The notes under the pieces were generated by a model, which made no database searches, was not told the DNA's origin, and was given only the letters and a program-made list of their open reading frames with translations. A program made the translations under genes and the position numbers. From an uncultured Planctomycetales bacterium (lineage in GTDB: Bacteria; Planctomycetota; MHYJ01; JACPRB01), in assembly GCA_964468745.1 (NCBI GenBank), contig CAYXVY010000140.1, forward strand, positions 5,945 through 69,944: a DNA stretch of 64,000 bases, read 5' to 3'. Shown here in pieces: positions 1 through 64,000 of this stretch. Each line of letters begins with the position of its first letter. The first letter of the stretch is position 1.

Positions 1-415
1 GGACGTCCTGCAGGAACGCCTTGATCTTCCCCCACCAGTTCGCGGGGAATGGGATCCCCTTCGCCTCCGCCGCCGCGCGGATCCCCGTGACGACGAACTC
101 GCGCACGACGATGATCACGATCACCCACGCCGGAATCAGCTGCGCGATCACCTCGATCCGCTGCGTCAGGATGAGCACGCCGCACACCGTGATCTTGTCC
201 ACCATCGGGTCGGCGATCCGGCCGATCTCCGAGATCTCGCCGTACCGCCGCGCCGCCCACCCGTCGAGCGCGTCACTGATCGCCACGACAAGGTAGAGCA
301 CGTAGCAGACGACGAGCAGCGTGTGCTTCTCCGGCCCGTCCACCGGCACCAGCAGCCCGAAGAGCACCAGCGACAGCAGGAAGCGGGCAAGAGTGATCTT
401 GTTTGCGAGCGTCAT
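1..415 (-). CDS. pgsA: CDP-diacylglycerol--glycerol-3-phosphate 3-phosphatidyltransferase (CDP-alcohol phosphatidyltransferase); 3' end of the gene lies outside the window
   Basis: Minus-strand translation from the ATG at 413-415 reads MTLANKITLARFLLSLVLFG...DALDGWAARRYGEISEIGRIADPMVDKI. This carries the CDP-alcohol phosphatidyltransferase D-G-x2-A-R-x8-G-x3-D-x3-D motif and multiple TM segments. The reading frame runs off the window start, so it is absent from the ORF track. Confidence 0.8.
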   Translation of the reverse strand, partial: MTLANKITLARFLLSLVLFGLLVPVDGPEKHTLLVVCYVLYLVVAISDALDGWAARRYGEISEIGRIADPMVDKITVCGVLILTQRIEVIAQLIPAWVIVIIVVREFVVTGIRAAAEAKGIPFPANWWGKIKAFLQDV

Positions 416-466
416 TCCCTGTTTTGAGTCATGAGTGTTGAGTTATGAGCCGCTACTCAGAACTCA

Positions 467-1843
467 TCACTCACAACCAATCAGATCGCCGACGAGATCA
501 TACTGACGGAATCCAGTCACACGTGCTCGTGCGATCGAACCCTCAGATACCGAGTTTCCATGGAGGGCGATCACGGGGTCAATTTCCGGCGCGTCCCCGT
601 ACGTCCGCCCCTCCCACGTCCGCGCGTTGATCTTCCGTTCGACGAGCACCGGCACCTCGCGTCCGACCCACGAGCGATTGTGCGCATAGGCGATCGTCTG
701 CTGGAGCCGCATCAGCTTGTCCATGCGGCGCAGCTTCTCCGGCTCGGCGATGTGCCCGTCGAGCCCGTCCGCATGCGACCCCGGCTCGCGCGAGAACGCG
801 AACGCCCCGAGCCGCTCGAACTTCATCACCTCGAGGTCGGCGAGCATCCCGTCGAAGTCCTCTTCCGTCTCGCCGGGGAAGCCGACGATGACCGTCGTGC
901 GCAACACGAGCCCGGGGATGCCCGCGCGGAGCTTCGAGATCAGCTCCTTCTGCTTCTCCTCCGTGATCCCGCGCCGCATCAACCGCAGCACGCGCTCCCG
1001 CGTGTGCTGGATCGGCATGTCCATGTACTTCACGACCTTCGGCAGCCGCGCGACGGTCTCGATCAGCCGGTCGGTCACGAACGTGGGATAACAATACAGG
1101 AGACGGAGCCAGTCGATCCCCTCCACGTCGCTCAGCTTCTCGAGCAGCTCGTCGAGGCACAGCTTGCGATAGAGGTCGAGCCCGTAGTTCGTCGTGTCCT
1201 GCGCGATGAGGTTGAGCTCGCGGCACCCGTCCTTCGCGAGTTCCTGCGCCTCGCCGAGAATCGCCTCGATCGGCTTTGAGCGGAACTTCCCGCGGATTTG
1301 CGGGATGACGCAGAACGAGCATGTGTGATTGCACCCCTCGGAGAGGCGCAGGTAGGCGGTGTGCCGCGCTGTCAGGCGGAAGCGGTCGCGGTCGATCTCG
1401 TACTTCGGGAGGTCCGACGAGACCAGGTTGACTTTGCGCTTGCCGACCTTCGCCAGGACGGTCTGGCACACGTCGGCAATCTTCTCTCGGTTGGTAATCC
1501 CAAGCACCGCGTCGACATCCGGGAGTCGCTTCTCGAATTCGGGGCCGTAGCGCTGCGGGAGGCAGCCGGCGACGACAACCGCGCGCAGCTTGCCGCGCTT
1601 CTTCAGATCGACCATCTTGTCGATCGTCTCCATCGACTCGCGCTCGCTCGCCTGCAGGAATCCGCACGTGTTGACGACGACGACGTCCGAGTCCTCGTAC
1701 CGCGAGCAGATCGTGAATCCCGACTGCGCGAGGTGCCCGAGCAGCACTTCGCTGTCGATCAGGTTCTTCGCGCAGCCGAGGCTGACGAAGGAAACCCGGG
1801 GACCTGTCCCGAGCGCAGTCGAGGGGGCCGTTTCGGTGGTCAA
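467..1843 (-). CDS. rimO: Ribosomal protein S12 methylthiotransferase RimO (radical SAM, MiaB-like, C-terminal TRAM domain)
   Basis: ORF 467..2044(-) contains RVSFVSLGCAKNLIDSEVLLGHL (RimO N-terminal UPF0004 signature), a radical-SAM CxxxCxxC (CNHTCSFCVIP) and a C-terminal TRAM-like domain. The first ~80 aa of the track ORF are low-complexity junk. The likely TTG start is near 1843, about 9 nt downstream of a minus-strand TATAAT at 1853-1858. Confidence 0.75.
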   Translation of the reverse strand: MTTETAPSTALGTGPRVSFVSLGCAKNLIDSEVLLGHLAQSGFTICSRYEDSDVVVVNTCGFLQASERESMETIDKMVDLKKRGKLRAVVVAGCLPQRYGPEFEKRLPDVDAVLGITNREKIADVCQTVLAKVGKRKVNLVSSDLPKYEIDRDRFRLTARHTAYLRLSEGCNHTCSFCVIPQIRGKFRSKPIEAILGEAQELAKDGCRELNLIAQDTTNYGLDLYRKLCLDELLEKLSDVEGIDWLRLLYCYPTFVTDRLIETVARLPKVVKYMDMPIQHTRERVLRLMRRGITEEKQKELISKLRAGIPGLVLRTTVIVGFPGETEEDFDGMLADLEVMKFERLGAFAFSREPGSHADGLDGHIAEPEKLRRMDKLMRLQQTIAYAHNRSWVGREVPVLVERKINARTWEGRTYGDAPEIDPVIALHGNSVSEGSIARARVTGFRQYDLVGDLIGCE

Positions 1844-1852
1844 GGGGGGACG

Positions 1853-1858
1853 ATTATA
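1853..1858 (-). promoter_or_regulatory. -10 box (CCTATAATC) with TTGCCC -35 18 nt upstream, driving a leaderless rimO transcript
   Basis: Minus-strand sequence reads cgcccCTATAATcgtcccccc-TTG, and a TTGCCC lies 18 nt upstream of the TATAAT. Confidence 0.5.
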
Positions 1859-1895
1859 GGGGCGATCGCACGGCGGGGGCAACAGGGATGCCCGA

Positions 1896-2495
1896 CTACG
1901 CCTTAAACGTGATCCAGCCGTCCTCCTCGACACGCCAGCCGAGATCCCCTGCGTGCTCCTTGAGGGTTGCAAGGAGACGTCGCGAGGCGGTGTTCTGTCC
2001 GGTCCCCACCCGGGCCCCCGTGATGCCGGGCGACCGCGCCGCATACGCGACGAAGTCCAGAAGCATCATCACCGACAAACCCTGGCCGACATGCGATTCA
2101 TCTACAGCAACCGAGAAGCCGTGCAGCTTCGTCGCGTGACGCTGAAAAAAGACATGCCCGAGGACGATGTCCCCCTTTGGGTATATGAAACCGTCGTACC
2201 CCCGCCACAGCATGACGCGCCAGAGCAGCGCTCCCGGCATCCAGCGCACCCACCGCGTCCGGGTATGGAATCGACCGCCCTCCATGGGATGTCGTATGCA
2301 CGACAGGATGTACTCGCGCACGATTTGAGTCGATCGGCTAACAGGGTCGCTGGCAAGCCACGGCGGCGGCACCTCAAGCGCATCCGTATCGCGCGCGATC
2401 ACCTGCCTCGCGAGCCAGCGCACGTCCGCCCGCCCGGGCCCGGCGCACGGGGATCCGGAAGCATCATCCGCTCGCACTTGGTCCCGCGCAGTCAA
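1896..2495 (-). CDS. Putative GNAT-family N-acetyltransferase (hypothetical)
   Basis: ORF 1896..2519(-). C-terminal half has GNAT-like HVGQGLS...LGW motifs. A minus-strand TATAAT (2503-2508) lies inside the first codons of the track ORF, so the real start is probably the TTG at 2493-2495, 7 nt after the -10 (leaderless). Confidence 0.4.
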   Translation of the reverse strand: MTARDQVRADDASGSPCAGPGRADVRWLARQVIARDTDALEVPPPWLASDPVSRSTQIVREYILSCIRHPMEGGRFHTRTRWVRWMPGALLWRVMLWRGYDGFIYPKGDIVLGHVFFQRHATKLHGFSVAVDESHVGQGLSVMMLLDFVAYAARSPGITGARVGTGQNTASRRLLATLKEHAGDLGWRVEEDGWITFKA

Positions 2496-2502
2496 GGGGC
2501 GG

Positions 2503-2508
2503 ATTATA
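2503..2508 (-). promoter_or_regulatory. -10 box (CCTATAATC) with TTGCTC -35; leaderless start of the GNAT-like gene
   Basis: Minus-strand sequence reads TTGCTC-n18-TATAAT-ccgcccc-TTG. It is the same CCTATAATC-GCCCC module seen at rimO, cysD and the FmdB-like gene. Confidence 0.5.
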
Positions 2509-2574
2509 GGCGCGCTCACAGCGAGGGAGCAAACCCGATTGCCCCCGAAGCCGCTCGCGACTATGCTCCTCGCG

Positions 2575-3351
2575 ATGAATGAGCGGTCACTGCTCTGCGT
2601 GGCGCATCCGGGACACGAGCTGCGCGTCTACGGCTGGCTGGCGCAAGCGCGTCCCATCGTGTGCGTCGTCACCGACGGTTCGGGACGCTCGGGGCGCTCG
2701 CGCATCGAGGCCACACGCGAGACGCTCCTCGAGACGGGGTGCGTCGTCGGGCCCGTTTTCGCGCCGCTCACCGATGCGGATGCCTATCGCGCCGTCACCA
2801 CGGCCGACGCCGCACCGTTCATCCGCATCATCGACGACCTGGTCCGTACGATCGTCGAATGTGACATTCGATGCCTCGTGGGGGACGCCGCCGAAGGATA
2901 CAACCCGGCCCACGACGTCTGCCGCCTCATCCTCAACGGCGCCGGAGAAGCGTGTCGGCGGAGGGGGCATGCGCTGCGAAACCTCGAATTTCCCCTGTTC
3001 GGCGATCCCGCCGCGTGCCCCGACGCGCTTCGCTCGCAGGCCGTCGAATTGCGCCTCAGCGAGGCAATGTTCGAGGCGAAGCTCAAGGCGGCGCGACGCG
3101 AGGCGGATCTCGGCGTCGATGTGGACCAGGCGCTGCGCGAGGCGGGCGCCGACGCTTTCCGCTGCGAAGTCCTGCGGCCCTGCCTCACCACGGGCCCGAC
3201 TGACGGACTCCCGGACGCACCGACCGTCTACGAGCGATACGGCGAGGGGAAGGTGGCGGAAGGCAAGTACGCGACGGTGATCCGGCGACGTGAGCACGTG
3301 CTTCCCTTGGCGGCCGCCCTATGGCGTCACGCGGAGAGCGCCGGCCCATGA
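2575..3351 (+). CDS. PIG-L / LmbE-family N-acetylglucosaminyl deacetylase-like protein
   Basis: ORF 2539..3351(+). LLCVAHPGHELRVYGW near the N-terminus resembles the AHPDDE motif of PIG-L/LmbE deacetylases. The start is uncertain (2539 or 2575). The stop overlaps the next start (ATGA at 3348-3351). Confidence 0.5.
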   Translation: MNERSLLCVAHPGHELRVYGWLAQARPIVCVVTDGSGRSGRSRIEATRETLLETGCVVGPVFAPLTDADAYRAVTTADAAPFIRIIDDLVRTIVECDIRCLVGDAAEGYNPAHDVCRLILNGAGEACRRRGHALRNLEFPLFGDPAACPDALRSQAVELRLSEAMFEAKLKAARREADLGVDVDQALREAGADAFRCEVLRPCLTTGPTDGLPDAPTVYERYGEGKVAEGKYATVIRRREHVLPLAAALWRHAESAGP

Positions 3352-5426
3352 GCCCGCTGCGCGTCCTCATCACCAACATCACCCTGGCCACGCGGACCGG
3401 CACCGAGTTCTTCGTCCGCGATCTGGCGCACGGCCTCAAGGAGGCCGGCCACCTCCCGATGGTCTACACGCCTGCGCCGGGCTCCGTCGCCGACGAGAGC
3501 CGCGCCGAGGGGATCGCGGTGACGGACGACCTCACACGGTTGCCGGAGCGCCCCGACATCATCCACGGCCACCATACCCTGCAGACCATGGAGGCCGTCG
3601 TGCGCTTTCCCGGGGTGCCGGCGATCTTCGTCGCCCACGACCGCCTCGTCTGGCACGACGCGCCGCCCCTGCACCCGCGCATCCGTCGCCATGTCGCCGT
3701 CGACTACAACTGCCTCGATCGGCTGACGATCGACGCGAAGATCGCGGCGGACCGCACGTGCGTGATTCAAAACGCCGTGGATCTCCGAAAATTCCGCCCG
3801 CGCGATCCCCTCCCCCCGCGCCCGCGGCGGGCCCTGCTCTTCAGCAATTACGCCACGGAGGAGGGTGTTGCGGGGGCCGTTCGCGACGCGTGCGCGCGAA
3901 GCGGCATCGCCCTCGACGTCGCGGGTCAACGGCTGGGAAGCGTTTGCGAGCACCCGGAGTCGGTGCTGGGCGGCTACGATCTCGTGTTCGGGAAGGCGCG
4001 TTGCGCGCTCGAGGCGCTCGCCGTCGGGTGCGCGGTCGTGGTCTGCGATTTCCGCGGAGTCGGAGGTCTCGTGACGCCGGTCGACTTCACGCGCATGCGT
4101 CGCCTCAACTTCGGCATGCGGTTGCTCGTCGAGCCCGTAAGCGCGGAGGTGATCGCGCGCGAGATCGGGCGCTACGATCCGGCGGCCTGCACCGAAGTAA
4201 GCGCCGCCGCGCGGCGCGACGCTTCCCTGGAGGGTCAGGTCGCGCAGTTCGTGCGGCTCTACCACGACGTTCTCGCGGAACCGGCGCCGACTGGGTCGGA
4301 AGCGGAGGCCGTCGGGCGTTACCTCGCTTCCCTTATGCCCGCCTGCACGGAAATCGCCGTGCGCGCCGGCGACGGGCTGGCGGGGAGCGTCATCCATCCG
4401 CGCGCCAACCCCGCGCCAGACGAACGTGCGGCCCTGGAGGCCCAGATTGACGCGATCCGCAACTCTGCCGCGATGCGTGTGCGGGATCGCCTGCTCTCGA
4501 TGCCCGGCGTCGGCCCCGTCGCGCTCTACCTCGCCCGCTGGCTCTCGGGAAAGCATGCAAGCACCGGGCTGCGCCATCCGATGCCCGTCATCGTTGGGGT
4601 CCCGCGCTCGGGGACAACGCTCCTGCGGTTCATGCTCGACGCGCACCCGCTGCTGGCGATCCCTCCCGAGACGGGCTGGCTGCCGGAGGTCGCGAAGATG
4701 AAGCCGACGGGCAACGGTCCCGAGGCGCTCCTGAAGACGATCGCCGATCCCCCCAACTGGTCCGACTTCAAGCTGACGCGAGGAGCGCTCGAGGCGGCGC
4801 TGCGGGCCGTGCGGCCGTTCACGATCAGCGACGGCGTGCGCGCCTTCTACCGGCTGTACGCGCTCCGCTTCGATAAGCCGCGCTGGGGCGAGAAGACGCC
4901 GGGATACGGCCTGCACATGCTCGGCATCGAACGCGTGCTCCCGGAGTCGCACTTCATCCACCTCATCCGCGATGGACGCGACGTGGCCGCGTCCGTGCGC
5001 GGGCTGCCGTTTGCGCCCGGAAATACGATGGAGTCGATCGCGAACGATTGGTGCCGTCGCATTCGCGAGACCCGCGCGCAGGCGCGCCGCTGTCGGCGCT
5101 ATCTCGAGATTCGGTACGAAGATTTGATCCTCAAGCCCGCCGAGACCGTCCAGAGCGTGTGCACATTCATCGATCTCGTCTACGATCCCGCCATGCTCGA
5201 GTACTACCGGCGAAGCCGGGGACGCCTGATGGAGCACGAGGCGGGCGTCGCCCCCGATGGCCGCCCGATCACCAAGCAGGAACGCATCGAGAATCAGCGC
5301 TTCACGATGCAGCCGCCCGATGCTGCTCGGATCGGTCGCTGGCGGCAGGCTCTGAGCGCCCAAGAGATCGCGGAGTTCGAACGGGTCGCGGGACCGCTGT
5401 TGCGCGAACTCGAATATGCCAGATAG
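3348..5426 (+). CDS. Bifunctional glycosyltransferase (GT4-like, N-terminal) fused to a PAPS-dependent sulfotransferase domain (C-terminal)
   Basis: ORF 3321..5426(+), probable start MSPLRVLITN at 3348 (translationally coupled ATGA). The N-terminal ~320 aa have GT-B/GT4 features. The C-terminal ~270 aa carry the sulfotransferase 5'-PSB motif (IVGVPRSGTTLLRFML), 3'-PB motif (IRDGRDVAASV) and the typical WCRRIRE...RYEDLI region. Confidence 0.75.
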   Translation: MSPLRVLITNITLATRTGTEFFVRDLAHGLKEAGHLPMVYTPAPGSVADESRAEGIAVTDDLTRLPERPDIIHGHHTLQTMEAVVRFPGVPAIFVAHDRLVWHDAPPLHPRIRRHVAVDYNCLDRLTIDAKIAADRTCVIQNAVDLRKFRPRDPLPPRPRRALLFSNYATEEGVAGAVRDACARSGIALDVAGQRLGSVCEHPESVLGGYDLVFGKARCALEALAVGCAVVVCDFRGVGGLVTPVDFTRMRRLNFGMRLLVEPVSAEVIAREIGRYDPAACTEVSAAARRDASLEGQVAQFVRLYHDVLAEPAPTGSEAEAVGRYLASLMPACTEIAVRAGDGLAGSVIHPRANPAPDERAALEAQIDAIRNSAAMRVRDRLLSMPGVGPVALYLARWLSGKHASTGLRHPMPVIVGVPRSGTTLLRFMLDAHPLLAIPPETGWLPEVAKMKPTGNGPEALLKTIADPPNWSDFKLTRGALEAALRAVRPFTISDGVRAFYRLYALRFDKPRWGEKTPGYGLHMLGIERVLPESHFIHLIRDGRDVAASVRGLPFAPGNTMESIANDWCRRIRETRAQARRCRRYLEIRYEDLILKPAETVQSVCTFIDLVYDPAMLEYYRRSRGRLMEHEAGVAPDGRPITKQERIENQRFTMQPPDAARIGRWRQALSAQEIAEFERVAGPLLRELEYAR

Positions 5427-5472
5427 GTGCTTCCCGAACGCCGCCGGTTCGCTTGATATACTCCGCTGCTGA

Positions 5473-6185
5473 ATGTCGTCTCCCCCGATCAGGATCTCCA
5501 TCGACGTCTCGCACACGTTGACCCACGGCGCCTCGACGGGGATCCAGCGCATCGTACGGAACGTCGCGCGATGGGCCGCGGAAGCAGGCGAGGACGCGGG
5601 GATCGAGGGCCGCCCCATCGTCGTGGACAACCGCAGATCCCGCCGCCCGCGGTGGCCGTACGCCCACGTCCCCTTCATTTCGGCGATAGTAGCCGGCACC
5701 CCGCTACCCCCGGCATCTGCCGAACGCCCAGGCCAGGGAACAAGAAGCGCGGGCACACGCGCCGCAAGCCGTGCGAATCCTGCAGGCAGTTTATGAACGT
5801 CACGAGTCCATTGCGCTGGCTGGGTACCCAGTGGACGCGGCTTAAAGAAGAAGGCTTGGCCGCACGAACCTTGGCGCTGGGCAAAAAACTTTTGAGACCC
5901 GTGCTGCGCGGCTGCTTCCGCTTTGCCGGTTCACGCCCGCGCCTGAAACGGGCAGGCGCACGGCTGGCAAGAAATTCCGGCCTGTATGGGCCTCTGCATT
6001 CGCTGTACCTGCGCTTATCCGGCAAGGCCCTTCCGGTCGCGATCCTGGATCACGAGCTGCTGTTCAATGACGATGCGGAGGAAACCTCGCCCGCCAGGAT
6101 GCCGGGGAAACTGACCCTCGACGAACTCCTTTCGCGCATTCGCGCGGAACTGGCAGACCCCAAGAAACAGGGACAGCCACGGTGA
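5473..6185 (+). pseudogene. Frameshifted, truncated N-terminal fragment of a GT4 glycosyltransferase; a paralog of the 50311..51639 gene
   Basis: Two ORFs in different frames (5473..5796 and 5793..6185) resemble the N-terminal domain of the GT at 50311..51639 (ISIDVSHTLTHGASTGIQRIVRNVARW vs LIECTASFTSGLNTGVQRVMRGLANN; LLRPVLRGCFRFAGSRPRLKRAG vs LRAVLPSGVARSVIRTLKRAE). No catalytic C-terminal domain follows. The AT-richer block begins near 5800. Confidence 0.4.
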
Positions 6186-7240
6186 CGCCACAAGGTTCCG
6201 CACAATACACTTCGCACCGTGACCCGCTTCGGGTTGCCGTCCTGACAGCCGGACCCTCCACCGGAGAGCAGGGTGGAGCCGAGCGTCTCTATCAAACGCT
6301 GCTCAAGGGTCTGCTCGAGATCGGGTGCAGGGCGGAATTGATCCCGGTATCCGCAGACGAGCGCTCATTCGAGCAGATCGTGAGGAACTACGACCAAGTC
6401 CAACGCATGGACCTCTCGGCGTTCGACGTGGTCATCTCGACAAAAGCCCCGACCTTTGCGGTGGAGCACCCGAACCATGTGATGTACCTCACGCACACGA
6501 TCCGGGTGTACGACGACATGTTCCACGATGCGTTTCCCAAGCCTCATCCCCGGCATTGGGTCGAGCGCGCCAAGTTGCATGCAAGAGACTTCCAGTGCAT
6601 GTCCCGCATCAAGGCGAAGTTCGCTCTAAGTCATGAAGTCGCGAGGCGGCTGTACCGCTGGCGCGGGATCAGGGCCGAGGTATTGCACCCGCCCCTTGGC
6701 GTCCAGGGCTTCCGGCAAGGCGAGACAGGGGACTACTTCTTCCTGCCCGGACGCCTGCATCCTTGGAAGCGTGTCGACCTGCTCATCGAGGCGGTTCGGC
6801 ATTCATCGATGCCGCTGCGTCTCATCATCGCCGGCACCGGCGAAGCGGAGGCAGACCTGAGGCGCCGGGCCGCAGGCGATCCGCGCATCCGATTGGCCGG
6901 GCACATCAGCGATGAGGAATTGTTCGTGTACTATTCCGGCGCGCTGGCCATACCGTTCGTGCCTTTGCGGGAAGACTACGGCTACGTAACGCTCGAAGCG
7001 TTCGCCAGCGGCAAGGCCGTCGTGACGTGCAGCGATTCCGGCGAACCGACCCATTTCGTGAAGCACGGAGAAACCGGCCTTGTCAGTGCCCCGGACGCGC
7101 ACAGCCTGTGCGAATCGCTGGAATGGCTCTTTACCCATCGTGATGACGCCCGGAACATGGGACAAAAACGGGAAGACGCTGCTCGATGGCATGGCCTGGT
7201 CCAAGGTTGCCTCCCGGCTTGTGGACGCCGCGCTGGACAA
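6182..7240 (+). CDS. Glycosyltransferase family 4; C-terminus requires a +1 shift at an A5 run (about 7161-7168) to read the typical GT4 end
   Basis: ORF 6182..7954(+). The first ~330 aa are a good GT4 (RVAVLTAGPSTGEQGGAERLY...EAFASGKAVVTCSDSGEPTHFVKHGETGL). After DDARNMGQ the track frame becomes Arg-rich junk, whereas the +1 frame gives NGKTLLDGMAWSKVASRLVDAAL, a typical GT4 C-terminus. The shift maps to ggacaaaaacggg. Confidence 0.6.
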
Positions 7241-9299
7241 GACGCCCGCAACTCCGCCCGCACCGACAAGAGTCACCGTGCTCGACATGCAACCCATCGA
7301 CCCACCGGTCGGCGGAGGACGGCTGCGCCTGCTCGGTGTCTACCACAACCTTGGCGACAGGGTGGATTGCACGTACGTAGGCTCCTACGACTGGCCGGGG
7401 GAACGGCACAGAAAACACCGGCTGAGCGCCTGCCTCGAAGAAATCGACGTTCCTCTCAGCGACGAACACCACGCCGCGGCGCGGGCTTGGAGCGCCCATG
7501 CGGGCGGCAAGACCGTCATCGACATTTCGTTCGGCAAGCTTGGGAAGCTGTCCACCGAATACCTGGACGCCGCCCGCCGAAATATTCGCGATGCCGACAT
7601 CGTGGTCTTCTCCCATCCCTGGGTCTACCCGCTGGTCGCAGGGGATCTCTCACCGCGTCAGATCGTCGTCTACGACTCCCAGAATGTCGAAGGCTACCTT
7701 CGCGCCCAGTTGCTCGACGAGAGCAACGGGGCCGAGGCCAAGCTGTTGCGGCAGGTGGTCGACGACGAATACCAGCTGGGCTGCCGCGCGGACCTGATTC
7801 TCGCGTGCTCGCACGAGGACCTGCTTCGCTTCCAGCGGATTTACGAGTTCCCGCCGGACAGGATACGGGTCGTGCCGAACGGAGTGATGGCGTTCGCACA
7901 TCCGGTGCCAAGCCGCGAAGACAAGTCGAAGGCAAAAGCCGGACTGAAGCTTGAGAAAGGCCGTCTGATAGCGGTCTTCATCGGCAGCGCCTACGGACCC
8001 AATATCGAGGCCGGAAAGTTCATCATGGAGCACCTGGCGGACACGCTGCCGGACGTCACCTTCGTGCTTGCGGGAGGCGTCGGAGCCGAAGTGCCGGGCC
8101 GCAAGCGCAACGTCATCGTCACCGGCGGCCTGAACGAACAAGAAAAGCTGCGGTGGCTCTCCGCAGCCGACATCGCCATCAATCCCATGTTTTCGGGCTC
8201 GGGCACCAACATCAAGATGTTCGACTTCATGGCGATGGCGTTGCCTACCGTGACCACGGCCACCGGCGCGCGCGGCATCGATACCGGTGGACGTGACGCA
8301 TTGATCATCGCGGAACCCAGCACAGCGGCGTTCACCGATGCCATTCAGCGGCTCCGCGACGAAGAGACGCGAAACCGGATGGGCCGCGAGGCGCGTGCAT
8401 GCGTCGAGGAAGGCTACGCCTGGGAACGCATTTCCGGCCTTACAGGCCGGATGCTCGTGGCCAGGCATGCGCTGGCCGGACAGCCGCGCCCCATGTTCTC
8501 CGTGGTGATCCCCAGTTACGAGCGCCACCCCAAGCTGGATACGTTGATGGTCAGCTTGCAGAAACAGGTGGAAAGGGACTTCGAGGTCATCATCGTGGAC
8601 CAGACCGCGTCGCGCTGGCCTGGCGCGGAGAAAGAGTACGGATTCCCGTGCCTCTACTACCCCTCTTCGGTCAAGGGCGCGGTCCGGGCGCGCAACACCG
8701 GCGCCATGCTGGCGCAGGGCAGCGTAATCGCGTTCACCGACGACGACTGCATGCCGACCGAGGGCTGGCTGGCCAATGCCCGCAAGTACTTCCGCAGCCG
8801 CCGCGTGGTGGGCGTCGAAGGCATGATCGTATCCGACCACCTGGGCGAGTCCGATTGGCGCCCCGTCACCAATGTCGGCTTCGAAGGCGCCGGGTTCATG
8901 ACCGCCAACCTGATGGTGCGCAGCGACGTCTTCCAGAAACTCGGCGGCTTCGACCTGCAGTTCGACCGCCCGCACTTTCGCGAAGACACCGACTTCGGCT
9001 GGCGCATGACGGGCGCCGGCTTGGTGCCGTACGCGAAGGACGTCACCGTTTTCCATCCGGCCCAGCCCCGCTCCCTGGAGCGGGAATCAGCGGGTACTCG
9101 CGCCCGTCTCTTCCAGAAAGACGCATTGCTGTACCGCAAGCATCCGGACTCTTACCGACGGCTGTTCATGAAAGAGCGCCATTACCGGATCACGCCGGGG
9201 TTCAGGGAAAACGTGCTTGCCGGATTCTGCGCAACGGGGGACAAGATGCCGGAATGGATGGAGAAGCTCATCGGGAATGAACCTGATCCCATGTGCTGA
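7080..9299 (+). CDS. Bifunctional glycosyltransferase: GT4 domain (N-terminal) + GT2 domain (C-terminal); true start uncertain (possibly the ATG at 7287, or fused to the upstream GT4 via frameshift)
   Basis: GT4-like region (RIRVVPNGV...FIGSAYGPNIEAGKF...INPMFSGSGTNIKMFDFMAMALPTVTT) is followed by a GT2 domain (MFSVVIPSYERHPKLDTLMVSLQKQ...FEVIIVDQTAS...FTDDDCMP). No stop separates it from the upstream GT4 in the shifted frame. Confidence 0.7.
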   Translation: MSVPRTRTACANRWNGSLPIVMTPGTWDKNGKTLLDGMAWSKVASRLVDAALDKTPATPPAPTRVTVLDMQPIDPPVGGGRLRLLGVYHNLGDRVDCTYVGSYDWPGERHRKHRLSACLEEIDVPLSDEHHAAARAWSAHAGGKTVIDISFGKLGKLSTEYLDAARRNIRDADIVVFSHPWVYPLVAGDLSPRQIVVYDSQNVEGYLRAQLLDESNGAEAKLLRQVVDDEYQLGCRADLILACSHEDLLRFQRIYEFPPDRIRVVPNGVMAFAHPVPSREDKSKAKAGLKLEKGRLIAVFIGSAYGPNIEAGKFIMEHLADTLPDVTFVLAGGVGAEVPGRKRNVIVTGGLNEQEKLRWLSAADIAINPMFSGSGTNIKMFDFMAMALPTVTTATGARGIDTGGRDALIIAEPSTAAFTDAIQRLRDEETRNRMGREARACVEEGYAWERISGLTGRMLVARHALAGQPRPMFSVVIPSYERHPKLDTLMVSLQKQVERDFEVIIVDQTASRWPGAEKEYGFPCLYYPSSVKGAVRARNTGAMLAQGSVIAFTDDDCMPTEGWLANARKYFRSRRVVGVEGMIVSDHLGESDWRPVTNVGFEGAGFMTANLMVRSDVFQKLGGFDLQFDRPHFREDTDFGWRMTGAGLVPYAKDVTVFHPAQPRSLERESAGTRARLFQKDALLYRKHPDSYRRLFMKERHYRITPGFRENVLAGFCATGDKMPEWMEKLIGNEPDPMC

Positions 9300-9453
9300 A
9301 CTTTTCAGGAAGACGCGTTCAACAAGCACACAAAAGCAATCATCGCCGGGCAGGGCGGCCCCTACTTGCGACGCGCGACGAGCGCCGATCACCGCGGGAG
9401 AGAGTCGATGAATCCGTCGACCCAGACGGCCCGAAGCGGTCCTCGCGACGCCG

Positions 9454-11361
9454 TCACAGCGGCTGCGGCGCCGCACGCGCGCGTGCGGGCGCTGGGTCGC
9501 GCGCGGAGCGACCCTCCTCGATCGAACGGACACGGTCACGGATCCGGCGCGCCGTGTGATCCCACGTGCGCTCAGCGAGCACCACGGCCGATGCGGCGCG
9601 TCCCTTCTCGCGCGCCTCGCCCGGATTCTCGGTGACATGCCGCATGAGGCGGCGTAGATCAGAGTAGGACGGCTCCGCCCAATTCGCGCCGGCATAGTAC
9701 GGACACTTCGCCCGCGCCGGAACGACCCCCGTGATCGGAAGCGGGTACGCGATGTCCGGCCCCAGGAAATCGCGGGGTCCGCTCCAGTCCGTGGCGATGA
9801 CGGGGAGTCCGCAGGCCATGGCCTCCAACACCGGCATCCCCCACCCCTCTCCCCGCGTCGGCAGGACGAAACAGTCCGACGAGCGGTAGAGTGCCCCCAT
9901 CTGGTACGTGGGCACCATGTCGTTCACGGAGAGGATCACGCGCCCGCCGCGCGCATCGAGGCGGAGCGCCGCGATCTGCGTGTCGATGTCCACGTCCGGA
10001 TCCCGGTTGAACGTTTTGCACAGCAGCGTCACCGGCTCACGTGCACGGAACTCCTCGTTGAACGCGCGCAGCAGCAGCTCCGGCGCCTTGCGCTCTCCCC
10101 ATTCAAAGACGGACACAAACGTGTACTCGTCCCGCACGGGATAGCGCGCGATCCCGGGATGAAAGTAGTCCGCATCCACTCCGAACGGGATGACATGGAT
10201 GGGTCTCGTCACCCCGCTTCCCTTGAATGTTCCAATGTTGAACGTCGACGGGACCCAGACTTCGTCCATCAGGTTGGCCTGTCGCACCCAGTCGTTCGGG
10301 ATCCGGTCCGTCTCGAGCATCGAAAACCCGATCCGGTACGAGCCTGTGTTGCGCGAAAAGACGCCGCCCTCCCCGTAGACGACCTCGATTCCTCCCGGGC
10401 GAATCCGACGGCCGCGGATGAGGCCGAGCCGACAGGAGGAGGCCTCGGCGGATTGCGGAGCGGGACCAGATGTTCCCTCGCCGTACACGTACTCGTACCG
10501 GACCTCGATGCCGAGGCGGTCGAGCGCGAGCACCATCGCGCGGGAGCTGATCGCGTATCCTGTTTCGGGTTCGAACAATGATCTCCAGCCAATCGTCGCG
10601 GAATGCCCGCTCTTCTCGAGCTTCTTCTGCCACTTGTCCTTGAAGATCCGCTGCGACTCCAGGAACATCGGACGGAAGTCCACGCCGTTGACGCGCGTGT
10701 TCATGTTCTCGTGATGCAGCACGGTGACCCGGCCGCAGCACACGGTGCGGTAGCCGTGCTCGCGCGCCCGCAGACAGTAGTCGGTGTCTTCGAAGTAGGA
10801 AAAGTAGTCGGTGTCGAGCAACCCGACCTTCACGATCGCCTCGCGCTTGATGTAGCTGCACGCGAAGACCACCCCTTCCACGTCGCGGGTGCCGGCGTAC
10901 TGGTTGATGTCCTTCTCGCCCCCGCCGATCTGCTGCCCCCACCAGCTGTCCAGCGGCATGAACGTTCCCGCATGCTGGAGCGTGCCGTCGGGGCGTGCGA
11001 TGCGGCACCCCACGACGCCGATGTCGGCGGACGCGTGCGCCGTCTCTTGCAGCAAGTTCAACCAGTCCGGTTGGTGGATCTCGGTGTAGTTGCTGAGCAG
11101 GACAATGTCGGACTCCGGATCCGCCGCCTGGATCCCCTGATTGCACCCGCGCGCAATGCCGACGTTCGTCGCGTTCAGGACGAGATGGATGTCGGGCATC
11201 GCTGTCAGATGGTCGACGGTTCCGTCCTTGCTGCCGTTATCGACAACGATGATGCGGACGGCCGGATGCACTGTGTTGCGGCGCAGCGTGTCGAGACAGC
11301 GGCGCGTGTACTCGAGGCCGTTCCACGTCAGGATGACGACGCTGACGGGGCGCGGCTTCAC
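9454..11361 (-). CDS. Bifunctional glycosyltransferase: GT2 domain (N-terminal) + GT4 domain (C-terminal)
   Basis: N-terminus VSVVILTWNGLEYTRRCLDTL...IIVVDNGSKDGT...DTDYCLRAREHGY is GT2. C-terminal half (...CFVLPTRGEGWGMPVLEAMACGLPVIATDWSGPRDFL) is GT4. Confidence 0.8.
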   Translation of the reverse strand: MKPRPVSVVILTWNGLEYTRRCLDTLRRNTVHPAVRIIVVDNGSKDGTVDHLTAMPDIHLVLNATNVGIARGCNQGIQAADPESDIVLLSNYTEIHQPDWLNLLQETAHASADIGVVGCRIARPDGTLQHAGTFMPLDSWWGQQIGGGEKDINQYAGTRDVEGVVFACSYIKREAIVKVGLLDTDYFSYFEDTDYCLRAREHGYRTVCCGRVTVLHHENMNTRVNGVDFRPMFLESQRIFKDKWQKKLEKSGHSATIGWRSLFEPETGYAISSRAMVLALDRLGIEVRYEYVYGEGTSGPAPQSAEASSCRLGLIRGRRIRPGGIEVVYGEGGVFSRNTGSYRIGFSMLETDRIPNDWVRQANLMDEVWVPSTFNIGTFKGSGVTRPIHVIPFGVDADYFHPGIARYPVRDEYTFVSVFEWGERKAPELLLRAFNEEFRAREPVTLLCKTFNRDPDVDIDTQIAALRLDARGGRVILSVNDMVPTYQMGALYRSSDCFVLPTRGEGWGMPVLEAMACGLPVIATDWSGPRDFLGPDIAYPLPITGVVPARAKCPYYAGANWAEPSYSDLRRLMRHVTENPGEAREKGRAASAVVLAERTWDHTARRIRDRVRSIEEGRSARDPAPARARAAPQPL

Positions 11362-11804
11362 GAGGGCGTGCCCGTGGATTCCCCGCCGGTCGGGGTGATC
11401 GGGCCCGCCGAAGCGCCGTCGAGCTGCTTACGCAGCGTCGTCACCTCCCGGCGAAGGTCGTCGTTGCAGGCGGCCAGCTCCCGGACTGCCTCGAGGAGGT
11501 TGAGGTTGACGCGGCGCTGATCGCGGAAGAGCAGTTCGAAAAGCCTGAGGAACCAGCCGCGGAGCACGCCGCTGCGGTTGAACGGAAACCGGTTCAGCTG
11601 GCGCGGCAGCTCGGTGCGAACACGCGCGCCATGCTCCGCCTGCGCAAGCAGGCCGAGGATCCGCCAGCGATCCGCGGGCAGCCGCAGCACGGCGGAGGAG
11701 GCGCCCGACGGCAGGTCTGCCTCGACGCGATGCGCCCGGGTCGCGTCCCGGATCGCCGACATCAGGTCCTCGACATCCCGTTGGTTGCCGGCAAGGCCGT
11801 TCAT
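11358..11804 (-). CDS. Hypothetical protein with a predicted C-terminal coiled coil, co-transcribed with the GT2+GT4 gene
   Basis: ORF 11358..11804(-). Stop overlaps the start of the downstream GT gene (ATGA). The C-terminus LLEAVRELAACNDDLRREVTTLRKQLD is heptad-like. No recognisable catalytic motif. Confidence 0.4.
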   Translation of the reverse strand: MNGLAGNQRDVEDLMSAIRDATRAHRVEADLPSGASSAVLRLPADRWRILGLLAQAEHGARVRTELPRQLNRFPFNRSGVLRGWFLRLFELLFRDQRRVNLNLLEAVRELAACNDDLRREVTTLRKQLDGASAGPITPTGGESTGTPS

Positions 11805-11967
11805 GGCGGAGATCTCGTGAAAAGAGGAACGCCTTATATCCGATCGCGCGCGCAGCTTCCAGCGGCGCCGGTTCCGCGCCCGTCACTGGGCGACACGGCG
11901 AACCCGGGGCGATTGCGCAACGGTGGCACGGGAACAAGGCGGCTTGCGAACGTGTTATAATGCGCTC

Positions 11968-12168
11968 ATGGCCGGACAGTGGAAAGAGCGCATGGAGCGC
12001 ATGGGCCGCGCGAACGAAGAGGCGCGCTTGGAGTACCTTCGATCGCTGACCCCTGAAGCGGCTGCGCGGGTGCTCGAAGGCATCCTTGCGCATCCCATCG
12101 CGCCGCCGCGTCCGCGCGCCGATCATCCGGTTTCTCTCTCCCGCCGCATGCGCTCACGGCACGCTTGA
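11968..12168 (+). CDS. Small hypothetical protein (66 aa), leaderless
   Basis: TATAAT at 11956-11961 sits 6 nt upstream of the ATG at 11968, in frame with track ORF 11923..12168. No SD sequence. Function unknown. Confidence 0.3.
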   Translation: MAGQWKERMERMGRANEEARLEYLRSLTPEAAARVLEGILAHPIAPPRPRADHPVSLSRRMRSRHA

Positions 12169-12382
12169 GGTGGCAGGGCAACCTTCGACGGGCGTAAGAG
12201 CGCCCCACAATGTTCTCTCTGTTTCCTCGGCTTCCTCGGTGTTTATCCCCGTCTCGTGTGGAGCGACCGAGATGCATCGGTCTTCCTGAGATCCCCTTGG
12301 CGTTCTTGGCGGCCCATCCCGAAGGTGCGTTGCCGGGTTGCGTCTCTGCGTCAATCGCCTCCACGGCGATCCGCGCTGCGCC

Positions 12383-14284
12383 CTACGTGGCCTGCTCCGC
12401 CTCCAGCCGCCGGAAGTGCGCCATGATCTGCGCGACGCACGCATCCACGTCCGCCTTGTCCGTGCGCACGACGAGATCAGCCTTCTCCGGCGCCTCGTAT
12501 GGCGCGTCGATCCCCGTCACCGACTTCACCTGCCCAGCCCGCGCCTTCTTGTAGATCCCCTTCGGATCGCGCTCCTCACAGACCGCGAGCGGGCAGTCGA
12601 CGAACACCTCGACGAACTCCCCCTGCCGCAGCCCGCCCCGCACGCGGTCGCGGTCCGCCTTCATCGGCGAAATTAGTGCGACAAGCACGATGAGGCCGGA
12701 GTCGCCGAACAGCTTCGCCACCTCGCCCACGCGACGCACGTTCTCCGCCCTGTCTTCCTCGCTGAACCCGAGGTTCGCATTGAGGCCGTGCCGCAGATTG
12801 TCTCCGTCGAGCAGGTACGTCTGGTATCCCGCGTCGAACAGCCGCCGCTCCAGCGCGACGGCGAGCGTGGACTTCCCCGACCCCGAGAGACCCGTGAACC
12901 AGAGGACGCGCCCATGATGGCCGGTGCGCCGCGCGCGCTCGTCCCGCGAGACCTGGCCCGACACGAACGAGATGTTATGGCTCTTGACGCCCGACAACTC
13001 CGAGCGCAGGTCCTTCGTCGCGGCCGTCGAGATGATCCCTCCCCCCTCGATCCGCGCCCCCGCGTGCAGCACGAAACGGCCGAGCTGCGGCACCCCGCCG
13101 AAGTCGTCGATCGCGATCGGCCGCTGCGTCTCGATCGTGACCTCCGCGATCTGGTTGCGCGCCACCGACTGCGCCTCGACGGCACCGAGCGTCGCAACGT
13201 CCACCACCTGGTGGATCTTCACGACGCGGCAGATGACTTCCTGCGACGTGATCTTCAGCAGGTACTCCTTGCCGGGCATGAGGTCCTGTTTCCCCAGCCA
13301 GAACAGGCGCGCGTCGAATCGGTCCGCCTCGACCGGCGCGTTCTCGAGATGCGACGCGATCTGCCCGCGCTCGACGAAGAGCTGCGCGTCGAGCGTGATC
13401 CCGACCGAGTCGCCCGCGTGCGCCTCCGTCACCGGCGGCGCGCTCCAGCGCTCGATCGTCTTGACGAAGCCGGTCTTGTTCCACGGCGAGAACACGAGCT
13501 GATCCCCGACGCGAAGCGTGCCGGACTCGATGCGGCCGGCGAAGATGCGCGTCGTTTCGTTCTGGCGGTAGACGTCCTGGATCGGGAAGCGCAGCGGGCC
13601 GTCGGTGATGGGGACGCGCGACTTGAAGCCGTGCATCGCCTCGGCCACCGTCGGGCCGGTGTACCACGGCATGTCCGTCGCGCGCGCGACGACGTTCGCG
13701 CCCGCCTTCGCGGAGATCGGAATGAACACCGATTTGCCCGCACCGGTTGCCTTCAGGTAGGCCCCGTATTCCTTCTCGATGTCGCGGAAGGTCTGCTCCG
13801 ACCACCCGACGAGATCCATCTTGTTGACGAGCACGGCGACCTGGTGGAGCCCGAGCAGGCGCAGCAGCAGCGCGTGACGGCGCGACTGCTCGCGGATCCC
13901 CTCGCGCGCGTCGACGAGGACGAGCGCGGCGTCGGCCGTCGAAGCCCCCGTGATCATGTTCTTCAGGAATTCTTCGTGCCCGGGCGCGTCGATGATGACG
14001 AACGGGCGTCCGTTGACGTGCATCCAGACGTGCGCGGCGTCGATCGTGATCCCCTGGTCGCGCTCGGCCTGCAGCGCGTCGAGGGCGAACGCGAACTCGA
14101 ATTCGAGACCGCGCTTCTCGGAGATCTTCCGGATCTGTTCGAGCTTCCCTTCCGGGAGCGAACCGGTGTCGTGCATGAGCCGGCCGACGAACGTCGACTT
14201 GCCGTGGTCGACATGGCCGAGCATCACCACGCGGACCGGTGCGGTCGTGGGGGTGACGGCCTTTTCTTTGGTAGTCACGGGCAT
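12383..14284 (-). CDS. cysNC: Bifunctional sulfate adenylyltransferase subunit 1 (GTPase, CysN) fused to adenylylsulfate (APS) kinase (CysC); NodQ-like
   Basis: N-terminal GTPase motifs ([23 protein letters not shown]) of CysN/EF-Tu-like. C-terminal APS kinase ([39 protein letters not shown]-loop kinase signature). 633 aa. Confidence 0.9.
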
Positions 14285-14290
14285 GATTCT

Positions 14291-14520
14291 TCCCGAAGAC
14301 CGCGGAGCTCGCGGAGTTGCCGCAGAGTCGCTTGGGGCGCGGAGAGCTTCCTTCGAGTCCGCCGGCCCGCGCGCAGCGCGGGCGCGGTCAGGCAGATGCC
14401 GGATCCGGAACGCTCGGCCCCTCTTCGCGAGCGTTCCGGATCCGGCATCTGCCTGACTGCTCGTGCGGGCAAAGCCCGCACGCCGGCGGACCTCTGCGCC
14501 CCGAACCCCTCTGCGGTTCC
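14291..14520. repeat. Copy 1 of a ~200-230-bp GC-rich palindromic structured repeat element; it lies in the intercistronic gap between cysD and cysNC
   Basis: Perfect 27-bp inverted repeat (caggcagatgccggatccggaacgctc / gagcgttccggatccggcatctgcctg, ~14389-14455) with loop ggcccctcttcgc. Flanking arms match the second copy at 35641-35845 in inverse orientation (e.g. ctccgcgccccaagcgact, gtgcgggc..gcccgcac). Confidence 0.75.
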
Positions 14521-14557
14521 TCCGCGCGCTCTGCGGTTTGTCTTCATCTTCTGCGGG

Positions 14558-15367
14558 TTACATGTATCCGGAGGTGCGAAGACGCTCGAACGCGTCCTCC
14601 GATTCCTGGTCCTGTGCTCGGCCCGATCTCTCGCTCGTCTTCGTGCGCCGCAGCTCCTCGACGATCTCCGCGACGCTCGTGGCGGTGGACTCGATCATGC
14701 CGGTGCACGGCGCGCATCCGAGGCTGCGGTAGCGGCGTCCGTCCTTCGCGTAGTAGAGGTCGATGATCGGGATCGACTCGCGCTGGATGTACTCCCACAC
14801 GTTGAGTTCGGTCCAGTGGAGCAGCGGATGAATGCGTATGTGCGTGCCGGCCGGGAATTCGGTCTGGTACTGGTCCCAGAATTCCGGGGGCGCGTCGCCG
14901 AAGTTCCACGTGAGGTTCTTGTCGCGCGGCGAGAAGTAGCGCTCCTTCGCGCGCGTGCTCTCCTCGTCGCGGCGGATGCCGAGGAGCAGGCCGTGATACC
15001 CCTTGAGTTCGAGGACCTGCTTGAGGCCCTCCGTCTTGAGCGAGGAGCAGCAGACGACGCGGCCGAGGGTGTGGTTCATCCCGCCGGCGAGGGCGGCGAC
15101 GTTCTTGCCGACCACGAGGTCGAGCCCCAGCTCCTTCGCGACGCGGTCGCGGTACTCGATCATCGACGGGATTTTGTAGGTCGTGTCGACGTGGATGACG
15201 GGGAACGGGACGGCGCCGAAGAATGCCTTGCGGATGAGCCAGAGCAGGACGGTCGAATCCTTGCCGATCGACCAGAGGCACCCGAGGTTTTTCAGCTTCG
15301 CGCGCGCCTCGCGGATGATGTAGACGCTCTGCGCTTCGAGGGCGTCCAAGGGGTCGCGGTGAGCCAT
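14558..15367 (-). CDS. cysD: Sulfate adenylyltransferase subunit 2 (CysD; PAPS reductase-like ATP sulfurylase small subunit)
   Basis: ORF 14558..15367(-). [12 protein letters not shown] (PP-loop), LGIRRDEE, and overall CysD architecture. The ATG is preceded by TTGAGA-n17-TATAAT-n11. Confidence 0.9.
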
Positions 15368-15378
15368 AAGAGGGGCAG

Positions 15379-15384
15379 ATTATA
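15379..15384 (-). promoter_or_regulatory. -10 box (CCCCTATAATC) with TTGAGA -35 for cysD
   Basis: Minus-strand sequence reads TTGAGAccgcgcgcgcctgcccCTATAATctgcccctctt-ATG(15367). Confidence 0.55.
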
Positions 15385-15486
15385 GGGGCAGGCGCGCGCG
15401 GTCTCAATGGCTGCGCGCGCGTGGGACGTGTGAGGTTGGAGCTTTGAAGGGCGGAACGCGGAACGGTGACCCACCCTTCCAACGAC

Positions 15487-15918
15487 CTACTCGCCGCGCC
15501 ACGCGAGTTCGGTGATGCGATCCGCGTTCAGAATGCGCACGTCGAATCGATCGAACACGTCCGCCCTGCCCAGGAGCAGGGGCGCTTGATCCGTCTGCGC
15601 CCACCCGATGTCCGCGTAGAAGCGATGGCGCCCGATCTTGAACTCGGCTCGACGCTTCACAACCCAGATCCAGCCGCCGATGCCCCCGGCTCGGAATACC
15701 CTGTCATGGGATTCCTTGCGAAATCCGAGCAGCTCGCCCACGCTCTTTGGAACCAGCGTGAAGTCCGATCCGGAGTCTACGAGCATCACGTGGGGCAACC
15801 AGTTGTTGCGCTGCGAGCGGATAAACACCATCGCCGAGGGACGATGGATCGGTCCATAAAGCTCCGACGTCCCGATCATGTAGGGAAATCGGATGGGCGG
15901 CCGCGTTGCCGAGTTCAT
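15487..15918 (-). CDS. Retropepsin-like (clan AA) aspartic protease
   Basis: MLVDSGSDFTLVP contains the D-S/T-G active-site triad of retroviral-type aspartyl proteases. Length is ~143 aa. Confidence 0.6.
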   Translation of the reverse strand: MNSATRPPIRFPYMIGTSELYGPIHRPSAMVFIRSQRNNWLPHVMLVDSGSDFTLVPKSVGELLGFRKESHDRVFRAGGIGGWIWVVKRRAEFKIGRHRFYADIGWAQTDQAPLLLGRADVFDRFDVRILNADRITELAWRGE

Positions 15919-15924
15919 TTCCGC

Positions 15925-16137
15925 CTAGACGATCAGGATGTCCTCGGTCGGCACCTTCAACAGGACCGGCTGGCGGCGCGGATGCCGCTTACGCGCTCGC
16001 TCGACGACCGTGCGCGCATTCTTTCCGGACGCCGCAACGCGGCAGTCGACGATGGCGACGTACAACCCCCGATATCGACTGAGGTCCGTACGCGACAGCC
16101 ACTCCATCGTCGGGTCCATTTTTCTCGCGGCTCCCAT
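15925..16137 (-). CDS. Small protein partner of the retropepsin-like protease (DUF-type, ~70 aa)
   Basis: Track ORF 15925..16230(-). A TAGAAT -10 at 16145-16150 sits 7 nt upstream of the internal ATG at 16137 (MGAARKMD...GLYVAIVDCRVAASGKNARTVVERARKRHPRRQPVLLKVPTEDILIV). It is immediately upstream of, and co-oriented with, the protease gene. Confidence 0.4.
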   Translation of the reverse strand: MGAARKMDPTMEWLSRTDLSRYRGLYVAIVDCRVAASGKNARTVVERARKRHPRRQPVLLKVPTEDILIV

Positions 16138-16202
16138 CGGCGTTATTCTACTGCGCCGCTTTATGGCGGGGTAGCGGATTCCATTCGGGGTAAGGAACGG
16201 TG

Positions 16203-16872
16203 ATCCGCACCTTCCACCTTCCAACCTCAAACCTCAAACTCCTGCCCCAGTCCCCACCCCGCCTCCGCTCCGCGCCCCACGTCACTCCGCGCTTCCTTGG
16301 CGCGCTCCGCGTTTTCTTCGGGAAGTCCCGGGATGAAGTCACCCGCGGGGTATCCGTTCGCCGCAGACCTTCCGGATTCAACGCAGAGGTCGCTGAAGGA
16401 TTTGGATGGGGGCGAAGTTTTTCCTCCACCATTCCAATGTCCTCTCGGTTACCTCGGCTGCCTCGGTGTTGTCGGAGGGGTGGGGCAGCAGGCGGAAACC
16501 TCGTGGATGACACTGGGCAATCCGAGCAAACAGAGAAGCCCATCCATGCGAGGGCGTTCCCTGCTCCTCCCCTGCGCGCTCCGCGCTTTCTTCGGATAGT
16601 CCCGGGATGAAGTCGCACGCGGAGTATCAATCCGCCTCAGAATGACCCGCACCTTCCAACTTCCAACTTCCAACTTCAAACCTCAAACGCCTCCCCCACT
16701 CCCCATCCCGCCTCCGCTCCGCGCCCCCAGCCACTCTTGTCCTCCTCAGCGGGCTCCGCGTTTTCTTCGGATAGTCCCAGGATGAAGTCGCACGCGGGGT
16801 ATCCGTTCGCCTCAGAATGACCCACACCTTCCAACTTCCAACTTCCAACCTCAAACCTTAGACTCGTCCCCC
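16203..16872. repeat. Tandem array of a ~173-bp repeat (3 full or partial copies plus a fourth partial copy running into the wzm start codon); copy 2 is interrupted by a ~185-bp insert
   Basis: Unit landmarks ccgcaccttccaac(ttccaac)n ctcaaac...ccgcctccgctccgcgcccc...gcgctccgcgttttcttcggatagtcccgggatgaagtcgcacgcggggtatccgttcgcctcagaatgacc recur at ~16203, 16563 (tail only), 16647 and 16820. Each unit has internal heptad microrepeats TTCCAAC x2-3 and CTCAAAC x2. Confidence 0.85.
16859..16864 (+). promoter_or_regulatory. TAGACT -10-like box 8 nt upstream of the wzm ATG (leaderless-type)
   Basis: ccttAGACTcgtccccc-ATG(16873) with no SD. The same TAGACT-n8/9-start arrangement occurs at fcl (47400) and gmd (about 48417). 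Confidence 0.4.
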
Positions 16873-17628
16873 ATGCCCTCCTGGTTCGAGCTCCTGCGCG
16901 CGCTCGTCGCGAAGGACTTCAAGGTCCGCTACAAGAGCACGGCGCTGGGGTTCGTGTGGTCGATCGCGAACCCGGTCATGTTCGGCCTGACGTTCTACGT
17001 GGTCTTCGAGAACGTCTTCCGCGGCGGGCAGAAGAACTTCCTCGTCTTCCTGCTCGCGGGGATGTTCCCGTGGCAGTGGTTTGCGAGCACCGTGGGCGGC
17101 GCGCCCGGCACGTTCGTCGGCAACGCGGGCCTGATCAAGAAGGTCCGGTTCCCGTGGATGCTGCTCCCGACGGCGGCCCTTGTCAGCAACCTCCTGCACT
17201 TCCTGCTGGCGCTGGCGGTGGCCGTCCCGCTCCTCGGGATGAAGGGGATCTGGCCGACACCGGTCTGGCTGATCGGCATTCCGGCCCTGCTCCTCATCCA
17301 GGGGGCGCTGACACTGGGAGTCGCGCTGCTGATCGCATCGATCAACGTCATCTTCCGCGACCTCGAGTACATCACGCAGATCGTGCTGCAGTTGGTATTC
17401 TTCCTCACGCCGATCTTCTACTCGGCAACGGCGCTGCCGGAGGGGACGCGGTCGATCCTGCGCTGGAATCCGATGTGCTACGTGATTCCGGCGTGGCAGG
17501 AGCTGGTGCTGGAGGGCCGCATGCCCTGGCAGACGGCGGGGATCGGCGCGGCGATCGCGGCGGCGACGTTGCTGATCGGCTACGGAGTCTATCGACGGAT
17601 GGAGTGGCGGCTGGCGGAGTCGCTATAG
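16873..17628 (+). CDS. wzm: ABC-2 type polysaccharide export permease (Wzm/TagG/KpsM-like)
   Basis: 251 aa, 6 predicted TM segments, ABC-2 family signature region (FVWSIANPVMFGLTFYVVF...). Confidence 0.8.
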   Translation: MPSWFELLRALVAKDFKVRYKSTALGFVWSIANPVMFGLTFYVVFENVFRGGQKNFLVFLLAGMFPWQWFASTVGGAPGTFVGNAGLIKKVRFPWMLLPTAALVSNLLHFLLALAVAVPLLGMKGIWPTPVWLIGIPALLLIQGALTLGVALLIASINVIFRDLEYITQIVLQLVFFLTPIFYSATALPEGTRSILRWNPMCYVIPAWQELVLEGRMPWQTAGIGAAIAAATLLIGYGVYRRMEWRLAESL

Positions 17629-17765
17629 AGACACATGGGTTTTCTAACGCAGAGATCGCTGATTTGTTTTGAGAGCCGGAGAGGCCCATCTCAAAGAGTT
17701 AGTCTGCGGTCTCTCCTTGTCCTCTTCTGCGCCCTCGGCGTTATTCGGGAAGATTGGGCGCGATC

Positions 17766-18527
17766 ATGAGTATCACGGCTGACCCCGCGGTTGAATTCCA
17801 CGACGTCGTCAAACGCTTCCACCGCGTCCACGCCCCGATGGGATTGAAGTACGCGATGCTGCATCCCGCGGAGTTCGTCCGCGTGTGGCGCTCGGCCCCG
17901 ACCTTCACGGCGCTCGACGGGGTGTCCTTCACGGTGAAGCGCGGAGAGTCGCTGGGGATCTGCGGCCGAAACGGCAGCGGGAAGAGCACGACGATGACGT
18001 TGATGGCGGGCGTAATGCGTCCGACGAGCGGCCGCGTGGTCGTGCGCGGGAGGATCGCGCCGCTGCTGGCGCTCGGCGCCGGTTTTCATCCGGACTTGAG
18101 CGGGTCGGACAACATCACGCTGAACGGGCTGCTCCTCGGCCTGTCCCGGCGGGAGATCGCGGAGCGTCGCGAGGCGATCATCGAGTTCGCCGGGCTGCGC
18201 GAGTTCATCAACGAGCCGATGCGCACATACTCCTCCGGCATGTTCATGAGGCTGGGGTTCGCGGTGGCGGCGCATACCGATCCCGAGGTCCTGCTGGTGG
18301 ACGAGCTGTTGTCGGTCGGCGACTTCGAGTTCCAGGCGAAGTGCAAGGCGAAGATGCACGAGTTCCGGAAGTCCGGCGTCACGATCGTCTTCGTGAGTCA
18401 CACGGTGGCGGAGATGGAAGCGATGTGCGATCGCGCGATCTGGCTCGACGGCGGGAAGGCGCGCATGGACGGCACGCCGGTCGAGGTGGACAAGGCTTAT
18501 CGCGGCGCGCTGGGGGCGGCGTCGTAG
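17766..18527 (+). CDS. wzt: ABC transporter ATP-binding protein for polysaccharide export (Wzt/TagH/KpsT-like); no C-terminal carbohydrate-binding extension
   Basis: Walker A GRNGSGKST, ABC signature YSSGMFMRLGFA, Walker B LLVDELLSVGD, H-loop. Track ORF starts at 17754 (TTG); the ATG at 17766 (MSITADPAVEFHDV) is preferred. Confidence 0.85.
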   Translation: MSITADPAVEFHDVVKRFHRVHAPMGLKYAMLHPAEFVRVWRSAPTFTALDGVSFTVKRGESLGICGRNGSGKSTTMTLMAGVMRPTSGRVVVRGRIAPLLALGAGFHPDLSGSDNITLNGLLLGLSRREIAERREAIIEFAGLREFINEPMRTYSSGMFMRLGFAVAAHTDPEVLLVDELLSVGDFEFQAKCKAKMHEFRKSGVTIVFVSHTVAEMEAMCDRAIWLDGGKARMDGTPVEVDKAYRGALGAAS

Positions 18528-19549
18528 AGCCGCCGAAGATCGACCCCCTTGCGGCGCAGCGAGAGCGGCCCTTCGAGGTCGCGGTGCAGGTACGAGCAGA
18601 CGACCCCCGCGGCGGCGACAGCCAAGCGCACGGCGGAGGCCGGCGTGTGGAAGACGCCGAGGAACGAGCGACGAGCGTCGGCCCAGCGGCGCTGGACGAG
18701 CAGGTGTCGGCCGATCGTGAGGCGCACGGCCGCCCAGTAGCGGTCCCAGCGATGGGCGACGAGAGCGGGGTCGGGCTTGGGTTCGGGGAGGACGTCGTGG
18801 TGACGGCGCGCGAAGTCGACGGCAAAGCGGGCGTCGGCGCGGAGCATCGACTCAAGTTCGTCGGACGAGTTCGCTCCCGCGGGGTGTCGCCGCCAGAAGC
18901 CAAGCACTTCCGGGACGAAGTGGAATTTCCCGTGGAGGGCGAGCGTGAGGCAGGTCGCGTAGTCGACGGCGTGGCCGTCGTCCACGGACTGCAGGCCGCC
19001 GATGGCCTCGAGGGCGGAGCGCCGGATGAGGGTCGCGGGGGGATAGGTGAAGACCCCTTCGTCGGCGGAGAGCATGACGTGCGCGGCCGAGCCGACGGGA
19101 TTGTTCGATAGGATGCCGCCTGATCCCCGAGCCAGGAGCTGCGCGGTCGGGGTGGTCGCGTCGATCAGGGCGCCCGCGACGTCGACATGCTGGGTGATGC
19201 CGTAGGCGAGGACGACGGCCGGGTCGCGAAGGGGCGGGAGGAGCGATTCGAGGAAGTTGGGGGCCCAGTAGTCGTCCCCTTCGAGGAGGGCGATGAAGGG
19301 GCCGCGGGCATTTTCGAGGGCGCGGGCGTAGGTGTCCTTGAGGGCGTGTCGGCCCTGGCGGGGCTGGCAGATGATCTGGATGCGGGGGTCGCGGCGTGCG
19401 GCGATGAGTTCGACGGTGCGGTCCGTCGAGCCGTCATCGACAACGATCATGTGCCAGTCCTGGACGGTCTGGTTGAGGACGGAGTCGAGCATGCGGTCGA
19501 TGAACCGCTCGTGGTTGCAGGTCGGGGTGAGGATGGAGATCAGCGGCAT
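18497..19549 (-). CDS. Glycosyltransferase family 2
   Basis: ISILTPTCNHERFIDRMLDSVLNQT...MIVVDDGSTDRT is the GT2 N-terminal signature, followed by a DxD-type region. Confidence 0.75.
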   Translation of the reverse strand: MPLISILTPTCNHERFIDRMLDSVLNQTVQDWHMIVVDDGSTDRTVELIAARRDPRIQIICQPRQGRHALKDTYARALENARGPFIALLEGDDYWAPNFLESLLPPLRDPAVVLAYGITQHVDVAGALIDATTPTAQLLARGSGGILSNNPVGSAAHVMLSADEGVFTYPPATLIRRSALEAIGGLQSVDDGHAVDYATCLTLALHGKFHFVPEVLGFWRRHPAGANSSDELESMLRADARFAVDFARRHHDVLPEPKPDPALVAHRWDRYWAAVRLTIGRHLLVQRRWADARRSFLGVFHTPASAVRLAVAAAGVVCSYLHRDLEGPLSLRRKGVDLRRLYDAAPSAPR

Positions 19550-19642
19550 GCGAACTTATTGTTACGATTTGCGGGCGGTTGGGACACGGAATATTTCGGT
19601 CGCGCGACGGGGTCAGATCGAGACAGCCGGGATCGTGCATGA

Positions 19643-22015
19643 TTGAGCAACACGTCCAAGAACTCTGCATTGCGTGGGCACCAAGCTGCGGCTACCTTTT
19701 GGGGCTCACTGCTTCAACGTCTCACACGGTCACTGCTGTCCGCCTGGCGATGGAAGCCACATCAGATCCGGTTCAAACCGGTTCGTGATCTGCGCGCCTT
19801 CGGCTCGACCTATGCCAGCACGGAAGACCCGCAGGGGTTCGCGCTTTCCACGAGCGAAAGCTCGCTGCCCAATGGCTGGGCCCGAGTCACCCTGTTGTAC
19901 GCAACAAGTGATCTGCCCGTAGAGCCCATTCTTTACTTCGATACGGGGACGGGCTTCTCGGAGCAAAACAGGATCGTGCTTCCGAGAGGCCTCCGCGGCC
20001 GCGCAGCTGTTCTGGTCAAACTGCCCGATCACGTCGCTGCTTTGCGTCTCTACCCGCTGCGCACCGTGGATCGAATGGACCAACTCCAAGTCGAGATCGT
20101 CGAGATGGGCTGGCTGCAGGTGAGCGTACTGATGGCATGCGAGATCTTACGCAGCGTGGCACATCGCCAGGAGTCGCTCCACGCACTCGCCGTCGACGCC
20201 TGGAACGCATTCCGCCGGGGCGGCTGGAGTCACTTCATGCACTGGTACATCCGTGCGTACACCGGCGACCGCTCCAATCAGTCCGCATACCGCGTTTGGG
20301 TCCAATCCTACGACACGCTCGACGAGTCAGCACGCGCCTCCATCCGACGGCGCATCGATTCCTTCGCCCGCAAACCGGTCATCTCCGTCATCATGGCAAC
20401 GCGCAACTCGAACCTGGATCATCTTTGCGCCGCCATCGACTCTGTACGCGGGCAGCTCTATCCAGCTTGGGAACTGTGCATCGCCGACGACGCATCGAGC
20501 AGCCCGGCGATCCTCGACCTCCTGCGCTCGTGCGCGGCAAAGGATTCGCGAATCAAACTCGCATTTTGCGATGCGCCCGGGCAAGTAGCCGAGGCATCGA
20601 ACACGGCGCTTTCCCTCGCCTCGGGCGAATTCGCGACGTTCTTCGACGACGATGATCTGCTGGCAGAAGATGCGCTGTTTCACGTCGCGCTCGAGTCCGA
20701 ACGCTTTCCCGATGCCGACCTCTTTTATAGCGACGATGACAAGCTCGATCTGGATGGCGCCCGCTGCGAGCCGAATTTCAAGCCCGACTGGAATCCAGAT
20801 CTGCTGCTCGGTCAGAACTACTTGCACCGTCTCGCTGTCTACCGCATGAGACTGCTGCATGAACTGAATGGGCTTCGCTCCGGATTCGACGGCAGTCAAG
20901 ATTGGGATGTCGCCCTTCGGGCCATTGAGCGGCTCGACGCTTCGCGTATCCGCCACATTCCCCGCGTCCTGTATCACTGGCGAGTCTCCCCGGGCTCAAT
21001 GTCTCTGGGACAGGGTGACGCGCCTCACGTCCGGGAATCGCAACGCCATGTGCTGGCCGACCACCTGCAGAGGCGCGGCATCGCGGCGATCGTCGAGCCG
21101 AACGGCGCTAATTGGCGCATACGCCGCGCGCTTCCGTCCTTGCGGCCGCGAGTGAGCGTCATCGTTCCCACGCGGGACCATGCCGATCTTCTGCGCGCCT
21201 GCATCGAGAGCATCCGGTCGCGCAGCACATATGGGCCCGTCGAACTCGTTATCGTGGACAACGGATCGAAAGAGCCGGCGACGCTGGCTTATCTCTCAGA
21301 ACTTGCCGCAACCGCCGGTGCGCGCGTGATCCGCGACGACCGACCGTTCAATTACGCCGCCCTGATGAATCGCGCGGTCGCGCATGCAAGCGGAGAGATC
21401 GTCGCGCTCGTGAACAATGACATCGAAGTACTCTCGCCCGACTGGCTGGAGGAAATGGTTTCGCACGCGCTGCGGTCCGAAGTGGGCGCCGTGGGCTGCA
21501 TGCTTTACTATCCGAATTGGAAGATCCAACATGGCGGCATGATCGTCGGTGCGACCGGCGTCGCTCGCCATGCGTACGTGTGGCGGTCGCGCGGCGACGA
21601 GGGCTACAGCGGTCGTGGACGCTTAGTACAGAATCTCTCGGCGGTCACGGGCGCATGCATCGTCATCCGTCGTGATGTCTATCGCGAAGTCGGGGGTATG
21701 GACGAGGAGCACGTCGGGGTTGCCTTCAACGACATCGATTTCTGCCTGCGCCTTCGTGCGGCAGGATATCGGATCGTGTGGACGCCGCATGCAGAGCTCA
21801 TTCATCACGAATCTGCCAGCCGTGGTTCCGACGAGACGCCTGAGCGTGTGGGTCGATTCCGGCGTGAATTGGAATGGATGCGCGAGCGGTGGGAACCTGA
21901 GTTGCGGAACGACCCTGCGTACAATCCCAATCTCGCAGTCGACTGCGAGCCGTTCGAGCTCGCATTTCCGCCGCGCACGCCGCGCGGACGTTCTTGCGTC
22001 AATGAGCGACGATAG
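19643..22015 (+). CDS. Large glycosyltransferase with two tandem GT2 domains and a ~230-aa N-terminal region of unknown function
   Basis: First GT2 domain ISVIMATRNSNLDHLCAAIDSV...CIADDASS...FFDDDDLL. Second GT2 domain VSVIVPTRDHADLLRACIESI...VIVDNGS...NNDIEVLSPDWL. Confidence 0.75.
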   Translation: MSNTSKNSALRGHQAAATFWGSLLQRLTRSLLSAWRWKPHQIRFKPVRDLRAFGSTYASTEDPQGFALSTSESSLPNGWARVTLLYATSDLPVEPILYFDTGTGFSEQNRIVLPRGLRGRAAVLVKLPDHVAALRLYPLRTVDRMDQLQVEIVEMGWLQVSVLMACEILRSVAHRQESLHALAVDAWNAFRRGGWSHFMHWYIRAYTGDRSNQSAYRVWVQSYDTLDESARASIRRRIDSFARKPVISVIMATRNSNLDHLCAAIDSVRGQLYPAWELCIADDASSSPAILDLLRSCAAKDSRIKLAFCDAPGQVAEASNTALSLASGEFATFFDDDDLLAEDALFHVALESERFPDADLFYSDDDKLDLDGARCEPNFKPDWNPDLLLGQNYLHRLAVYRMRLLHELNGLRSGFDGSQDWDVALRAIERLDASRIRHIPRVLYHWRVSPGSMSLGQGDAPHVRESQRHVLADHLQRRGIAAIVEPNGANWRIRRALPSLRPRVSVIVPTRDHADLLRACIESIRSRSTYGPVELVIVDNGSKEPATLAYLSELAATAGARVIRDDRPFNYAALMNRAVAHASGEIVALVNNDIEVLSPDWLEEMVSHALRSEVGAVGCMLYYPNWKIQHGGMIVGATGVARHAYVWRSRGDEGYSGRGRLVQNLSAVTGACIVIRRDVYREVGGMDEEHVGVAFNDIDFCLRLRAAGYRIVWTPHAELIHHESASRGSDETPERVGRFRRELEWMRERWEPELRNDPAYNPNLAVDCEPFELAFPPRTPRGRSCVNERR

Positions 22016-22106
22016 TCGCCGCATGCGCGCTTGAACGCTTCTGAAGCAGCGCTCGAACAGAAGTGCTTGACTCTGTTCCGGCACCCTCGTATCACGCACC
22101 GACCGG

Positions 22107-24749
22107 ATGGCGAACGAACAGTTGGGACGCGGCACCGCTGCCTGCACTATCATCGCGAAGAACTACCTCGCCCAAGCGCGCGTGCTCGCGCGTTCATTCA
22201 AGCGCGAACACCCGGACTCCGGAATGTTCGTCCTCGTCATTGACGACATTGAGGGCTTCGTCGACGCTTCGCAGGAACCGTTCGAGACGCTCACGTTAGG
22301 CGAGCTTGCGATCCCCGACGTGCAGTCGCTCTGTTTCAAATACACGGTAATGGAGCTGGCAACGGCGGTGAAGCCGTTCCTGCTGCAATTCCTGCTGGAT
22401 CGACGGGGTGTTCAACGGCTGCTGTACCTGGATCCCGACATCCAGGTGACCAGCGACCTCTCGCAGCTCTTCGAGCGGCTACTGCAGAAGTCGATCATGC
22501 TGACCCCTCACATTACACGCGCGATCGATGACGGGTCGTTCGCGAGCGAGGTCCGCATTATGCAGTCGGGGACGTACAATCTCGGTTTCATCGGGATCTC
22601 GGACACGCCGACGACGCGAGAGATGCTCGCGTGGTGGCAGAAGCGATGCCACGACCACTGCGTGAGCCGTCCAGAGCAGGGCCTGTTCGTCGACCAGAAG
22701 TGGATCGACCTCGTTCCGGGTCTCTTCGGGGATGTGGACGTGATCCGAGAGCCCGGCTACAACGTCGCGTACTGGAACCTCCATGAGCGCGAGGTCACGA
22801 TCAACTCGCCTCCCCTGGTAAACGGCCAGACGCTGCGCTTTTTTCACTTCAGCGGGTATGACCCCGACAAGCCGCACATCGTTTCGAAGCACCAGACCCG
22901 CTTCAACATGAACGAGGTGGGGGACGCGGAGCGCCTCTTCGGAGAGTACGGGCGGCGGCTCGGCGAGGAGGGATATCACGAGAGCATCCGCTGGCCCTAC
23001 TCGTTTGACGCGTTTGACAATGGCGTGCGGATCCTGCCGTTGATGCGCGACCTCTATTATCGCCTGGGCAGCCAGCGGGAGGCGTTTGGCGACCCCTTCG
23101 TAACGAGGGGCGACAACACGTTCTCTCGCTGGATGAATGCGCCTGCGCCGGGCGAGCCGCAATCTCCTCCTTATGTCTCGCACCTGGCAGCGCACTGTTG
23201 GGAGATCCGCGAGGATCTGAGACAAACGTTCCCGGAGTATCGCGGCGCGCAGCGCGCCAGTTTCCTTCGGTGGTTCGCGTCGGACGGCATCGCGTATTTC
23301 GGATTGGATTCCGTGACGGCGGAAGAGATCCGGCGTCAGGCGTCGGGCAACAGGATTCCCGAGCAAGCCATCGCTCCTCGAGCGACGGCCATTTCCAATT
23401 CGGCGCACTGCCGGGTTTGTGCGGTTCAGGCGATACTCGATCGCTGGCGCTTGCGCGCCCCGGCAAAGGAATTGGTGCTGGGGCATGGTGCGCCGAGCCC
23501 GTTGCTGCGGCTGCTGCGCTGGCTGGGAAGGCGCGGAGTGATGACCAACCTCCGGAAGAGTCTCCGTCCCTGTGCCAAACATGAGCTTCTGGTAAAGCGG
23601 CTGGGGGCGGATCTATCGGCTTCGCGCGAGAAGCGAACCTGCGTTGGGCCGTTCGGACTGAACGCGGCAGGGTATTACACGACCGAGAGCGGCATCGGCG
23701 AAGCGGCGCGGCTCATGGCGCGGAGCTTCGAGAGCGTGGAATTGCCGCACGTCCTCATCAACTTCGACCGCAGTTACGGGTTGCGACGCGACGATCGGAC
23801 GTACACGAAATTCTCGACCTCGAACCCGTACGCGATCAATCTGGTGCAGGTGAACGCGGACGAGGTTCCCGCCTTTGTCACCTTCGTGGGTGAGCAGTAC
23901 TTCGAAGGAAAGTACAACATTGGATCGTGGCTCTGGGAGTTGCCGGACTTTCCACTGGATTGGGCGGATCGGTTCGACCGTTTCGACGAGATCTGGGCGT
24001 CGAGCTGTTTCACGGCGGCGGCGCTGCGCAAGGCAACATCGCTTCCCGTCACGGTCGTGCCGTATCCGTTGGCCGCGCCTGCGCCTGTTGTTCATGGTCG
24101 CGACCACTTTGGCATCGCAGAGGACGCTTTCGTCTTCCTCTTCATATTCGATTTCATGAGCGTTTTCGAGCGCAAGAATCCGTTGGCGACGATCGAGGCC
24201 TTCCTGCGTGCGTTTCCCGGGCGCCGCGACGTAAGGCTCGTGATCAAGTGCTCGAATTCGCGGATCGACCCCGAGAATGCAGCTCGCCTCAGACAGGCGG
24301 CGGAGCGCGGACTTGTGCAGATCATTGACGGGTATCTGTCGCGCACCGAAGTAAACGATCTGGTTGCCTGCTGCGACGCCTACGTCTCGCTCCATCGTTC
24401 CGAGGGATTCGGCCTGACGCTCGCGGAGGCGATGACGCGCGGGAAGCCAGTCATTGGCACGGATTTCTCCGGCAACACGGACTTCATGAACGCCTCGAAC
24501 AGCTTTCCAGTGCGCTGCAAGGTCATCGAGCTAACGCGGGACGTGGGACCTTACCGCCGAGGCTCCCGCTGGGCGGAGGCAGACGTCGACCATGCGGCAG
24601 ACCGGATGCGCAACGTGTTGGACGATCGCGAAAGTTCCGCCGCCATCGGCACCGCGGCCGCTGCATATATGGCCGAACACCATAGCCCTACGGCGGTGGG
24701 TGCCACTATCGACGTCCGACTTAGGGCGATCCAAAAGCACATGAGATGA
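22107..24749 (+). CDS. Two-domain glycosyltransferase: N-terminal GT-A-like nucleotide-sugar transferase domain (DxD: YLDPDIQV) + C-terminal GT4 domain
   Basis: N-terminus TIIAKNYLAQARVLARSFK...YLDPDIQV is GT-A-like. C-terminus ...VSLHRSEGFGLTLAEAMTRGKPVIGTDFSGNTDFM is GT4. Confidence 0.7.
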   Translation: MANEQLGRGTAACTIIAKNYLAQARVLARSFKREHPDSGMFVLVIDDIEGFVDASQEPFETLTLGELAIPDVQSLCFKYTVMELATAVKPFLLQFLLDRRGVQRLLYLDPDIQVTSDLSQLFERLLQKSIMLTPHITRAIDDGSFASEVRIMQSGTYNLGFIGISDTPTTREMLAWWQKRCHDHCVSRPEQGLFVDQKWIDLVPGLFGDVDVIREPGYNVAYWNLHEREVTINSPPLVNGQTLRFFHFSGYDPDKPHIVSKHQTRFNMNEVGDAERLFGEYGRRLGEEGYHESIRWPYSFDAFDNGVRILPLMRDLYYRLGSQREAFGDPFVTRGDNTFSRWMNAPAPGEPQSPPYVSHLAAHCWEIREDLRQTFPEYRGAQRASFLRWFASDGIAYFGLDSVTAEEIRRQASGNRIPEQAIAPRATAISNSAHCRVCAVQAILDRWRLRAPAKELVLGHGAPSPLLRLLRWLGRRGVMTNLRKSLRPCAKHELLVKRLGADLSASREKRTCVGPFGLNAAGYYTTESGIGEAARLMARSFESVELPHVLINFDRSYGLRRDDRTYTKFSTSNPYAINLVQVNADEVPAFVTFVGEQYFEGKYNIGSWLWELPDFPLDWADRFDRFDEIWASSCFTAAALRKATSLPVTVVPYPLAAPAPVVHGRDHFGIAEDAFVFLFIFDFMSVFERKNPLATIEAFLRAFPGRRDVRLVIKCSNSRIDPENAARLRQAAERGLVQIIDGYLSRTEVNDLVACCDAYVSLHRSEGFGLTLAEAMTRGKPVIGTDFSGNTDFMNASNSFPVRCKVIELTRDVGPYRRGSRWAEADVDHAADRMRNVLDDRESSAAIGTAAAAYMAEHHSPTAVGATIDVRLRAIQKHMR

Positions 24750-24778
24750 ACCGGCGCGATGTCTGAGCCTGCCGGCGA

Positions 24779-25945
24779 CTACCGTCTGAGCCGCAGCAGA
24801 GCTCGCGTTGTTTCCCCCTCATGGACTGCTTCGCTGAGGATCTCCATGCGGAGTCCAATCGACGCTCCGAGTTTCTTGAAGGCATTCAGATTCCACTCGA
24901 CAAGTGCGCGCGTTCCGCGGGTTTCAGAGACATCCTTCGCACAAAATATATCGGCGAGAATGCGACCTCCATCTCCCATGCACCTCGTGGCGTCAGTTAG
25001 GAGTCCGCGAGACTCATGCGGATAGGTGTGCGTTAGGACGCTCATGAAGAGCACAAAATCGAAGGGTCCTCCAACAATTTCGAGTGGCAGACTGGCGTCC
25101 ATATTCCGCGTGAAGGAAAATGTGGAGCGACTGTAGCGCTGTCTGCAGAAAGCCACAGGCTTTTCCGCGATATCTGTACCGCAGTAGCGCCCCGTCGAAT
25201 CCAAGAAGCTGTGTAGTGGTCGTGTTAACAGCCCTGTTCCGCAACCCACATCGAGTACGCGGGAATTGCGCGCCAATCCAAATTCCATCAACATGCGCAA
25301 CTTGTCGTCGCCCAGTGTGACGAACTGTTCCTCGGACGGAACTCCGACGACCGACCAGTAGTCGCGAGTAAAGTCGGCGTTTTCCCAGACAGTGGCATAT
25401 TCGCCAAAATCGCCAGGCCGCGCTCCAGCGATTTCAACTGTGATCGGTGAGACTCTTGAGCCCCGATCCTTGAACCAGGTAATGTTTTCGTGAACTAAGT
25501 CAAATTCGAGCGTACACAGACTTGGAGTGGCAGGCGCCTGAACTGTCGCGCGAACTAAGACCTCTGCGCCGGAATCAATATCGGTTGGAAAATCGGTCCG
25601 AATCCCGTCATAGACAAGTACTTTCCCGTCTTGTCGCAGCCAATGGTATGCCAGCCGAACGGCATTTGGTTTGTTTCCAGCAGGCCACCGATGGGGAGTA
25701 GCGTTACGAACGCGCACGGGCACTTGAACAATCTCTCCTTCGTGCAGCTTGGCAGGTGCCTCTAGTACGTGGATTTGGGCGCGGTATGCCACGCTGGGCA
25801 TGCTGTCCAGTGGCAAGGTGGGGTCGCCCAACTGCAGTTCTCCTTTTTCTGAGTCCGACTTAGTATCTGAGTTTTGCAGCAGATGCAAGAAGCGATTCGC
25901 CGAGAGCCTTCGAATCTCGCGAGCTATTTCTTCGCCGGTTGACAT
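24779..25945 (-). CDS. Class I SAM-dependent methyltransferase (C-terminal) with a ~190-aa N-terminal domain of unknown function
   Basis: VLDVGCGTGLL (SAM-binding motif I) and downstream motifs (FDFVLFMSVLTH). Noticeably AT-richer than the background. Confidence 0.7.
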   Translation of the reverse strand: MSTGEEIAREIRRLSANRFLHLLQNSDTKSDSEKGELQLGDPTLPLDSMPSVAYRAQIHVLEAPAKLHEGEIVQVPVRVRNATPHRWPAGNKPNAVRLAYHWLRQDGKVLVYDGIRTDFPTDIDSGAEVLVRATVQAPATPSLCTLEFDLVHENITWFKDRGSRVSPITVEIAGARPGDFGEYATVWENADFTRDYWSVVGVPSEEQFVTLGDDKLRMLMEFGLARNSRVLDVGCGTGLLTRPLHSFLDSTGRYCGTDIAEKPVAFCRQRYSRSTFSFTRNMDASLPLEIVGGPFDFVLFMSVLTHTYPHESRGLLTDATRCMGDGGRILADIFCAKDVSETRGTRALVEWNLNAFKKLGASIGLRMEILSEAVHEGETTRALLRLRR

Positions 25946-25982
25946 AGGATCGACGCGCCCGATAAGCTCCGCTGGCGAACGA

Positions 25983-27293
25983 ATGGATAACCACTTGCAT
26001 CGCGTTGAGATTCAGCACGTTGCCCCGACCACCGTTGATCCCTTGGTGCTCTGGGGGGCAGGGCTGAACTCGCCCACGCTTGGTACGAGCGGCAGTTACT
26101 CAATTGGAATTGCAGGTTGGGTATTACCGCGCGCGGGACAAAGGGCTAAAGTCCAGTTCACTTGTGGACGCCGAATCCTCAGTGAACTAGAAATTGACCG
26201 GTGGCGACCTGACGTGCTGAAGCACTTCCCCGATATTCCCGGTGCCGAGCATTGCGGATTCTACGGGTCGCTACGGACGGTAGAACTCCCTAGTCAGTTC
26301 GATATCCAGATCTCCATCAAGTTGGAAGGCCACGGATTGCTTCCCATGACGACCATTCGCGGCTGTCGCAATTCCATCGTTCCTGCGCCGGTGGAATCAC
26401 TGCGTCCAATCTTTATTACATCGTTAGGGCGCTGCGGCTCGACCTATCTCGCCCTGCTGCTAAAAAACCATCCCGAGATAGTAGTTGCTGGCCCCTTCCC
26501 GTACGAAAACCACGTACTCCCTTACTGGGTTTCAGTTTTCGAGACCCTCTCAGCTCCACAGTCTTTCTTAAAGCAGCTCGCCTCGCCCCTGCGTGGACAC
26601 TATTGGTGGCTGGGCGATGCGCGCGACTCAGTAGAGACCTACCTTGAGCGCTTTCCCAACGTAGATCTCGTTGGTGGCGACGCGGTTGACGCAGCCGCAA
26701 CGTTCTGTCGTGCTCGCGTTTACGCGTACGATGCACAACTTGCAGCACGCGTCGGCAAGCCGAAGGCTGTTTATTTCGCCGAGAAGTTACCTCCGTCCGG
26801 CCCCAACCCCCTCGCGGAACAACTGTTCCCCACGACGCGTGAAATCGTACTTCTTCGCGATCCCCGAGACATTATCGCGTCCGTGCTCGCGTTCAATCGA
26901 AAGCGGGGTTTCGCATCGTTTAGCCGCGAACTCGTTCAGAGCGATCTAGAGTATGTGGCTTCCATTCGACATCAGTGGCTCGCGCTGGCCGTCGGATGGC
27001 GGAACCGAAAGACAAATGCGATAGTTGTACGTTACGAAGATCTCATGGAGAAACGTGACGAGACCGTCCGAAGCGTCTTTGGTGCATTGAATCTGTCAGC
27101 TTCTGATGACGTGCTTCGACACGTGGTGGAAGCCTCCGCACAGGAAGATGTCGCTCTTCAAGAAGCTCATATGACATCAACAAGCACTGAAAGTTCGATT
27201 GGCAGATGGAAGCGGGAGCTTCCAAGTGAGCTCCAGAAAGCCTGCAGGGACACCCTAGGTGACGCGCTGGAGGAGTTCGGTTACGCAGTGTAA
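25983..27293 (+). CDS. Sulfotransferase family protein (PAPS-dependent)
   Basis: 5'-PSB motif ITSLGRCGSTYLALLL and 3'-PB motif LLRDPRDIIASV. Track ORF 25749..27293 overlaps the convergent methyltransferase gene by ~200 bp. Starting at the internal Met (MDNHLH..., 25983) removes the overlap and the low-complexity N-terminus. Confidence 0.75.
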   Translation: MDNHLHRVEIQHVAPTTVDPLVLWGAGLNSPTLGTSGSYSIGIAGWVLPRAGQRAKVQFTCGRRILSELEIDRWRPDVLKHFPDIPGAEHCGFYGSLRTVELPSQFDIQISIKLEGHGLLPMTTIRGCRNSIVPAPVESLRPIFITSLGRCGSTYLALLLKNHPEIVVAGPFPYENHVLPYWVSVFETLSAPQSFLKQLASPLRGHYWWLGDARDSVETYLERFPNVDLVGGDAVDAAATFCRARVYAYDAQLAARVGKPKAVYFAEKLPPSGPNPLAEQLFPTTREIVLLRDPRDIIASVLAFNRKRGFASFSRELVQSDLEYVASIRHQWLALAVGWRNRKTNAIVVRYEDLMEKRDETVRSVFGALNLSASDDVLRHVVEASAQEDVALQEAHMTSTSTESSIGRWKRELPSELQKACRDTLGDALEEFGYAV

Positions 27294-27412
27294 CCGCGCT
27301 TACCACGCTTTACTGGCATATCGAAAGTCAACGCCTCCGGACTTCGACGCGCGTACGCGCACCATTTCCTGATTCTGTCTCCGGTCTCCTGAATTCTGTA
27401 TCCTCTCCGCAC

Positions 27413-28150
27413 ATGCGCCACCGGTCCGAAGTCGCCTACTTCCAGCCCACCAGCTGGACTGTCGTCGAAGAAGCGCAGGACAAGGCCGGACCCGCGGCGC
27501 GTGCCGCCTACGAACGGCTCGCCGCCGGCTACTGGAAACCCACCTTCTTCTTCCTCCGCAAGCGCGGGCTCCGGCGCGAGAACGCCGAAGACGCCACCCA
27601 GGACTTCTTCGCCTACTTCTTCGACCGCGACTTCATCCAGAACGCCGACCCCGCCAAGGGGAAGTTCCGCACCTTCATCATCGCCCACCTCGAAAACTTC
27701 CTCGCCAACCAGCGGCGTAACGCCCACACCGTGCGACGCGGCAAAGGCACCCACACCATCAGCGCCGACTTCGGCGATGCCGAGCAGGAACTCTCCGGCA
27801 TGCCCGCCTCCATCGAAACCGCCGACGCCGTCTTCCTCCGCTCGTGGGCCCTCGAAACGATGGCCAAGGCGTGGGAGCTGCTCCGCCTCAAGATGATCGA
27901 GAGCGGCGAAGGCCACTACTTCGGCCCCCTCCACACCTTCTTCAACAACGTGAAGGACCGGCCCACCCGCGCCCAGCTCGAGGAACAGCTCGGCCTGTCC
28001 TACAAACAAGTCGACCACCTCATCGACGGGACGCGCAAGCAGTTCAAGGATCAGCTCCGCCTCGTCGTCCGTCCCACGGTCGAAAACGAGAGCGAAGTGA
28101 AGGCGGAAATCGTCGCACTCTTCGACGCCCTGGGCGCGACTCAGCCGTAA
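27413..28150 (+). CDS. ECF-type RNA polymerase sigma factor (sigma-70 regions 2 and 4)
   Basis: Region 2 (ENAEDATQDFFAYFF...FRTFIIAHLENFLANQRR) and a region 4 HTH (RAQLEEQLGLSYKQVDHLIDGTRKQFKDQL). 245 aa. Confidence 0.8.
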   Translation: MRHRSEVAYFQPTSWTVVEEAQDKAGPAARAAYERLAAGYWKPTFFFLRKRGLRRENAEDATQDFFAYFFDRDFIQNADPAKGKFRTFIIAHLENFLANQRRNAHTVRRGKGTHTISADFGDAEQELSGMPASIETADAVFLRSWALETMAKAWELLRLKMIESGEGHYFGPLHTFFNNVKDRPTRAQLEEQLGLSYKQVDHLIDGTRKQFKDQLRLVVRPTVENESEVKAEIVALFDALGATQP

Positions 28151-28273
28151 CCGGCCACCCGTCGCGGCACACCCGCGCCCGCACGCGCGTACCCCGATCA
28201 GACAATCCGCACTTTCCGCGCGCGGATTCGCACTTTCGTCCGGGAAGTCGCCCCAAACCTTACCTAAGGGAGT

Positions 28274-28774
28274 ATGAACGCAAACGTAAACAAGAAGGAC
28301 GGGGGCGAAACGACGCCGAAGGGCGTCCTGCCGCGGCAGGACGATGCACCGGCTTCCCAGCGCACCACCGTGGCGCGGCACGACGCTGCACCGGAATCCC
28401 AGCGCGCCTCCGTGGCGGGGCACGGCATTGCACCGGCTTCCCAGCGCACCACCGTGACGCGGCACGACAGCACATCGGCTTCCCAGCGCACTTCCGTGCC
28501 GAGTCACGACACTGCATCGGCATCTCGACGCACCTCCATGGCGGGGCATGGCACTGCATCGGCAACCCGGCGCACTAGCGTGGCGGGGCACGGCGCTGCA
28601 CTGGCCACCCGGCGCACTTCCGTGCCGCGGCACGACACTGCACCGGCATCCCGATGCACCTCCGTGACGCGGCAGGACGTCGGGATCGCGATCCTCACCC
28701 ACTTCGATCGAGGACCTCCTGTGCATCCATCGCTCTCACGCAGTAACGCGACGGGGAGTGTTTCCCCGTCGTGA
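28274..28774 (+). CDS. Repetitive Ser/Thr/Arg/His-rich protein (8 x 14-aa repeats) encoded directly downstream of the ECF sigma factor; strand assignment tentative
   Basis: AGGGAG-like SD before the ATG at 28274. Body is 8 near-identical 14-residue units (APASQRTTVARHDA...). The complementary strand is also open (PRHGGALGSRC... repeats), so strand is not certain. Confidence 0.35.
   Translation: MNANVNKKDGGETTPKGVLPRQDDAPASQRTTVARHDAAPESQRASVAGHGIAPASQRTTVTRHDSTSASQRTSVPSHDTASASRRTSMAGHGTASATRRTSVAGHGAALATRRTSVPRHDTAPASRCTSVTRQDVGIAILTHFDRGPPVHPSLSRSNATGSVSPS
28346..28681. repeat. 42-bp tandem repeat x8
   Basis: Units gcaccggcttcccagcgcaccaccgtggcgcggcacgacgct and variants are repeated 8 times head-to-tail (28346, 28388, ... 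28640). Confidence 0.9.
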
Positions 28775-28831
28775 CGGTTCGACGAAATCGAACCCGGTTT
28801 TCAATAACAAAACAGATTAGGAGATCTAACC

Positions 28832-29554
28832 ATGTTCATTCCGCAAAACCACAACGCCAGCCAGCGGCTGGTGGATACGTTCGGTACCTATCTCGCGTCC
28901 CGCCTGAAGGCGAACGCCGAGACCCGCAGTCTGTACGAGACCTTCCAGAAGGCGCAGGAGACGCTCGACGCCTCCAATGCCCTTCAGCGGAAGTCCCGGC
29001 GCGGGATGTTGGAGGCTCAGTCCGCGCGTGATCACGCCGCGTTCCTGATGGGGCGCGTGATCGCCAAGTTCCAGCTCGCCGTGCTCGCGCACGTCGAGAA
29101 GGTCCGGACGAGCCCGCTGTACGGCCGTTACTTCAAGGACGGGATGGAAGCGATCGCGCTCGTCCCGCCGCATCGCCTGGTCGAGAACGTGAAGACGTTC
29201 GAACGCGACCTGGCGATGTCCGCGGACGCCGAAGCTCTGCGGTCCTGGGTCCCGGTGCTCGTTGAAGGCCGGATGACCCTGGAGAAGTCCATGGTCGAGT
29301 ACTCCGACGCTCGGATCGTGTACACCAACGCGGTGAACGCCGAGGAGACGGAGCGGCTCCACTGGGTGGAGGCTTACCGCACCGTCGCCGGCGACCTCGT
29401 CGGGATCTACCCGGCCGATCGTCGGAAGATCGAGAGCTTCTTCCGGAAGGGTCGCAAGCCGCGCGGCGGCACGACCCCGACGGAAGCGGCCACCTCCGAC
29501 GAGACGAAGGTGATCGGTCCGCCGACGGCGGGGGAGACCCGAATCGCCATGTAG
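28832..29554 (+). CDS. Hypothetical protein (240 aa)
   Basis: Good SD (ttAGGAGatctaacc-ATG). No recognisable motifs. Lies between the sigma factor/repeat-protein genes and the Ser/Thr kinase. Confidence 0.5.
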   Translation: MFIPQNHNASQRLVDTFGTYLASRLKANAETRSLYETFQKAQETLDASNALQRKSRRGMLEAQSARDHAAFLMGRVIAKFQLAVLAHVEKVRTSPLYGRYFKDGMEAIALVPPHRLVENVKTFERDLAMSADAEALRSWVPVLVEGRMTLEKSMVEYSDARIVYTNAVNAEETERLHWVEAYRTVAGDLVGIYPADRRKIESFFRKGRKPRGGTTPTEAATSDETKVIGPPTAGETRIAM

Positions 29555-29745
29555 ACACCGCACAGTCGCGAGAACGGGGAAGCGGGAAGCGAGAATCGAC
29601 CCGCGACTCGATCGAAGGGCGATGGGAGACGTCAGGTTGCACGCACCCTCCATCCGCGCGATCGAACGTTGAGGTCGTGACTCGCTTCCCCTTCCCCGGA
29701 TCTCCACACCGTTCCCTTTTTCAAACAATTTGATACTCTTCCGAG

Positions 29746-29811
29746 CGGCCTTGCGGCCTCGCTCACCATGAACGGATTCGACTCGGCCTTGCGGCCTCGC
29801 TCACCATGAAC
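29746..29811 (+). repeat. 28-bp direct duplication (cggccttgcggcctcgctcaccatgaac x2) spanning the kinase start codon; the upstream copy creates a 13-codon uORF overlapping the kinase ATG
   Basis: Copies at 29746-29773 and 29784-29811. uORF atg(29768)...tga(29807-29809) = MNGFDSALRPRSP*. Its stop overlaps ATG 29806 (ccATGAac). Confidence 0.8.
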
Positions 29812-31326
29812 TGCCCCGAGTGTAATGCCCCCGACGTCGCCGGCATCTGCTACGCCTGCGTGATGGGCAAGCCAAAGGAAATGTCCTCTGGCCCGGCTTC
29901 GTCGCAGCCGGCGCCCGTCGATCCCGCGAAGGATCTCCCCGCCCTCAAGCGCGGCGACAAGATCGGCGGCTGGTATATCCTCTCACTGATCGCTTCGGGC
30001 GGTCACGCCGTCGTTTACAAAGTCGAAGCCGCCGGCGTCATCGTCGCGACCAAGATGCTGCGACCGTCGATGGCGAAGCGCCCTGAAGTCCTCGCGCGCC
30101 TCCAGCGCGAGAAGGAACTGTTGCAGTCCTTCGACCATCCCAACATCGTAAAGGTCCTCGACAGCGGCAAGGGTCCGCCGCCGTGGTACGCGATGACGCT
30201 CGTCAATGGCAAGTCGCTGCGGCAACGGCTCGATGAGGGGCGCGTACCGGCGACCGAAGCGACGCGCATCGGCGACGCAGTCTGCTCCGTCGTCGAGTAC
30301 GTCCATTCGAAGGACGTCGTGCATCGCGACCTCAAGCCCGCGAACATCATCCTCGACACGCAGGGCCACGTGTGGCTCGTGGACTTCGGCGTCGCGAAGC
30401 ACAAGTCGGACCTCCCCCCGAAGAACGGCCCGACGGGCGCCGACACGCCGGATCAGCAGACCGAGGACGGGCAGTTCGTCGGGACGCGCGACTACGCGTC
30501 GCCGGAGCAGCTCGCGAACTCTCACCTGGCGGACCAGCGGTCGGACATCTACTCGCTCGCCCTCATCCTGTACGAGATGCACACGGGGATCCGGCCGCCG
30601 ACGATCGGCAAGGACGGGCGTCCGGTGCTCACGCAAACGGCGGCGGGGGGGACGCCGCCCGGGGTGCGCAAACTGAGCGCGCCGTCGAAGGATGCGCCCG
30701 TGACGCGGGAGTTCGACGACGCGGTGCTGGAGTCGCTCCTCGTGGATCCCGATCTCCGCCCGCAGTCCGTGGCGGAGTTGAGGGCGGCGCTCAAGGAGGC
30801 GGCGAAGTGGATCTCCTATAAGACGGTCATGGACGAGAAGAAACTCCAGGCGTGGCAGATCGATCAGGCGCGGGAGTGTCATCCGGTCAAGACCCGCATG
30901 TACCGGGGCCGGCTGTTCCTGGATCGAGCCGGTTTCGAGTATGCGCTCCGCGCGTGGCGGCACAAGGGGTCGCAGCCGGACGCGCAGGGGTCGCAGACGG
31001 CGGCGCTAACGACCCTGCTGGCGATCTTCGCGTGCGGCTTCCTGCTGGCGGGGCACGCCGCGTGGGACGATCGGGGGTTGAGCGCGGGTCTGTTCGTGTT
31101 CGGCCTGGGGCTCGGGATCGCGACGTTCCTATTCCACGCGAAGGCGGACAAGGAGATCCGGGAGTCGCAAGGCGGGCTGACGGGGATGGGGTGGGTATGG
31201 TTTGGGACGCTGCTGGCGTCGCTCGCGTTGACGGTTGCGCTGCTGTCGGCGATGACGCGGGAAAAGCCGAAGGTGAAGACGCCGGGGCCGGCGACGTCAG
31301 GCGAAGACGTCCGGCGCGTGCGATGA
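29806..31326 (+). CDS. Serine/threonine protein kinase with N-terminal zinc-ribbon (CxxC...CxxC) and C-terminal transmembrane segments
   Basis: CPECNAPDVAGICYAC; kinase subdomains (VATKML, HRDLKPANIIL, DFGVAKH, GTRDYASPEQ). C-terminal hydrophobic segments (ALTTLLAIFACGFLLAG..., LFVFGLGLGIATFLF, WVWFGTLLASLALTVALL). Confidence 0.85.
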   Translation: MNCPECNAPDVAGICYACVMGKPKEMSSGPASSQPAPVDPAKDLPALKRGDKIGGWYILSLIASGGHAVVYKVEAAGVIVATKMLRPSMAKRPEVLARLQREKELLQSFDHPNIVKVLDSGKGPPPWYAMTLVNGKSLRQRLDEGRVPATEATRIGDAVCSVVEYVHSKDVVHRDLKPANIILDTQGHVWLVDFGVAKHKSDLPPKNGPTGADTPDQQTEDGQFVGTRDYASPEQLANSHLADQRSDIYSLALILYEMHTGIRPPTIGKDGRPVLTQTAAGGTPPGVRKLSAPSKDAPVTREFDDAVLESLLVDPDLRPQSVAELRAALKEAAKWISYKTVMDEKKLQAWQIDQARECHPVKTRMYRGRLFLDRAGFEYALRAWRHKGSQPDAQGSQTAALTTLLAIFACGFLLAGHAAWDDRGLSAGLFVFGLGLGIATFLFHAKADKEIRESQGGLTGMGWVWFGTLLASLALTVALLSAMTREKPKVKTPGPATSGEDVRRVR

Positions 31327-31387
31327 CGGTTCAGGACTTCACCCTGCCACCCTCCGGCACTCGTCGAGTTGCCGGTGGTGCGCCTCA

Positions 31388-31690
31388 TCATCTGAGCTTG
31401 GGGCCGATCCCGCGCACGGCGCTCCACACCGCCAAGACGACGACGCTATCCTTGTGGATCTTGTAGTAGACGTGATAGCGGCTCGACCGTAGCAGGACTC
31501 TGCGAATTCCGGCGACCGTCGGATGCGGATAGGGTCTCCCAGCCCGGGGCGCACCGCTCAGGAGTGAGAAGGCTGCCGCCAGTTCCTCGGCAAACAGATT
31601 GGGGGCAGCGGTCCTTTCGCGACGCCACCAAACATCGATTGTCCGAACCTGCGTTTCGGCCTCGGGAGCAACGAACACCCGCAGGGTCAT
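31388..31690 (-). CDS. parE: ParE/RelE-family type II toxin
   Basis: MTLRVFVAPEAETQVRTIDVWW...GIRRVLLRSSRYHVYYKI...VVLAVWSAVRG is the ParE-like pattern. Start overlaps the antitoxin stop (ATGA). Confidence 0.65.
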   Translation of the reverse strand: MTLRVFVAPEAETQVRTIDVWWRRERTAAPNLFAEELAAAFSLLSGAPRAGRPYPHPTVAGIRRVLLRSSRYHVYYKIHKDSVVVLAVWSAVRGIGPKLR

Positions 31691-31917
31691 CGACCGAAGC
31701 GGAGATCGTTGATCAGGTGGTGCGCGGGGCGAAGTTTGCCCTTCCTGGCCGAGGCCCACGCCCTCTCAATGGCCCGATCGAGAACCATGCGCTCCCGCTG
31801 CGTCAGATCGTCGCCTTCATCGTCCAGGACGAGGTCCAGCGTCGTTCCATCCGGCAGACTCGTCGGCTCATCAAGATGCAAGCGCCCGTTCTTGACGCGT
31901 GCGCGAAGGCTGCCCAT
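31687..31917 (-). CDS. Type II antitoxin (ParD/Phd-like), upstream partner of the ParE-like toxin
   Basis: 76-aa acidic protein (MGSLRARVKNGRLHLDEPTSLPDGTTLDLVLDDEGDD...). Minus-strand TATACT -10 at 31924-31929 sits 6 nt upstream of the ATG at 31917. Confidence 0.55.
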   Translation of the reverse strand: MGSLRARVKNGRLHLDEPTSLPDGTTLDLVLDDEGDDLTQRERMVLDRAIERAWASARKGKLRPAHHLINDLRFGR

Positions 31918-32266
31918 GTCCACAGTATATCAGGGGCGCTCCACGGTTCCAGTTGCGGGACCCGCCCGGGGCCGGTGACCTCCGGCGCGGACGCTAACTC
32001 GCTCGCATGCGGGGTCCTGCCTGATACTCTGCCGTGCCGGCCGGAGTTGCGTCCCGGGGCGCCGGCCTCCCCCATCGTCGTGGGTCTCCATGCTCTTCAG
32101 CGAGCCGTTCTTCCTCTTCCTGCCCCTCCCTCTCACCCTCGCCGCCGCCGGTGCTGAGCCCGGCGTCAGGCCGCTGACGGTCCATCCCCGCCGCACGCGC
32201 GTCGGATCGCCATTCGCCGTCGCTCCGATGAAACGCGAAGCGCGGCGGCGGCAATCGGACGCGCGA

Positions 32267-34501
32267 CTACTCCCGTTCGGTGAGCGTGAAGTCGGCCACC
32301 CGGAACACCAACTCACGGAGGTCCGCCGGACTCTCCAGCCTCGCGGCGTCGCAGAAGAAGCGCAGCGTGTGCCGGCCAGGGGGGACGGTCATCTTCAACA
32401 CGAGCGGCTTGAGCCGCCCGTCGATCTCGAGCTCCTCCGTGATCATGTCGCCTGTCACTCGCAGCCGCGCCGGCGCGGGCCGTCCGGTCGCGCACAGCAT
32501 CGCGAGCTCCACCCCCTTGGGTCGCACGGATGAGTTGATCACGATCAGCTTTCCCTGCGCGCCGCACCAGCGCCAGCTCTCGACAGCGGGCTCCGTTCGC
32601 GGAGCGGAGGCATCCGCGGGAGCCCGTTCCTGCGAATGGAATCCGCTGCGCCAGAGGATCAGCGGCATGTGTAGCGCCGCCTCTCGTCTTCGATTCCACT
32701 CCTCTTCGGTGAACTGCGCCCTGTACTCCGCGCCGAACCTCTCCAGGTCGAAGAACGCCAATCGACCGTTGTCGCTGACCATCGGTTCGAGCCGCAGCAT
32801 CTTCGAAAGACCGGCCTCGAGGTCCCTAGCCTTGTCCGCGAAGGCGGCACGATCGAGGGTGACGCCGGCAAATCCGGCCAGCGTCACCGTTTTCACCCAC
32901 GCGTCCATCGGCTGCGCGGCCACGGTCTCGTGCCAGAGGTCGCCTTCCCTGCCGCGCATCGCGCCGTAGCTCCATCGCAGCGCCCGGGAGTGCATGTAGC
33001 CGCGAAGGAGGTCGTAGTCGAGCATGCCGTTCACGGGACTGGATTCCGGGAACGCGTGGTACGGCAGCTGGTAGATCATCGAACCCTTCGGCACGCGCCC
33101 TTCGATCCGTCGAACGAAGTCCGCGTCACCGGCATACGCCCGTGCGGTCGCGACGTAGGAGGGTATGCACGACGGCGGCGTCATATCGAGGAGGCCCGCG
33201 ATCAACACCAGGGCCAACCCGGCGTGGACGATGCGGCGACTTCGCGTTCCCGTGCCGTACCGCCGGCACGCTTCCTGCATCAGCCACACGAGCGCCAGGA
33301 GCGCGAAGAACGCGATGAACACGCTGATGCGGTTGTACCCGCGGATGTCCGGAGAAATGTAATACGAGAAGACCGCGCCGAGTCCGCCGATGGTGCCGAG
33401 GAGGACGGACGCGATATTCAAAATGCCCAGGGAGTCCAGGAGATCCCCCGCGCCCTCGGGTTTCCGCCGCGCCAGCAGGCGCCCGACCAGGAACAGGAAG
33501 CCGCAGCTTCCAAACAGGCCCAGGGCAGCCATGCGGTTCTCCGTGACCAGGGGCGTGCCGGGTTTGTTGTATCGCGCGCTCAGGGAGGCGAGCCGCGGCA
33601 CCCTGTGGCCCTGGACGGGGACCAGGAGTTGAATGACTTTCAACCCGTAGATCTCAGCCCCCTCAGGGCTGCGCTGAACCGCCTCCGTGTTGGCGCCGTG
33701 CCGCAGGCGGTAGACCAGGTTCGGACCGATGTTCACCAGGACGCCCACGGAGATCACCCCGACAAGAATCGACGCGATGACCAGCGGACGCCATCGCCCG
33801 TGCCAAAGCCGCGCAGAGACTCCCGCGACGAGCAGCAGAAAGCAGCCGAAAAACGCGTAATAGACCGATGCAGAGGACACGAGGATGCAGGTGACGATGG
33901 TGACGACGACTTCGAAGGTTCGCAGATCCCTTGTGGACCACCGGGTGCCGTCGCGGGGAGAGAACTTGTCGAGATGCACCCAGACGATCACCAGGACCAT
34001 CAGGGGGACGTGACCATACGCGCCCACGTAGAGATGTGCGATGCTTCGGGCGAAATGGAACGGGAGGAATGCGTAGAGCAGGCTTCCGACGAGAGATGGG
34101 CCGGCTCCGAATCCGAGCCGCCGGCAGACAAACAGGGCCACCAGCGTGGTCAACGGGTACGTGAGCAGGTAGAAGACGTTGCACACGAGCGCGGGGTCTG
34201 AACAGAAGATGGAGATGAGCTTGATGACCAGGTGCCAGAGGTTATGGGCCGCCGGATAGTCGTGCGAGTCCTGGCCGAAAGGCGCCCCGAGGAAGTCGTT
34301 GTGCAGATACCAGCCGTTGTCGATCGCGCCCTTGATCGCTGCAACGACCGCCATGCTGTCGCCCCCGGCGTACGACAGCGGGACGTGAAGATCCGCACGC
34401 CACAGTTCCATCACGCAGGTGAGGGCCACCAGGGTGATGAGAAGGGCGCCGCCATACAGGGCGGCCGTTCGAGCGATCTGTTCCCGCGGCGGACATTGCA
34501 T
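32267..34501 (-). CDS. Large polytopic membrane protein (~744 aa; ~13 TM + C-terminal soluble domain), YfhO/GT-C-like; candidate polysaccharide glycosyltransferase or polymerase
   Basis: Track ORF 32267..35689(-). Only the part after MQCPPREQ... (ATG ~34501) looks coding; the rest is antisense to the GT2 gene. Many hydrophobic helices. Conserved-looking periplasmic loop YAGGDSMAVVAAIKGAIDNGWYLHNDFLGAPFGQDSHDYP. Confidence 0.45.
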   Translation of the reverse strand: MQCPPREQIARTAALYGGALLITLVALTCVMELWRADLHVPLSYAGGDSMAVVAAIKGAIDNGWYLHNDFLGAPFGQDSHDYPAAHNLWHLVIKLISIFCSDPALVCNVFYLLTYPLTTLVALFVCRRLGFGAGPSLVGSLLYAFLPFHFARSIAHLYVGAYGHVPLMVLVIVWVHLDKFSPRDGTRWSTRDLRTFEVVVTIVTCILVSSASVYYAFFGCFLLLVAGVSARLWHGRWRPLVIASILVGVISVGVLVNIGPNLVYRLRHGANTEAVQRSPEGAEIYGLKVIQLLVPVQGHRVPRLASLSARYNKPGTPLVTENRMAALGLFGSCGFLFLVGRLLARRKPEGAGDLLDSLGILNIASVLLGTIGGLGAVFSYYISPDIRGYNRISVFIAFFALLALVWLMQEACRRYGTGTRSRRIVHAGLALVLIAGLLDMTPPSCIPSYVATARAYAGDADFVRRIEGRVPKGSMIYQLPYHAFPESSPVNGMLDYDLLRGYMHSRALRWSYGAMRGREGDLWHETVAAQPMDAWVKTVTLAGFAGVTLDRAAFADKARDLEAGLSKMLRLEPMVSDNGRLAFFDLERFGAEYRAQFTEEEWNRRREAALHMPLILWRSGFHSQERAPADASAPRTEPAVESWRWCGAQGKLIVINSSVRPKGVELAMLCATGRPAPARLRVTGDMITEELEIDGRLKPLVLKMTVPPGRHTLRFFCDAARLESPADLRELVFRVADFTLTERE

Positions 34502-34540
34502 GGCTGAATCGGGCATCCTATCACCGTCGCGCACGAGCCG

Positions 34541-35512
34541 ATGCGACTCGATCGCAGCCCCCGCCGCGCGTCGAAGGTCTTGACACCCCGCACGGGCACG
34601 GTTACCGTCACCCCCGCGCACGTGGGGAATGGAATAGTGAATCGGCCGTCGGTCGCCGTCGTTCTCACCTCCTACAACGGCAAAGACGACACGCTGGAGT
34701 GCCTGCGCTCCCTGGCTGCCCTCACCTACCCGAACTACTCCGTCATCGTCATGGACGACGCCTCCGGCGACCGCACCGCCGACACCGTCGCGCGCGACTT
34801 CCCCAGCGTCCGCGTCGTCCACAACCCGAAGAATCTCGGCTATATCCGCAACCTCAACCGCGGCGTCATGCTGTCGATGGACGCCGACTACATTCTCATC
34901 CTCAACAACGACCTGACGGTCGCGCCTGACCTGATCGACCGACTCGTCGACGTCGCGGAACGCGACCCCAGGATCGCGCTCTGTGGTCCGGAAATGTATC
35001 GCTATCACGAACCCGACACGCTGTGGGCCGCGGGCGGCGACGTTTCGCCTTGGACCGGGCGTTCCTACCATCACGAGACGAACGGTCTCGCGGGACCCGC
35101 CGATGTGGGCTACATCCCGGGCGCGGCCATGCTCGTCCGGCGCGATGCCTTCGAGCAGATCGGTTTCTTCGAAGCCGCGTACCATGCGTACTTCGAGGAA
35201 GTGGACTTCGCGTTCCGTCTGCGCCGCAGGGGCCACCGCGTCGTCTGCGTCCCGGACGCGCGCATCTGGCACAAGGTCAGCGCGACGATGACGCGCGTGC
35301 TCTCCCCCGAGCAGCGCAAGTTCTACGGCGTGCGCAATCGCCGCTGGGTGCTGCGCAGCCATGCGTCCCCCTGGAAACGCCCGCTGCTCCACGCCATCGA
35401 CGCCGTCGCGAGCGCCTTCCACTTCGCGTACACCATGGCGCGCTCCCCCGGCGAGGCCGGCGCCGTCTTCCGCGGCTACTGCGCCGGGTGGCGGCCAGTC
35501 ACACCCAGCTGA
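34541..35512 (+). CDS. Glycosyltransferase family 2 (real start probably the GTG near 34637)
   Basis: VAVVLTSYNGKDDTLECLRSL...VIVMDDASGDRT...FEEVDFAFRLRRRGHRV. Confidence 0.75.
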   Translation: MRLDRSPRRASKVLTPRTGTVTVTPAHVGNGIVNRPSVAVVLTSYNGKDDTLECLRSLAALTYPNYSVIVMDDASGDRTADTVARDFPSVRVVHNPKNLGYIRNLNRGVMLSMDADYILILNNDLTVAPDLIDRLVDVAERDPRIALCGPEMYRYHEPDTLWAAGGDVSPWTGRSYHHETNGLAGPADVGYIPGAAMLVRRDAFEQIGFFEAAYHAYFEEVDFAFRLRRRGHRVVCVPDARIWHKVSATMTRVLSPEQRKFYGVRNRRWVLRSHASPWKRPLLHAIDAVASAFHFAYTMARSPGEAGAVFRGYCAGWRPVTPS

Positions 35513-35640
35513 TCTCTCAGGCCCTTTTAACGCCGAGAGCGCAGACGCGCTGCAGAAGAGAGCGCAGGTTTGTGGTGGAACGTGGGGCGTGGTCCTTCCG
35601 GAACTTCCGGACAACCGCTGAGCGCGCAGGGGCAAGCAGA

Positions 35641-35845
35641 GGGGTTCCGGGCGCTGAGGTGTCCGCCGCCGTGCGGGCAACGCCCGCACGAGCGGCCACG
35701 CAGAAGCCGTTTCCGAAACGCCCAGCCCTTCTTCGGGAGCGTTTCGGAAACGGCTTCTGCGTGGCCGCGCCCGCGCTACGCGCGGGCCGGCGGACCCGAA
35801 AGAAGCTCTCCGCGCCCCAAGCGACTCCTGTCCTCCTCTGCGTTC
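35641..35845. repeat. Copy 2 of the ~200-bp palindromic structured repeat element; lies between the convergent GT2 and GT2-GT-C genes
   Basis: Perfect 22-bp inverted repeat (gcagaagccgtttccgaaacgc / gcgtttcggaaacggcttctgc, ~35700-35760), loop ccagcccttcttcggga. Arms ggggttccgggcgctgaggtgtccgccgccgtgcgggcaacgcccgcac and gcgcgggccggcggacccgaaagaagctctccgcgccccaagcgact match copy 1 (inverted). Confidence 0.75.
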
Positions 35846-35893
35846 TCTGCGGTTGTCCGGCAGGCGAGCGGAGATTTGATGCCCCGCGTGTCT

Positions 35894-37990
35894 CTAGTTC
35901 GCCTTGAACACGGACACCCCCTCGAACCGCGCGACCCGTTGCCCGATCTTCTCGAGCTCCTCGAGCGCACCCGGCGCCTCTTTGCGCAGATCTTTCTCCA
36001 CCACGATCGCGTACTCCCCATCGCGCAGCTCCACTCGTCGACCCGGCAGGATCGGCTCCGACCGCCGACCGACGTACCACTCCACCCGCTGCGTGTTCGA
36101 CCACAGGCCCGACGGCGACTGCGCCTTCACCCACAGCGCCGCTTCCTTCACCGGCCGATCCTCAGTTCGACGCGGCCGCGCGCTCGCCACCACCATCCCC
36201 GTCAGCGCGACGCCGATCGCGATCGACGACGCGACACGCACGAGCTTGGCGCGGGCCCGCGACGCCAGCCAGTCGATGAACGCCACCGCCGCCGCCGCCG
36301 CGAGGGGCAGTACGAAGAGCACCGGCAGCAAGACCTGTCGCTGGCTCACCATGTATCCGCTCGCCGCCGCGAGGATCGGCCCCAGCATCGCCCCCGCGCT
36401 CAGGCAGAGCAGGAACGCCAAGCCGAGCGGACGCACCCGACCGCGCAGAAACCAGATCCCCAGCGCCAGCGGCGGAAGCACGAGCCACGCGAGACTCTTG
36501 AGCTTCGACGCGTAGCGCGCGAACGCGGCCCCCCACCCCGACTCCAGCGGCGCGTGTGGCCCCATCGGGGGAAGCTCGGGCCGCTTGCCGAGCGACTGCA
36601 TCGCCGCCTGCACGCCTCCGCGCCACGTGATCTTCCACTCCCCGGTGAGCTCCCTCCAGAAGTTGAGCAGCGGCATCGCCGCGGCCACGAACACCGCCGC
36701 ACCAGCCACTGCCGACCCCGCGACTCCCCAACGAAACGGACGGCGCATCAGAGCGATGCCCACCAGCGCGATCGGCACGTAAATCCCCTCGGGTCGGACA
36801 TAGTACGCCAGCGCGCCGACAAGCCCCGACGCGATCGTGAGCCCCGCGCTCCCCCGCATGACCCCGAACCACGCGAGCGAAATCGCGCTGATGAAGAACA
36901 GGTGGAACAGTCCCTCCGTCATCACGTCCGCGTGCGCCTGCGCGTAGTACGGCGCGCACGCGAAGAGCAGCGCCGCCAGCATGCCCGCCCGCCGGCCCGT
37001 CACGTCCATCGCCAGCGCGAGGAACGGCGCGACGGCCAGCGCCCCCGCCAGCGCCGAGACGAGATACCCCGCGCGCTCCCAGTCTCCGATCAGCGAATGC
37101 GCGGCCGCGATCGCGACCGGATATCCCGGATGAATTCCGTGCCCCATCCACGTCTTCCAAGTCCCCTGCGTCAAATCCTGCGCGGCGAAGAGATAGGAGG
37201 ACGCATCGGTCGTCAGCACTTCCGTGAGCGACGCCTGCACCATGCGCAGCGCGAACGCGAGGAGCACGATGCCGATCGGCGCCGCCATCGCCACCGCGTA
37301 CCACTTGAGGTAGTGCGGCAGCCACTTCAGGATTCTGAAGCGGCTCTCGCCCGCGGTGCGGTCCTCCCACGTGCTCGGCACTTCAGCGACGTTCCATCCG
37401 CGCACGTGCGCCTTCACCGTCATCTCGAGGCCGAGCTCGAACCCCGCCTCGCTCTGCACCGGCACCTTCGACAGGAACTCGCGACTGTACGCGCGGAAGT
37501 TGTTCGTAGCGTCGTGGGTCGCGACGCCGGCGAGCCAGTGGAGCGACAGGCCGGCCGCGCGCGAGCCGAGCCGTTTCAGGAGCGGTCCTCCCTTTTGCGA
37601 CCCACCCGGCATGTACCGCGAGCCGCTGACGACGTGCGCCCCCTCGTCGCGGATCTTCCGCGCCATCGCACGGATGATCTCCGGCGGATCGGAGAGGTCT
37701 GCCATCGTGACGACGACGACGTCCCCTGTCGCCGCCGCCATGCCGGCCCGGATCGCGAACGCGGGACCGCGTCCGAGGTCGTTCTTCACGAGCCGGACGC
37801 TCGGCGGCTTGTCGGGCATCGCGGCGATTGCGGCGAGCGTGCGGTCCTCGTCGAAGTCGTAGCAGACGAGGAGCTCGTGATCCTCCGAGGCCAGAGCGTG
37901 TGCCAGTCGCCGCAGGCACTCGGCGATGTTTCGGTCTTCGTTGTAGACCGGGATGACGACGCTGACGCGGCGAGCAATCAGAGGGGGCAT
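35894..37990 (-). CDS. Fusion protein: polyprenyl-phosphate glycosyltransferase (GT2, DPM1/GtrB/ArnC-like) + large C-terminal polytopic membrane domain (GT-C-like)
   Basis: N-terminus RVSVVIPVYNEDRNIAECLRRL...DFDEDRT...LVKNDLGRGPAFAIRAGM is the Dpm1/GtrB-type GT2. It is followed by >400 aa of TM helices. Track start TTG 38011; preferred ATG 37990 (MPPLIARR), 10 nt after a TATAAC -10. Confidence 0.6.
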   Translation of the reverse strand: MPPLIARRVSVVIPVYNEDRNIAECLRRLAHALASEDHELLVCYDFDEDRTLAAIAAMPDKPPSVRLVKNDLGRGPAFAIRAGMAAATGDVVVVTMADLSDPPEIIRAMARKIRDEGAHVVSGSRYMPGGSQKGGPLLKRLGSRAAGLSLHWLAGVATHDATNNFRAYSREFLSKVPVQSEAGFELGLEMTVKAHVRGWNVAEVPSTWEDRTAGESRFRILKWLPHYLKWYAVAMAAPIGIVLLAFALRMVQASLTEVLTTDASSYLFAAQDLTQGTWKTWMGHGIHPGYPVAIAAAHSLIGDWERAGYLVSALAGALAVAPFLALAMDVTGRRAGMLAALLFACAPYYAQAHADVMTEGLFHLFFISAISLAWFGVMRGSAGLTIASGLVGALAYYVRPEGIYVPIALVGIALMRRPFRWGVAGSAVAGAAVFVAAAMPLLNFWRELTGEWKITWRGGVQAAMQSLGKRPELPPMGPHAPLESGWGAAFARYASKLKSLAWLVLPPLALGIWFLRGRVRPLGLAFLLCLSAGAMLGPILAAASGYMVSQRQVLLPVLFVLPLAAAAAVAFIDWLASRARAKLVRVASSIAIGVALTGMVVASARPRRTEDRPVKEAALWVKAQSPSGLWSNTQRVEWYVGRRSEPILPGRRVELRDGEYAIVVEKDLRKEAPGALEELEKIGQRVARFEGVSVFKAN

Positions 37991-38374
37991 GAGTTCATGA
38001 GTTATAACCAAGCTCCACTGCCGACACCGTCTTGCCCGATCAACACAGAGGAATCCGAGGACACCGAGAAGATTGGGATGGGGTAGTTACGCCCGCTTGG
38101 AGGATACCTCCGGGCTGCGATATTGCGCGCTGCAATGGGATCATCGGACGCGACACCGAGATATCGGAGGGAACCGAGAAGAGGCCGTGGGGGGATCGCA
38201 GACCGCCTCGGTCGCCACGGTGACACGAAGATCTGCCGGCTCCCACGACGAGGAGTGAATGTCCCCTCCAAAAGCCTTCTCGGTTGACTCGGATGACTCG
38301 GTGTTCATCCGCGTCCTGCCGCGCTCATACTCACGTTCTCTGATTTCCGGTCTTCGCATCGGTATAGTGTCTCG

Positions 38375-39463
38375 GTGCCCCGCATCGGGATCAACGCAAC
38401 CTTCATCCACGACCCGCCGACCGGCATCGCCACATATTCCATCCAGGTCGCGCGCCGGCTGCTGCGCAGTCCCGACTATGCGGCGTTCGTATCGTTGCCG
38501 GGTCAGATCGGCCCGGAGAACGACTCCCGCATCCTCGGGACCTACCCGCGCTTCGCCCCCAACGGCCGCGCCTTGACGCATCTGAAGCGGCTCTTCTGGG
38601 AGCAGTTCAGTCTTCCGCGCCTGTCGCGAAAGCACGGACTCGCCCTGATCTATTCCCTGGCGGCGGAGGCGTCCCTGGTGGACTCCATGCCGACGGTGAT
38701 CACGCTCTATGACGTGGTGCAACTCGCGCGGCCCAACTTCTTCCCGAAGCACCGGATCTATCACAGGCGCGTGGTCCCGCGCATCGCGCGCCGCGCGGCC
38801 GCCGTCATCACGATTTCGGAATTCAGCAAGGGGGAGATCGCGCACTACTGCGACGTGCCGCCGGAGCGCATCCACGTTGCCCCGTGCGCCGTGGACCTCG
38901 ACCGGTTTCGGCCGCGTCCGCCGGGGACGCCGCGCGCGCGCTACGGGCGCTTCGTGCTCATGGTTGGCGCGCAGCACCCGCACAAGAACGTGGCGAGAGG
39001 TCTGCGTGCCTTCGATCGGTTGAGCGACGACGATCTCAAGCTCGTGTTGATCGGGGCGCACGACGGCATGGGGATGGAGGAGTCGATCGACGGTCTGCGC
39101 CATCCGGAGCGGATCGTCGCCGCTGGACGCGTGAGCACCGACGAACTCGTCCAGTACTACGCGGATGCGGCGGCATTTCTGTTCCCGTCGCTCTACGAGG
39201 GGTTCGGGTTGCCCCCTCTCGAGGCGATGGCCTGCGGCACGCCCGTGGCGGCGGCGCGTGCGACGGCGCTTCCCGGCACGTGCGGCGACGCGGCGCGGCT
39301 GTTCGATCCGGGTTCCGAGGAGGATATGGCCGAGGCGCTGCGGGAGGTGATCGCCCATCCGCAGCCTTACCGCGAGCGCGGACTGGCGCGTGCGGCCGCG
39401 TTCTCGTGGGACCGTACCGCGCAGACGATAGACGCGGTGCTGCGCGCCGTGACCAACGATTGA
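38375..39463 (+). CDS. Glycosyltransferase family 4
   Basis: GT4 C-terminal signature FLFPSLYEGFGLPPLEAMACGTPVAAARATALPGTCGDAARLFDP. Confidence 0.8.
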   Translation: MPRIGINATFIHDPPTGIATYSIQVARRLLRSPDYAAFVSLPGQIGPENDSRILGTYPRFAPNGRALTHLKRLFWEQFSLPRLSRKHGLALIYSLAAEASLVDSMPTVITLYDVVQLARPNFFPKHRIYHRRVVPRIARRAAAVITISEFSKGEIAHYCDVPPERIHVAPCAVDLDRFRPRPPGTPRARYGRFVLMVGAQHPHKNVARGLRAFDRLSDDDLKLVLIGAHDGMGMEESIDGLRHPERIVAAGRVSTDELVQYYADAAAFLFPSLYEGFGLPPLEAMACGTPVAAARATALPGTCGDAARLFDPGSEEDMAEALREVIAHPQPYRERGLARAAAFSWDRTAQTIDAVLRAVTND

Positions 39464-39494
39464 TTCGCGGCGACGCATCGGGTAACACACTTCC

Positions 39495-40940
39495 GTGACC
39501 GAAGTTCAATCGGCAACCACGTCGCTGCCGCAGGCGGCACACGCGACCGAGCGCCCGCGGTCACGGTACCTGGCACGCGTACTGGCGGAAGCCACGTGCA
39601 CGGTCGCGCTTGCGGTGAGCGACCTGGCCGGCGCGTGCCTGTCGGTGGCCGTCGCGTACGGCATACATCGTCTGCTCACGACGTGGCTCACGTTGAAACC
39701 GCTCAGCCTGGCGCACGGCCTCGGGAACGCGATCTGGCTCGCGATCCCGCTTCTCGCGGTCTCGCTGCTGCGCGGCACGTATACCCGCAAAGTGCCGTTC
39801 TGGGAGGCGGCGCGGCTCCTGCTGGGGTCGGTGGTCGTCGCGATCGTCGTTTCCTTTATCGGCCTCTATCTGACGCGCTTGGCGCCCGAGATGTCGCGCT
39901 CGCTGTTCGTCCTGTCGGGCGTGGCGATGGTCGCGATCGTGCCGCTGCTGCGATTGAGCTGCGTCGCGCTGCTGTACCGGCTGAAGCTTTGGGGACAGGA
40001 GGTCGCGGTGGTCGGGCATGCCACGCACGTCCACACGGTGGCGGCGAACCTCGAGCGCGACCACATGCTCGGCTATCACGTGGTGCAGACGATCGAGGTG
40101 ACAGGAGACGAAAAGGAGCTGATGCCGAGGACAAACGCGGCGATCGTCGTCATGGAAGGGCTCGCGCCCGAGGCGGCCTCGCGCCTCGTCTCCGCGCTGC
40201 ACGCCGTCATCCGACGCGTGACCATCATGCCGGTGCTCACGGAGCTGCCGTACGCCTGGACCACACCCCATTTCCTGCTCGACCGCCGCTACATGCTGCT
40301 GACCACGGACAACCGGCTGAAGGAGCCGGTGAATCTGCTGCTCAAACGCGTGTTCGATTTCGTCCTGGCGGCGCTGATGACGGTGCTCCTCGCGCCGTTC
40401 TTCCTATTGATGGCGCTGGCGATCCGCCTGGAGTCGAGCGGTCCGGCGTTTTTCGCCCACAAGCGCATCGGCAGGCGCGGCCGCACGTTCCCGTGCCTCA
40501 AGTTCCGCACGATGTACGCCGACGCCCAGCAGCGCCTGCAGTCGATCCTCGATGCCGACCCCGCAAAGCAGGCGGAATGGGACGCGACGTACAAGCTCAA
40601 GGACGATCCGCGCATCACGGGCGTGGGGAGATTCCTGCGCAAGACGAGTCTCGACGAGTTTCCACAGCTCTTCAATGTGCTCGCCGGGCAGATGAGCCTG
40701 GTCGGCCCGCGGCCGATCGTCGAGGGGGAGATCGCGAAGTACGGCGACGGCTATGCGGTCTACAGCGAGGTGACGCCCGGGATCACAGGGCTCTGGCAGG
40801 TGTCGGGGCGCACGGAGACGAGCTACGCGGAGCGCGTGGCGATCGACGTGTGCTACGTTTGCAACTGGTCGCTGTGGCTCGATCTCGTTGTCTTGTTGCG
40901 GACGATTCCCGCCGTCCTTTCGAAGCGCGGCGCGTATTGA
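39495..40940 (+). CDS. Polyprenyl-phosphate sugar phosphotransferase (WbaP/WcaJ-type initiating glycosylphosphotransferase)
   Basis: N-terminal TM segments. C-terminal bacterial sugar transferase domain (KRVFDFVLAALMTVLLAPFF...PCLKFRTMY...DEFPQLFNVLAGQMSLVGPRP). Confidence 0.85.
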   Translation: MTEVQSATTSLPQAAHATERPRSRYLARVLAEATCTVALAVSDLAGACLSVAVAYGIHRLLTTWLTLKPLSLAHGLGNAIWLAIPLLAVSLLRGTYTRKVPFWEAARLLLGSVVVAIVVSFIGLYLTRLAPEMSRSLFVLSGVAMVAIVPLLRLSCVALLYRLKLWGQEVAVVGHATHVHTVAANLERDHMLGYHVVQTIEVTGDEKELMPRTNAAIVVMEGLAPEAASRLVSALHAVIRRVTIMPVLTELPYAWTTPHFLLDRRYMLLTTDNRLKEPVNLLLKRVFDFVLAALMTVLLAPFFLLMALAIRLESSGPAFFAHKRIGRRGRTFPCLKFRTMYADAQQRLQSILDADPAKQAEWDATYKLKDDPRITGVGRFLRKTSLDEFPQLFNVLAGQMSLVGPRPIVEGEIAKYGDGYAVYSEVTPGITGLWQVSGRTETSYAERVAIDVCYVCNWSLWLDLVVLLRTIPAVLSKRGAY

Positions 40941-40948
40941 CGGGGGCC

Positions 40949-42040
40949 ATGGCGCGCATACTCCACGTCAGCAAGCTCTACGCCCCGTGGATCGGCGGGG
41001 TGGAGCGCGCGGTCCAGGACATGGCCGAGGGGTTGCGCCTCGAGCACGAGGTGCGGGTGCTCGTGTGCAATCACCACCGGCGGTACGTCCGCGAGACGAT
41101 CAATCATGTACCCGTCGTGCGCGCGCGCACCCCGAAGATCGCGTTCTCGATGCCGCTCTCGCTGCAGTTTCCGTCGTTGCTGGCGCACTATGCGCGGCGG
41201 GCCGATCTCGTGCACTTTCACAGCCCGTTTCCGCTGGGCGATCTCGCGGGCGTGCTCGACGGGTGCGAGGGCAGGCCGGTCATCGTCTCGTACCACTTTC
41301 ACGTCGTGCGGCAGTGGTGGGCGATGCCGTTCTACGGCCCGGTGCTTCGCGCGCTGCTGCGGCGGGCGGACCGCGTGATCGTTTCGGGCGCGCGGATGCG
41401 CGACAGTTCGCGCGCGCTCATGGAGGTTGCGGAGAAGTGCCGCATCGTTCCGTACGGCGTTCGCGACGAAGCCGCCGCCCCGCGGGAAAGCTTCGCGCTT
41501 CCGGCGCGCGACTTCGTCCTCTTCGTCGGCCGCCTGGTGCCGTACAAGGGGTGCGAGGTCCTCATCCGGGCGATGCCGCAGGTCGACGCACCGCTGGTGA
41601 TCGTTGGGCAGGGTCCGCTGCGCGGGGCGCTCGAACGGCTTGCGCGGGAGTTGGGAGTCGCCTCCCGGGTGCACTTTCTCGGCGCGCTTTCCACGCCGCG
41701 CATCCGCCACTGCTATGCCGAGTCGCGCGTCTTCGCGTTCCCGTCCGTCATCAACACGGAGGCGTTCGGGATCGTGCAGCTCGAGGCGATGTCGTTCGGC
41801 AAGCCGGTGGTCAACACGGACCTGCCGACGAGCGTGCCCGAGGTGGGGCCGCACGACGTGACGGGGCTCACGGTGCCGCCGCGCGACGCGACTGCGCTGG
41901 CCGGGGCGCTCAACGCGATCCTGCGTGAGCCCGAGCGCTATGAACGCTACAGCCGGGCGGCGCGCGCGCGGGCGGGCGAGCTTTCCACCGCACGATTTCT
42001 CGACGGCGTTCGCGCAGTCTATCGCGAGGTGCTGTCGTGA
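40949..42040 (+). CDS. Glycosyltransferase family 4
   Basis: Starts MARILHVSKLYAPWIGGVERAV. Has GT4 EX7E region (FAFPSVINTEAFGIVQLEAMSFGKPVVNTD). Embedded in a longer out-of-frame track ORF (39596..42040). Confidence 0.8.
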   Translation: MARILHVSKLYAPWIGGVERAVQDMAEGLRLEHEVRVLVCNHHRRYVRETINHVPVVRARTPKIAFSMPLSLQFPSLLAHYARRADLVHFHSPFPLGDLAGVLDGCEGRPVIVSYHFHVVRQWWAMPFYGPVLRALLRRADRVIVSGARMRDSSRALMEVAEKCRIVPYGVRDEAAAPRESFALPARDFVLFVGRLVPYKGCEVLIRAMPQVDAPLVIVGQGPLRGALERLARELGVASRVHFLGALSTPRIRHCYAESRVFAFPSVINTEAFGIVQLEAMSFGKPVVNTDLPTSVPEVGPHDVTGLTVPPRDATALAGALNAILREPERYERYSRAARARAGELSTARFLDGVRAVYREVLS

Positions 42041-43569
42041 GCGAAGTTGCGGCCGGGGAGCGCGGCGCGGAGCGCGACCGTCGTGCGCGCCTGGGCTTCC
42101 TGCTGGCCAACGCCTATCGCGTGGTGCGCCTCGGGCTCGGGCTCATGAGCGTGCCGCTGGCGATCACGTATTTCGAGCGCGAGCAGTACGGGTTCTGGCT
42201 GGTCGGTTTGAGCGTGGTCGCCTATCTCTCGCTCAGCCATTTCGGGGTCGGCAACAGCCTGTTGAATACGGTCGCGCGCCAGCGGGGCGCCGCCGGGCCG
42301 GACGACCAGAAGCGCGCCGTCTCCAGCGCCTTCTTTCCGTTCCTGGTCGCCGCGCTCGTCATCGGTGTCGTCGGCTTCATTCTCGTCCGGATCCTTCCGA
42401 TCGACCGCCTCTTCGGACTGTCCAGCAAGGTTCGCGAAGCTCCCGCGGTCCTTACGGTTCTCATGGCATGGGCGCTGATCGATCTCGTGCTGCGAATCCC
42501 GCTGGCGGCGCAGCAGGGGCACCAGGAGGACTACCGCGCCCATGCGTGGAACATCGTCGGGGCCATCGCCGCATTCAGCGGGCTGGTGGCGGTCACGCGC
42601 CTCGACGGCGGGCTTCTGGGGTGGGCCTACGTGTCGCTCGTGGCGAACATGGGTGTCGAGGCGATCAACCTCGTACTTTTCCTTCGCGAGCACCCCGAAT
42701 GCCGGCCGTCGCTGCGGTTCTTCGACTGGGGAGAGGCGAAGCTCCTGTTCACGCGCGGGTTCCTGTTCTGGTGCCTTCAGATCTGCTCGCTGCTCATCGT
42801 CAGCACGGACAACGTGGTCATCGCGCGACTGATGGGCGCGACCGAGGTGGCGACCTACGGCGTGGTCTTCCAGCTCGTCATGTTCGGCACGACGGTGATT
42901 CACGCGCTCAGCGCGTCACACTGGGGCGCGTACGCGGAGGCGGCCGGGCGCGGCGATTGGGATTGGATCGGCCGCTCGTTCTCACACATCATTCAGCTCT
43001 CGGTGTGGCTCGCGGCGGCGGCGGGCCTGTGCGTGGCTGCCTGGGGGCAGGATCTCCTGCGCGTGTGGCTGCGCGGCGAGATCACGGCGTCGGCGACGCT
43101 CCTGGCGGTGATGGGCGCGTATCTCGCGATCAACGTCTGGTACAACGCGTACAGCGTGCTGCTGGGGGCGCTCGACCGCGTCGGTCGGCAGGTTATCGCA
43201 TTTGGCTTGGAAGCGGCGGTGCATCTCACACTCTCGCTGATTCTCGTGACGAAGATGGGAATCGAAGGGGCGGCGTGGGCCACGATCGTTCCGGCAGTCG
43301 CCATCACGGCATGGCTGCTGCCGGTCCTCGCACGCCGGGCACTGGGAGGGCATGCGCCGCGCGTGCTGTTCAATCTCCTGCGCGGAGTCGCGATCCCGGC
43401 GGCGCTCGCGCTGGGCGCTACGGTCCTGCTCCGTCGCTGGCTCGGCGAGAGCGCTCCGCTCATCCGCTTGCTGGTGGGTTCGGCGGGCACGCTGGCGGTG
43501 TTCGGCGTCTCCTCGCTCGTGCTGATGGGGCGCGAGAGGGCGATGCTGGCGCTCAGGAAGATCACGTAG
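42037..43569 (+). CDS. Polysaccharide biosynthesis/flippase protein (Wzx-like, MOP superfamily), ~14 TM
   Basis: 510 aa, hydrophobic throughout, with Wzx-like N-terminal (LANAYRVVRLGLGLMSVPLAITYF). GTG start overlaps the upstream stop. Confidence 0.65.
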   Translation: MSEVAAGERGAERDRRARLGFLLANAYRVVRLGLGLMSVPLAITYFEREQYGFWLVGLSVVAYLSLSHFGVGNSLLNTVARQRGAAGPDDQKRAVSSAFFPFLVAALVIGVVGFILVRILPIDRLFGLSSKVREAPAVLTVLMAWALIDLVLRIPLAAQQGHQEDYRAHAWNIVGAIAAFSGLVAVTRLDGGLLGWAYVSLVANMGVEAINLVLFLREHPECRPSLRFFDWGEAKLLFTRGFLFWCLQICSLLIVSTDNVVIARLMGATEVATYGVVFQLVMFGTTVIHALSASHWGAYAEAAGRGDWDWIGRSFSHIIQLSVWLAAAAGLCVAAWGQDLLRVWLRGEITASATLLAVMGAYLAINVWYNAYSVLLGALDRVGRQVIAFGLEAAVHLTLSLILVTKMGIEGAAWATIVPAVAITAWLLPVLARRALGGHAPRVLFNLLRGVAIPAALALGATVLLRRWLGESAPLIRLLVGSAGTLAVFGVSSLVLMGRERAMLALRKIT

Positions 43570-43599
43570 CAAGGAACGCGAAAACCCGTCCTTATTGCC

Positions 43600-44505
43600 T
43601 CAGGCGAGATCTCCCAAGCGACACGTGGCGTGACTGATCACGTCGACGACAGGGAGATGCGCGATGAGCCGCAGTCGATCCGAACCCGATACGAATGTGA
43701 GCTTGCCCGATTGATCTCGCGATTCCCGATATCGGCTCTCGACATACGCTTCGGCAGCGGTCAGCCGCCTGAATGAAGCCGCAAGATCCACTCGAACGAA
43801 GAACGCGTTCAGTCCCGCACTCGTACAGCCCACCAGCTGGTATCCTTTTGCCTTAGCCGCATGGCAAAGGGCCGGGAGCGAGGCGCCCCAATACAGATTC
43901 GATTCATGCGCGCGAGTTCGGTGGAATTCAGCCTCATACGGAATCGTAACCGAGTGAACCTTGCCGAAGATGCTGTTGTATTCGCAAACGACGATCCGGG
44001 GTTGGATGACGGTAATCGCCTGCCAGACCCAATAGTCGTTCCCGTCGATGTCGATGCTCAGGAGCCCGATGTCCCCGGAGAAGCCTGCCGCTTGGATTGT
44101 GGTATTGATGTTCTCCCGGGTGATAAAGGAACGGATCGCCTTGAGCTGATGCCTCCAGTAGATCGGATCCTGCTTGATGTACTCGATGTGATTTCCGTCG
44201 CAGTCGATGACGAGGCCTTGCCAGTTATTGTGACGCACCAAGAACCGCGTGTTGGACTCCAAGTAGTCCTCAACGCCGATCTCCACGAAGACCTGATTCT
44301 CTAGCAGAACGCGTTGTATGAGATGCTGGATGATGCCGTCCTCGCCATATTGCGAATAGACTCGGAACTCAAGCTCTGAAAGTCGTGAAAAGGATTGGAT
44401 CCGTCCGACCCGCTCTGCTTGCTGTTGGCCCAGCAGCATCAGTGCAGCATCGTCACGCGTCATGAATCTGCGAATCTTCGCCAGAAGACCCTTCACGAGT
44501 TTCAC
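43600..44505 (-). CDS. FkbM-family methyltransferase (putative sugar O-methyltransferase); markedly AT-richer than surroundings
   Basis: GLLSIDIDGNDYWVWQAI...PRIVVCEYN matches the FkbM-type l.iDvEG.E..vl.....P.i..E.h region. Confidence 0.55.
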   Translation of the reverse strand: MKLVKGLLAKIRRFMTRDDAALMLLGQQQAERVGRIQSFSRLSELEFRVYSQYGEDGIIQHLIQRVLLENQVFVEIGVEDYLESNTRFLVRHNNWQGLVIDCDGNHIEYIKQDPIYWRHQLKAIRSFITRENINTTIQAAGFSGDIGLLSIDIDGNDYWVWQAITVIQPRIVVCEYNSIFGKVHSVTIPYEAEFHRTRAHESNLYWGASLPALCHAAKAKGYQLVGCTSAGLNAFFVRVDLAASFRRLTAAEAYVESRYRESRDQSGKLTFVSGSDRLRLIAHLPVVDVISHATCRLGDLA

Positions 44506-44615
44506 GTGCGATCAGCCCTTATGCACACGTTTCACCGGATTTCCGTCGTCTTCAGCATAGCAAGGCGCGGCCGGCGTGAGGCGCGATATACTGTCGTTCC
44601 TCCTCGAGGATCACC

Positions 44616-46496
44616 GTGCTCGCGTTGCTCCCCGGCCTCACGTTCCTGGCGCTGCTGGCCGTCCTGCGCACCCGGGCGCCGCACGCGGACTGGAGGGACA
44701 GCTATCTGGCGGCCGCTGTACTGATCGGCGTCTACCTCACCGCCGCCACCGAAGTCCTGAGTGTCCTCCACGCCTTGCATGCGACGGCGCTGGTCTGCGT
44801 CTGGACCCTGCCGTGCGCCCTGCTCACCGTCTGGCTGATTCGCAAGCGCACCGATTGGTCGACTTCACTGCTGCCGCGGGGTTGCCGACGGGCTGAGTCG
44901 ATGATCGTTCTTACGATTGTCGGTATCGTCGGCCTGATCGCAATGATCGCACCGCCGAACAACTGGGATTCGATGACCTACCACATGGCGCGAGTGGCGC
45001 ACTGGAAGCAGAACGCGACAGTCGCCTTCTATCCCACGCACATCATGCGACAGCTGCATCCGCCGCCGGGATCGGAATACGCCCTGGCGCACGTCTTCAT
45101 CCTCGGCGGGGATCGGTTTGTGAATTTGGTCCAGGGGTTCGCGTTCGCAGCCGCAGCTGTGGCGGCCAGTCGACTCGCCGACCATCTCGGCGCCCCTGCT
45201 CCTGCGCAGTGGCTCGCCGCGATGCTGGTGCTCACCACGCCGATGGCGATTCTGCAGGGATCGAGCACGCAGAATGACCTCGTGGCAGCCATGTGGGTGG
45301 CGATTTTCGTCACCTTCGGGACCCGGTGGCTGAGCGATCGCAGGTTCGTGTCCCTCATGCTTGGCGCCGGAGCGCTCGGATTGGCGCTGCTGACGAAGGG
45401 CACGTCGTACGTCTTCGCGGCGCCGTTCGTGATCGGATTCGGAGCGGCGATCATCAGACATCGCGGGCTCCGGGCTTGGCGACCCCTTGTGGCCACTGTC
45501 GCGATCGTCGTGGCACTGAACGCAGGCCACTACGCGCGGAACGCCGGACTCTATGGTCATCCCCTCGGTCCGGCCACCGGCAGAGACGCGGACGAGAAAG
45601 TGAAGTACACGAACGACATCGTGACGCCACTGTCCGTGGCTTCGACCATCGTCCGCAACGTCGCGAGCCATTTCATGTCGACCCCCCTCCGGCCCGTGAA
45701 TCGGCTCGCCCACGCTGTCACCGTCGCGCTTCATGAACGCACAGGGTGCGACGTCAGCGACCCCCGCACGACCTTCGGTCTCCCCTTCGCGATCCCCCGC
45801 TCGTGGAGGCACGAGGATTCGATCGGAAATCCACTGCATCTGTTGATCGGCGCCGTGGCGCTCGCCCTGTTCATCCGCCGGCGCCGGGAGATTCCCAACG
45901 CGCGAAATCTGGCCGCGTTCGTCGCGGCGTGCGCCGCGGCCGCGCTCCTGTTCTGCGTGCTGTTCCGATGGCAGATGTGGAGCACGCGCCTTCACCTCCC
46001 GCTATTCGTCCTGGGAAGCGCGTTCGCCGCCTCGGCGCTTCCGCCGGGCGCCACGCGCCTGCGCTTCGCGGTGCTGGCCGTCGTTCTCGTCGGAGCCGTG
46101 CCGTGCCTTGTTTACAACAAGAGCCGGCCCATCGTCGGCGAGGGTAGCATTCTCACGACCCCGCGGACGGAGCTCTATTTCAGCAATCGCCGTGACCTGT
46201 ATGCCCCCTATCAAGACGCCGCCGCCCGAGTCCGCGCCGCGGGGGTGACGGAGATCGGTCTCATCGCCGGATCGGACGACTGGGCGTATCCGCTGTTCGC
46301 GCTGCTCGGCCCGGGGGTGCGCATCGTGCACGTCGATGTGGAGAACGCCTCGCGCACGCTGCCGGGGGCGCGCCTTCACGGTTCGCTCGACGTGATCGCA
46401 TGTCTGGATCCCGCACGCACGTCCCAGCTCAGCACTGATCGCGACTACGCGCTCTGGGCCGCATTCGACCGCATATCGCTGTTCCGGAGGCGATGA
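44616..46496 (+). CDS. Polytopic membrane protein (~11 TM + ~200-aa C-terminal domain), GT-C/PMT-ArnT-like; candidate glycosyltransferase or polymerase
   Basis: 626 aa. Loop with NNWDSMTYHMARVAHW after TM1-2. Repeated hydrophobic helices, then a soluble C-terminal domain. Confidence 0.4.
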   Translation: MLALLPGLTFLALLAVLRTRAPHADWRDSYLAAAVLIGVYLTAATEVLSVLHALHATALVCVWTLPCALLTVWLIRKRTDWSTSLLPRGCRRAESMIVLTIVGIVGLIAMIAPPNNWDSMTYHMARVAHWKQNATVAFYPTHIMRQLHPPPGSEYALAHVFILGGDRFVNLVQGFAFAAAAVAASRLADHLGAPAPAQWLAAMLVLTTPMAILQGSSTQNDLVAAMWVAIFVTFGTRWLSDRRFVSLMLGAGALGLALLTKGTSYVFAAPFVIGFGAAIIRHRGLRAWRPLVATVAIVVALNAGHYARNAGLYGHPLGPATGRDADEKVKYTNDIVTPLSVASTIVRNVASHFMSTPLRPVNRLAHAVTVALHERTGCDVSDPRTTFGLPFAIPRSWRHEDSIGNPLHLLIGAVALALFIRRRREIPNARNLAAFVAACAAAALLFCVLFRWQMWSTRLHLPLFVLGSAFAASALPPGATRLRFAVLAVVLVGAVPCLVYNKSRPIVGEGSILTTPRTELYFSNRRDLYAPYQDAAARVRAAGVTEIGLIAGSDDWAYPLFALLGPGVRIVHVDVENASRTLPGARLHGSLDVIACLDPARTSQLSTDRDYALWAAFDRISLFRRR

Positions 46497-46504
46497 GCCG
46501 CGAA

Positions 46505-47335
46505 TCAGAGTTCGCTCTTCACGGCGTCGATCATGTCCGCGAGGGTGGCGCGCAGATCGTGCCGAGGACGCCAGCCGGTCGCCCGGCGCAGCCGGGTCGC
46601 ATCCCCCACCTGGACGTCCGCCGGCCGCAGACGACGGGGATCCTGGACGACCCGCACGCTCCTGCCGGAGAGCCGGATGAGCGTGTCGAGAAGGTCGCCG
46701 ATCCTCCAGCCGCGCCCGGAGGCGATGTTATACGTTTCGCCCCGCCGGCCGCGCTCGATGAGCAGCCGGTAGGCGGCAACGACGTCGCGCACGTCGAGGA
46801 AATCGCGAACCGAGTCGAGCTGGCCGACGCGCACGACGGGCCCGGTCACGACCTGCCGGGCGAACGACCCACACACGAACGATTCCTTCTGGCCCGGGCC
46901 GGTGTGGTTGAAGGGACGCGCGATCACCACATCGAGACGATCCTGGGCGCGCGCGACCGCCTCCGCCATCACCTTGCTCCACGCGTACGGATTGCGAGGG
47001 TCGAGGGGATCCGTCTCGCGGATCGGGCGGCCGACGAGCCGGTAGATCTCGGCCGAGCTCACGATGAGGACGCGTCCGCCGAACCCCTCGAGCGCCTCCA
47101 GAAGACGCGCCGTGCCGAGCGTGTTGATCTCGAACGTCTCGTCCGGACTCAGGCGCGACTGACCGGGGTGCGACTTTGCGGCCAGATGGAAGACAGCGTC
47201 GCCCCGGAAGCCGCGCGCCCTGCGCGGATCGCGGATATCGCCCTGAAGGAGGGTGACGCGCGAGCCCGCCTCGCGCAAGGCCGCGACGAGATGGCGTCCC
47301 ACGAAGCCGTTGCCCCCCGTCACCAGCGCATGCAT
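46505..47335 (-). CDS. NAD(P)-dependent epimerase/dehydratase-family reductase, short form (Rmd-like GDP-4-keto-6-deoxy-D-mannose reductase candidate)
   Basis: MHALVTGGNGFVGRHL (Rossmann GxxGxxG), YAWSK (YxxxK), 276 aa. Divergent from fcl and next to gmd. Confidence 0.55.
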   Translation of the reverse strand: MHALVTGGNGFVGRHLVAALREAGSRVTLLQGDIRDPRRARGFRGDAVFHLAAKSHPGQSRLSPDETFEINTLGTARLLEALEGFGGRVLIVSSAEIYRLVGRPIRETDPLDPRNPYAWSKVMAEAVARAQDRLDVVIARPFNHTGPGQKESFVCGSFARQVVTGPVVRVGQLDSVRDFLDVRDVVAAYRLLIERGRRGETYNIASGRGWRIGDLLDTLIRLSGRSVRVVQDPRRLRPADVQVGDATRLRRATGWRPRHDLRATLADMIDAVKSEL

Positions 47336-47414
47336 GCGAAGCGGAACTGTAGCACACGCGGGCCGACAGTGTTCGCTTCAACCCGTGCACCTCGCGGGAT
47401 AGACTGACTGCCCC

Positions 47415-48395
47415 ATGGCCGAGATTCTGAAATTCGATGCGCGCATCTTCGTAACGGGACACTTGGGTCTCGTCGGCTCCGCCATCCTGCGCCGGCTGCA
47501 GCGCGAGGGGTTTTCGAATCTCCTGACCGCCACGCGGAAGGAGCTCGATCTTCGTGATCAGCACGCAACCGAGACATGGTTCCGCAAGAACCGTCCGGAG
47601 TACGTCTTCCTCGTCGCCGGAACGGTCGGCGGCATTCACGCGAACTCGACGCGCCCCGCGACCTTCCTTTATGACAATCTGATGATTCACGCGACCGTCG
47701 TGCACGCCGCGCACCTGACGGACGTGAAAAAGCTCCTCTATCTCGGCAGCTCGTGCATCTATCCGCGCAACGCGCCGCAGCCGATGCGCGAGGAGTATCT
47801 TCTGACCGGCCCCCTCGAGCCGACGAACGAGGGGTATGCCGTGGCCAAGATCGCCGGCATCAAGATGTGCCAGTTCTACCGCCAGCAGTACGGCCGCAAC
47901 TTCATCTCCGCGATGCCGACGAACGTCTACGGACAGTTCGACAACTTCGACCTGCAGGACGCCCACGTCCTGCCCGCGCTGATCCGCAAGTTTCACGAGG
48001 CCGCGCGCGACACGTCGGGCCAGGTGACGATCTGGGGGTCCGGAACGCCGCGCCGCGAGTTCCTGCATGCCGATGACCTCGCCGAGGCATGCCTCTTTCT
48101 CATGCGCACGTATGAAGACGCCTCCCACGTGAACGTGGGGACCGGGATCGATCTGACAATCCGCGAGCTGGCGGAGACAATCCGTCGCATCGTGTCGCCG
48201 AACGTAAAGCTGGTCTTCGACAGCACCAAGCCCGACGGCATGCCGCGCAAGCTGCTCGACGTCGGCCGCCTGCAAAAACTCGGATGGAGCGCGCGCATCG
48301 GGCTCGAGGACGGCGTCCGCGACACGTACGCGTGGTTCGCAAAGAACTACGACGCGGCGGTGGCGCGCCGGCGATCGCACGCCGCCGTTCCGTAG
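47415..48395 (+). CDS. fcl: GDP-L-fucose synthase (GDP-4-keto-6-deoxy-D-mannose 3,5-epimerase/4-reductase)
   Basis: IFVTGHLGLVGSAILRRL, YAVAKIAG, LTGPLEPTNEGYAVAK, and the overall WcaG/Fcl pattern, ~326 aa. TAGACT -10 sits 9 nt upstream of the ATG. Confidence 0.85.
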   Translation: MAEILKFDARIFVTGHLGLVGSAILRRLQREGFSNLLTATRKELDLRDQHATETWFRKNRPEYVFLVAGTVGGIHANSTRPATFLYDNLMIHATVVHAAHLTDVKKLLYLGSSCIYPRNAPQPMREEYLLTGPLEPTNEGYAVAKIAGIKMCQFYRQQYGRNFISAMPTNVYGQFDNFDLQDAHVLPALIRKFHEAARDTSGQVTIWGSGTPRREFLHADDLAEACLFLMRTYEDASHVNVGTGIDLTIRELAETIRRIVSPNVKLVFDSTKPDGMPRKLLDVGRLQKLGWSARIGLEDGVRDTYAWFAKNYDAAVARRRSHAAVP

Positions 48396-48430
48396 CGGAA
48401 CTCGCGCGCGGGTGTTAGACTTCGCCCCTC

Positions 48431-49396
48431 GTGAAACGGGCGCTGATCACCGGCATCACCGGTCAGGACGGGTCGCACCTCGCCGACCTTCTCCTCGAGA
48501 AGGGGTACGAAGTGCACGGCATGGTGCGCCGCTCCAGCACGGAGAACTTCGAGCGCATCGCGCATCTCACGCACCGGGTGACGCTGCACCAGGCCGACCT
48601 TCTCGACCAGCTCTCGATCATCGACATGATCCAGACTGTCCGGCCGAAGGAGGTGTACAACCTCGCCGCGCAGTCGTTCGTTCCGATCTCGTGGGTCCAG
48701 CCGGTCCTCACCGCCGAGTACACGGCGCTGGGCGCCACCCGGGTCCTCGAGGCAATCCGTCTGGTCGATCCCAAGATCCGCTTTTACCAGGCGTCGTCGA
48801 GCGAGATGTTCGGGAAAGTCCTCGAGACCCCGCAGAAGGAGTCGACGCCGTTCTATCCGCGCAGCCCGTACGGCGTCGCCAAGTGCTACGCGCACTTCCT
48901 CACGGTGAACTACCGCGAGAGCTACAACCTGTTCGCGTGTTCGGGAATCCTGTTCAACCACGAAGGTCCGCGGCGCGGCCGCGAGTTCGTCACCCGGAAG
49001 ATCACACACGCGGTCGCCGAAATCAAGCTGGGCCGCCGCAAGAACCTGGCGCTCGGAAACCTCGATGCGCGCCGCGACTGGGGATTCGCGGGGGACTACG
49101 TCCGCGCCATGTGGCTGATGCTCCAGCTGAAGAAGCCCGACGATTTCGTCATCGCCACGGGACGGTCCCACACCGTCCGCGAGTTCTGCGACATCGCCTT
49201 TGCGCACGCCGGGCTCGACTGGCGGAAGCACGTCGTCGTGGACCGCAAGCTCTACCGTCCCGCGGAGGTGCACACGCTCTGCGGCGACGCGTCCAAGGCG
49301 CGACGCAAGCTGGGCTGGAAGCCAGCGGTGGGGTTCGAAGCGCTCGTGCACATGATGGTGGACGCGGATCTCGAGAGGCTGGGCCGCACGTCCTGA
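48431..49396 (+). CDS. gmd: GDP-mannose 4,6-dehydratase
   Basis: [33 protein letters not shown]...[37 protein letters not shown] is the Gmd signature. GTG start. Confidence 0.9.
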
Positions 49397-50314
49397 TCAC
49401 GGGGCGGACGGCGTCCCGGAGAACGATCGCCGCAGGCCGAGGGCGGCGAGCACGCGTCGCGACGCGCGCAGAAAGCTGCTGCGGACGAGCTCCAGCGCGC
49501 GCAGCGCGAGGTGCGCTACGGCGTGGAACATGTGGCGCGGCGGGCAGTAGCGCACGAAGGCGGCCACGACGGGCCGCCAGTAGTAGGGGGAGCGCTTGTG
49601 AAAGAGGAGGTCGTAGAGCCGGCGCACGTTTGTCGAGCTGGTCGTGTCGTTCCACACGACGGCATCGAGATTCACGCACGCGTCGTATCCATGCTTGCGC
49701 GCGCGCAGGACGAGCTCGGAATCGGCGTGGTACTGGGGGAAGTTGACGGCGTCGTACACTCCGATGCGACGGTAGCAGCGCGCCGGAACGAGCGTGCCGC
49801 ACCCGGTGAGGATGTCCGTCGGAACCTCGCGGGCCGGGGAGGGCGCGGCGCCGTCGGAATGGGGCGTGGCGCGCATCTGGAAGATGTTTCCGTTGCGCCA
49901 GTCCATCCGGCCGCCGATCGTCCAGATCTGCTCCGGGTCGTCCATATAGTGGATACGGCTCCCCACGATCGTGCGGCTGCGGCGCTCGGCCGTACCAACG
50001 AGGTGATCGAGGAAGTCGGGGCGCACGACGGAATCGTTGTTGATGGTCAGCACGTAGTCGAATCCGTTGCGAAGGGCGAAACGGACGCCGACGTTGGTGC
50101 CGCCGGCCCACCAGAGGTTGCCGCTCCCCGGAAGCACGGTTGCCTCCGGGAACTCCTTTCCCAGGATCTCGCGGGTGCCGTCGCTGGAGCGGTCGTCGAC
50201 GATCACGATCCGGTAGTTGGAATAGCGAACGTTGCGGAACGATTCGAGGAAGCGCCGCGTCAGCCGGATCTTGTTGAAGACAGGGACGACGACGGCCACC
50301 GTGGGGGCGCTCAT
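49397..50314 (-). CDS. Glycosyltransferase family 2
   Basis: Starts at the internal Met (MSAPTVAVVVPVFNKIRLTRRFLESF...IVIVDDRSSDGT), whose ATG 50314 overlaps the upstream stop (ATGA). The longer track ORF N-terminus is junk. Confidence 0.75.
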   Translation of the reverse strand: MSAPTVAVVVPVFNKIRLTRRFLESFRNVRYSNYRIVIVDDRSSDGTREILGKEFPEATVLPGSGNLWWAGGTNVGVRFALRNGFDYVLTINNDSVVRPDFLDHLVGTAERRSRTIVGSRIHYMDDPEQIWTIGGRMDWRNGNIFQMRATPHSDGAAPSPAREVPTDILTGCGTLVPARCYRRIGVYDAVNFPQYHADSELVLRARKHGYDACVNLDAVVWNDTTSSTNVRRLYDLLFHKRSPYYWRPVVAAFVRYCPPRHMFHAVAHLALRALELVRSSFLRASRRVLAALGLRRSFSGTPSAP

Positions 50315-51639
50315 GGCGACGCTCCGCCGGCGGGCGGCACCAGGCTCAGGGCCGTGCGCAGGAAGTCCTCGCAGGATTCCTGCCAGGTGCACTGCCGGAA
50401 GGACGCGCCGCTGCCACGCTCCGCGGCTGGCGCCAAGAGCAAGTCGGCCAGCGTGGACGCCGAATCGAGCGGGAAATACGTGCACGCCTCGCCCCCCACC
50501 TCGCGATGCACGGGCGTGTCGCTCGCGAGGACGCGCAGTCCGCGTCCCAGCGCCTCGGCGATCGGGAGTCCGTACCCTTCATGCGTGGACGGGAAGACGA
50601 GCCCGCGGGCATTCCCGTACGCGTAGGTCAGCTCGTCGTCGGTCGCATCGTTGATCATGAACAACCGGTGGCCCAGCTCGCCGTGTCGCTGGATGCGATC
50701 CACGGTTTTCTGCGACAGCGGGTTGATCCGTCCCAGGATGCACAGTCGCGCGTCGCCGCCCTGCTTCCAGAGGGCGTCGAACGCGTCGAGAAGAAAGGCG
50801 TGATTCTTCCTCGGCTCGATGCTGCCGACGGCGATCCAAGGCTGCGGCGAGCTCTCGAAGACTTGGCGCAAGTCGGCACGGACGGCGGACGCCGACGCCG
50901 GATCCGCACGATCGAGGGTCGCGGCGAGTCGAAAGGCCTCGGCGCGGAGCGGCCTCGCGTCTCCCTGCGACTGCTCGCGGAGCCAGGCCCGAAGGTCGTC
51001 GCGCGTCCAGCGCGAGATCGTCAGGCAGAAATCGACGTTCGGCATGACGGCGTCGAACCACTGGCGGTAGTCGGCGACGATGCCGGCGGGCAGCAGTTCC
51101 GGGGCGCGCAGCGGGATGAGATCGTAGAGGACGCATCCGACTGTCGCGCGCGAGGCGCGTAACGTGTCGAAGACGCTGTCGAAGGGGAGGTGCCACGAAA
51201 TGTCGGCGAGAATGACGATGTCCTGCTGCGTCAGCACGAGCGTCGACTCGCGGTCCCCCGACCGGCTTCGCGTTTCGGCGCGCTTCAACGTGCGGATGAC
51301 GGATCGCGCGACCCCGGAGGGCAGGACGGCGCGCAGCGTTCGTCCCGCGATCTCGCGCAGCCGCTGGCGCTTCGAGAGCGAGGGGGACGAAAGCGAAAGT
51401 CCGTCGATCGCGTGAAACGCGCCGTCGGAGAAGACGACGGGGCGGCAGTCGATCCCGAGCGAGCGGCCCACCTCGACGCAGTTGTTCGCGAGGCCGCGCA
51501 TGACGCGCTGCACGCCCGTGTTCAATCCTGACGTGAAGCTGGCCGTGCACTCGATGAGGACGCGCCGCACGGACGGGGTCGCACCGGGGCGGAGCTGCAT
51601 GGGCAGTCGCTTATACACCGAGACTCGCCGCGGGGACAA
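50311..51639 (-). CDS. Glycosyltransferase family 4 (WbdA/mannosyltransferase-like, with an N-terminal ...TG.QRV... domain)
   Basis: N-terminus VLIECTASFTSGLNTGVQRVMRGLANN. C-terminus VFPSTHEGYGLPIAEALGRGLRVLASD. Confidence 0.8.
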   Translation of the reverse strand: MSPRRVSVYKRLPMQLRPGATPSVRRVLIECTASFTSGLNTGVQRVMRGLANNCVEVGRSLGIDCRPVVFSDGAFHAIDGLSLSSPSLSKRQRLREIAGRTLRAVLPSGVARSVIRTLKRAETRSRSGDRESTLVLTQQDIVILADISWHLPFDSVFDTLRASRATVGCVLYDLIPLRAPELLPAGIVADYRQWFDAVMPNVDFCLTISRWTRDDLRAWLREQSQGDARPLRAEAFRLAATLDRADPASASAVRADLRQVFESSPQPWIAVGSIEPRKNHAFLLDAFDALWKQGGDARLCILGRINPLSQKTVDRIQRHGELGHRLFMINDATDDELTYAYGNARGLVFPSTHEGYGLPIAEALGRGLRVLASDTPVHREVGGEACTYFPLDSASTLADLLLAPAAERGSGASFRQCTWQESCEDFLRTALSLVPPAGGASP

Positions 51640-51719
51640 GTCGGGGCGGGTCGCGCGGAAGCCGCCGGTCGGAAGTCTTGCCGCACGTCCGTCGCGTCCC
51701 TATAATCGCCCCCGACGAC

Positions 51720-52073
51720 ATGCCCACATACGACTACGGGTGTGCCGCGTGCGGGCACGTCTTCGAGGTGTTTGAGAAGATCAACGATGGAGGAACGAAG
51801 GCCTGTCTGAAGTGCGGCAAGAGGCGCGCCAAGCGGCGCATCGGCGCCGGCGCGGGCGTGATCTTCAAGGGAAGCGGCTTCTACGCCACCGACTCCAAGG
51901 AGTCCTCGAAGGCCCCCTCCACCGGCGGGGACAAGAAGAAGACGACGCGAAAGACGACCGAGACCAAGACCGAAACAAAGACCGAGACTAAGCCCGAGAC
52001 GAAGACCGAGGCCAAGTCCGAGGCAAAGACCGAGTCGAAACCCGAGAAAACAGAAAAGACGGAGAAACGATGA
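51720..52073 (+). CDS. FmdB-family zinc-ribbon protein with Lys/Thr/Glu-rich repetitive C-terminal tail
   Basis: MPTYDYGCAACGHVFEV...CLKCG (CxxC...CxxC), then KKKTTRKTTETKTETKTETKPETKTEAKSEAKTESKPEKTEKTEKR. TATAAT at 51701-51706 sits 13 nt upstream of the ATG (CCCTATAATCGCCCCC module) with TTGCCG -35. Confidence 0.6.
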   Translation: MPTYDYGCAACGHVFEVFEKINDGGTKACLKCGKRRAKRRIGAGAGVIFKGSGFYATDSKESSKAPSTGGDKKKTTRKTTETKTETKTETKPETKTEAKSEAKTESKPEKTEKTEKR

Positions 52074-53503
52074 GAGACCTGAAAGGGGACTGGCGCGATC
52101 TCTTCAATGGGTTCATGCTGGCGCTCGACCTGCGCAAGATGTTCCTAGGACTTTGCGCGATCCTCTTCACCGTTTTCGGCCCGCTCGGGTTTACATGCTG
52201 GATCGCCAACAAGATCGACGCCGGCGCCGTGAACGCCCCGCAGACGTTCGTCCTCGGCGAGATCTGGGGGACGATTTGCCAGTCGTGGCACGTCATCTAC
52301 AGCGGCACGTCCGGTCATCCCGCGGACTGGAAGCTCTACATCCCCTATAGCCTCCTGTTTGTCACGTCGGTGCTTGCGATCTGGGCCTATTTCGGCGGCG
52401 CGATCGCGCGCAACGCGGCGTACGAGATCGGACGCGACGGCGAGCGCATCGAGACGGCCCGCGCGCTCGGATTCGCCGGTAAGAAGTTCTGGTCCTTCTT
52501 CATGTCGCCGTGGATCTGCGTCATCGGCGCCCTCTTCTTCTTCCTCTGCAACTTCGCGGGGGGCGCGCTCGGCCGGGTCCTGGACCTGGCGTGGATCGGC
52601 GGTCCCATCGTGGCGCTGCTCCTGCCGCTGGCGCTCCTCTCCGGATTCATCATGACGCTCATCTCCGTGGGCACCGTCGCGGGATTCCCGCTCTTCGCCC
52701 CCGCGGTGGCGGCCGAGGGAACCGACGCGTTCGACGCCGTGAGCCGCGGCTTCAGCTACGTGTACTCGCGGCCGTGGCACTATCTGTGGTACCAGGTCGC
52801 GGGGTCGCTGTACGGAGTCGTCTGCTCATCGTTCGTCATCCTCTTCGCGATCCTGATGTGCCATTTCGGACTGCAGGCGGGGGCGGCGGGCTTCGACACC
52901 TTTGCCGTCGAGGAAACGCCCCAAGCTCCGGCGAGTCCGGCGGACAACGCGACGCCGGCGGAGCGCGACAAGTTCAAGCAGGCGATGGACGCCTGGCACA
53001 AGCGCCGCATCGAGCAGCCAAAGGACTTCGAGGAGAAGAACGACCGGTTCCAGGACATCGCGAACACGGCGTGGGCGAAGATCCTCAGTCGCGAACACGC
53101 CACGCAGCAGTACGGATGGTGCCCGTCGGATCTTGCGAACAATCTCGACCCGTACGGCCGCCTGATGAACCTCGCGAATTGCATCGTGAAGCCGAACCAC
53201 ATGATGCACGTGGACGCGCTCAACACGAAATTCCACAAGGTCGCGGCGTGGCTCGTCATGGCGTGGCTCGTGATCACGCTCGGGCTCGCGCTGGGCTACA
53301 TCCCCAGCTACGTGATCTCCCACCAGACGATCATCTACTTCCTGCTGCGCAAGAAGGTGGACGGGATCGAGATGAACGAAGTCTACGAGGAGCCGGAGGA
53401 GGGCCGGGGCGGAGAGCCCGTTGCCGCGTCCGACAAGCCCGCGCCGCCGCCCGCAGCCGACGCGAAACCGGCGCCGCCGCCGGAGCAGAAACCGCCTGCG
53501 TAG
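52070..53503 (+). CDS. Hypothetical integral membrane protein (translationally coupled to the FmdB-like gene)
   Basis: 477 aa with several TM helices and a Pro/Ala/Lys-rich C-terminus. ATGA overlap with the upstream stop. Confidence 0.5.
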   Translation: MRDLKGDWRDLFNGFMLALDLRKMFLGLCAILFTVFGPLGFTCWIANKIDAGAVNAPQTFVLGEIWGTICQSWHVIYSGTSGHPADWKLYIPYSLLFVTSVLAIWAYFGGAIARNAAYEIGRDGERIETARALGFAGKKFWSFFMSPWICVIGALFFFLCNFAGGALGRVLDLAWIGGPIVALLLPLALLSGFIMTLISVGTVAGFPLFAPAVAAEGTDAFDAVSRGFSYVYSRPWHYLWYQVAGSLYGVVCSSFVILFAILMCHFGLQAGAAGFDTFAVEETPQAPASPADNATPAERDKFKQAMDAWHKRRIEQPKDFEEKNDRFQDIANTAWAKILSREHATQQYGWCPSDLANNLDPYGRLMNLANCIVKPNHMMHVDALNTKFHKVAAWLVMAWLVITLGLALGYIPSYVISHQTIIYFLLRKKVDGIEMNEVYEEPEEGRGGEPVAASDKPAPPPAADAKPAPPPEQKPPA

Positions 53504-53765
53504 TCCCTGGTCCCTGGTAGTTGGTTCTTAGTCGCGTTGCGCGCGACCCGCTCGCGTCCACAGAGACCGAGGCGCACGTACGACTCCGTGCACATTTCCG
53601 ACGATCGAAGTGCGATGCGGTCGTGAGGGTCGGTCGTCATACGCGTAGCCGGGGGACAGGACGATGGAAGCAACCATCGATCGCGCTCTCGGTACCTTCG
53701 TCGAGGCCGCCCGCAGCTTCGCCAGCAAACGTGCGAAAGCGTCGCGTCGATCCTAGAATGCGCCC

Positions 53766-55025
53766 GTGCACTGGCTCACTTTTCTCAAGGTGACCGTCGT
53801 TTTCATCGCGGTCGTCTATGCGATGAAGAAGAAGGTCCCGATGGGCCTCGCCCTGTCGGGGGGCGGACTCGCGATCGCGCTTCTGATGGGCTTCGGCCCT
53901 CGCTGGATCCTCGACCAGCTCGCCGGAGGGGACGCGATCCTCTTCTCGACGCACACCTGCGAGTTCGTGGCCGTGATGGGCCTGACCGTGTCGCTCTCGT
54001 TCGTTCTCGAGCGGTCACGGCAGATCGAACGGCTCACCAACGCGTTCCGCACGAGCTTCTCGAATCCGCGCGTGACGCTGGCGACGCTCCCCGCGATCAT
54101 CGGGCTGCTGCCGATGCCCGGCGGCGCGCTCTTCTCCGCGCCGATGGTCGAGGCGGCGGCGACCGGCACCGGCCTCGACGGCGAGGAAAAGGCCCTCATC
54201 AATTACTGGTACCGCCACGTCTGGGAGTACGCGTGGCCGCTCTACCCCGGCATCATTTACTCCGCGCAGCTCATGCACCGCGAGATGCGCGAGGTCGCGC
54301 TCGCCCAGTTTCCACTGTGCATCGTGGCGATCGTCGGCGGTTTCCTATTCCTGCGTCGCGCCACCGCTCCTCCCGTCCCTCGCGAAAGCGCCCCGCGCCG
54401 TCAGGCGGCGCTCGACATCTTCATCGCGCTTCTCCCGTTCGCGATCATCACCGTCACGCACCTCGTCGCGAAGCTGAACATCGTCGCCTCCGTCGGCCTG
54501 GGATTCGGTGTCGCGAGCCTCTGGCTTCTCGGCACGCGCGCGATCGGATTTCGCACGCTCCTCAAGACCGTCTTCGCGAACTGGGGCGTGCTCGAGATGA
54601 TGCTCATGGGGTACGGCGCGAAGATCTTCGGCGACCTCATGATGCGCGCGGGGGCGATCGACGGCATCTCGGCGCTGCTGCAATCGATGAACCTGCCCGT
54701 CATCCTGCTCGCGATCGCGCTCCCGTATGCCGTCGGCTTCTTCGCGGGGATGACAATCGTCTACGTCATGACGGCGCTGCCGGTGCTGCTCACCTTCCCG
54801 GAGGTCTCCGCGAATCCGCTGCCGTTCTTCGTCCTCGCGTTCGCGGCCGGGTACTGCGGCACGCTGATGTCCCCCATCCACGCGTGCCTTGTGCTCTCGG
54901 CGAAGTACTTCAAGAGCGACCTGCTGCGGCCGATCTATCGCATGGCGCTGCCGTGCCTGGCGCTCGTCCTCACCGGCCTCGCGCTCTTCTTCGTCTACCG
55001 GCGATTCCCCATTACCCTTTCGTAG
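53766..55025 (+). CDS. Polytopic membrane protein (DUF401-like putative permease)
   Basis: 419 aa, ~10-12 TM. GTG start 6 nt after a TAGAAT -10 (53754-53759). Confidence 0.45.
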   Translation: MHWLTFLKVTVVFIAVVYAMKKKVPMGLALSGGGLAIALLMGFGPRWILDQLAGGDAILFSTHTCEFVAVMGLTVSLSFVLERSRQIERLTNAFRTSFSNPRVTLATLPAIIGLLPMPGGALFSAPMVEAAATGTGLDGEEKALINYWYRHVWEYAWPLYPGIIYSAQLMHREMREVALAQFPLCIVAIVGGFLFLRRATAPPVPRESAPRRQAALDIFIALLPFAIITVTHLVAKLNIVASVGLGFGVASLWLLGTRAIGFRTLLKTVFANWGVLEMMLMGYGAKIFGDLMMRAGAIDGISALLQSMNLPVILLAIALPYAVGFFAGMTIVYVMTALPVLLTFPEVSANPLPFFVLAFAAGYCGTLMSPIHACLVLSAKYFKSDLLRPIYRMALPCLALVLTGLALFFVYRRFPITLS

Positions 55026-55938
55026 CGAAGAAGATGTCTTCCTTCCACGTCGCGATCGTGTTGTCCTTGTTCACCTGTTTCGCGCGCAGAACGTTGAGCC
55101 GCCATGCCCCCGCATAGTCCTTGAACGCACTCGCCGCATACCGATCCTTCAGCGACTTCGGAAACGCGTCGGTCGCCACAGTGACGTTCGATGCCCCATG
55201 CGGCTTCGCCACGTTGATGCGCTTCAGGCTGTCGTTCGACGACTCGAAATCGAAGTCCGTCTTCGTAAACACGTAGAGGTTCACGTCGAACACGCCCTGC
55301 CGCGACGAGAAGCGCAGCGGGTAGTACGGCTTGTCGCTCTTGAACGAGAGGTGCAGCGGGGGCACGCCGCTCGCCTTCTCGACCGCCTTCTGTCCCTGCT
55401 CCGGCACGATCTTCATGCAGAGGAAGGTGAACTTCTTGTCGACGAAGTACGCCATATGATTTTCATCTTCCGTCGGGAAGCCGTTCTTCTTGAGCCATTC
55501 GTTGAGGCCGGCGAGCGCCTCGCGGCCGAGTGCGCGCACCGGCTGGATCTCGTATGGCCCGACTTTTACGGCCTTGCCGAATTCGAGGCCTTCCCCGAGA
55601 TCGCCTTTCGCGGGACCGCGTCCTTTCAAGTCGGGCGGATTGACCTGCGATTCGGCCCACGAGAAGACCTCCTCGAAGAGCTTCGCGTCGCCCACGGCGT
55701 ACGCGTCCGGCTCGTTCGGAACCGTCACGATCCACGCGAAGCGGTCCGGCATCTTGTCGCCGGTGATCTGGTAATTGATTTTCAATATTAGTTCCTCGCG
55801 GCCGTCGGCGTGGAACATCACCGCTTCCTGCGCCGACTGGCTGATCGTCCCCTTGTAGTCCGCCGGCACCATGCAGCACGGTTCGGCGACGGCGCCCGCG
55901 ACGAGAAGAAGAACGACGAATGCGACGGTAGTTTTCAT
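55012..55938 (-). CDS. Secreted hypothetical protein (signal peptide)
   Basis: MKTTVAFVVLLLVAGAVAEP signal peptide. No recognisable motifs. Confidence 0.5.
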   Translation of the reverse strand: MKTTVAFVVLLLVAGAVAEPCCMVPADYKGTISQSAQEAVMFHADGREELILKINYQITGDKMPDRFAWIVTVPNEPDAYAVGDAKLFEEVFSWAESQVNPPDLKGRGPAKGDLGEGLEFGKAVKVGPYEIQPVRALGREALAGLNEWLKKNGFPTEDENHMAYFVDKKFTFLCMKIVPEQGQKAVEKASGVPPLHLSFKSDKPYYPLRFSSRQGVFDVNLYVFTKTDFDFESSNDSLKRINVAKPHGASNVTVATDAFPKSLKDRYAASAFKDYAGAWRLNVLRAKQVNKDNTIATWKEDIFFATKG

Positions 55939-56005
55939 GGCTCCTCCGTTGACATACTGTACGTCCGAACCCGCACCGTAGGCTCGTCGCTATAATTCGC
56001 TGCCA

Positions 56006-58588
56006 ATGCGTCGATCGAAGCTCGCCCGCCGGAGCCTCCTCGCCCTCCTCTATATAGTGTGGGGCGCGGCGGTCGCCTGGTTCTCGATCCTCCCCGCCGC
56101 CCTGCGCGCCGGCTTCCTGCACGCGACGATCGAAAGGAAGGTGGGCGAAGCCCTCGGTTGCGCCGTGCGCCTTGGGCAGATCGACTTTCCGAATGGGCGG
56201 GAGCTGACGGTCCGAGGAACCACGATCACGCCATCCATGCCGGGGCTCGGCGCCGTCGAAATCGAATCGGTCCGCGTCTCCTTTGCAGGGCTCGCCCCGC
56301 TGTCGGAGCTGAGCGAGATCGCGATCGACGGCGTGAAGGCGCGCGTCGATCTGGCCGTCGATCACCTCAAACCGACGGCCGCGCCGCCGGGCGCCCCGCC
56401 TTCCACCCCCATCCGGCTTGCCGTGCCGCGAACGCTGCCGACGATCCGCGCAACGCGCGTGTCGATCGACGGCACCGTCGGGGGCGAGGCCGTCTCCCTG
56501 CGGGAGCTCGACGTGCGGCTCGAGCGCGACGGCTCATTCGCCGGCACCGGCAGGCTCGCGACGTCGTCCGATCCCGAAATCGACGTCCGCGGTTCGATCA
56601 CGGATGGGCGAGTGCGGTTCGACCGCCTGAAGATAGGCACGCTCTCCGCGAAGGCCGGCCTCGCAACGCCCGGGGACAAGGACATGACGGGCAACTTCGC
56701 TATAGACTCGTTCAAAATACCGCGCGCGCTGCAGTCCGTCCTCGAAGGCGTCACGGGAGTGAAGGCGCGCGGCCTGGTGACGACGAGTCTCGCATTTACG
56801 CTGGACGGCACGCGCCTCGCATCGCTCGAGTTCGAAGGCGAGCTCGTGAACTACGAGGTCGAGAAGTCTGGCGTGCGCGTGGCGCACAAGAAGGACCGCA
56901 CACGCGTGAAGCTCTCGGTGACAACGCACCCCGCGGGAGGCTGGGCGGCGACGGGCACGCTCAGCGACGTCGAGGTGCAGCTCGGCGGCGGGTTCGTCCT
57001 GCACTTCCCGCAGGCTGCATACGATGCGCACATCGACGGCGGCCGATCCGCCGGCACGATCCGCTTCGCCGACGCCTTCTGCTCGCAGGGCGAGTTCGAG
57101 TCGAGCCGCACGGAAGGGGACCTCGCGTTCGACGTGACGCGCGACGCCGAGAATCGGGTCTTCACCGGATCGACGCGCCTGACGCTGCGTCACGCGGAGA
57201 TGCTCAGGGGCGAGATCTACCAGGAAGTGGACAAGGATCACGTGCTCGAGCTGCTCCTTGCGGGCCGTTTCGACATCGAGGCCGGCAACTACGAATTCAG
57301 GGGGACCGGCGCGTCGCTCGGAGGCGTCGGGAAGATCTCGCTGGACGGAAGCGTGCGCCGCGGCGGGAACGGATTCGTCTACGACGTCGGTATCGAGACC
57401 GATGACCTGTCCGCGAAGGAGCTCGCCGCGCGTCTCGCCGCGATGTACTCGATCGAGGATATCACGATGGCAGGGCGCATCCGAGCGAAGGCGCGCCTGA
57501 CGGGGGAGGCGGGGGAGTACGCGCTCGACGGTCGCGCGACGCTCATCGACGTCGCGATCCGGAAGGGCCCGCTCGCGATTGCGAAGCTCGAGGGGGAGAT
57601 CCCGCTGATGATCTCGAAGCGTCGCGATTTCGACCGCACGGAGCGGGGCTGGATCTCGTTCGAGGACCTCGTGCCGATGAAGGGGATCTCGCTCGGCAAG
57701 CGCCGGCTCGAGGCGGTCGCGCGCACGAATTCGCTGCGGTTCCCCGACACGATATCGTTCGATCTTTTCGGCGGGCGCGCCACGCTCGGTGAGATTGCGA
57801 TCTGGGACATCGCGAACAGCCCGCACTACGACTTGAAGTGCGGCGCGACGGACATCGACCTGACCCTCCTCGTCAAGTCGTTCGGAAGCGACCGCCGCTT
57901 GAAGGGGAGCGCCTCCATCGAACACGGCCCGGTCCTGATCTCGATGCAGCAGGTCACGATCCTGAAGCCCCTGAGGTTGTCGATTTTCGAGGGGATGGCC
58001 GAGTTCCAGCACATCCGCGTCCTCAAGCCGGCGGACCCGGTGCACCGCGCGTACCAGATGGGATTCGTGGCGGGCGGGCTGCGGCTGCGCGACATCTGCC
58101 GCACGATGACGGAGTTCGGCGCCATCGACGGCGTTGCGGACGCGCAGGGGATGATCGAGCTGCACACGAGCGGCCTACCAAACTGGTTCCAGATCCAGAT
58201 GCGCACGGTAAAACGCGACGGCGTGGAGCAGATGTGCGACCTGAAGGCGATCCGGGCGCTCGCGCGGGTCATGAGCGGGGAGGACATCGCGGCGCGGCTG
58301 CAGGAGCTGCGGACCGACAAGCTGTACTACGACAAGTTCGGGTTCTTCGCGGCGATGGACGTGGACTTCTCGCTCTACCTGCGCGGCTTCTGGTGGCAGC
58401 CGCGGGGATCGAGCACCTTCACGGAGGTCCCGATCGAGGATCTGAAAGTGGGCAAGCGGCCGAAGACGCCGGGGCTCGAGTTCCTCATGGTGGGCACGGG
58501 GCGTCAGCAGGTAAACATGAACATCGCGAACCCGGGCGTCGGGATCGACTTCAACGATCTGCTCGACAGATTCAAGAAAGTTAAATGA
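56006..58588 (+). CDS. Large AsmA-family / YdbH-like envelope protein with N-terminal membrane anchor
   Basis: 860 aa. N-terminal TM (LLALLYIVWGAAVAWFSIL), then a long beta-rich periplasmic region. Followed by a YdbL-like gene, as in the ydbH-ynbE-ydbL arrangement. Confidence 0.5.
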   Translation: MRRSKLARRSLLALLYIVWGAAVAWFSILPAALRAGFLHATIERKVGEALGCAVRLGQIDFPNGRELTVRGTTITPSMPGLGAVEIESVRVSFAGLAPLSELSEIAIDGVKARVDLAVDHLKPTAAPPGAPPSTPIRLAVPRTLPTIRATRVSIDGTVGGEAVSLRELDVRLERDGSFAGTGRLATSSDPEIDVRGSITDGRVRFDRLKIGTLSAKAGLATPGDKDMTGNFAIDSFKIPRALQSVLEGVTGVKARGLVTTSLAFTLDGTRLASLEFEGELVNYEVEKSGVRVAHKKDRTRVKLSVTTHPAGGWAATGTLSDVEVQLGGGFVLHFPQAAYDAHIDGGRSAGTIRFADAFCSQGEFESSRTEGDLAFDVTRDAENRVFTGSTRLTLRHAEMLRGEIYQEVDKDHVLELLLAGRFDIEAGNYEFRGTGASLGGVGKISLDGSVRRGGNGFVYDVGIETDDLSAKELAARLAAMYSIEDITMAGRIRAKARLTGEAGEYALDGRATLIDVAIRKGPLAIAKLEGEIPLMISKRRDFDRTERGWISFEDLVPMKGISLGKRRLEAVARTNSLRFPDTISFDLFGGRATLGEIAIWDIANSPHYDLKCGATDIDLTLLVKSFGSDRRLKGSASIEHGPVLISMQQVTILKPLRLSIFEGMAEFQHIRVLKPADPVHRAYQMGFVAGGLRLRDICRTMTEFGAIDGVADAQGMIELHTSGLPNWFQIQMRTVKRDGVEQMCDLKAIRALARVMSGEDIAARLQELRTDKLYYDKFGFFAAMDVDFSLYLRGFWWQPRGSSTFTEVPIEDLKVGKRPKTPGLEFLMVGTGRQQVNMNIANPGVGIDFNDLLDRFKKVK

Positions 58589-58700
58589 TGAGTTCTGGGT
58601 TTTGAGTCGTGAGTCGGACCGGCCTCTGATCACTCATAACTCAAAACTCATAACTCGCTGCGTCGTGTATACTCAGACCCCACTTATCTAGGAGAGCGTC

Positions 58701-59303
58701 ATGTTGCGTAGCCTTGCGTTGTCCGCTGCGATCGCTTTTGGCGCAGCCTGTATTCCCGTGACCGTCAACCTCACGTTCGCCTTCCCGCCCAAGGAGATGG
58801 AGCAGAAGCTCATCGACATGGAGAAGAAGGTGCGCGAGGTGGAGGACAAGCCGAAGAGCCCCGCGGCCGCGTTCGATCCCGTGGCGGATCAAGACCAGGG
58901 GGTAAACATCACCGTCGAGACCCCTGCCATCAAGGAGATCAACGAGCGTCGCAAGAAGCGCGCGGGCGAACTCAAGGGACACTTCGAGGCCGGGCGCGTC
59001 GGCGAAGGGAACGACGCCCGAGTCACCGAGCGCGAGACGGGCGATCTCGCCGGCAAGGACAAGGCCGCGTTCAAGAAGCTCGTGAATGCGGAGAACGACG
59101 ACCGCGAGAATCTCGTCAAGGAGATCCTGAAGGCCAACAAGCTCGCCGACGATCAGCTTGGCAACGTTCGCGGTATCTATGCCCGGGCACTGCGCAAGGT
59201 CGCCGCGGTCGGCTGGTGGTTCCAGACGGCCAAAGGGACCTGGCTCAAGAAAACCGCGGAGCACCAGAAAAAACTCGAGAAAGATGAGGAAATCGACCAG
59301 TAA
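58701..59303 (+). CDS. YdbL-like (DUF1318) periplasmic protein, possibly with an N-terminal YnbE-like lipoprotein segment
   Basis: C-terminal half GRVGEGNDARVTERE...LVNAENDDRENLVKEILKAN...GIYARALRKVAAVGWWFQTAKGTWLKK matches the YdbL pattern (G.VGE...N..R...Y...A...G.W.Q...G.W.K). N-terminus has a signal/lipobox-like GAAC and IPVTVNLTF. Good SD (AGGAGA). Confidence 0.5.
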   Translation: MLRSLALSAAIAFGAACIPVTVNLTFAFPPKEMEQKLIDMEKKVREVEDKPKSPAAAFDPVADQDQGVNITVETPAIKEINERRKKRAGELKGHFEAGRVGEGNDARVTERETGDLAGKDKAAFKKLVNAENDDRENLVKEILKANKLADDQLGNVRGIYARALRKVAAVGWWFQTAKGTWLKKTAEHQKKLEKDEEIDQ

Positions 59304-59348
59304 CCGTCGTTCAATAGAGCGGAGGACGGTTTACCCAAGGGAGATCTC

Positions 59349-60080
59349 ATGAGGGCTCTGGCTGTCGGTCTGGCTCTCGCGCTCGCCCTTCCCGCATTCG
59401 CGGACGAGGTCGTTCTCCGAAACGGTTCGCGCTTTGAAGGCAAGGTCAAGGAGAACGGCGACCAGGTCGTGGTCGTCATGGACTTCGGCGAGATCGCCTT
59501 CAACCGCAGCGATGTGGTGAAGATCATTCCGGGGAAGTCGTCGATCCAGGAATTCGACAGCAAGGTTACGGAGCTCAAGAGCGACGAGATCGAGGGGCGC
59601 CTCAAGCTCGCGATGTGGGCGAAGAATCGCGACTTGAACAACCGCGCGAAGGCGCTCCTGGAGGAGATTCTCGTCATCAATCCGGATCATGCGGGCGCGC
59701 GCGCCGAGCTCGGGTACACGAAGGTTGAGGGTCGCTGGCTCACGGCGGACGAAGCGAAGGCCGCGCAGGGGCTCGTCAAGTTCCGCGGCGCGTGGGTGAA
59801 GCAGTCGGAGGCCGAGGCGGTGCTCCAGCGCGAGGCCGACCGTTCGGTGGAGGCGGCGCGCGACATGGAACTCGTCACGGCGCAGCGCAGGTTGCTCGAG
59901 GCCGAGGCGGACTACGTCAAGGCGAAGGCCGAAGGCGAGCGCGTGCGCACCGAGATCGAACGCGTGAAGCAGGAGTCGGCGCGGCGCTGGGTTCCGATCA
60001 TGGTCTGGTACGTCAACGACGCGCGTATTCCCGCGGCGCACCACGGCTGCGCGAGCAAGACACCCGTACTGAAGAAATAG
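59349..60080 (+). CDS. Secreted hypothetical protein
   Basis: Signal peptide MRALAVGLALALALPAFA, then a coiled-coil-rich C-terminus. Confidence 0.45.
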   Translation: MRALAVGLALALALPAFADEVVLRNGSRFEGKVKENGDQVVVVMDFGEIAFNRSDVVKIIPGKSSIQEFDSKVTELKSDEIEGRLKLAMWAKNRDLNNRAKALLEEILVINPDHAGARAELGYTKVEGRWLTADEAKAAQGLVKFRGAWVKQSEAEAVLQREADRSVEAARDMELVTAQRRLLEAEADYVKAKAEGERVRTEIERVKQESARRWVPIMVWYVNDARIPAAHHGCASKTPVLKK

Positions 60081-60122
60081 CGGATTGTGTTCTGGGGGCG
60101 GTTTTTGTCAGGAGGCGGACTC

Positions 60123-60989
60123 ATGCGGACTCTGGCAGCAATAGTGGCGCTGACGCTCGGCGGCGCGGCGCTCGCGCAAGACAAGCCCGACGAAGCCAAG
60201 AAGCAGGCGGAGAAGGATGCCGAGACGAAGGCCAAGGCCACGCTCGACAATTTCAGAAACGCGACCAAGAAGGCCAAGGTGAGCGACGATTTCATCGCCG
60301 CCCTCAACGGCCTCGGCGACGAGCCGCATGCCCTCATCCTCGCGGAGCTCAAGATCTGGCTGGGCAAGCCCGCACCGGAGGTCCGCCAGGAGGCCGCCGA
60401 CGAGATCGGCAAGTTCAAGGGGGACGAGAAGGCCGCCCAGACCCTCATCAACTGCGCGAAGGGCGATAAGATGCTCGACGTGCAGGTGAAGTGCCTGCTC
60501 GAGGTCGGCAAGATCGGCTGCCGTAAGATCGCGAAGGACCTGCACGGGTTCTGGCAGCACAAGGAGCTCGACATCGCGCGCGAGGCGCTCGACTCCACCG
60601 GCGCCTGCAAGGCGAAGGACTCGATCGAGCCGCTCATCCGCTTCCTCGAGGAGAAGGAGGCGGAGAAGGCTCAGCTCGCTCAGCAACAGCAACAGCAGCA
60701 GTCCGGTGGCAGCGGCGGCGGCAGCAGCAGCGGCGGCGGCAGCTACGGACCGACGACCCCGGGTCCCGTCACCACGAACCAGAACAACGACCTCGCCGAC
60801 AAGATCAAGCGCGTGGACGAGCTCATCCCGCGCGCGGTGCAGGCCCTGCAGGACATCAGCGGCGAGAAGTTCAAGATGGCCAAGGAGTGGAAGAAGTGGT
60901 GGGGCAAGAGCAAGCAGTTCTTCAAGGAAGAGGGCGAAGAACCCAAGAAGGAAGAAAAGAAAGAAGAGAAAAAGGAAGATAAGAAATAG
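60123..60989 (+). CDS. Secreted HEAT/ARM-like repeat protein with Gln/Gly/Ser linker and Lys/Glu-rich C-terminal tail (paralog A of a tandem family)
   Basis: SD AGGAGG 7 nt before ATG 60123. Signal peptide. Conserved ...DDFIAALNGLGDEPHALILAELKIWLGKP...EEIGKFKGDEKAA.... Tail ...KKEEKKEEKKEDKK. Confidence 0.6.
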   Translation: MRTLAAIVALTLGGAALAQDKPDEAKKQAEKDAETKAKATLDNFRNATKKAKVSDDFIAALNGLGDEPHALILAELKIWLGKPAPEVRQEAADEIGKFKGDEKAAQTLINCAKGDKMLDVQVKCLLEVGKIGCRKIAKDLHGFWQHKELDIAREALDSTGACKAKDSIEPLIRFLEEKEAEKAQLAQQQQQQQSGGSGGGSSSGGGSYGPTTPGPVTTNQNNDLADKIKRVDELIPRAVQALQDISGEKFKMAKEWKKWWGKSKQFFKEEGEEPKKEEKKEEKKEDKK

Positions 60990-61010
60990 GCGGGATCTCT
61001 GGGGAGGACT

Positions 61011-61856
61011 ATGACGATGCGGATGCTTGTGGCGCTGCTGCTTCTGAGCGGGCTGACCTACGCGCAGGATGACCCGAAGAAGCAGGCCGAGAAGGAAGCC
61101 GAGGCGAAGGCCAAGGAGAAGATCGACGCCTTCAAGGCGACGGTCAAGAAGGCCAAGACGAACGACGACTTCATCGGGGCCATCGACGGCCTCGGCGACA
61201 TGCAGCACCCCCTCATCCTGGCGGAGCTGAAGGCCTGGCTCGGCAAGCCCACGCCGGAGATCCGGCAGGCCGCGGCCGAGGAGATCGGCAAGTTCAAGGG
61301 GGACGAGAAGGCCGCCTCCGCGCTCTGCATGATGGCCAAGAACGACAAGATCCCCGACGTCGCGATCAAGTGCCTCCTCGAGATGGGCAAGATCGCATGC
61401 AAGAAGACCGCCAGGGAGCTCGTCGGCTTCTTCGCGCGCAAGGAGTGGGAGGTCGCCCGCGAGGCGGTCGACTCCTGCGCCGCGATCAAGAGCAAGACGG
61501 TCATCTCGCCCCTGATCACCTTCCTCGAGGACCTCGAGACGGAGAAGGAGCGCGTCAAGCAGGCCCAGAATTCGCAGCAGGCGGGCGGCCAGGGAGGCCA
61601 GCTGCCGGGCGGCGGCGGGCAGCTCCCCGGCGGCCAGGCCGGCGGCACGAACTCGCAGACCGACCTGCAGGACCGCCAGAAGCGCGTCGACGAGCTCATC
61701 CCGCGCGTCGTTCAGGCTCTCAAGGACATCACCGATGAGAAGCTGAACACCGCCAAGGAATGGCGCAAGTACGAGATGAAGAACCGCGGGTTCTTCAAGG
61801 ACGACGAGGAGAAGAAGGACGACAAGAAGGAAGAAAAGAAGGACGAGAAGAAGTAG
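61011..61856 (+). CDS. Paralog B of the secreted Lys/Glu-tailed family
   Basis: About 55-60% identical by eye to paralog A (DDFIGAIDGLGDMQHPLILAELKAWLGKP...). Tail KKDDKKEEKKDEKK. Confidence 0.6.
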   Translation: MTMRMLVALLLLSGLTYAQDDPKKQAEKEAEAKAKEKIDAFKATVKKAKTNDDFIGAIDGLGDMQHPLILAELKAWLGKPTPEIRQAAAEEIGKFKGDEKAASALCMMAKNDKIPDVAIKCLLEMGKIACKKTARELVGFFARKEWEVAREAVDSCAAIKSKTVISPLITFLEDLETEKERVKQAQNSQQAGGQGGQLPGGGGQLPGGQAGGTNSQTDLQDRQKRVDELIPRVVQALKDITDEKLNTAKEWRKYEMKNRGFFKDDEEKKDDKKEEKKDEKK

Positions 61857-62098
61857 TCGAAACGGAGATCAACACGCCCCCGGTTCCACCGAGCCGGGGG
61901 CTTTTTTGTTGGCCGAGCAAACAGAGAAGTAGGAAAACACCGAGAAAGCCGAGTCATCCGAGAGGCGATCTTGGATGGGACGGGAGAACTCCCCAAGTCC
62001 TCTCGGTTTTCTCGGATCTCTCGGTGTTGATCCGCTCGGGTTCCTCTTTCTCCCTCTATTCTCTCACGCCGCAGTTTACAGCCTCTCGGAGGTGCCTC

Positions 62099-62881
62099 AT
62101 GCGGCGAGTCTGGATCGTGGTCGCCACGGTGTGCGTCGCATCGAGCGCCTGGGCGCAACAGGACGCGAAGGCCGAGGAGAAGGCGGCCGAGGAACGCGCG
62201 AAGGCGCGCCTCGTCGAGTTCCGCAAGAGCCTTCGCAAGTGTCAGGAAACCGACCACTTCGTCGACGCGCTCGCCGGACTCGCCAACGAGCCGCACGCCC
62301 TCATCCTCGCCGAGCTCAAGCTCTGGCTCGCCAAGCCGCAGTATGAAATCCGGCTCAAGGCGGCCGAGGAGATCTCGAAGTTCACCGGCGACGGCAAGGC
62401 TTCCGCAACGCTCATCGCCGCCGCCGTCACGGAAAAGGAGACCGGCGTCGCCACCGCCTATCTTGACCGCCTCCTCGAGATCCGCCATCGCGCGTCCGTA
62501 CGGAATCTCGCGCCCCTCTTCAACCACAGGGAGAAGATCGTCGCCCAGAAGGCGACCGAGATCGCAGGCGCGTTCCGAACGAAGGACGCCGTCGAGCTTC
62601 TCATCGGCCAGCTGTTCAAGCTCGAGGGGGACCGCAAGAAGCACACCACGCAGGACTCCAGCGGCATCAACAACGGACCGGACTTCGGCACTTCGGCCTA
62701 CGGCCAGCAGGCGGGCGCCATGGAGTCAGCGGCCAAGCGCATCGAGGACATGATCACGTGCACGCGCCAGGCGCTGCTCACCCTCACGAAGCAGCCGTAC
62801 ATGAGCTCGATGCAATACAAGGAATGGTGGGCGAAGGCCAAGACGACGTGGAAGGAACCTGATCCGGAGGATGAAGACTAA
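62099..62881 (+). CDS. Paralog C of the secreted family (no poly-Lys tail)
   Basis: Signal peptide, HFVDALAGLANEPHALILAELKLWLAKP. Ends ...KEPDPEDED. Confidence 0.55.
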   Translation: MRRVWIVVATVCVASSAWAQQDAKAEEKAAEERAKARLVEFRKSLRKCQETDHFVDALAGLANEPHALILAELKLWLAKPQYEIRLKAAEEISKFTGDGKASATLIAAAVTEKETGVATAYLDRLLEIRHRASVRNLAPLFNHREKIVAQKATEIAGAFRTKDAVELLIGQLFKLEGDRKKHTTQDSSGINNGPDFGTSAYGQQAGAMESAAKRIEDMITCTRQALLTLTKQPYMSSMQYKEWWAKAKTTWKEPDPEDED

Positions 62882-63076
62882 ATGAAACTTTCACTTGCGA
62901 TTGCAGTAGCGCTCTTCGTCGGCCTCGCGCAGGTCGACGCCCACGGTCAGTGATGCGGCAGTTCGGGCGGGGGCGGATCCGCTCCCGCGGCGCCGACCGG
63001 CGGCGGCAGCCCGACCGGCGGGGGCGGCGGCGAGAAGAGCGGGGGCTCCAAGTCCAGCGGCAGCTCCGGCGGGCAG

Positions 63077-63712
63077 ATGTACGACGCGCTCATCGTCCCG
63101 GAGGAGTGCATCACGCTCCGGTACTACCCGGGCGAGATCGACGTCGCGGTCGTCAAGCCCGCGCTCCAGCGCATCAAGAACGTCGCCAAGGTAGACGTCG
63201 ACGCGTCGCTGCGGCTGATCCTCGTCACCTGGAAGGGCAAGTGCAAGGGGATCCACCAGCTCGAGAGCGCGGCAGCCGCCGCGGGCGTGCCGGCGTACCT
63301 CCTCAACCACGCGCATGTCACCGCGACGCTCAAGACGAATCGCGGCTCGAACCTCAACACCCTCTGGTACGGACTGAATGACGTCGCGGGCGTGAAGGGG
63401 TCGATCATCACAGGCGCGCAAGTCGAGATCCACTGCGACCTGCAGGATCTCTCGATCACGGGCATCCGCAAGGCGGCAAAGGAAGCCAACGTGGAAGTCG
63501 AATTCACGTCGCATCATTGGATCGAGCCCACGCTCTCCGGCGGCGACGTCGAACGCGCCTGTCGCGAGGTCGGACAGCTGAAAGGCGTGGTCCTCGCACG
63601 GGTGACGAACGAGAAGCTCGGCTTCTGGGCAATCAAGTCCGTGAAGGACGATCAGCTCAAGGCCGCCGTCGAGCGCTCCGGCTCAACCTGCACCGCGCTC
63701 GAGCGGAAGTAG
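63077..63712 (+). CDS. Hypothetical protein with three ~60-aa internal repeats; possibly the mature part of a secreted protein whose signal peptide (62882-62950) is separated by an in-frame TGA
   Basis: Track ORF 63077..63712. Upstream in the same frame reads MKLSLAIAVALFVGLAQVDAHGQ-TGA-CGSSGGGGSAPAAPTGGGSPTGGGGGEKSGGSKSSGSSGGQ-MYDAL..., with no other stop. Confidence 0.4.
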   Translation: MYDALIVPEECITLRYYPGEIDVAVVKPALQRIKNVAKVDVDASLRLILVTWKGKCKGIHQLESAAAAAGVPAYLLNHAHVTATLKTNRGSNLNTLWYGLNDVAGVKGSIITGAQVEIHCDLQDLSITGIRKAAKEANVEVEFTSHHWIEPTLSGGDVERACREVGQLKGVVLARVTNEKLGFWAIKSVKDDQLKAAVERSGSTCTALERK

Positions 63713-63777
63713 TCGTTCTGCGCACCGATTCCCGCCCAAGCGGTGTCATAGTATAAAGCGGGTTTCGGAGGGGTGCA

Positions 63778-64000
63778 TGGCACGGATCGGGTGTATCGTC
63801 TCTCTTCTTCTGTGCGCGTCGACGGCTTATGCGCAGTCGCCGGAGGAGAAGGCGGCCGAGGAGAAAGCCAAGGCGCGTATCGCCGAGTTCAAGAAGTCGC
63901 TCGGCAAGTGCCGCGCGGCCGAAGATTACGTCGCCGCGCTCGACGGCCTGGGCAGCGAGCCGCACCCCTTGATCCTCAAGGAGTTGCTGATCTGGCTCGC
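63778..64000 (+). CDS. Paralog D of the secreted family (5' part; continues beyond the window)
   Basis: MARIGCIVSLLLCASTAYAQSPEEKAAEEKAKARIAEFKKSLGKC...YVAALDGLGSEPHPLILKELLIWL. Confidence 0.55.

Follow-up and report, generated by a model that had tools for sequence, protein, structure and literature searches.

A planctomycete protein that probably joins polyprenyl-phosphate sugar synthesis to GT-C-type sugar transfer

Can a single protein both charge a lipid carrier with a sugar in the cytoplasm and transfer this sugar outside the cell? Loading of a lipid carrier inside followed by transfer by a GT-C enzyme outside is found in pathways as diverse as those of bacterial O-antigens, teichoic acids and eukaryotic O-mannosylation, and to our knowledge, the enzymes of this two-step route have always been studied as separate proteins. 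In the three-component systems, such as GtrA/GtrB/Gtr* of Shigella and Salmonella phages, GacI/GacJ/GacL and CsbB/GtcA/YfhO, a GT2 polyprenyl-phosphate-sugar synthase works with a GT-C enzyme that acts on the finished glycan outside the cytoplasmic membrane. Three-component systems for pentofuranoses have also been described (PMC11127046). In the window, that is, the whole 64,000-nucleotide stretch of DNA analyzed here, a first-pass annotation had pointed to a single open reading frame in which a GT2 domain is fused to a membrane domain, and this proved to be the case:

35894..37990, minus strand: whole gene, a single intact open reading frame for a 698-aa fusion of GT2 and GT-C domains

The frame starts with an ATG at 37990 and ends with a stop codon at 35894-35896 (minus strand); an alternative in-frame TTG start at 38011 would add 7 aa. 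The motifs VVIPVYNE, DEDRT and KNDLGRGPAF, cited in the first-pass annotation, are all present, and the AlphaFold2 model of the whole protein has a pLDDT of 91.7 and a pTM of 0.90.

A fusion of this kind could result from an assembly or sequencing error, or from a recent pseudogene-like read-through of two neighboring genes, and the exact pairing of this GT2 domain with its particular PMT_2 clade was not found a second time among 1.84 billion representative proteins. Several observations argue against such an origin. GC3 lies between 0.82 and 0.94 in all 100-codon blocks, and codon-position GC is uniform over the length of the frame. A 449-aa fragment (P0001), encoded by a separately assembled 2,016-bp Logan contig that may come from the same sample, is identical to the target, junction included. 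The joint between the domains is a conserved, continuous helix common to about 90 fused relatives, in many of which the junction pattern ESRFR.W.W.P.YL.WY..AMA.P is kept, and there is no space for an additional start or stop between the two domains. Given the uniform codon-position GC, the P0001 fragment, the conserved junction and the continuous helix in the model, the frame does not resemble a frameshift artefact, the splitting of the frame that, according to the first-pass annotation, would count against the fusion did not materialize, and an artefactual origin is hardly credible.

The N-terminal part of the protein contains the residues expected of an enzyme that loads the lipid carrier:

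37334..37969, minus strand: GT2 domain (aa 8-219), GT-A fold of the DPMS/ArnC/GtrB type, cytoplasmic
37688..37705, minus strand: M96-A-D98-L-S100-D101, counterpart of 89-DADLQH-94 of PfDPMS by alignment
37562..37618, minus strand: R125, K139 and S143, counterparts of Arg117, Arg131 and Ser135 of PfDPMS by alignment

This region matches Pfam Glycos_transf_2 (aa 10-174, E 5.5e-22), and its nearest solved relatives by both sequence and fold are DPMS, ArnC and GtrB, all structurally characterized polyprenyl-phosphate glycosyltransferases. Residue counterparts were obtained by alignment to the DPMS of P. furiosus (PfDPMS; PDB 5mlz), and conservation was counted over about 243-244 homologues. In PfDPMS, Asp91 binds the metal whereas Asp89 touches the sugar, and polyprenyl phosphate is bound by Arg117, Arg131 and Ser135; a further functional residue is Arg202 of the A-loop (PMC5526996). 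The DXD position of the target reads M-A-D rather than DAD: D98, the counterpart of the metal-binding Asp91, was found in 243 of 243 homologues, M96 takes the place of Asp89 (M in 235), and D101 is conserved in 240. Of the roughly 244 homologues that cover the respective column, R125 is conserved in 244, K139 in 236 and S143 in 234, and R211, the counterpart of the A-loop arginine, is likewise near-invariant across the subfamily. Because the two residues that contact mannose in PfDPMS, Asp89 and Lys178, are replaced by Met and Glu, respectively, the donor sugar is probably not mannose.

Conceivably, the GT2 domain could be an ordinary glycosyltransferase that works at the cytoplasmic face and elongates a lipid-linked oligosaccharide or some other acceptor, with the GT-C domain acting independently, so that the fusion would bring together two steps of the cluster that have no direct relation. 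The proteins that the domain matches best by sequence and by fold are, however, specifically DPMS, ArnC and GtrB, and the lipid-phosphate triad and the A-loop arginine are retained; the residue lost from the DXD position contacts the sugar rather than the metal; and members of the subfamily in Actinomycetota lie beside GtrA-family genes. We therefore regard this alternative as improbable, and the best matches together with the retained lipid-phosphate residues support the assignment of the domain to the polyprenyl-phosphate sugar synthase type, in agreement with the GtrB/ArnC/Dpm1-like label that it had been given at first.

The remainder of the protein consists of the joint, the membrane domain and a terminal soluble domain:

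37229..37333, minus strand: joint, a continuous helix (aa 220-254; DSSP on the AlphaFold2 model) in which an amphipathic interface helix (ILKWLPHYLKWY) runs into transmembrane helix 1 of the GT-C domain
36182..37294, minus strand: membrane domain of GT-C fold (aa 233-603), with 11 predicted transmembrane helices, N terminus inside and C terminus outside
36668..37129, minus strand: Pfam PMT_2 match (aa 288-441; E 2.4e-10; 41.3 bits against a gathering score of 26.1)
37205..37207, minus strand: D262, candidate catalytic acid of the GT-C domain, located in the first extracytoplasmic loop and unchanged in all 20 sequences of alignment A2
36785..36796, minus strand: R399-P-E401-G402 (RPEG), invariant in the PMT_2 clade (alignment A2), at a membrane boundary
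35897..36166, minus strand: C-terminal soluble alpha/beta domain (aa 609-698; DSSP on the model), predicted to be periplasmic

Within the joint helix, the amphipathic part (aa 220-232) is followed by a hydropathy peak at aa 233-251. In contrast to GtrB, the GT2 domain lacks a C-terminal transmembrane hairpin and leads directly into transmembrane helix 1, so that the order of an amphipathic helix and then an anchor, as in polyprenyl-phosphate glycosyltransferases, is kept, with the GT-C domain itself as the membrane anchor. About 10 hydrophobic peaks were detected between aa 233 and 603, and the 11-helix topology agrees with the positive-inside rule. The region had initially been described as more than 400 aa of transmembrane helices; it is indeed polytopic, but comprises a membrane domain of about 370 aa and a soluble domain of about 90 aa. 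All 20 sequences of alignment A2 align to the C terminus, with P0129 strongly shortened there, and the stand-alone homologues of the PMT_2 clade align over the soluble region. The similarity to GT-C enzymes proposed in the first-pass annotation, as opposed to a simple membrane anchor, was recovered both in the PMT_2 match, which exceeds the gathering score, and in the fold comparison; a profile of the PMT_2 clade also matches AglB (E 0.004).

D262 is located 8 residues past transmembrane helix 1 and, for this reason, should face away from the GT2 domain; with the latter in the cytoplasm and a single helix crossing the membrane, D262 should be extracytoplasmic. The RPEG motif is a candidate phosphate- or substrate-binding site. 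None of the residues invariant in the stand-alone clade, D262 and RPEG included, has been lost from the fused domain, which argues that this domain is constrained in the same way as an active enzyme. Dolichyl/polyprenyl-phosphate mannose synthases (DPMS; Dpm1/Ppm1) work together with PMT-type protein O-mannosyltransferases (GT39). Assignment of the target to the latter was rejected: it lacks a MIR domain (Pfam) and the PMT loop architecture, is only 13% identical to Pmt4, and does not conserve the mannose contacts of DPMS in its fused synthase.

The distribution of the GT2 subfamily provides information on whether the two domains belong to one pathway. The subfamily is spread over several phyla, and in 72 of 80 genomes, it adjoins a pair of genes for a sugar dehydrogenase and an SDR, for which NCBIfam and PDB gave only generic matches. 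Together with the synthase, this pair forms a conserved, uncharacterized module that occurs in Planctomycetota, Acidobacteriota, spirochaetes and non-tuberculous mycobacteria, with GtrA and GT-C-like proteins added in some loci; the sugar of these relatives appears to be supplied by the NDP-sugar dehydrogenase and the SDR. The pair is absent from the 64-kb window. GtrA and GT-C-like neighbors accompany the subfamily in Actinomycetota. Split but neighboring genes for the GT2 and GT-C-type proteins were found in Singulisphaera (locus L043) and in many mycobacteria, where GtrA-family genes are also close by, which is the classic signature of a synthase, GtrA and GT-C.

In Planctomycetota, to which the nearest homologues also assign the target, the usual fusion partner of the subfamily is another GT-C-like domain, one without a Pfam match. 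Dozens of such proteins were identified, so that fusion as such is not rare in sequence databases. These unannotated 'glycosyltransferase' proteins of 640-1160 aa (for example, P0013, P0003 and P0006) share with the target the GT2 subfamily (62-72% identity), the joint and a GT-C-like polytopic domain; the latter, however, carries an HNEHRIP motif, has no Pfam match and shows no detectable sequence similarity to the PMT_2 domain of the target. We rejected membership of the two membrane domains in one family at the sequence level, although both are GT-C-like by fold: an HMM of the target's GT-C clade matched none of the other fused proteins, hhalign of the common domain against that of the target gave a probability of 26%, and composition and the shared joint probably account for the weak match obtained with hmmsearch --max (E 8e-10, bias 52). 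Further fusions of this GT2 subfamily, to other PMT_2 domains, were found in P0222 and P0165, with a weaker case in L047.

For the two particular domains of the target, the search for split versions (the Rosetta-stone check) was partly positive. Next to the closest stand-alone GT-C homologues (P0121-P0124, P0002, P0126 and P0128), all on short contigs, no DPMS-like GT2 of the target's subfamily was found. In one locus (L086), a GT2 gene lies 14 bp upstream of the GT-C gene, but bears no relation to the DPMS-like subfamily (BLASTP E 0.049); in another (L003), a weakly similar GT2 is located two genes away (31% identity over 96 aa); and in L001/L002, a stand-alone homologue of the target GT-C is accompanied by the dehydrogenase and SDR pair only. 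Because the short contigs with the closest stand-alone homologues show no adjoining GT2 of this kind, the coupling of these two domains rests mainly on the fusion itself.

The window also contains another gene that bears on the role of the membrane domain:

44580-46496: second PMT_2-like (GT-C-like) protein, without an attached GT2, 6.6 kb from the target gene

The polytopic domain might mainly anchor or activate a soluble DPMS-like synthase, with the lipid-linked sugar used by other GT-C enzymes, such as this second protein, and the fused GT-C using a different donor or none. Anchors and activators of this kind include DPM3 for human DPM1 and GacJ for GacI, and in Ppm1 of M. tuberculosis (Rv2051c; D1-D2), the synthase is fused to an Lnt-like D1 domain. 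Natural GacJ-GacI fusions exist as well (PMC10821137). Moreover, members of the GT2 subfamily that stand alone are soluble, about 245 aa long and devoid of a transmembrane helix, and would thus need a membrane partner. Ppm1 and GacJ-GacI are precedents for the fusion of a soluble or weakly anchored synthase to a membrane protein, but there, an Lnt-like acyltransferase domain or a small activator serves as the partner and lies N-terminally, whereas in the target, the partner is a GT-C domain and lies C-terminally. Retention of all clade-invariant residues argues against a mere anchor, and fusions of the same GT2 involve at least two GT-C-type lineages that are unrelated to each other, which it adjoins when split, a recurrent linkage better accounted for by pathway coupling than by anchoring alone. 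Anchoring and transferase roles are compatible, not mutually exclusive; as an account of the main function of the domain, anchoring seems unlikely to us.

Accordingly, the reading that we favor, and consider fairly likely, is that of a bifunctional membrane glycosyltransferase in which the first and last steps of three-component extracytoplasmic glycosylation are combined in one polypeptide; the first-pass suggestion that synthase and transferase may be united in one protein is thus supported in silico. Judging from the conserved residues and homology, the GT2 domain would use a nucleotide sugar to attach a monosaccharide to polyprenyl phosphate at the cytoplasmic face, with D98 holding the metal and diphosphate, R125, K139 and S143 holding the lipid phosphate, and the amphipathic helix (aa 220-232) setting the active site at the membrane surface. 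The polyprenyl-phosphate sugar would then have to reach the outer leaflet, a transfer for which nothing in the window accounts. Finally, as suggested by the fold, the conserved residues and a topology that places D262 in the periplasm, the GT-C domain would glycosylate an exported acceptor with the lipid-linked sugar; from the fusion and comparative genomics, we infer that this sugar is the product of its own GT2 domain. The M-A-D reading of the DXD motif and the absence from the window of both a GtrA- or SMR-type flippase candidate and the dehydrogenase and SDR pair speak against this reading.

As in the three-component systems, the target gene is located in a polysaccharide cluster. The window is occupied by a large glycan cluster that encodes an initiating Bac_transf enzyme, a Wzx-like flippase, a Wzm/Wzt transporter and many GT2 and GT4 proteins, as well as Gmd, a near-cutoff match to Fcl, CysD, CysNC and a sulfotransferase. 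The most likely acceptor is the polysaccharide of this cluster, probably a sulfated one with fucose, and given this context, it is plausible that the enzyme would add a side-branch sugar after export. The context thus indicates a polysaccharide acceptor rather than lipid A, the acceptor in the ArnC/ArnT system, in which a Und-P-L-Ara4FN synthase is paired with a lipid A L-Ara4N transferase; similar synthase/transferase sets are RgtE/RgtA-D of Rhizobium and FlmF2/FlmK of Francisella. Equivalence to ArnC was rejected (55.8 bits with the NCBIfam ArnC model against a cutoff of 529), as was equivalence to ArnT (GT83), no NCBIfam model of which was matched, and among the genes examined in the window and in loci L009 and L043, there was no aminotransferase, formyltransferase, deformylase or ArnE/F.

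The target differs from the three-component systems in that synthase and GT-C form one polypeptide and a GtrA-type component was not found in the window: the 64 kb contain no small multi-transmembrane ORF and, by jackhmmer, no GtrA-like ORF, and no candidate for a GtrA- or SMR-type flippase was detected. A GtrA-type gene could lie elsewhere in the genome. Alternatively, the polyprenyl-phosphate sugar might be passed along the attached GT-C domain to the periplasmic site without a separate flippase, which would explain the absence of GtrA/SMR near the fused and other Planctomycetota loci. Such a mechanism appears to us a long shot, but if it operated, it would provide a defined system for the long-unsolved membrane crossing of polyprenyl-monophosphate sugars.

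No description of a GT2-GT-C fusion was found in full-text literature searches, although one may exist; as activities of separate proteins, both steps are well known. The natural occurrence of such a head-to-tail fusion argues for the synthase and transferase as a physical unit. It also offers structural biology a complex in one chain, in which the two active sites could be viewed together with the path that connects them, and sharpens the question of how lipid-linked sugars are flipped.

Just downstream of the target gene lies a structured element:

35604..35863 (no strand assigned): structured intergenic element, nested inverted repeats with 37-nt and 29-nt arms

Its predicted RNA fold has an energy of -197.9 kcal/mol (z -10.7). 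The element matched no Rfam family above threshold, and may be a bidirectional terminator between convergent genes.

The fusion is encoded by one open reading frame that begins with ATG and yields 698 aa (35894-37990, minus strand); an alternative start, the in-frame TTG at 38011, would add 7 residues. Pfam places Glycos_transf_2 at aa 10-174 (E 5.5e-22) and PMT_2 at aa 288-441 (E 2.4e-10; 41.3 bits versus a gathering score of 26.1), and hydropathy analysis reveals about 10 hydrophobic peaks within aa 233-603. NCBIfam yielded sub-threshold matches only, the top ones being dolichyl-phosphate hexose transferase, PgfS and ArnC. Because the codon-position GC is even over the whole ORF, a 449-aa fragment from a separately assembled Logan contig (P0001) is identical to the target across the junction, and the joint between the GT2 and membrane domains is kept in about 90 fused relatives, the ORF is no frameshift artefact, and the probability that the fusion is spurious appears negligible.

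The AlphaFold2 model of the target, built from a 52-sequence alignment, is of high quality (pLDDT 91.7, pTM 0.90). The first-pass annotation had described a GtrB/ArnC/Dpm1-like half fused to a GT-C-like membrane domain in a single ORF. Both the intact frame and the structural comparison agree with this description: Foldseek matched one half of the model to DPMS, ArnC and GtrB, and the other to STT3A and ArnT. The halves are linked by a single unbroken helix (aa 220-254) that starts as an amphipathic segment (ILKWLPHYLKWY) and continues into the first transmembrane helix, and the protein ends in a small alpha/beta domain (aa 609-698). The modelled helices, together with the placement of Arg and Lys, suggest that the chain crosses the membrane 11 times, starting inside and leaving its C-terminal domain outside.

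The functional residues of P. furiosus DPMS (PfDPMS) were mapped onto the target by phmmer alignment, with roles taken from Gandini et al. (PMC5526996).

PfDPMS residues, their roles and the aligned target residues
Glu12, A-loop network: E18
Asp39, base binding: D45
Asp91, metal and diphosphate binding: D98
Arg117, Arg131 and Ser135, lipid-phosphate binding: R125, K139 and S143
Arg202, A-loop: R211
Asp89, mannose contact: M96
Lys178, mannose contact: E185

Among the approximately 243 homologues with a residue at the respective columns, D98, R125, K139, S143 and R211 vary hardly or not at all. M96 is conserved in the GT2 subfamily just as strongly, and the E185 column is conserved as acidic (E in 191, D in 27). 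The motif is thus MADLSD where PfDPMS has DADLQH, which we read as pointing to a donor that is not mannose rather than to a dead enzyme. In the membrane domain, D262, H287, P288, P291, R399, E401, G402, P440 and R551 are invariant in an alignment of the target with 19 stand-alone GT-C homologues. D262 lies 8 residues past transmembrane helix 1, the same place as the first-loop acidic residue of GT-C enzymes. With all these residues present in the target, we regard it as rather unlikely that the membrane domain is only an anchor or activator.

Closest to the GT-C domain are stand-alone PMT_2 proteins (450-520 aa), which share 34-48% identity with it over almost its full length. The GT2 domain falls in a subfamily that is tightly conserved (47-72% identity) and occurs in Planctomycetota, Mycobacterium and other Actinomycetota, Acidobacteriota, Treponema, a Selenomonadaceae MAG and further taxa. 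Its members are soluble proteins of about 245 aa, methyltransferase-GT2 fusions in mycobacteria, or proteins of 640-1160 aa, mainly from Planctomycetota, in which a polytopic domain follows the GT2. The search for similar fusions retrieved 93 proteins combining the GT2 with a membrane domain. In 88 of these, the membrane domain belongs to one family with an HNEHRIP motif, no Pfam match and no detectable sequence similarity to the membrane domain of the target; a representative, P0013, was modelled with a pLDDT of 95.5. The same GT2 is joined to other PMT_2 domains in the proteins P0222 and P0165 (above threshold) and at the locus L047 (below threshold), and no second protein pairing it with the PMT_2 clade of the target was found among 1.84 billion representatives. 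These HNEHRIP-type and PMT_2 pairings indicate that fusion of the synthase to GT-C-type domains has taken place on several occasions; the target is a lineage-specific case.

Synthase and membrane domain also occur as neighbouring genes. In Singulisphaera sp. Ch08, a dehydrogenase, an SDR and a soluble GT2 are followed by a convergent 591-aa HNEHRIP-type membrane protein, the split form of the common fusion. In many mycobacterial loci, a methyltransferase-GT2 gene precedes an HNEHRIP-type protein with a gap of at most 157 bp, with GtrA-family genes (PF04138) and a GT87-like protein close by. Together these genes are the hallmark of a system of synthase, GtrA and GT-C, and they support the GT2 as a polyprenyl-P-sugar synthase; action of this domain on a non-polyprenyl acceptor is accordingly quite improbable. 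Within the M. kansasii/gordonae group, a SAM methyltransferase domain forms the N-terminal part of the GT2 protein, and the flanking genes comprise GtrA-family members and those for an HNEHRIP-type GT-C-like and a GT87-like protein.

In 72 of 80 genome loci, no more than 6 kb separate the GT2 from a 339-aa SDR that is 64-78% identical between phyla; an NDP-sugar dehydrogenase is also nearby in 65 of the 80. This cross-phylum module of dehydrogenase, SDR and DPMS-like GT2 is conserved in the retrieved loci L004-L083 (for example, L043 7701-12502, L009 7024-12043 and L008 4328-15976). The dehydrogenase is closest to UDP-ManNAc dehydrogenases, and no close solved relative of the SDR was found. 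The same pair (53% and 75% identity) adjoins P0122, a stand-alone homologue of the target GT-C domain.

Taking these sequence comparisons together, the best-supported interpretation is a bifunctional enzyme, in which the cytoplasmic GT2 domain would make a polyprenyl-P-sugar and the fused GT-C transferase would use it on the periplasmic side. We infer that the two domains of the target are coupled as donor and acceptor. The pathway logic of a synthase followed by a GT-C enzyme is textbook, and in Ppm1 D1-D2 such a synthase is fused to a non-GT-C partner. The same holds for GacJ-GacI (PMC10821137). Full-text searches found no description of a synthase-GT-C fusion, and databases label such proteins plainly 'glycosyltransferase'. 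Beyond the target itself, the fusion offers a way into the flipping problem and into the cross-phylum module, which is uncharacterised.

The gene lies within a large glycan-biosynthesis region.

Glycan-related features of the window
3294-5426 (+), GT4-sulfotransferase fusion
7062-9299 (+), large multidomain glycosyltransferase, GT4+GT2
9454-11427 (-), large multidomain glycosyltransferase, GT2+GT4
12383-15379 (-), CysD and CysNC (PAPS synthesis)
16786-18527, Wzm/Wzt ABC-2 transporter
38375-39463 and 40961-42040, GT4 genes
39495-40940, initiating phosphoglycosyl transferase
41944-43569, Wzx-like flippase
44580-46496 (+), second GT-C-like membrane protein, 638 aa (PMT_2 E 2.6e-5, slightly under the gathering score)
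47403-49396, Gmd (above cutoff) and an Fcl match (483.8 bits versus a cutoff of 500)
several, spread over the window, further GT2 and GT4 genes

The acceptor is most likely the polysaccharide made by this cluster, which the GT-C domain would decorate. More distant homologues of this domain occur in polysaccharide clusters with Wzy, Bac_transf, ABC-2 transporter, sulfotransferase and sulfatase genes. NCBIfam scans of stand-alone GT2 genes of the window revealed no polyprenyl-phosphate type among them, and the 64-kb window contains neither the dehydrogenase-SDR pair nor a GtrA- or SMR-like ORF. The GT4-sulfotransferase fusion, CysD and CysNC suggest that the product is a sulfated glycan; two loci of distant GT-C homologues (L084 and L086) also lie beside sulfotransferase or sulfatase genes. 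The Wzm/Wzt transporter, near which both multidomain glycosyltransferases lie, and the Wzx-like flippase provide two export routes. The second GT-C-like protein carries the motif NNWDSMTYH without a fused synthase and could be another consumer of lipid-linked sugar. A 737-aa protein (32267-34480, minus strand) with about 9 hydrophobic segments, a soluble C-terminal region (about 300 aa) and no match in Pfam or NCBIfam may be another polytopic glycan-processing enzyme.

At approximately 20000-28000, the GC content dips to 0.58-0.62, compared to about 0.65-0.69 in the rest of the window; a possible explanation is an insert that is foreign or divergent. No Pfam family was found for the ORFs 27263-28150 and 28808-29554; the ORF 24750-27262, checked for transmembrane helices only, has none. 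In the 380-bp gap between the target and a convergent GT2 gene (34541-35512), a nested, very stable hairpin occupies 35604-35863, with arms of 37 nt (92% complementary) and 29 nt (83%) and an RNA fold of -197.9 kcal/mol (z -10.7). The window has no second copy of it, and Rfam has no matching family. It could act as a bidirectional terminator or be some unfamiliar structured element.

Follow-up and report, generated by a model that had tools for sequence, protein, structure and literature searches.

Our analysis shows that the end of the window, by which we mean the whole 64,000-nucleotide stretch of DNA analyzed here from an uncultured Planctomycetales bacterium, encodes at least four tandem paralogs on the same strand (here, A to D), all of them small exported HEAT-repeat proteins. 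The array is a lineage-specific tandem expansion in which the subtypes A/B and C/D were each duplicated, and its members belong to a real but uncharacterized family of small Sec-exported alpha-solenoid proteins of 230 to 290 amino acids (aa). A 243-aa secreted protein (p243; 59349..60080, plus strand), encoded directly upstream of paralog A, is a near-constant neighbor of the HEAT family. We infer that the paralogs are periplasmic adaptors that work with p243 and that have grown here from one or two copies to at least four, a reading that we regard as plausible but somewhat short of probable.

Paralog A (60123..60989, plus strand, 288 aa) consists of a signal peptide (residues 1-18), a charged N-terminal helix (22-49), four HEAT hairpins (54-194), a disordered Gln/Gly/Ser linker (195-218), a Trp-rich helical hairpin (219-266), and a Lys/Glu tail (267-288). 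Paralog B (61017..61856, plus strand) has the same type of architecture, including the Lys/Glu tail, and measures 279 aa when counted from 61017. Of its two candidate ATG codons, at 61011 and 61017, the latter is most likely the start because the NCBI protein P0001 begins there (MRML) and because, by sequence reading, a GGAGG is located 9 nt upstream. An intrinsic-terminator-like hairpin (61876..61911, plus strand), with an 11-bp stem of which 9 pairs are G-C and a T run behind it, closes the predicted A-B transcription unit. After a gap of about 190 nt follows paralog C (62099..62881, plus strand, 260 aa), which represents the second subtype and has an acidic C terminus in place of the Lys/Glu tail. 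The 5' part of paralog D (63777..64000, plus strand) contributes 74 codons to the window. In locus L036, an independent assembly of short Logan contigs, D reaches at least 242 aa, its C terminus not being recovered there; L036 and L037 show 0 mismatches with the window over 1902 bases. The original prediction of a tandem array of at least four paralogs is thus upheld by four same-strand open reading frames whose paralogy is evident by BLASTP. Its gene starts at 60123 and 62099 also stand, whereas the ATG of D lies at 63777 rather than 63778 and that of B most likely at 61017 rather than 61011.

In BLASTP comparisons, A and B share 55-57% identity (E = 1e-78), A and C share 34-35% (E = 2e-41), and the window fragment of D is 42% identical to A (E = 7e-17). 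D is C-like, with 55-58% identity between the two. The paralogs fall into two subtypes, A/B and C/D, with about 56% identity within and 30-38% between them. In the phylogenetic tree, C forms a long branch within the window clade, and the duplication that gave rise to A and B predates the split from the organisms carrying P0002/P0003 and P0006/P0010.

Between C and D lies an unrelated gene (62882..63712, plus strand), whose ATG abuts the stop codon of C. Such an insertion had been predicted, but with a start at 63077; the start is probably at 62882. The three repeats that the prediction ascribed to its product found no convincing support. The gene encodes, in this order, a signal peptide, an in-frame TGA (62951-62953), a Cys with a Gly/Ser linker, and a 211-aa body weakly similar to MerP/HMA proteins (MerP, E = 1.6e-4, under the cutoff). 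The frame is unchanged and GC3 is coding-like on either side of the TGA, which is seen in three assemblies (the window and two others). Considered as a possible SECIS element of a selenoprotein gene, a 9-bp hairpin that begins 13 nt past this TGA has a fold no better than those of shuffled sequences (z = 0.26). A global recoding of TGA was rejected because TGA is the stop codon of 14 of the 38 genes in the window.

Judged by a rule based on basic residues, a hydrophobic core, and cleavage-site residues, all four paralogs show a Sec-type signal peptide pattern, with one or two basic residues, a 9-residue core of hydropathy 2.8-3.0, and, after the core, the cleavage-site residues ALA|Q, TYA|Q, AWA|Q, or AYA|Q. 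The feature is family-wide, as a hydrophobic segment is present at the N terminus in 110 of the 114 small representatives of the family. The Pfam model HEAT_2 (cutoff, 27.7 bits) matches A with 39.1 bits and B with 54.4 bits (E = 1.6e-14 for B). C remains under this cutoff (21.0 bits, E = 4e-4) and aligns over its full length with A and B. The fold is an alpha-solenoid of stacked antiparallel helix pairs with four PBS-type HEAT hairpins, and structure prediction models the Trp-rich C-terminal helical hairpin with confidence. Signal peptides and HEAT-like repeats, both read from the sequence in the original prediction, are accordingly confirmed. The Gly/Ser/Gln linkers and Lys/Glu tails that it described are likewise found in A and B (C has a weaker linker), but the term "polycationic" was wrong for the tails, which contain 10-11 Lys and Arg residues against 10 Asp and Glu residues and are charge-balanced, probably disordered appendages and not polycation anchors.

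The designed alphaRep proteins derive from natural PBS-lyase-type HEAT repeats (HEAT_2, PF13646; HEAT_PBS, PF03130). Compared with plain PBS-HEAT proteins, the paralogs add a signal peptide, the charged N-terminal helix, a Gly-rich linker, and the Trp-rich C-terminal hairpin with the motif ITGE-x-F...EW-x2-WW; this added module is conserved throughout the family and lies outside any Pfam or NCBIfam model. A search for the family gave 5634 matches at E <= 1e-3; at E < 1e-30, it amounts to 91 clusters (50% identity). Most of the top matches are 230-290 aa long and span the whole profile. Its sole Pfam match is the generic HEAT_2. None of the cassette genes has a specific match in NCBIfam, no match to the PADLOC defense models was obtained, and a scan of GTDB representative genomes with a closer family alignment found no relative. 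Literature searches returned nothing relevant on a cassette of periplasmic HEAT and two-component proteins, nor on "PTPDL." In an Rfam search of the region from 58 to 64 kb, a sub-threshold match to RsmY in the GGA-rich DNA encoding the tail of B was taken as chance.

We compared the gene neighborhoods of about 30 related loci. Among the 23 distinct loci that were assessable, p243 lies directly upstream of the HEAT genes in 22; L004 is a window-clade locus without p243. The predicted structure of p243 comprises a signal peptide, a small five-stranded beta-barrel (18-61), TPR-like helices (65-121), two beta-hairpins, and a single helix of 60 residues (152-213), followed by a disordered end that is Cys-rich in orthologs. 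Because the HEAT, TPR, and small-barrel folds are generic, fold searches yielded no functional lead. A second HEAT paralog comes next in 15 loci, and a histidine kinase is found downstream in 13 (sister clade). The gene order in the sister clade is p243, HEAT1, HEAT2, a HAMP-HisKA kinase, and an NtrC-type sigma-54 regulator, and the last two constitute a two-component system according to their Pfam domains (HAMP-HisKA-HATPase_c and REC-Sigma54_activat-HTH_8). The spacing is operon-like in L001, with gaps of 12-41 bp and an 8-bp overlap of the kinase and regulator genes, and the kinase has two transmembrane segments enclosing a periplasmic loop of about 80 aa. This order, the tight spacing, and the small periplasmic part of the kinase suggest that the p243-HEAT module may be an extracytoplasmic accessory or co-sensor of the adjoining kinase in the sister clade. 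A precedent exists in Escherichia coli, where QseG is a periplasmic accessory lipoprotein for the QseE kinase and the sigma-54-dependent regulator QseF (PMC6075780). The sister-clade loci resemble it in having exported accessory genes in an apparent operon with a kinase of small periplasmic part and an NtrC-type activator. However, the accessory proteins here are of the HEAT and TPR/barrel types and number two or three, the likeness drawn here being one of operon logic, and no kinase adjoins the module in the window clade (the window, which ends within D, and L004, L005, L032, and L038).

The window clade also differs in copy number, with one HEAT gene in L004 and L005, two in L032, and at least four in the window, and in its upstream genes. 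A DUF1318 (YdbL-family) protein with an N-terminal lipobox (Cys17) is encoded at 58701..59303 (plus strand). It matches PF07027 with E values of 1e-8 and 5e-9 (36-37 bits against a cutoff of 27), and an alignment of three orthologs shows little or no variation in the segment CIPVTVNLTFAFPPKEMEQKLIDME. Upstream of it lies p860 (56006..58588, plus strand), an 860-aa protein with one N-terminal transmembrane anchor, which among the loci compared is confined to the window clade. By sequence, p860 is possibly AsmA-like, with matches to DUF748 (E = 0.014, and 3e-4 in an ortholog) and YhdP (E = 0.095), all under the cutoffs. The arrangement recalls that in E. coli, in which YdbL modulates assembly of the AsmA-like YdbH-YnbE phospholipid bridge and a large N-terminally anchored protein likewise precedes DUF1318, in the order ydbH-(ynbE)-ydbL (PMC13464000, PMC11126948). 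By this analogy, the paralogs could assist in the periplasm as accessory factors to an AsmA-like bridge that carries lipids between membranes, with p860 and the DUF1318 lipoprotein corresponding to YdbH-YnbE-YdbL. In favor of such a role is the order p860, DUF1318, p243, HEAT, which is kept in the window, L005, and L032 and, minus p243, in L004. Nevertheless, we consider it improbable, given that hhalign detects no significant similarity between p860 and E. coli YdbH (probability, 1.3%) and that the YnbE model (PF13617) finds nothing (E <= 10) in the first 60 residues of three orthologs, while the E. coli YnbE control scores 3e-16; the resemblance to YnbE is limited to a short motif (PVTVNLTF versus PITINMNV). 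In the sister clade, which is much larger than the window clade, p243 and HEAT genes occur in the absence of p860 and DUF1318. The two systems also differ in that the DUF1318 protein of the window is a 200-aa lipoprotein whereas YdbL is a 108-aa soluble protein and in that the E. coli ydbH locus has no HEAT or p243 genes.

A different partner was proposed in the original prediction, namely, that the paralogs are surface proteins holding, electrostatically and through their Lys/Glu tails, the sulfated, polyanionic glycan of a neighboring locus. The window does contain a locus with the capacity for sulfated-glycan synthesis, which includes CysN/CysC (12386-14284, minus strand), CysD (14561-15367, minus strand), a sulfotransferase (25749-27290), an ABC-2 exporter, many glycosyltransferases, a flippase, and a GDP-mannose dehydratase. 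The paralogs are exported, and in L004 a single GT2-methyltransferase gene lies about 4 kb upstream of the module. However, the glycan genes extend only to about 51.7 kb, leaving about 8.4 kb and six unrelated genes before paralog A, and five of the six relatives' loci with gene annotation (L001, L005, L006, L032, and L033) have no polysaccharide genes; this count rests on those six loci, since the others were scored with profiles of the cassette genes, which are blind to such genes. Related genomes carry one or two copies, with no polysaccharide link other than the L004 gene in these annotated loci, an outcome of the kind that the original prediction had itself named as evidence against it. 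The mature proteins, like the tails, are near neutral (basic/acidic residues, 50/49 in A, 51/47 in B, and 37/37 in C), only 2 of 114 family representatives have a comparable tail, and charge counts and the tail census revealed neither a net positive charge nor a basic patch conserved in the family. Glycan binding of this kind is therefore very improbable. It is more conceivable, although still unlikely, that the paralogs serve the envelope in a structural or chaperone-like capacity without a role in signaling, the gene order being inherited synteny and the array a result of dosage or neutral duplication. The folds are generic, and the flanking p503 and MoxR-DUF58-DUF4129 genes recur among the loci as well, indicating strong lineage-wide synteny; common descent of the related metagenomic lineages, and not function, may account for part of the p243-HEAT adjacency. 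FlaL1 of the Treponema denticola flagellar sheath (PDB 9PIN; bioRxiv 10.64898/2026.02.04.703737) is an example of a periplasmic HEAT protein with a purely structural role. It resembles the paralogs in being a small HEAT-repeat protein, acts as a binding adaptor in the periplasm, as the paralogs would, and gives a weak profile match (E = 4.6e-4), but the match is confined to generic repeats (profile positions 39-144), and the gene-annotated loci and scanned portions of the window showed no flagellar genes. Against a purely structural role, the p243-HEAT adjacency outlasts rearrangements that alter all of its surroundings, both upstream (p860/DUF1318, DUF4129, or a 984-aa gene) and downstream (a kinase, a 392-aa protein, or genes on the opposite strand), and the paralogs have diverged to 30-57% identity with the whole architecture retained, which argues for selection. 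Finally, E/F-type lyase-like or cofactor-binding HEAT enzymes, as exemplified by CpcE/CpcF or deoxyhypusine hydroxylase, can be given hardly any weight: the 12.4 bits obtained with the NCBIfam CpcE model fall short of its cutoff of 330, the paralogs are exported with signal peptides, and no genes for phycobiliproteins or comparable substrates occur in the gene-annotated loci or the scanned window parts. In structure comparisons, consensus-designed alphaRep proteins rank highest, so the resemblance is to the generic repeat.

Returning to the adaptor reading, the HEAT proteins would mediate protein-protein contacts in the periplasm jointly with p243. In the window clade, the module would have lost its adjacent kinase and come to stand behind the AsmA-like/DUF1318 pair; this loss and setting, together with a copy number that varies from one to at least four, suggest diversified binding partners in envelope homeostasis. 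A broader and more speculative possibility, which we hold to be rather doubtful, is that p243 and the HEAT proteins form an undescribed periplasmic sensing or adaptor module of a Planctomycetota-like lineage, placed in either a sigma-54 two-component or an AsmA-like/YdbL-like setting, with the expansion providing a repertoire of binding specificities by which the envelope would be monitored. At present, the findings define a well-delimited conserved cassette and correct the glycan-binding reading. If the proposed role is true, the family would illustrate how HEAT-repeat proteins can act as accessory sensors or adaptors beyond the cytoplasm, and the cassette would provide an entry point to two systems of a little-studied lineage, namely, an uncharacterized sigma-54 two-component system and a possible AsmA-like/YdbL-like envelope system.

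In its final 4 kb, the window carries four same-strand open reading frames whose products align end to end (BLASTP E values of 7e-17 to 1e-78), so the tandem array of the original prediction is borne out. Paralog A lies at 60123-60989, B at 61017-61856 (with the MRML start of the NCBI protein; another ATG lies at 61011), and C at 62099-62881, while D, whose start is 63777 rather than the predicted 63778, reaches past the window end. By BLASTP, A and B are 55-57% identical (E of 1e-78), A and C 34-35% (E of 2e-41), and D and A 42% across 80 residues (E of 7e-17); a search of the window found no copies beyond A to D. Two independent Logan assemblies (L036 and L037) match 62099-64000 with 0 mismatches and lengthen D to 242 amino acids. 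D resembles C (55-58% identity), whereas identity between A/B and C/D is 30-38%; therefore, the array is made up of two subtypes, both of them duplicated. Downstream of B comes a strong terminator-like hairpin (61876-61901) with a T run.

The gene inserted between C and D (62882-63712) has a Shine-Dalgarno-like GAGGA and an ATG that directly adjoins the C stop codon, and it encodes a signal peptide (MKLSLAIAVALFVGLAQVDAHGQ). Next comes an in-frame TGA (62951-62953), identical in two further assemblies, after which a Cys and a Gly/Ser linker continue in the same frame. A 9-bp hairpin (62967-62988) begins 13 nt past the TGA and folds no better than shuffled sequences. The gene may encode a selenoprotein (Sec-Cys), or it may be a pseudogene or a split gene.

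The Pfam HEAT_2 matches of A (9e-10) and B (1.6e-14) exceed the cutoff, and that of C (4e-4) falls below it; an NCBIfam search of the paralogs gave no specific match. In an AF2 model of A built from 19 family sequences (pLDDT of 84, pTM of 0.76), a disordered signal peptide (residues 1-19) is followed by a long charged helix (residues 22-49), four helix pairs (residues 54-194), a disordered Gly-rich linker (residues ~195-218), a very confidently predicted helical hairpin with an EW-x2-WW motif (residues 219-266), and a disordered C-terminal Lys/Glu tail. All four paralog N termini fit the signal-peptidase I pattern in a rule-based check, in agreement with the secretion originally proposed.

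A word-indexed search yielded 18 close relatives, with HEAT_2 as the sole precomputed Pfam domain. An exhaustive profile search retrieved 5634 proteins at an E value of ≤1e-3 and 91 clusters (50% identity) at an E value of <1e-30, and its best matches are mostly 230-290 amino acids long and span the whole profile. Among 114 small family representatives, 110 have an N-terminal hydrophobic segment, again by rule, and 89 have the C-terminal Trp motif; just 2 have a Lys/Glu tail. In a neighbor-joining tree, the family divides into an H1 and an H2 branch; A, B, and C share one H1 subclade, and the A/B duplication is older than the split from the organisms with the relatives P0002/P0003 and P0006/P0010.

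In all, 38 loci were gathered, one being the Escherichia coli ydbH reference and several duplicating each other or the window. Thirty distinct loci, the window included, hold a family member, and their open reading frames were scored using profiles of the window's proteins. A gene for p243, a secreted 243-amino-acid protein, lies immediately upstream of the family member in 22; it is missing only in L004, and the sequence of the other 7 loci begins too far downstream to show it. In the sister clade, the gene order is p243, H1, H2, kinase, regulator, with H2 found in 15 loci and the kinase in 13. Locus L001 has intergenic gaps of 23, 41, and 12 bp and an 8-bp overlap between the genes for kinase and regulator. 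The kinase (HAMP-HisKA-HATPase_c) has two transmembrane segments and a loop of ~80 amino acids, and the regulator is of the REC-Sigma54_activat-HTH_8 type. In four loci of this clade (L001, L006, L023, and L033), a MoxR AAA+/DUF58/DUF4129 triad lies directly upstream of p243; in L001, an additional 984-amino-acid protein without a Pfam match is encoded between the two.

In the window's own clade, the order is p860 (an N-terminally anchored protein), DUF1318 lipoprotein, p243, HEAT gene(s) in the window (and its counterpart L009), L005, and L032; L004 keeps this order without p243. The HEAT gene is single in L004 and L005, present twice in L032, and in at least four copies in the window, and no kinase adjoins the module in the sequence covered for this clade, which for the window's array runs as far as D. 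After the HEAT gene(s), L005 (6182-7357) and L032 (4355-5485) encode secreted proteins of ~380-390 amino acids that are 58% identical, have no Pfam match, and lack a counterpart in the window.

Six genes separate the paralogs from a polysaccharide locus: p503 (52070-53503), DUF401, DUF2330, p860 (56006-58588), the DUF1318 lipoprotein (58701-59303), and p243 (59349-60080). The product of p503, a multi-pass membrane protein of ~470 amino acids without a Pfam match, is encoded again 2-9 kb upstream of p243-HEAT in both clades (L001, L004, L010, L013, L024, L029, and L031), which may reflect lineage synteny or membership in the p243-HEAT system. A small Zn-ribbon gene precedes it in L004, and short open reading frames of similar size do so in L010, L013, and L024. 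Orthologs of p243 (P0171-P0175, L038, and L039) carry a Cys-rich motif at the C terminus (RCCCNQKR, GCTCNQKR, VPCCCPK, or GCCPPGCGCGHH); the window's p243 has just HHGC, and the region is modeled as disordered.

The DUF1318 protein is a member of the YdbL family; in E. coli, YdbL modulates the YdbH-YnbE lipid bridge (PMC13464000, PMC11126948). No relationship between p860 and YdbH was detectable, all AsmA-clan matches of p860 are subthreshold (DUF748/YhdP weak), and no YnbE domain was found in the upstream genes; the analogy is a lead rather than evidence of membership. The pair of an 860-amino-acid anchored protein and a 200-amino-acid DUF1318 lipoprotein (56006-59303 in the window) is shared with L004, L005, and L032, and across three orthologs the N-terminal 25 residues of the mature lipoprotein (CIPVTVNLTFAFPPKEMEQKLIDME) vary little or not at all. 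The pair may be distantly analogous to ydbH-ynbE-ydbL, with the YnbE role fused to YdbL.

The paralogs had also been proposed to bind a sulfated glycan electrostatically. The locus invoked is present: 9454-51699 is a large polysaccharide locus with sulfate activation genes of its own (a CysN/CysC fusion at 12386-14284 and CysD at 14561-15367) and a sulfotransferase (25749-27290), and it also encodes at least eight glycosyltransferases, a flippase, an ABC-2 exporter, and a Bac_transf priming enzyme; its 24-28 kb part has a G+C content of 0.58-0.59 versus about 0.65. Binding itself is very improbable, because the tails are balanced (10-11 basic versus 10 acidic residues, the mature proteins being near neutral) and rare in the family, and because synteny is against it. 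Of the six relatives' loci with gene annotation, five are devoid of polysaccharide genes, and the sixth, L004, has a single GT2-methyltransferase gene; the other loci were scored against cassette profiles only, which would miss such genes. The DNA for B's tail (61743-61833, AAGGA repeats) gives an RsmY match that, at 22.8 bits, falls short of the gathering score (57) and most likely arises by chance from the GGA-rich codons. One alternative, fairly unlikely, is that the paralogs are purely structural and their synteny is inherited; a role as an accessory of the AsmA-like system, next to which the array lies, is doubtful to a slightly greater degree, and a lyase-like enzyme is extremely improbable.

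Among HEAT-repeat proteins, which are a known kind, FlaL1 is a precedent for export (bioRxiv 10.64898/2026.02.04.703737). Neither Pfam nor NCBIfam has a dedicated model for the present family, for its C-terminal module, or for the p243-HEAT cassette, and limited literature searches turned up no account of them. The architecture, the family, and the synteny are what the analysis shows; the location, partners, and role of the paralogs are inferred. The best-supported reading, a tentative one, is that they serve as periplasmic adaptors together with p243. The p243-HEAT module would then be coupled to a sigma-54 two-component system in the sister clade; in the window's clade it stands beside a possibly AsmA-like system and has been enlarged through tandem duplication.
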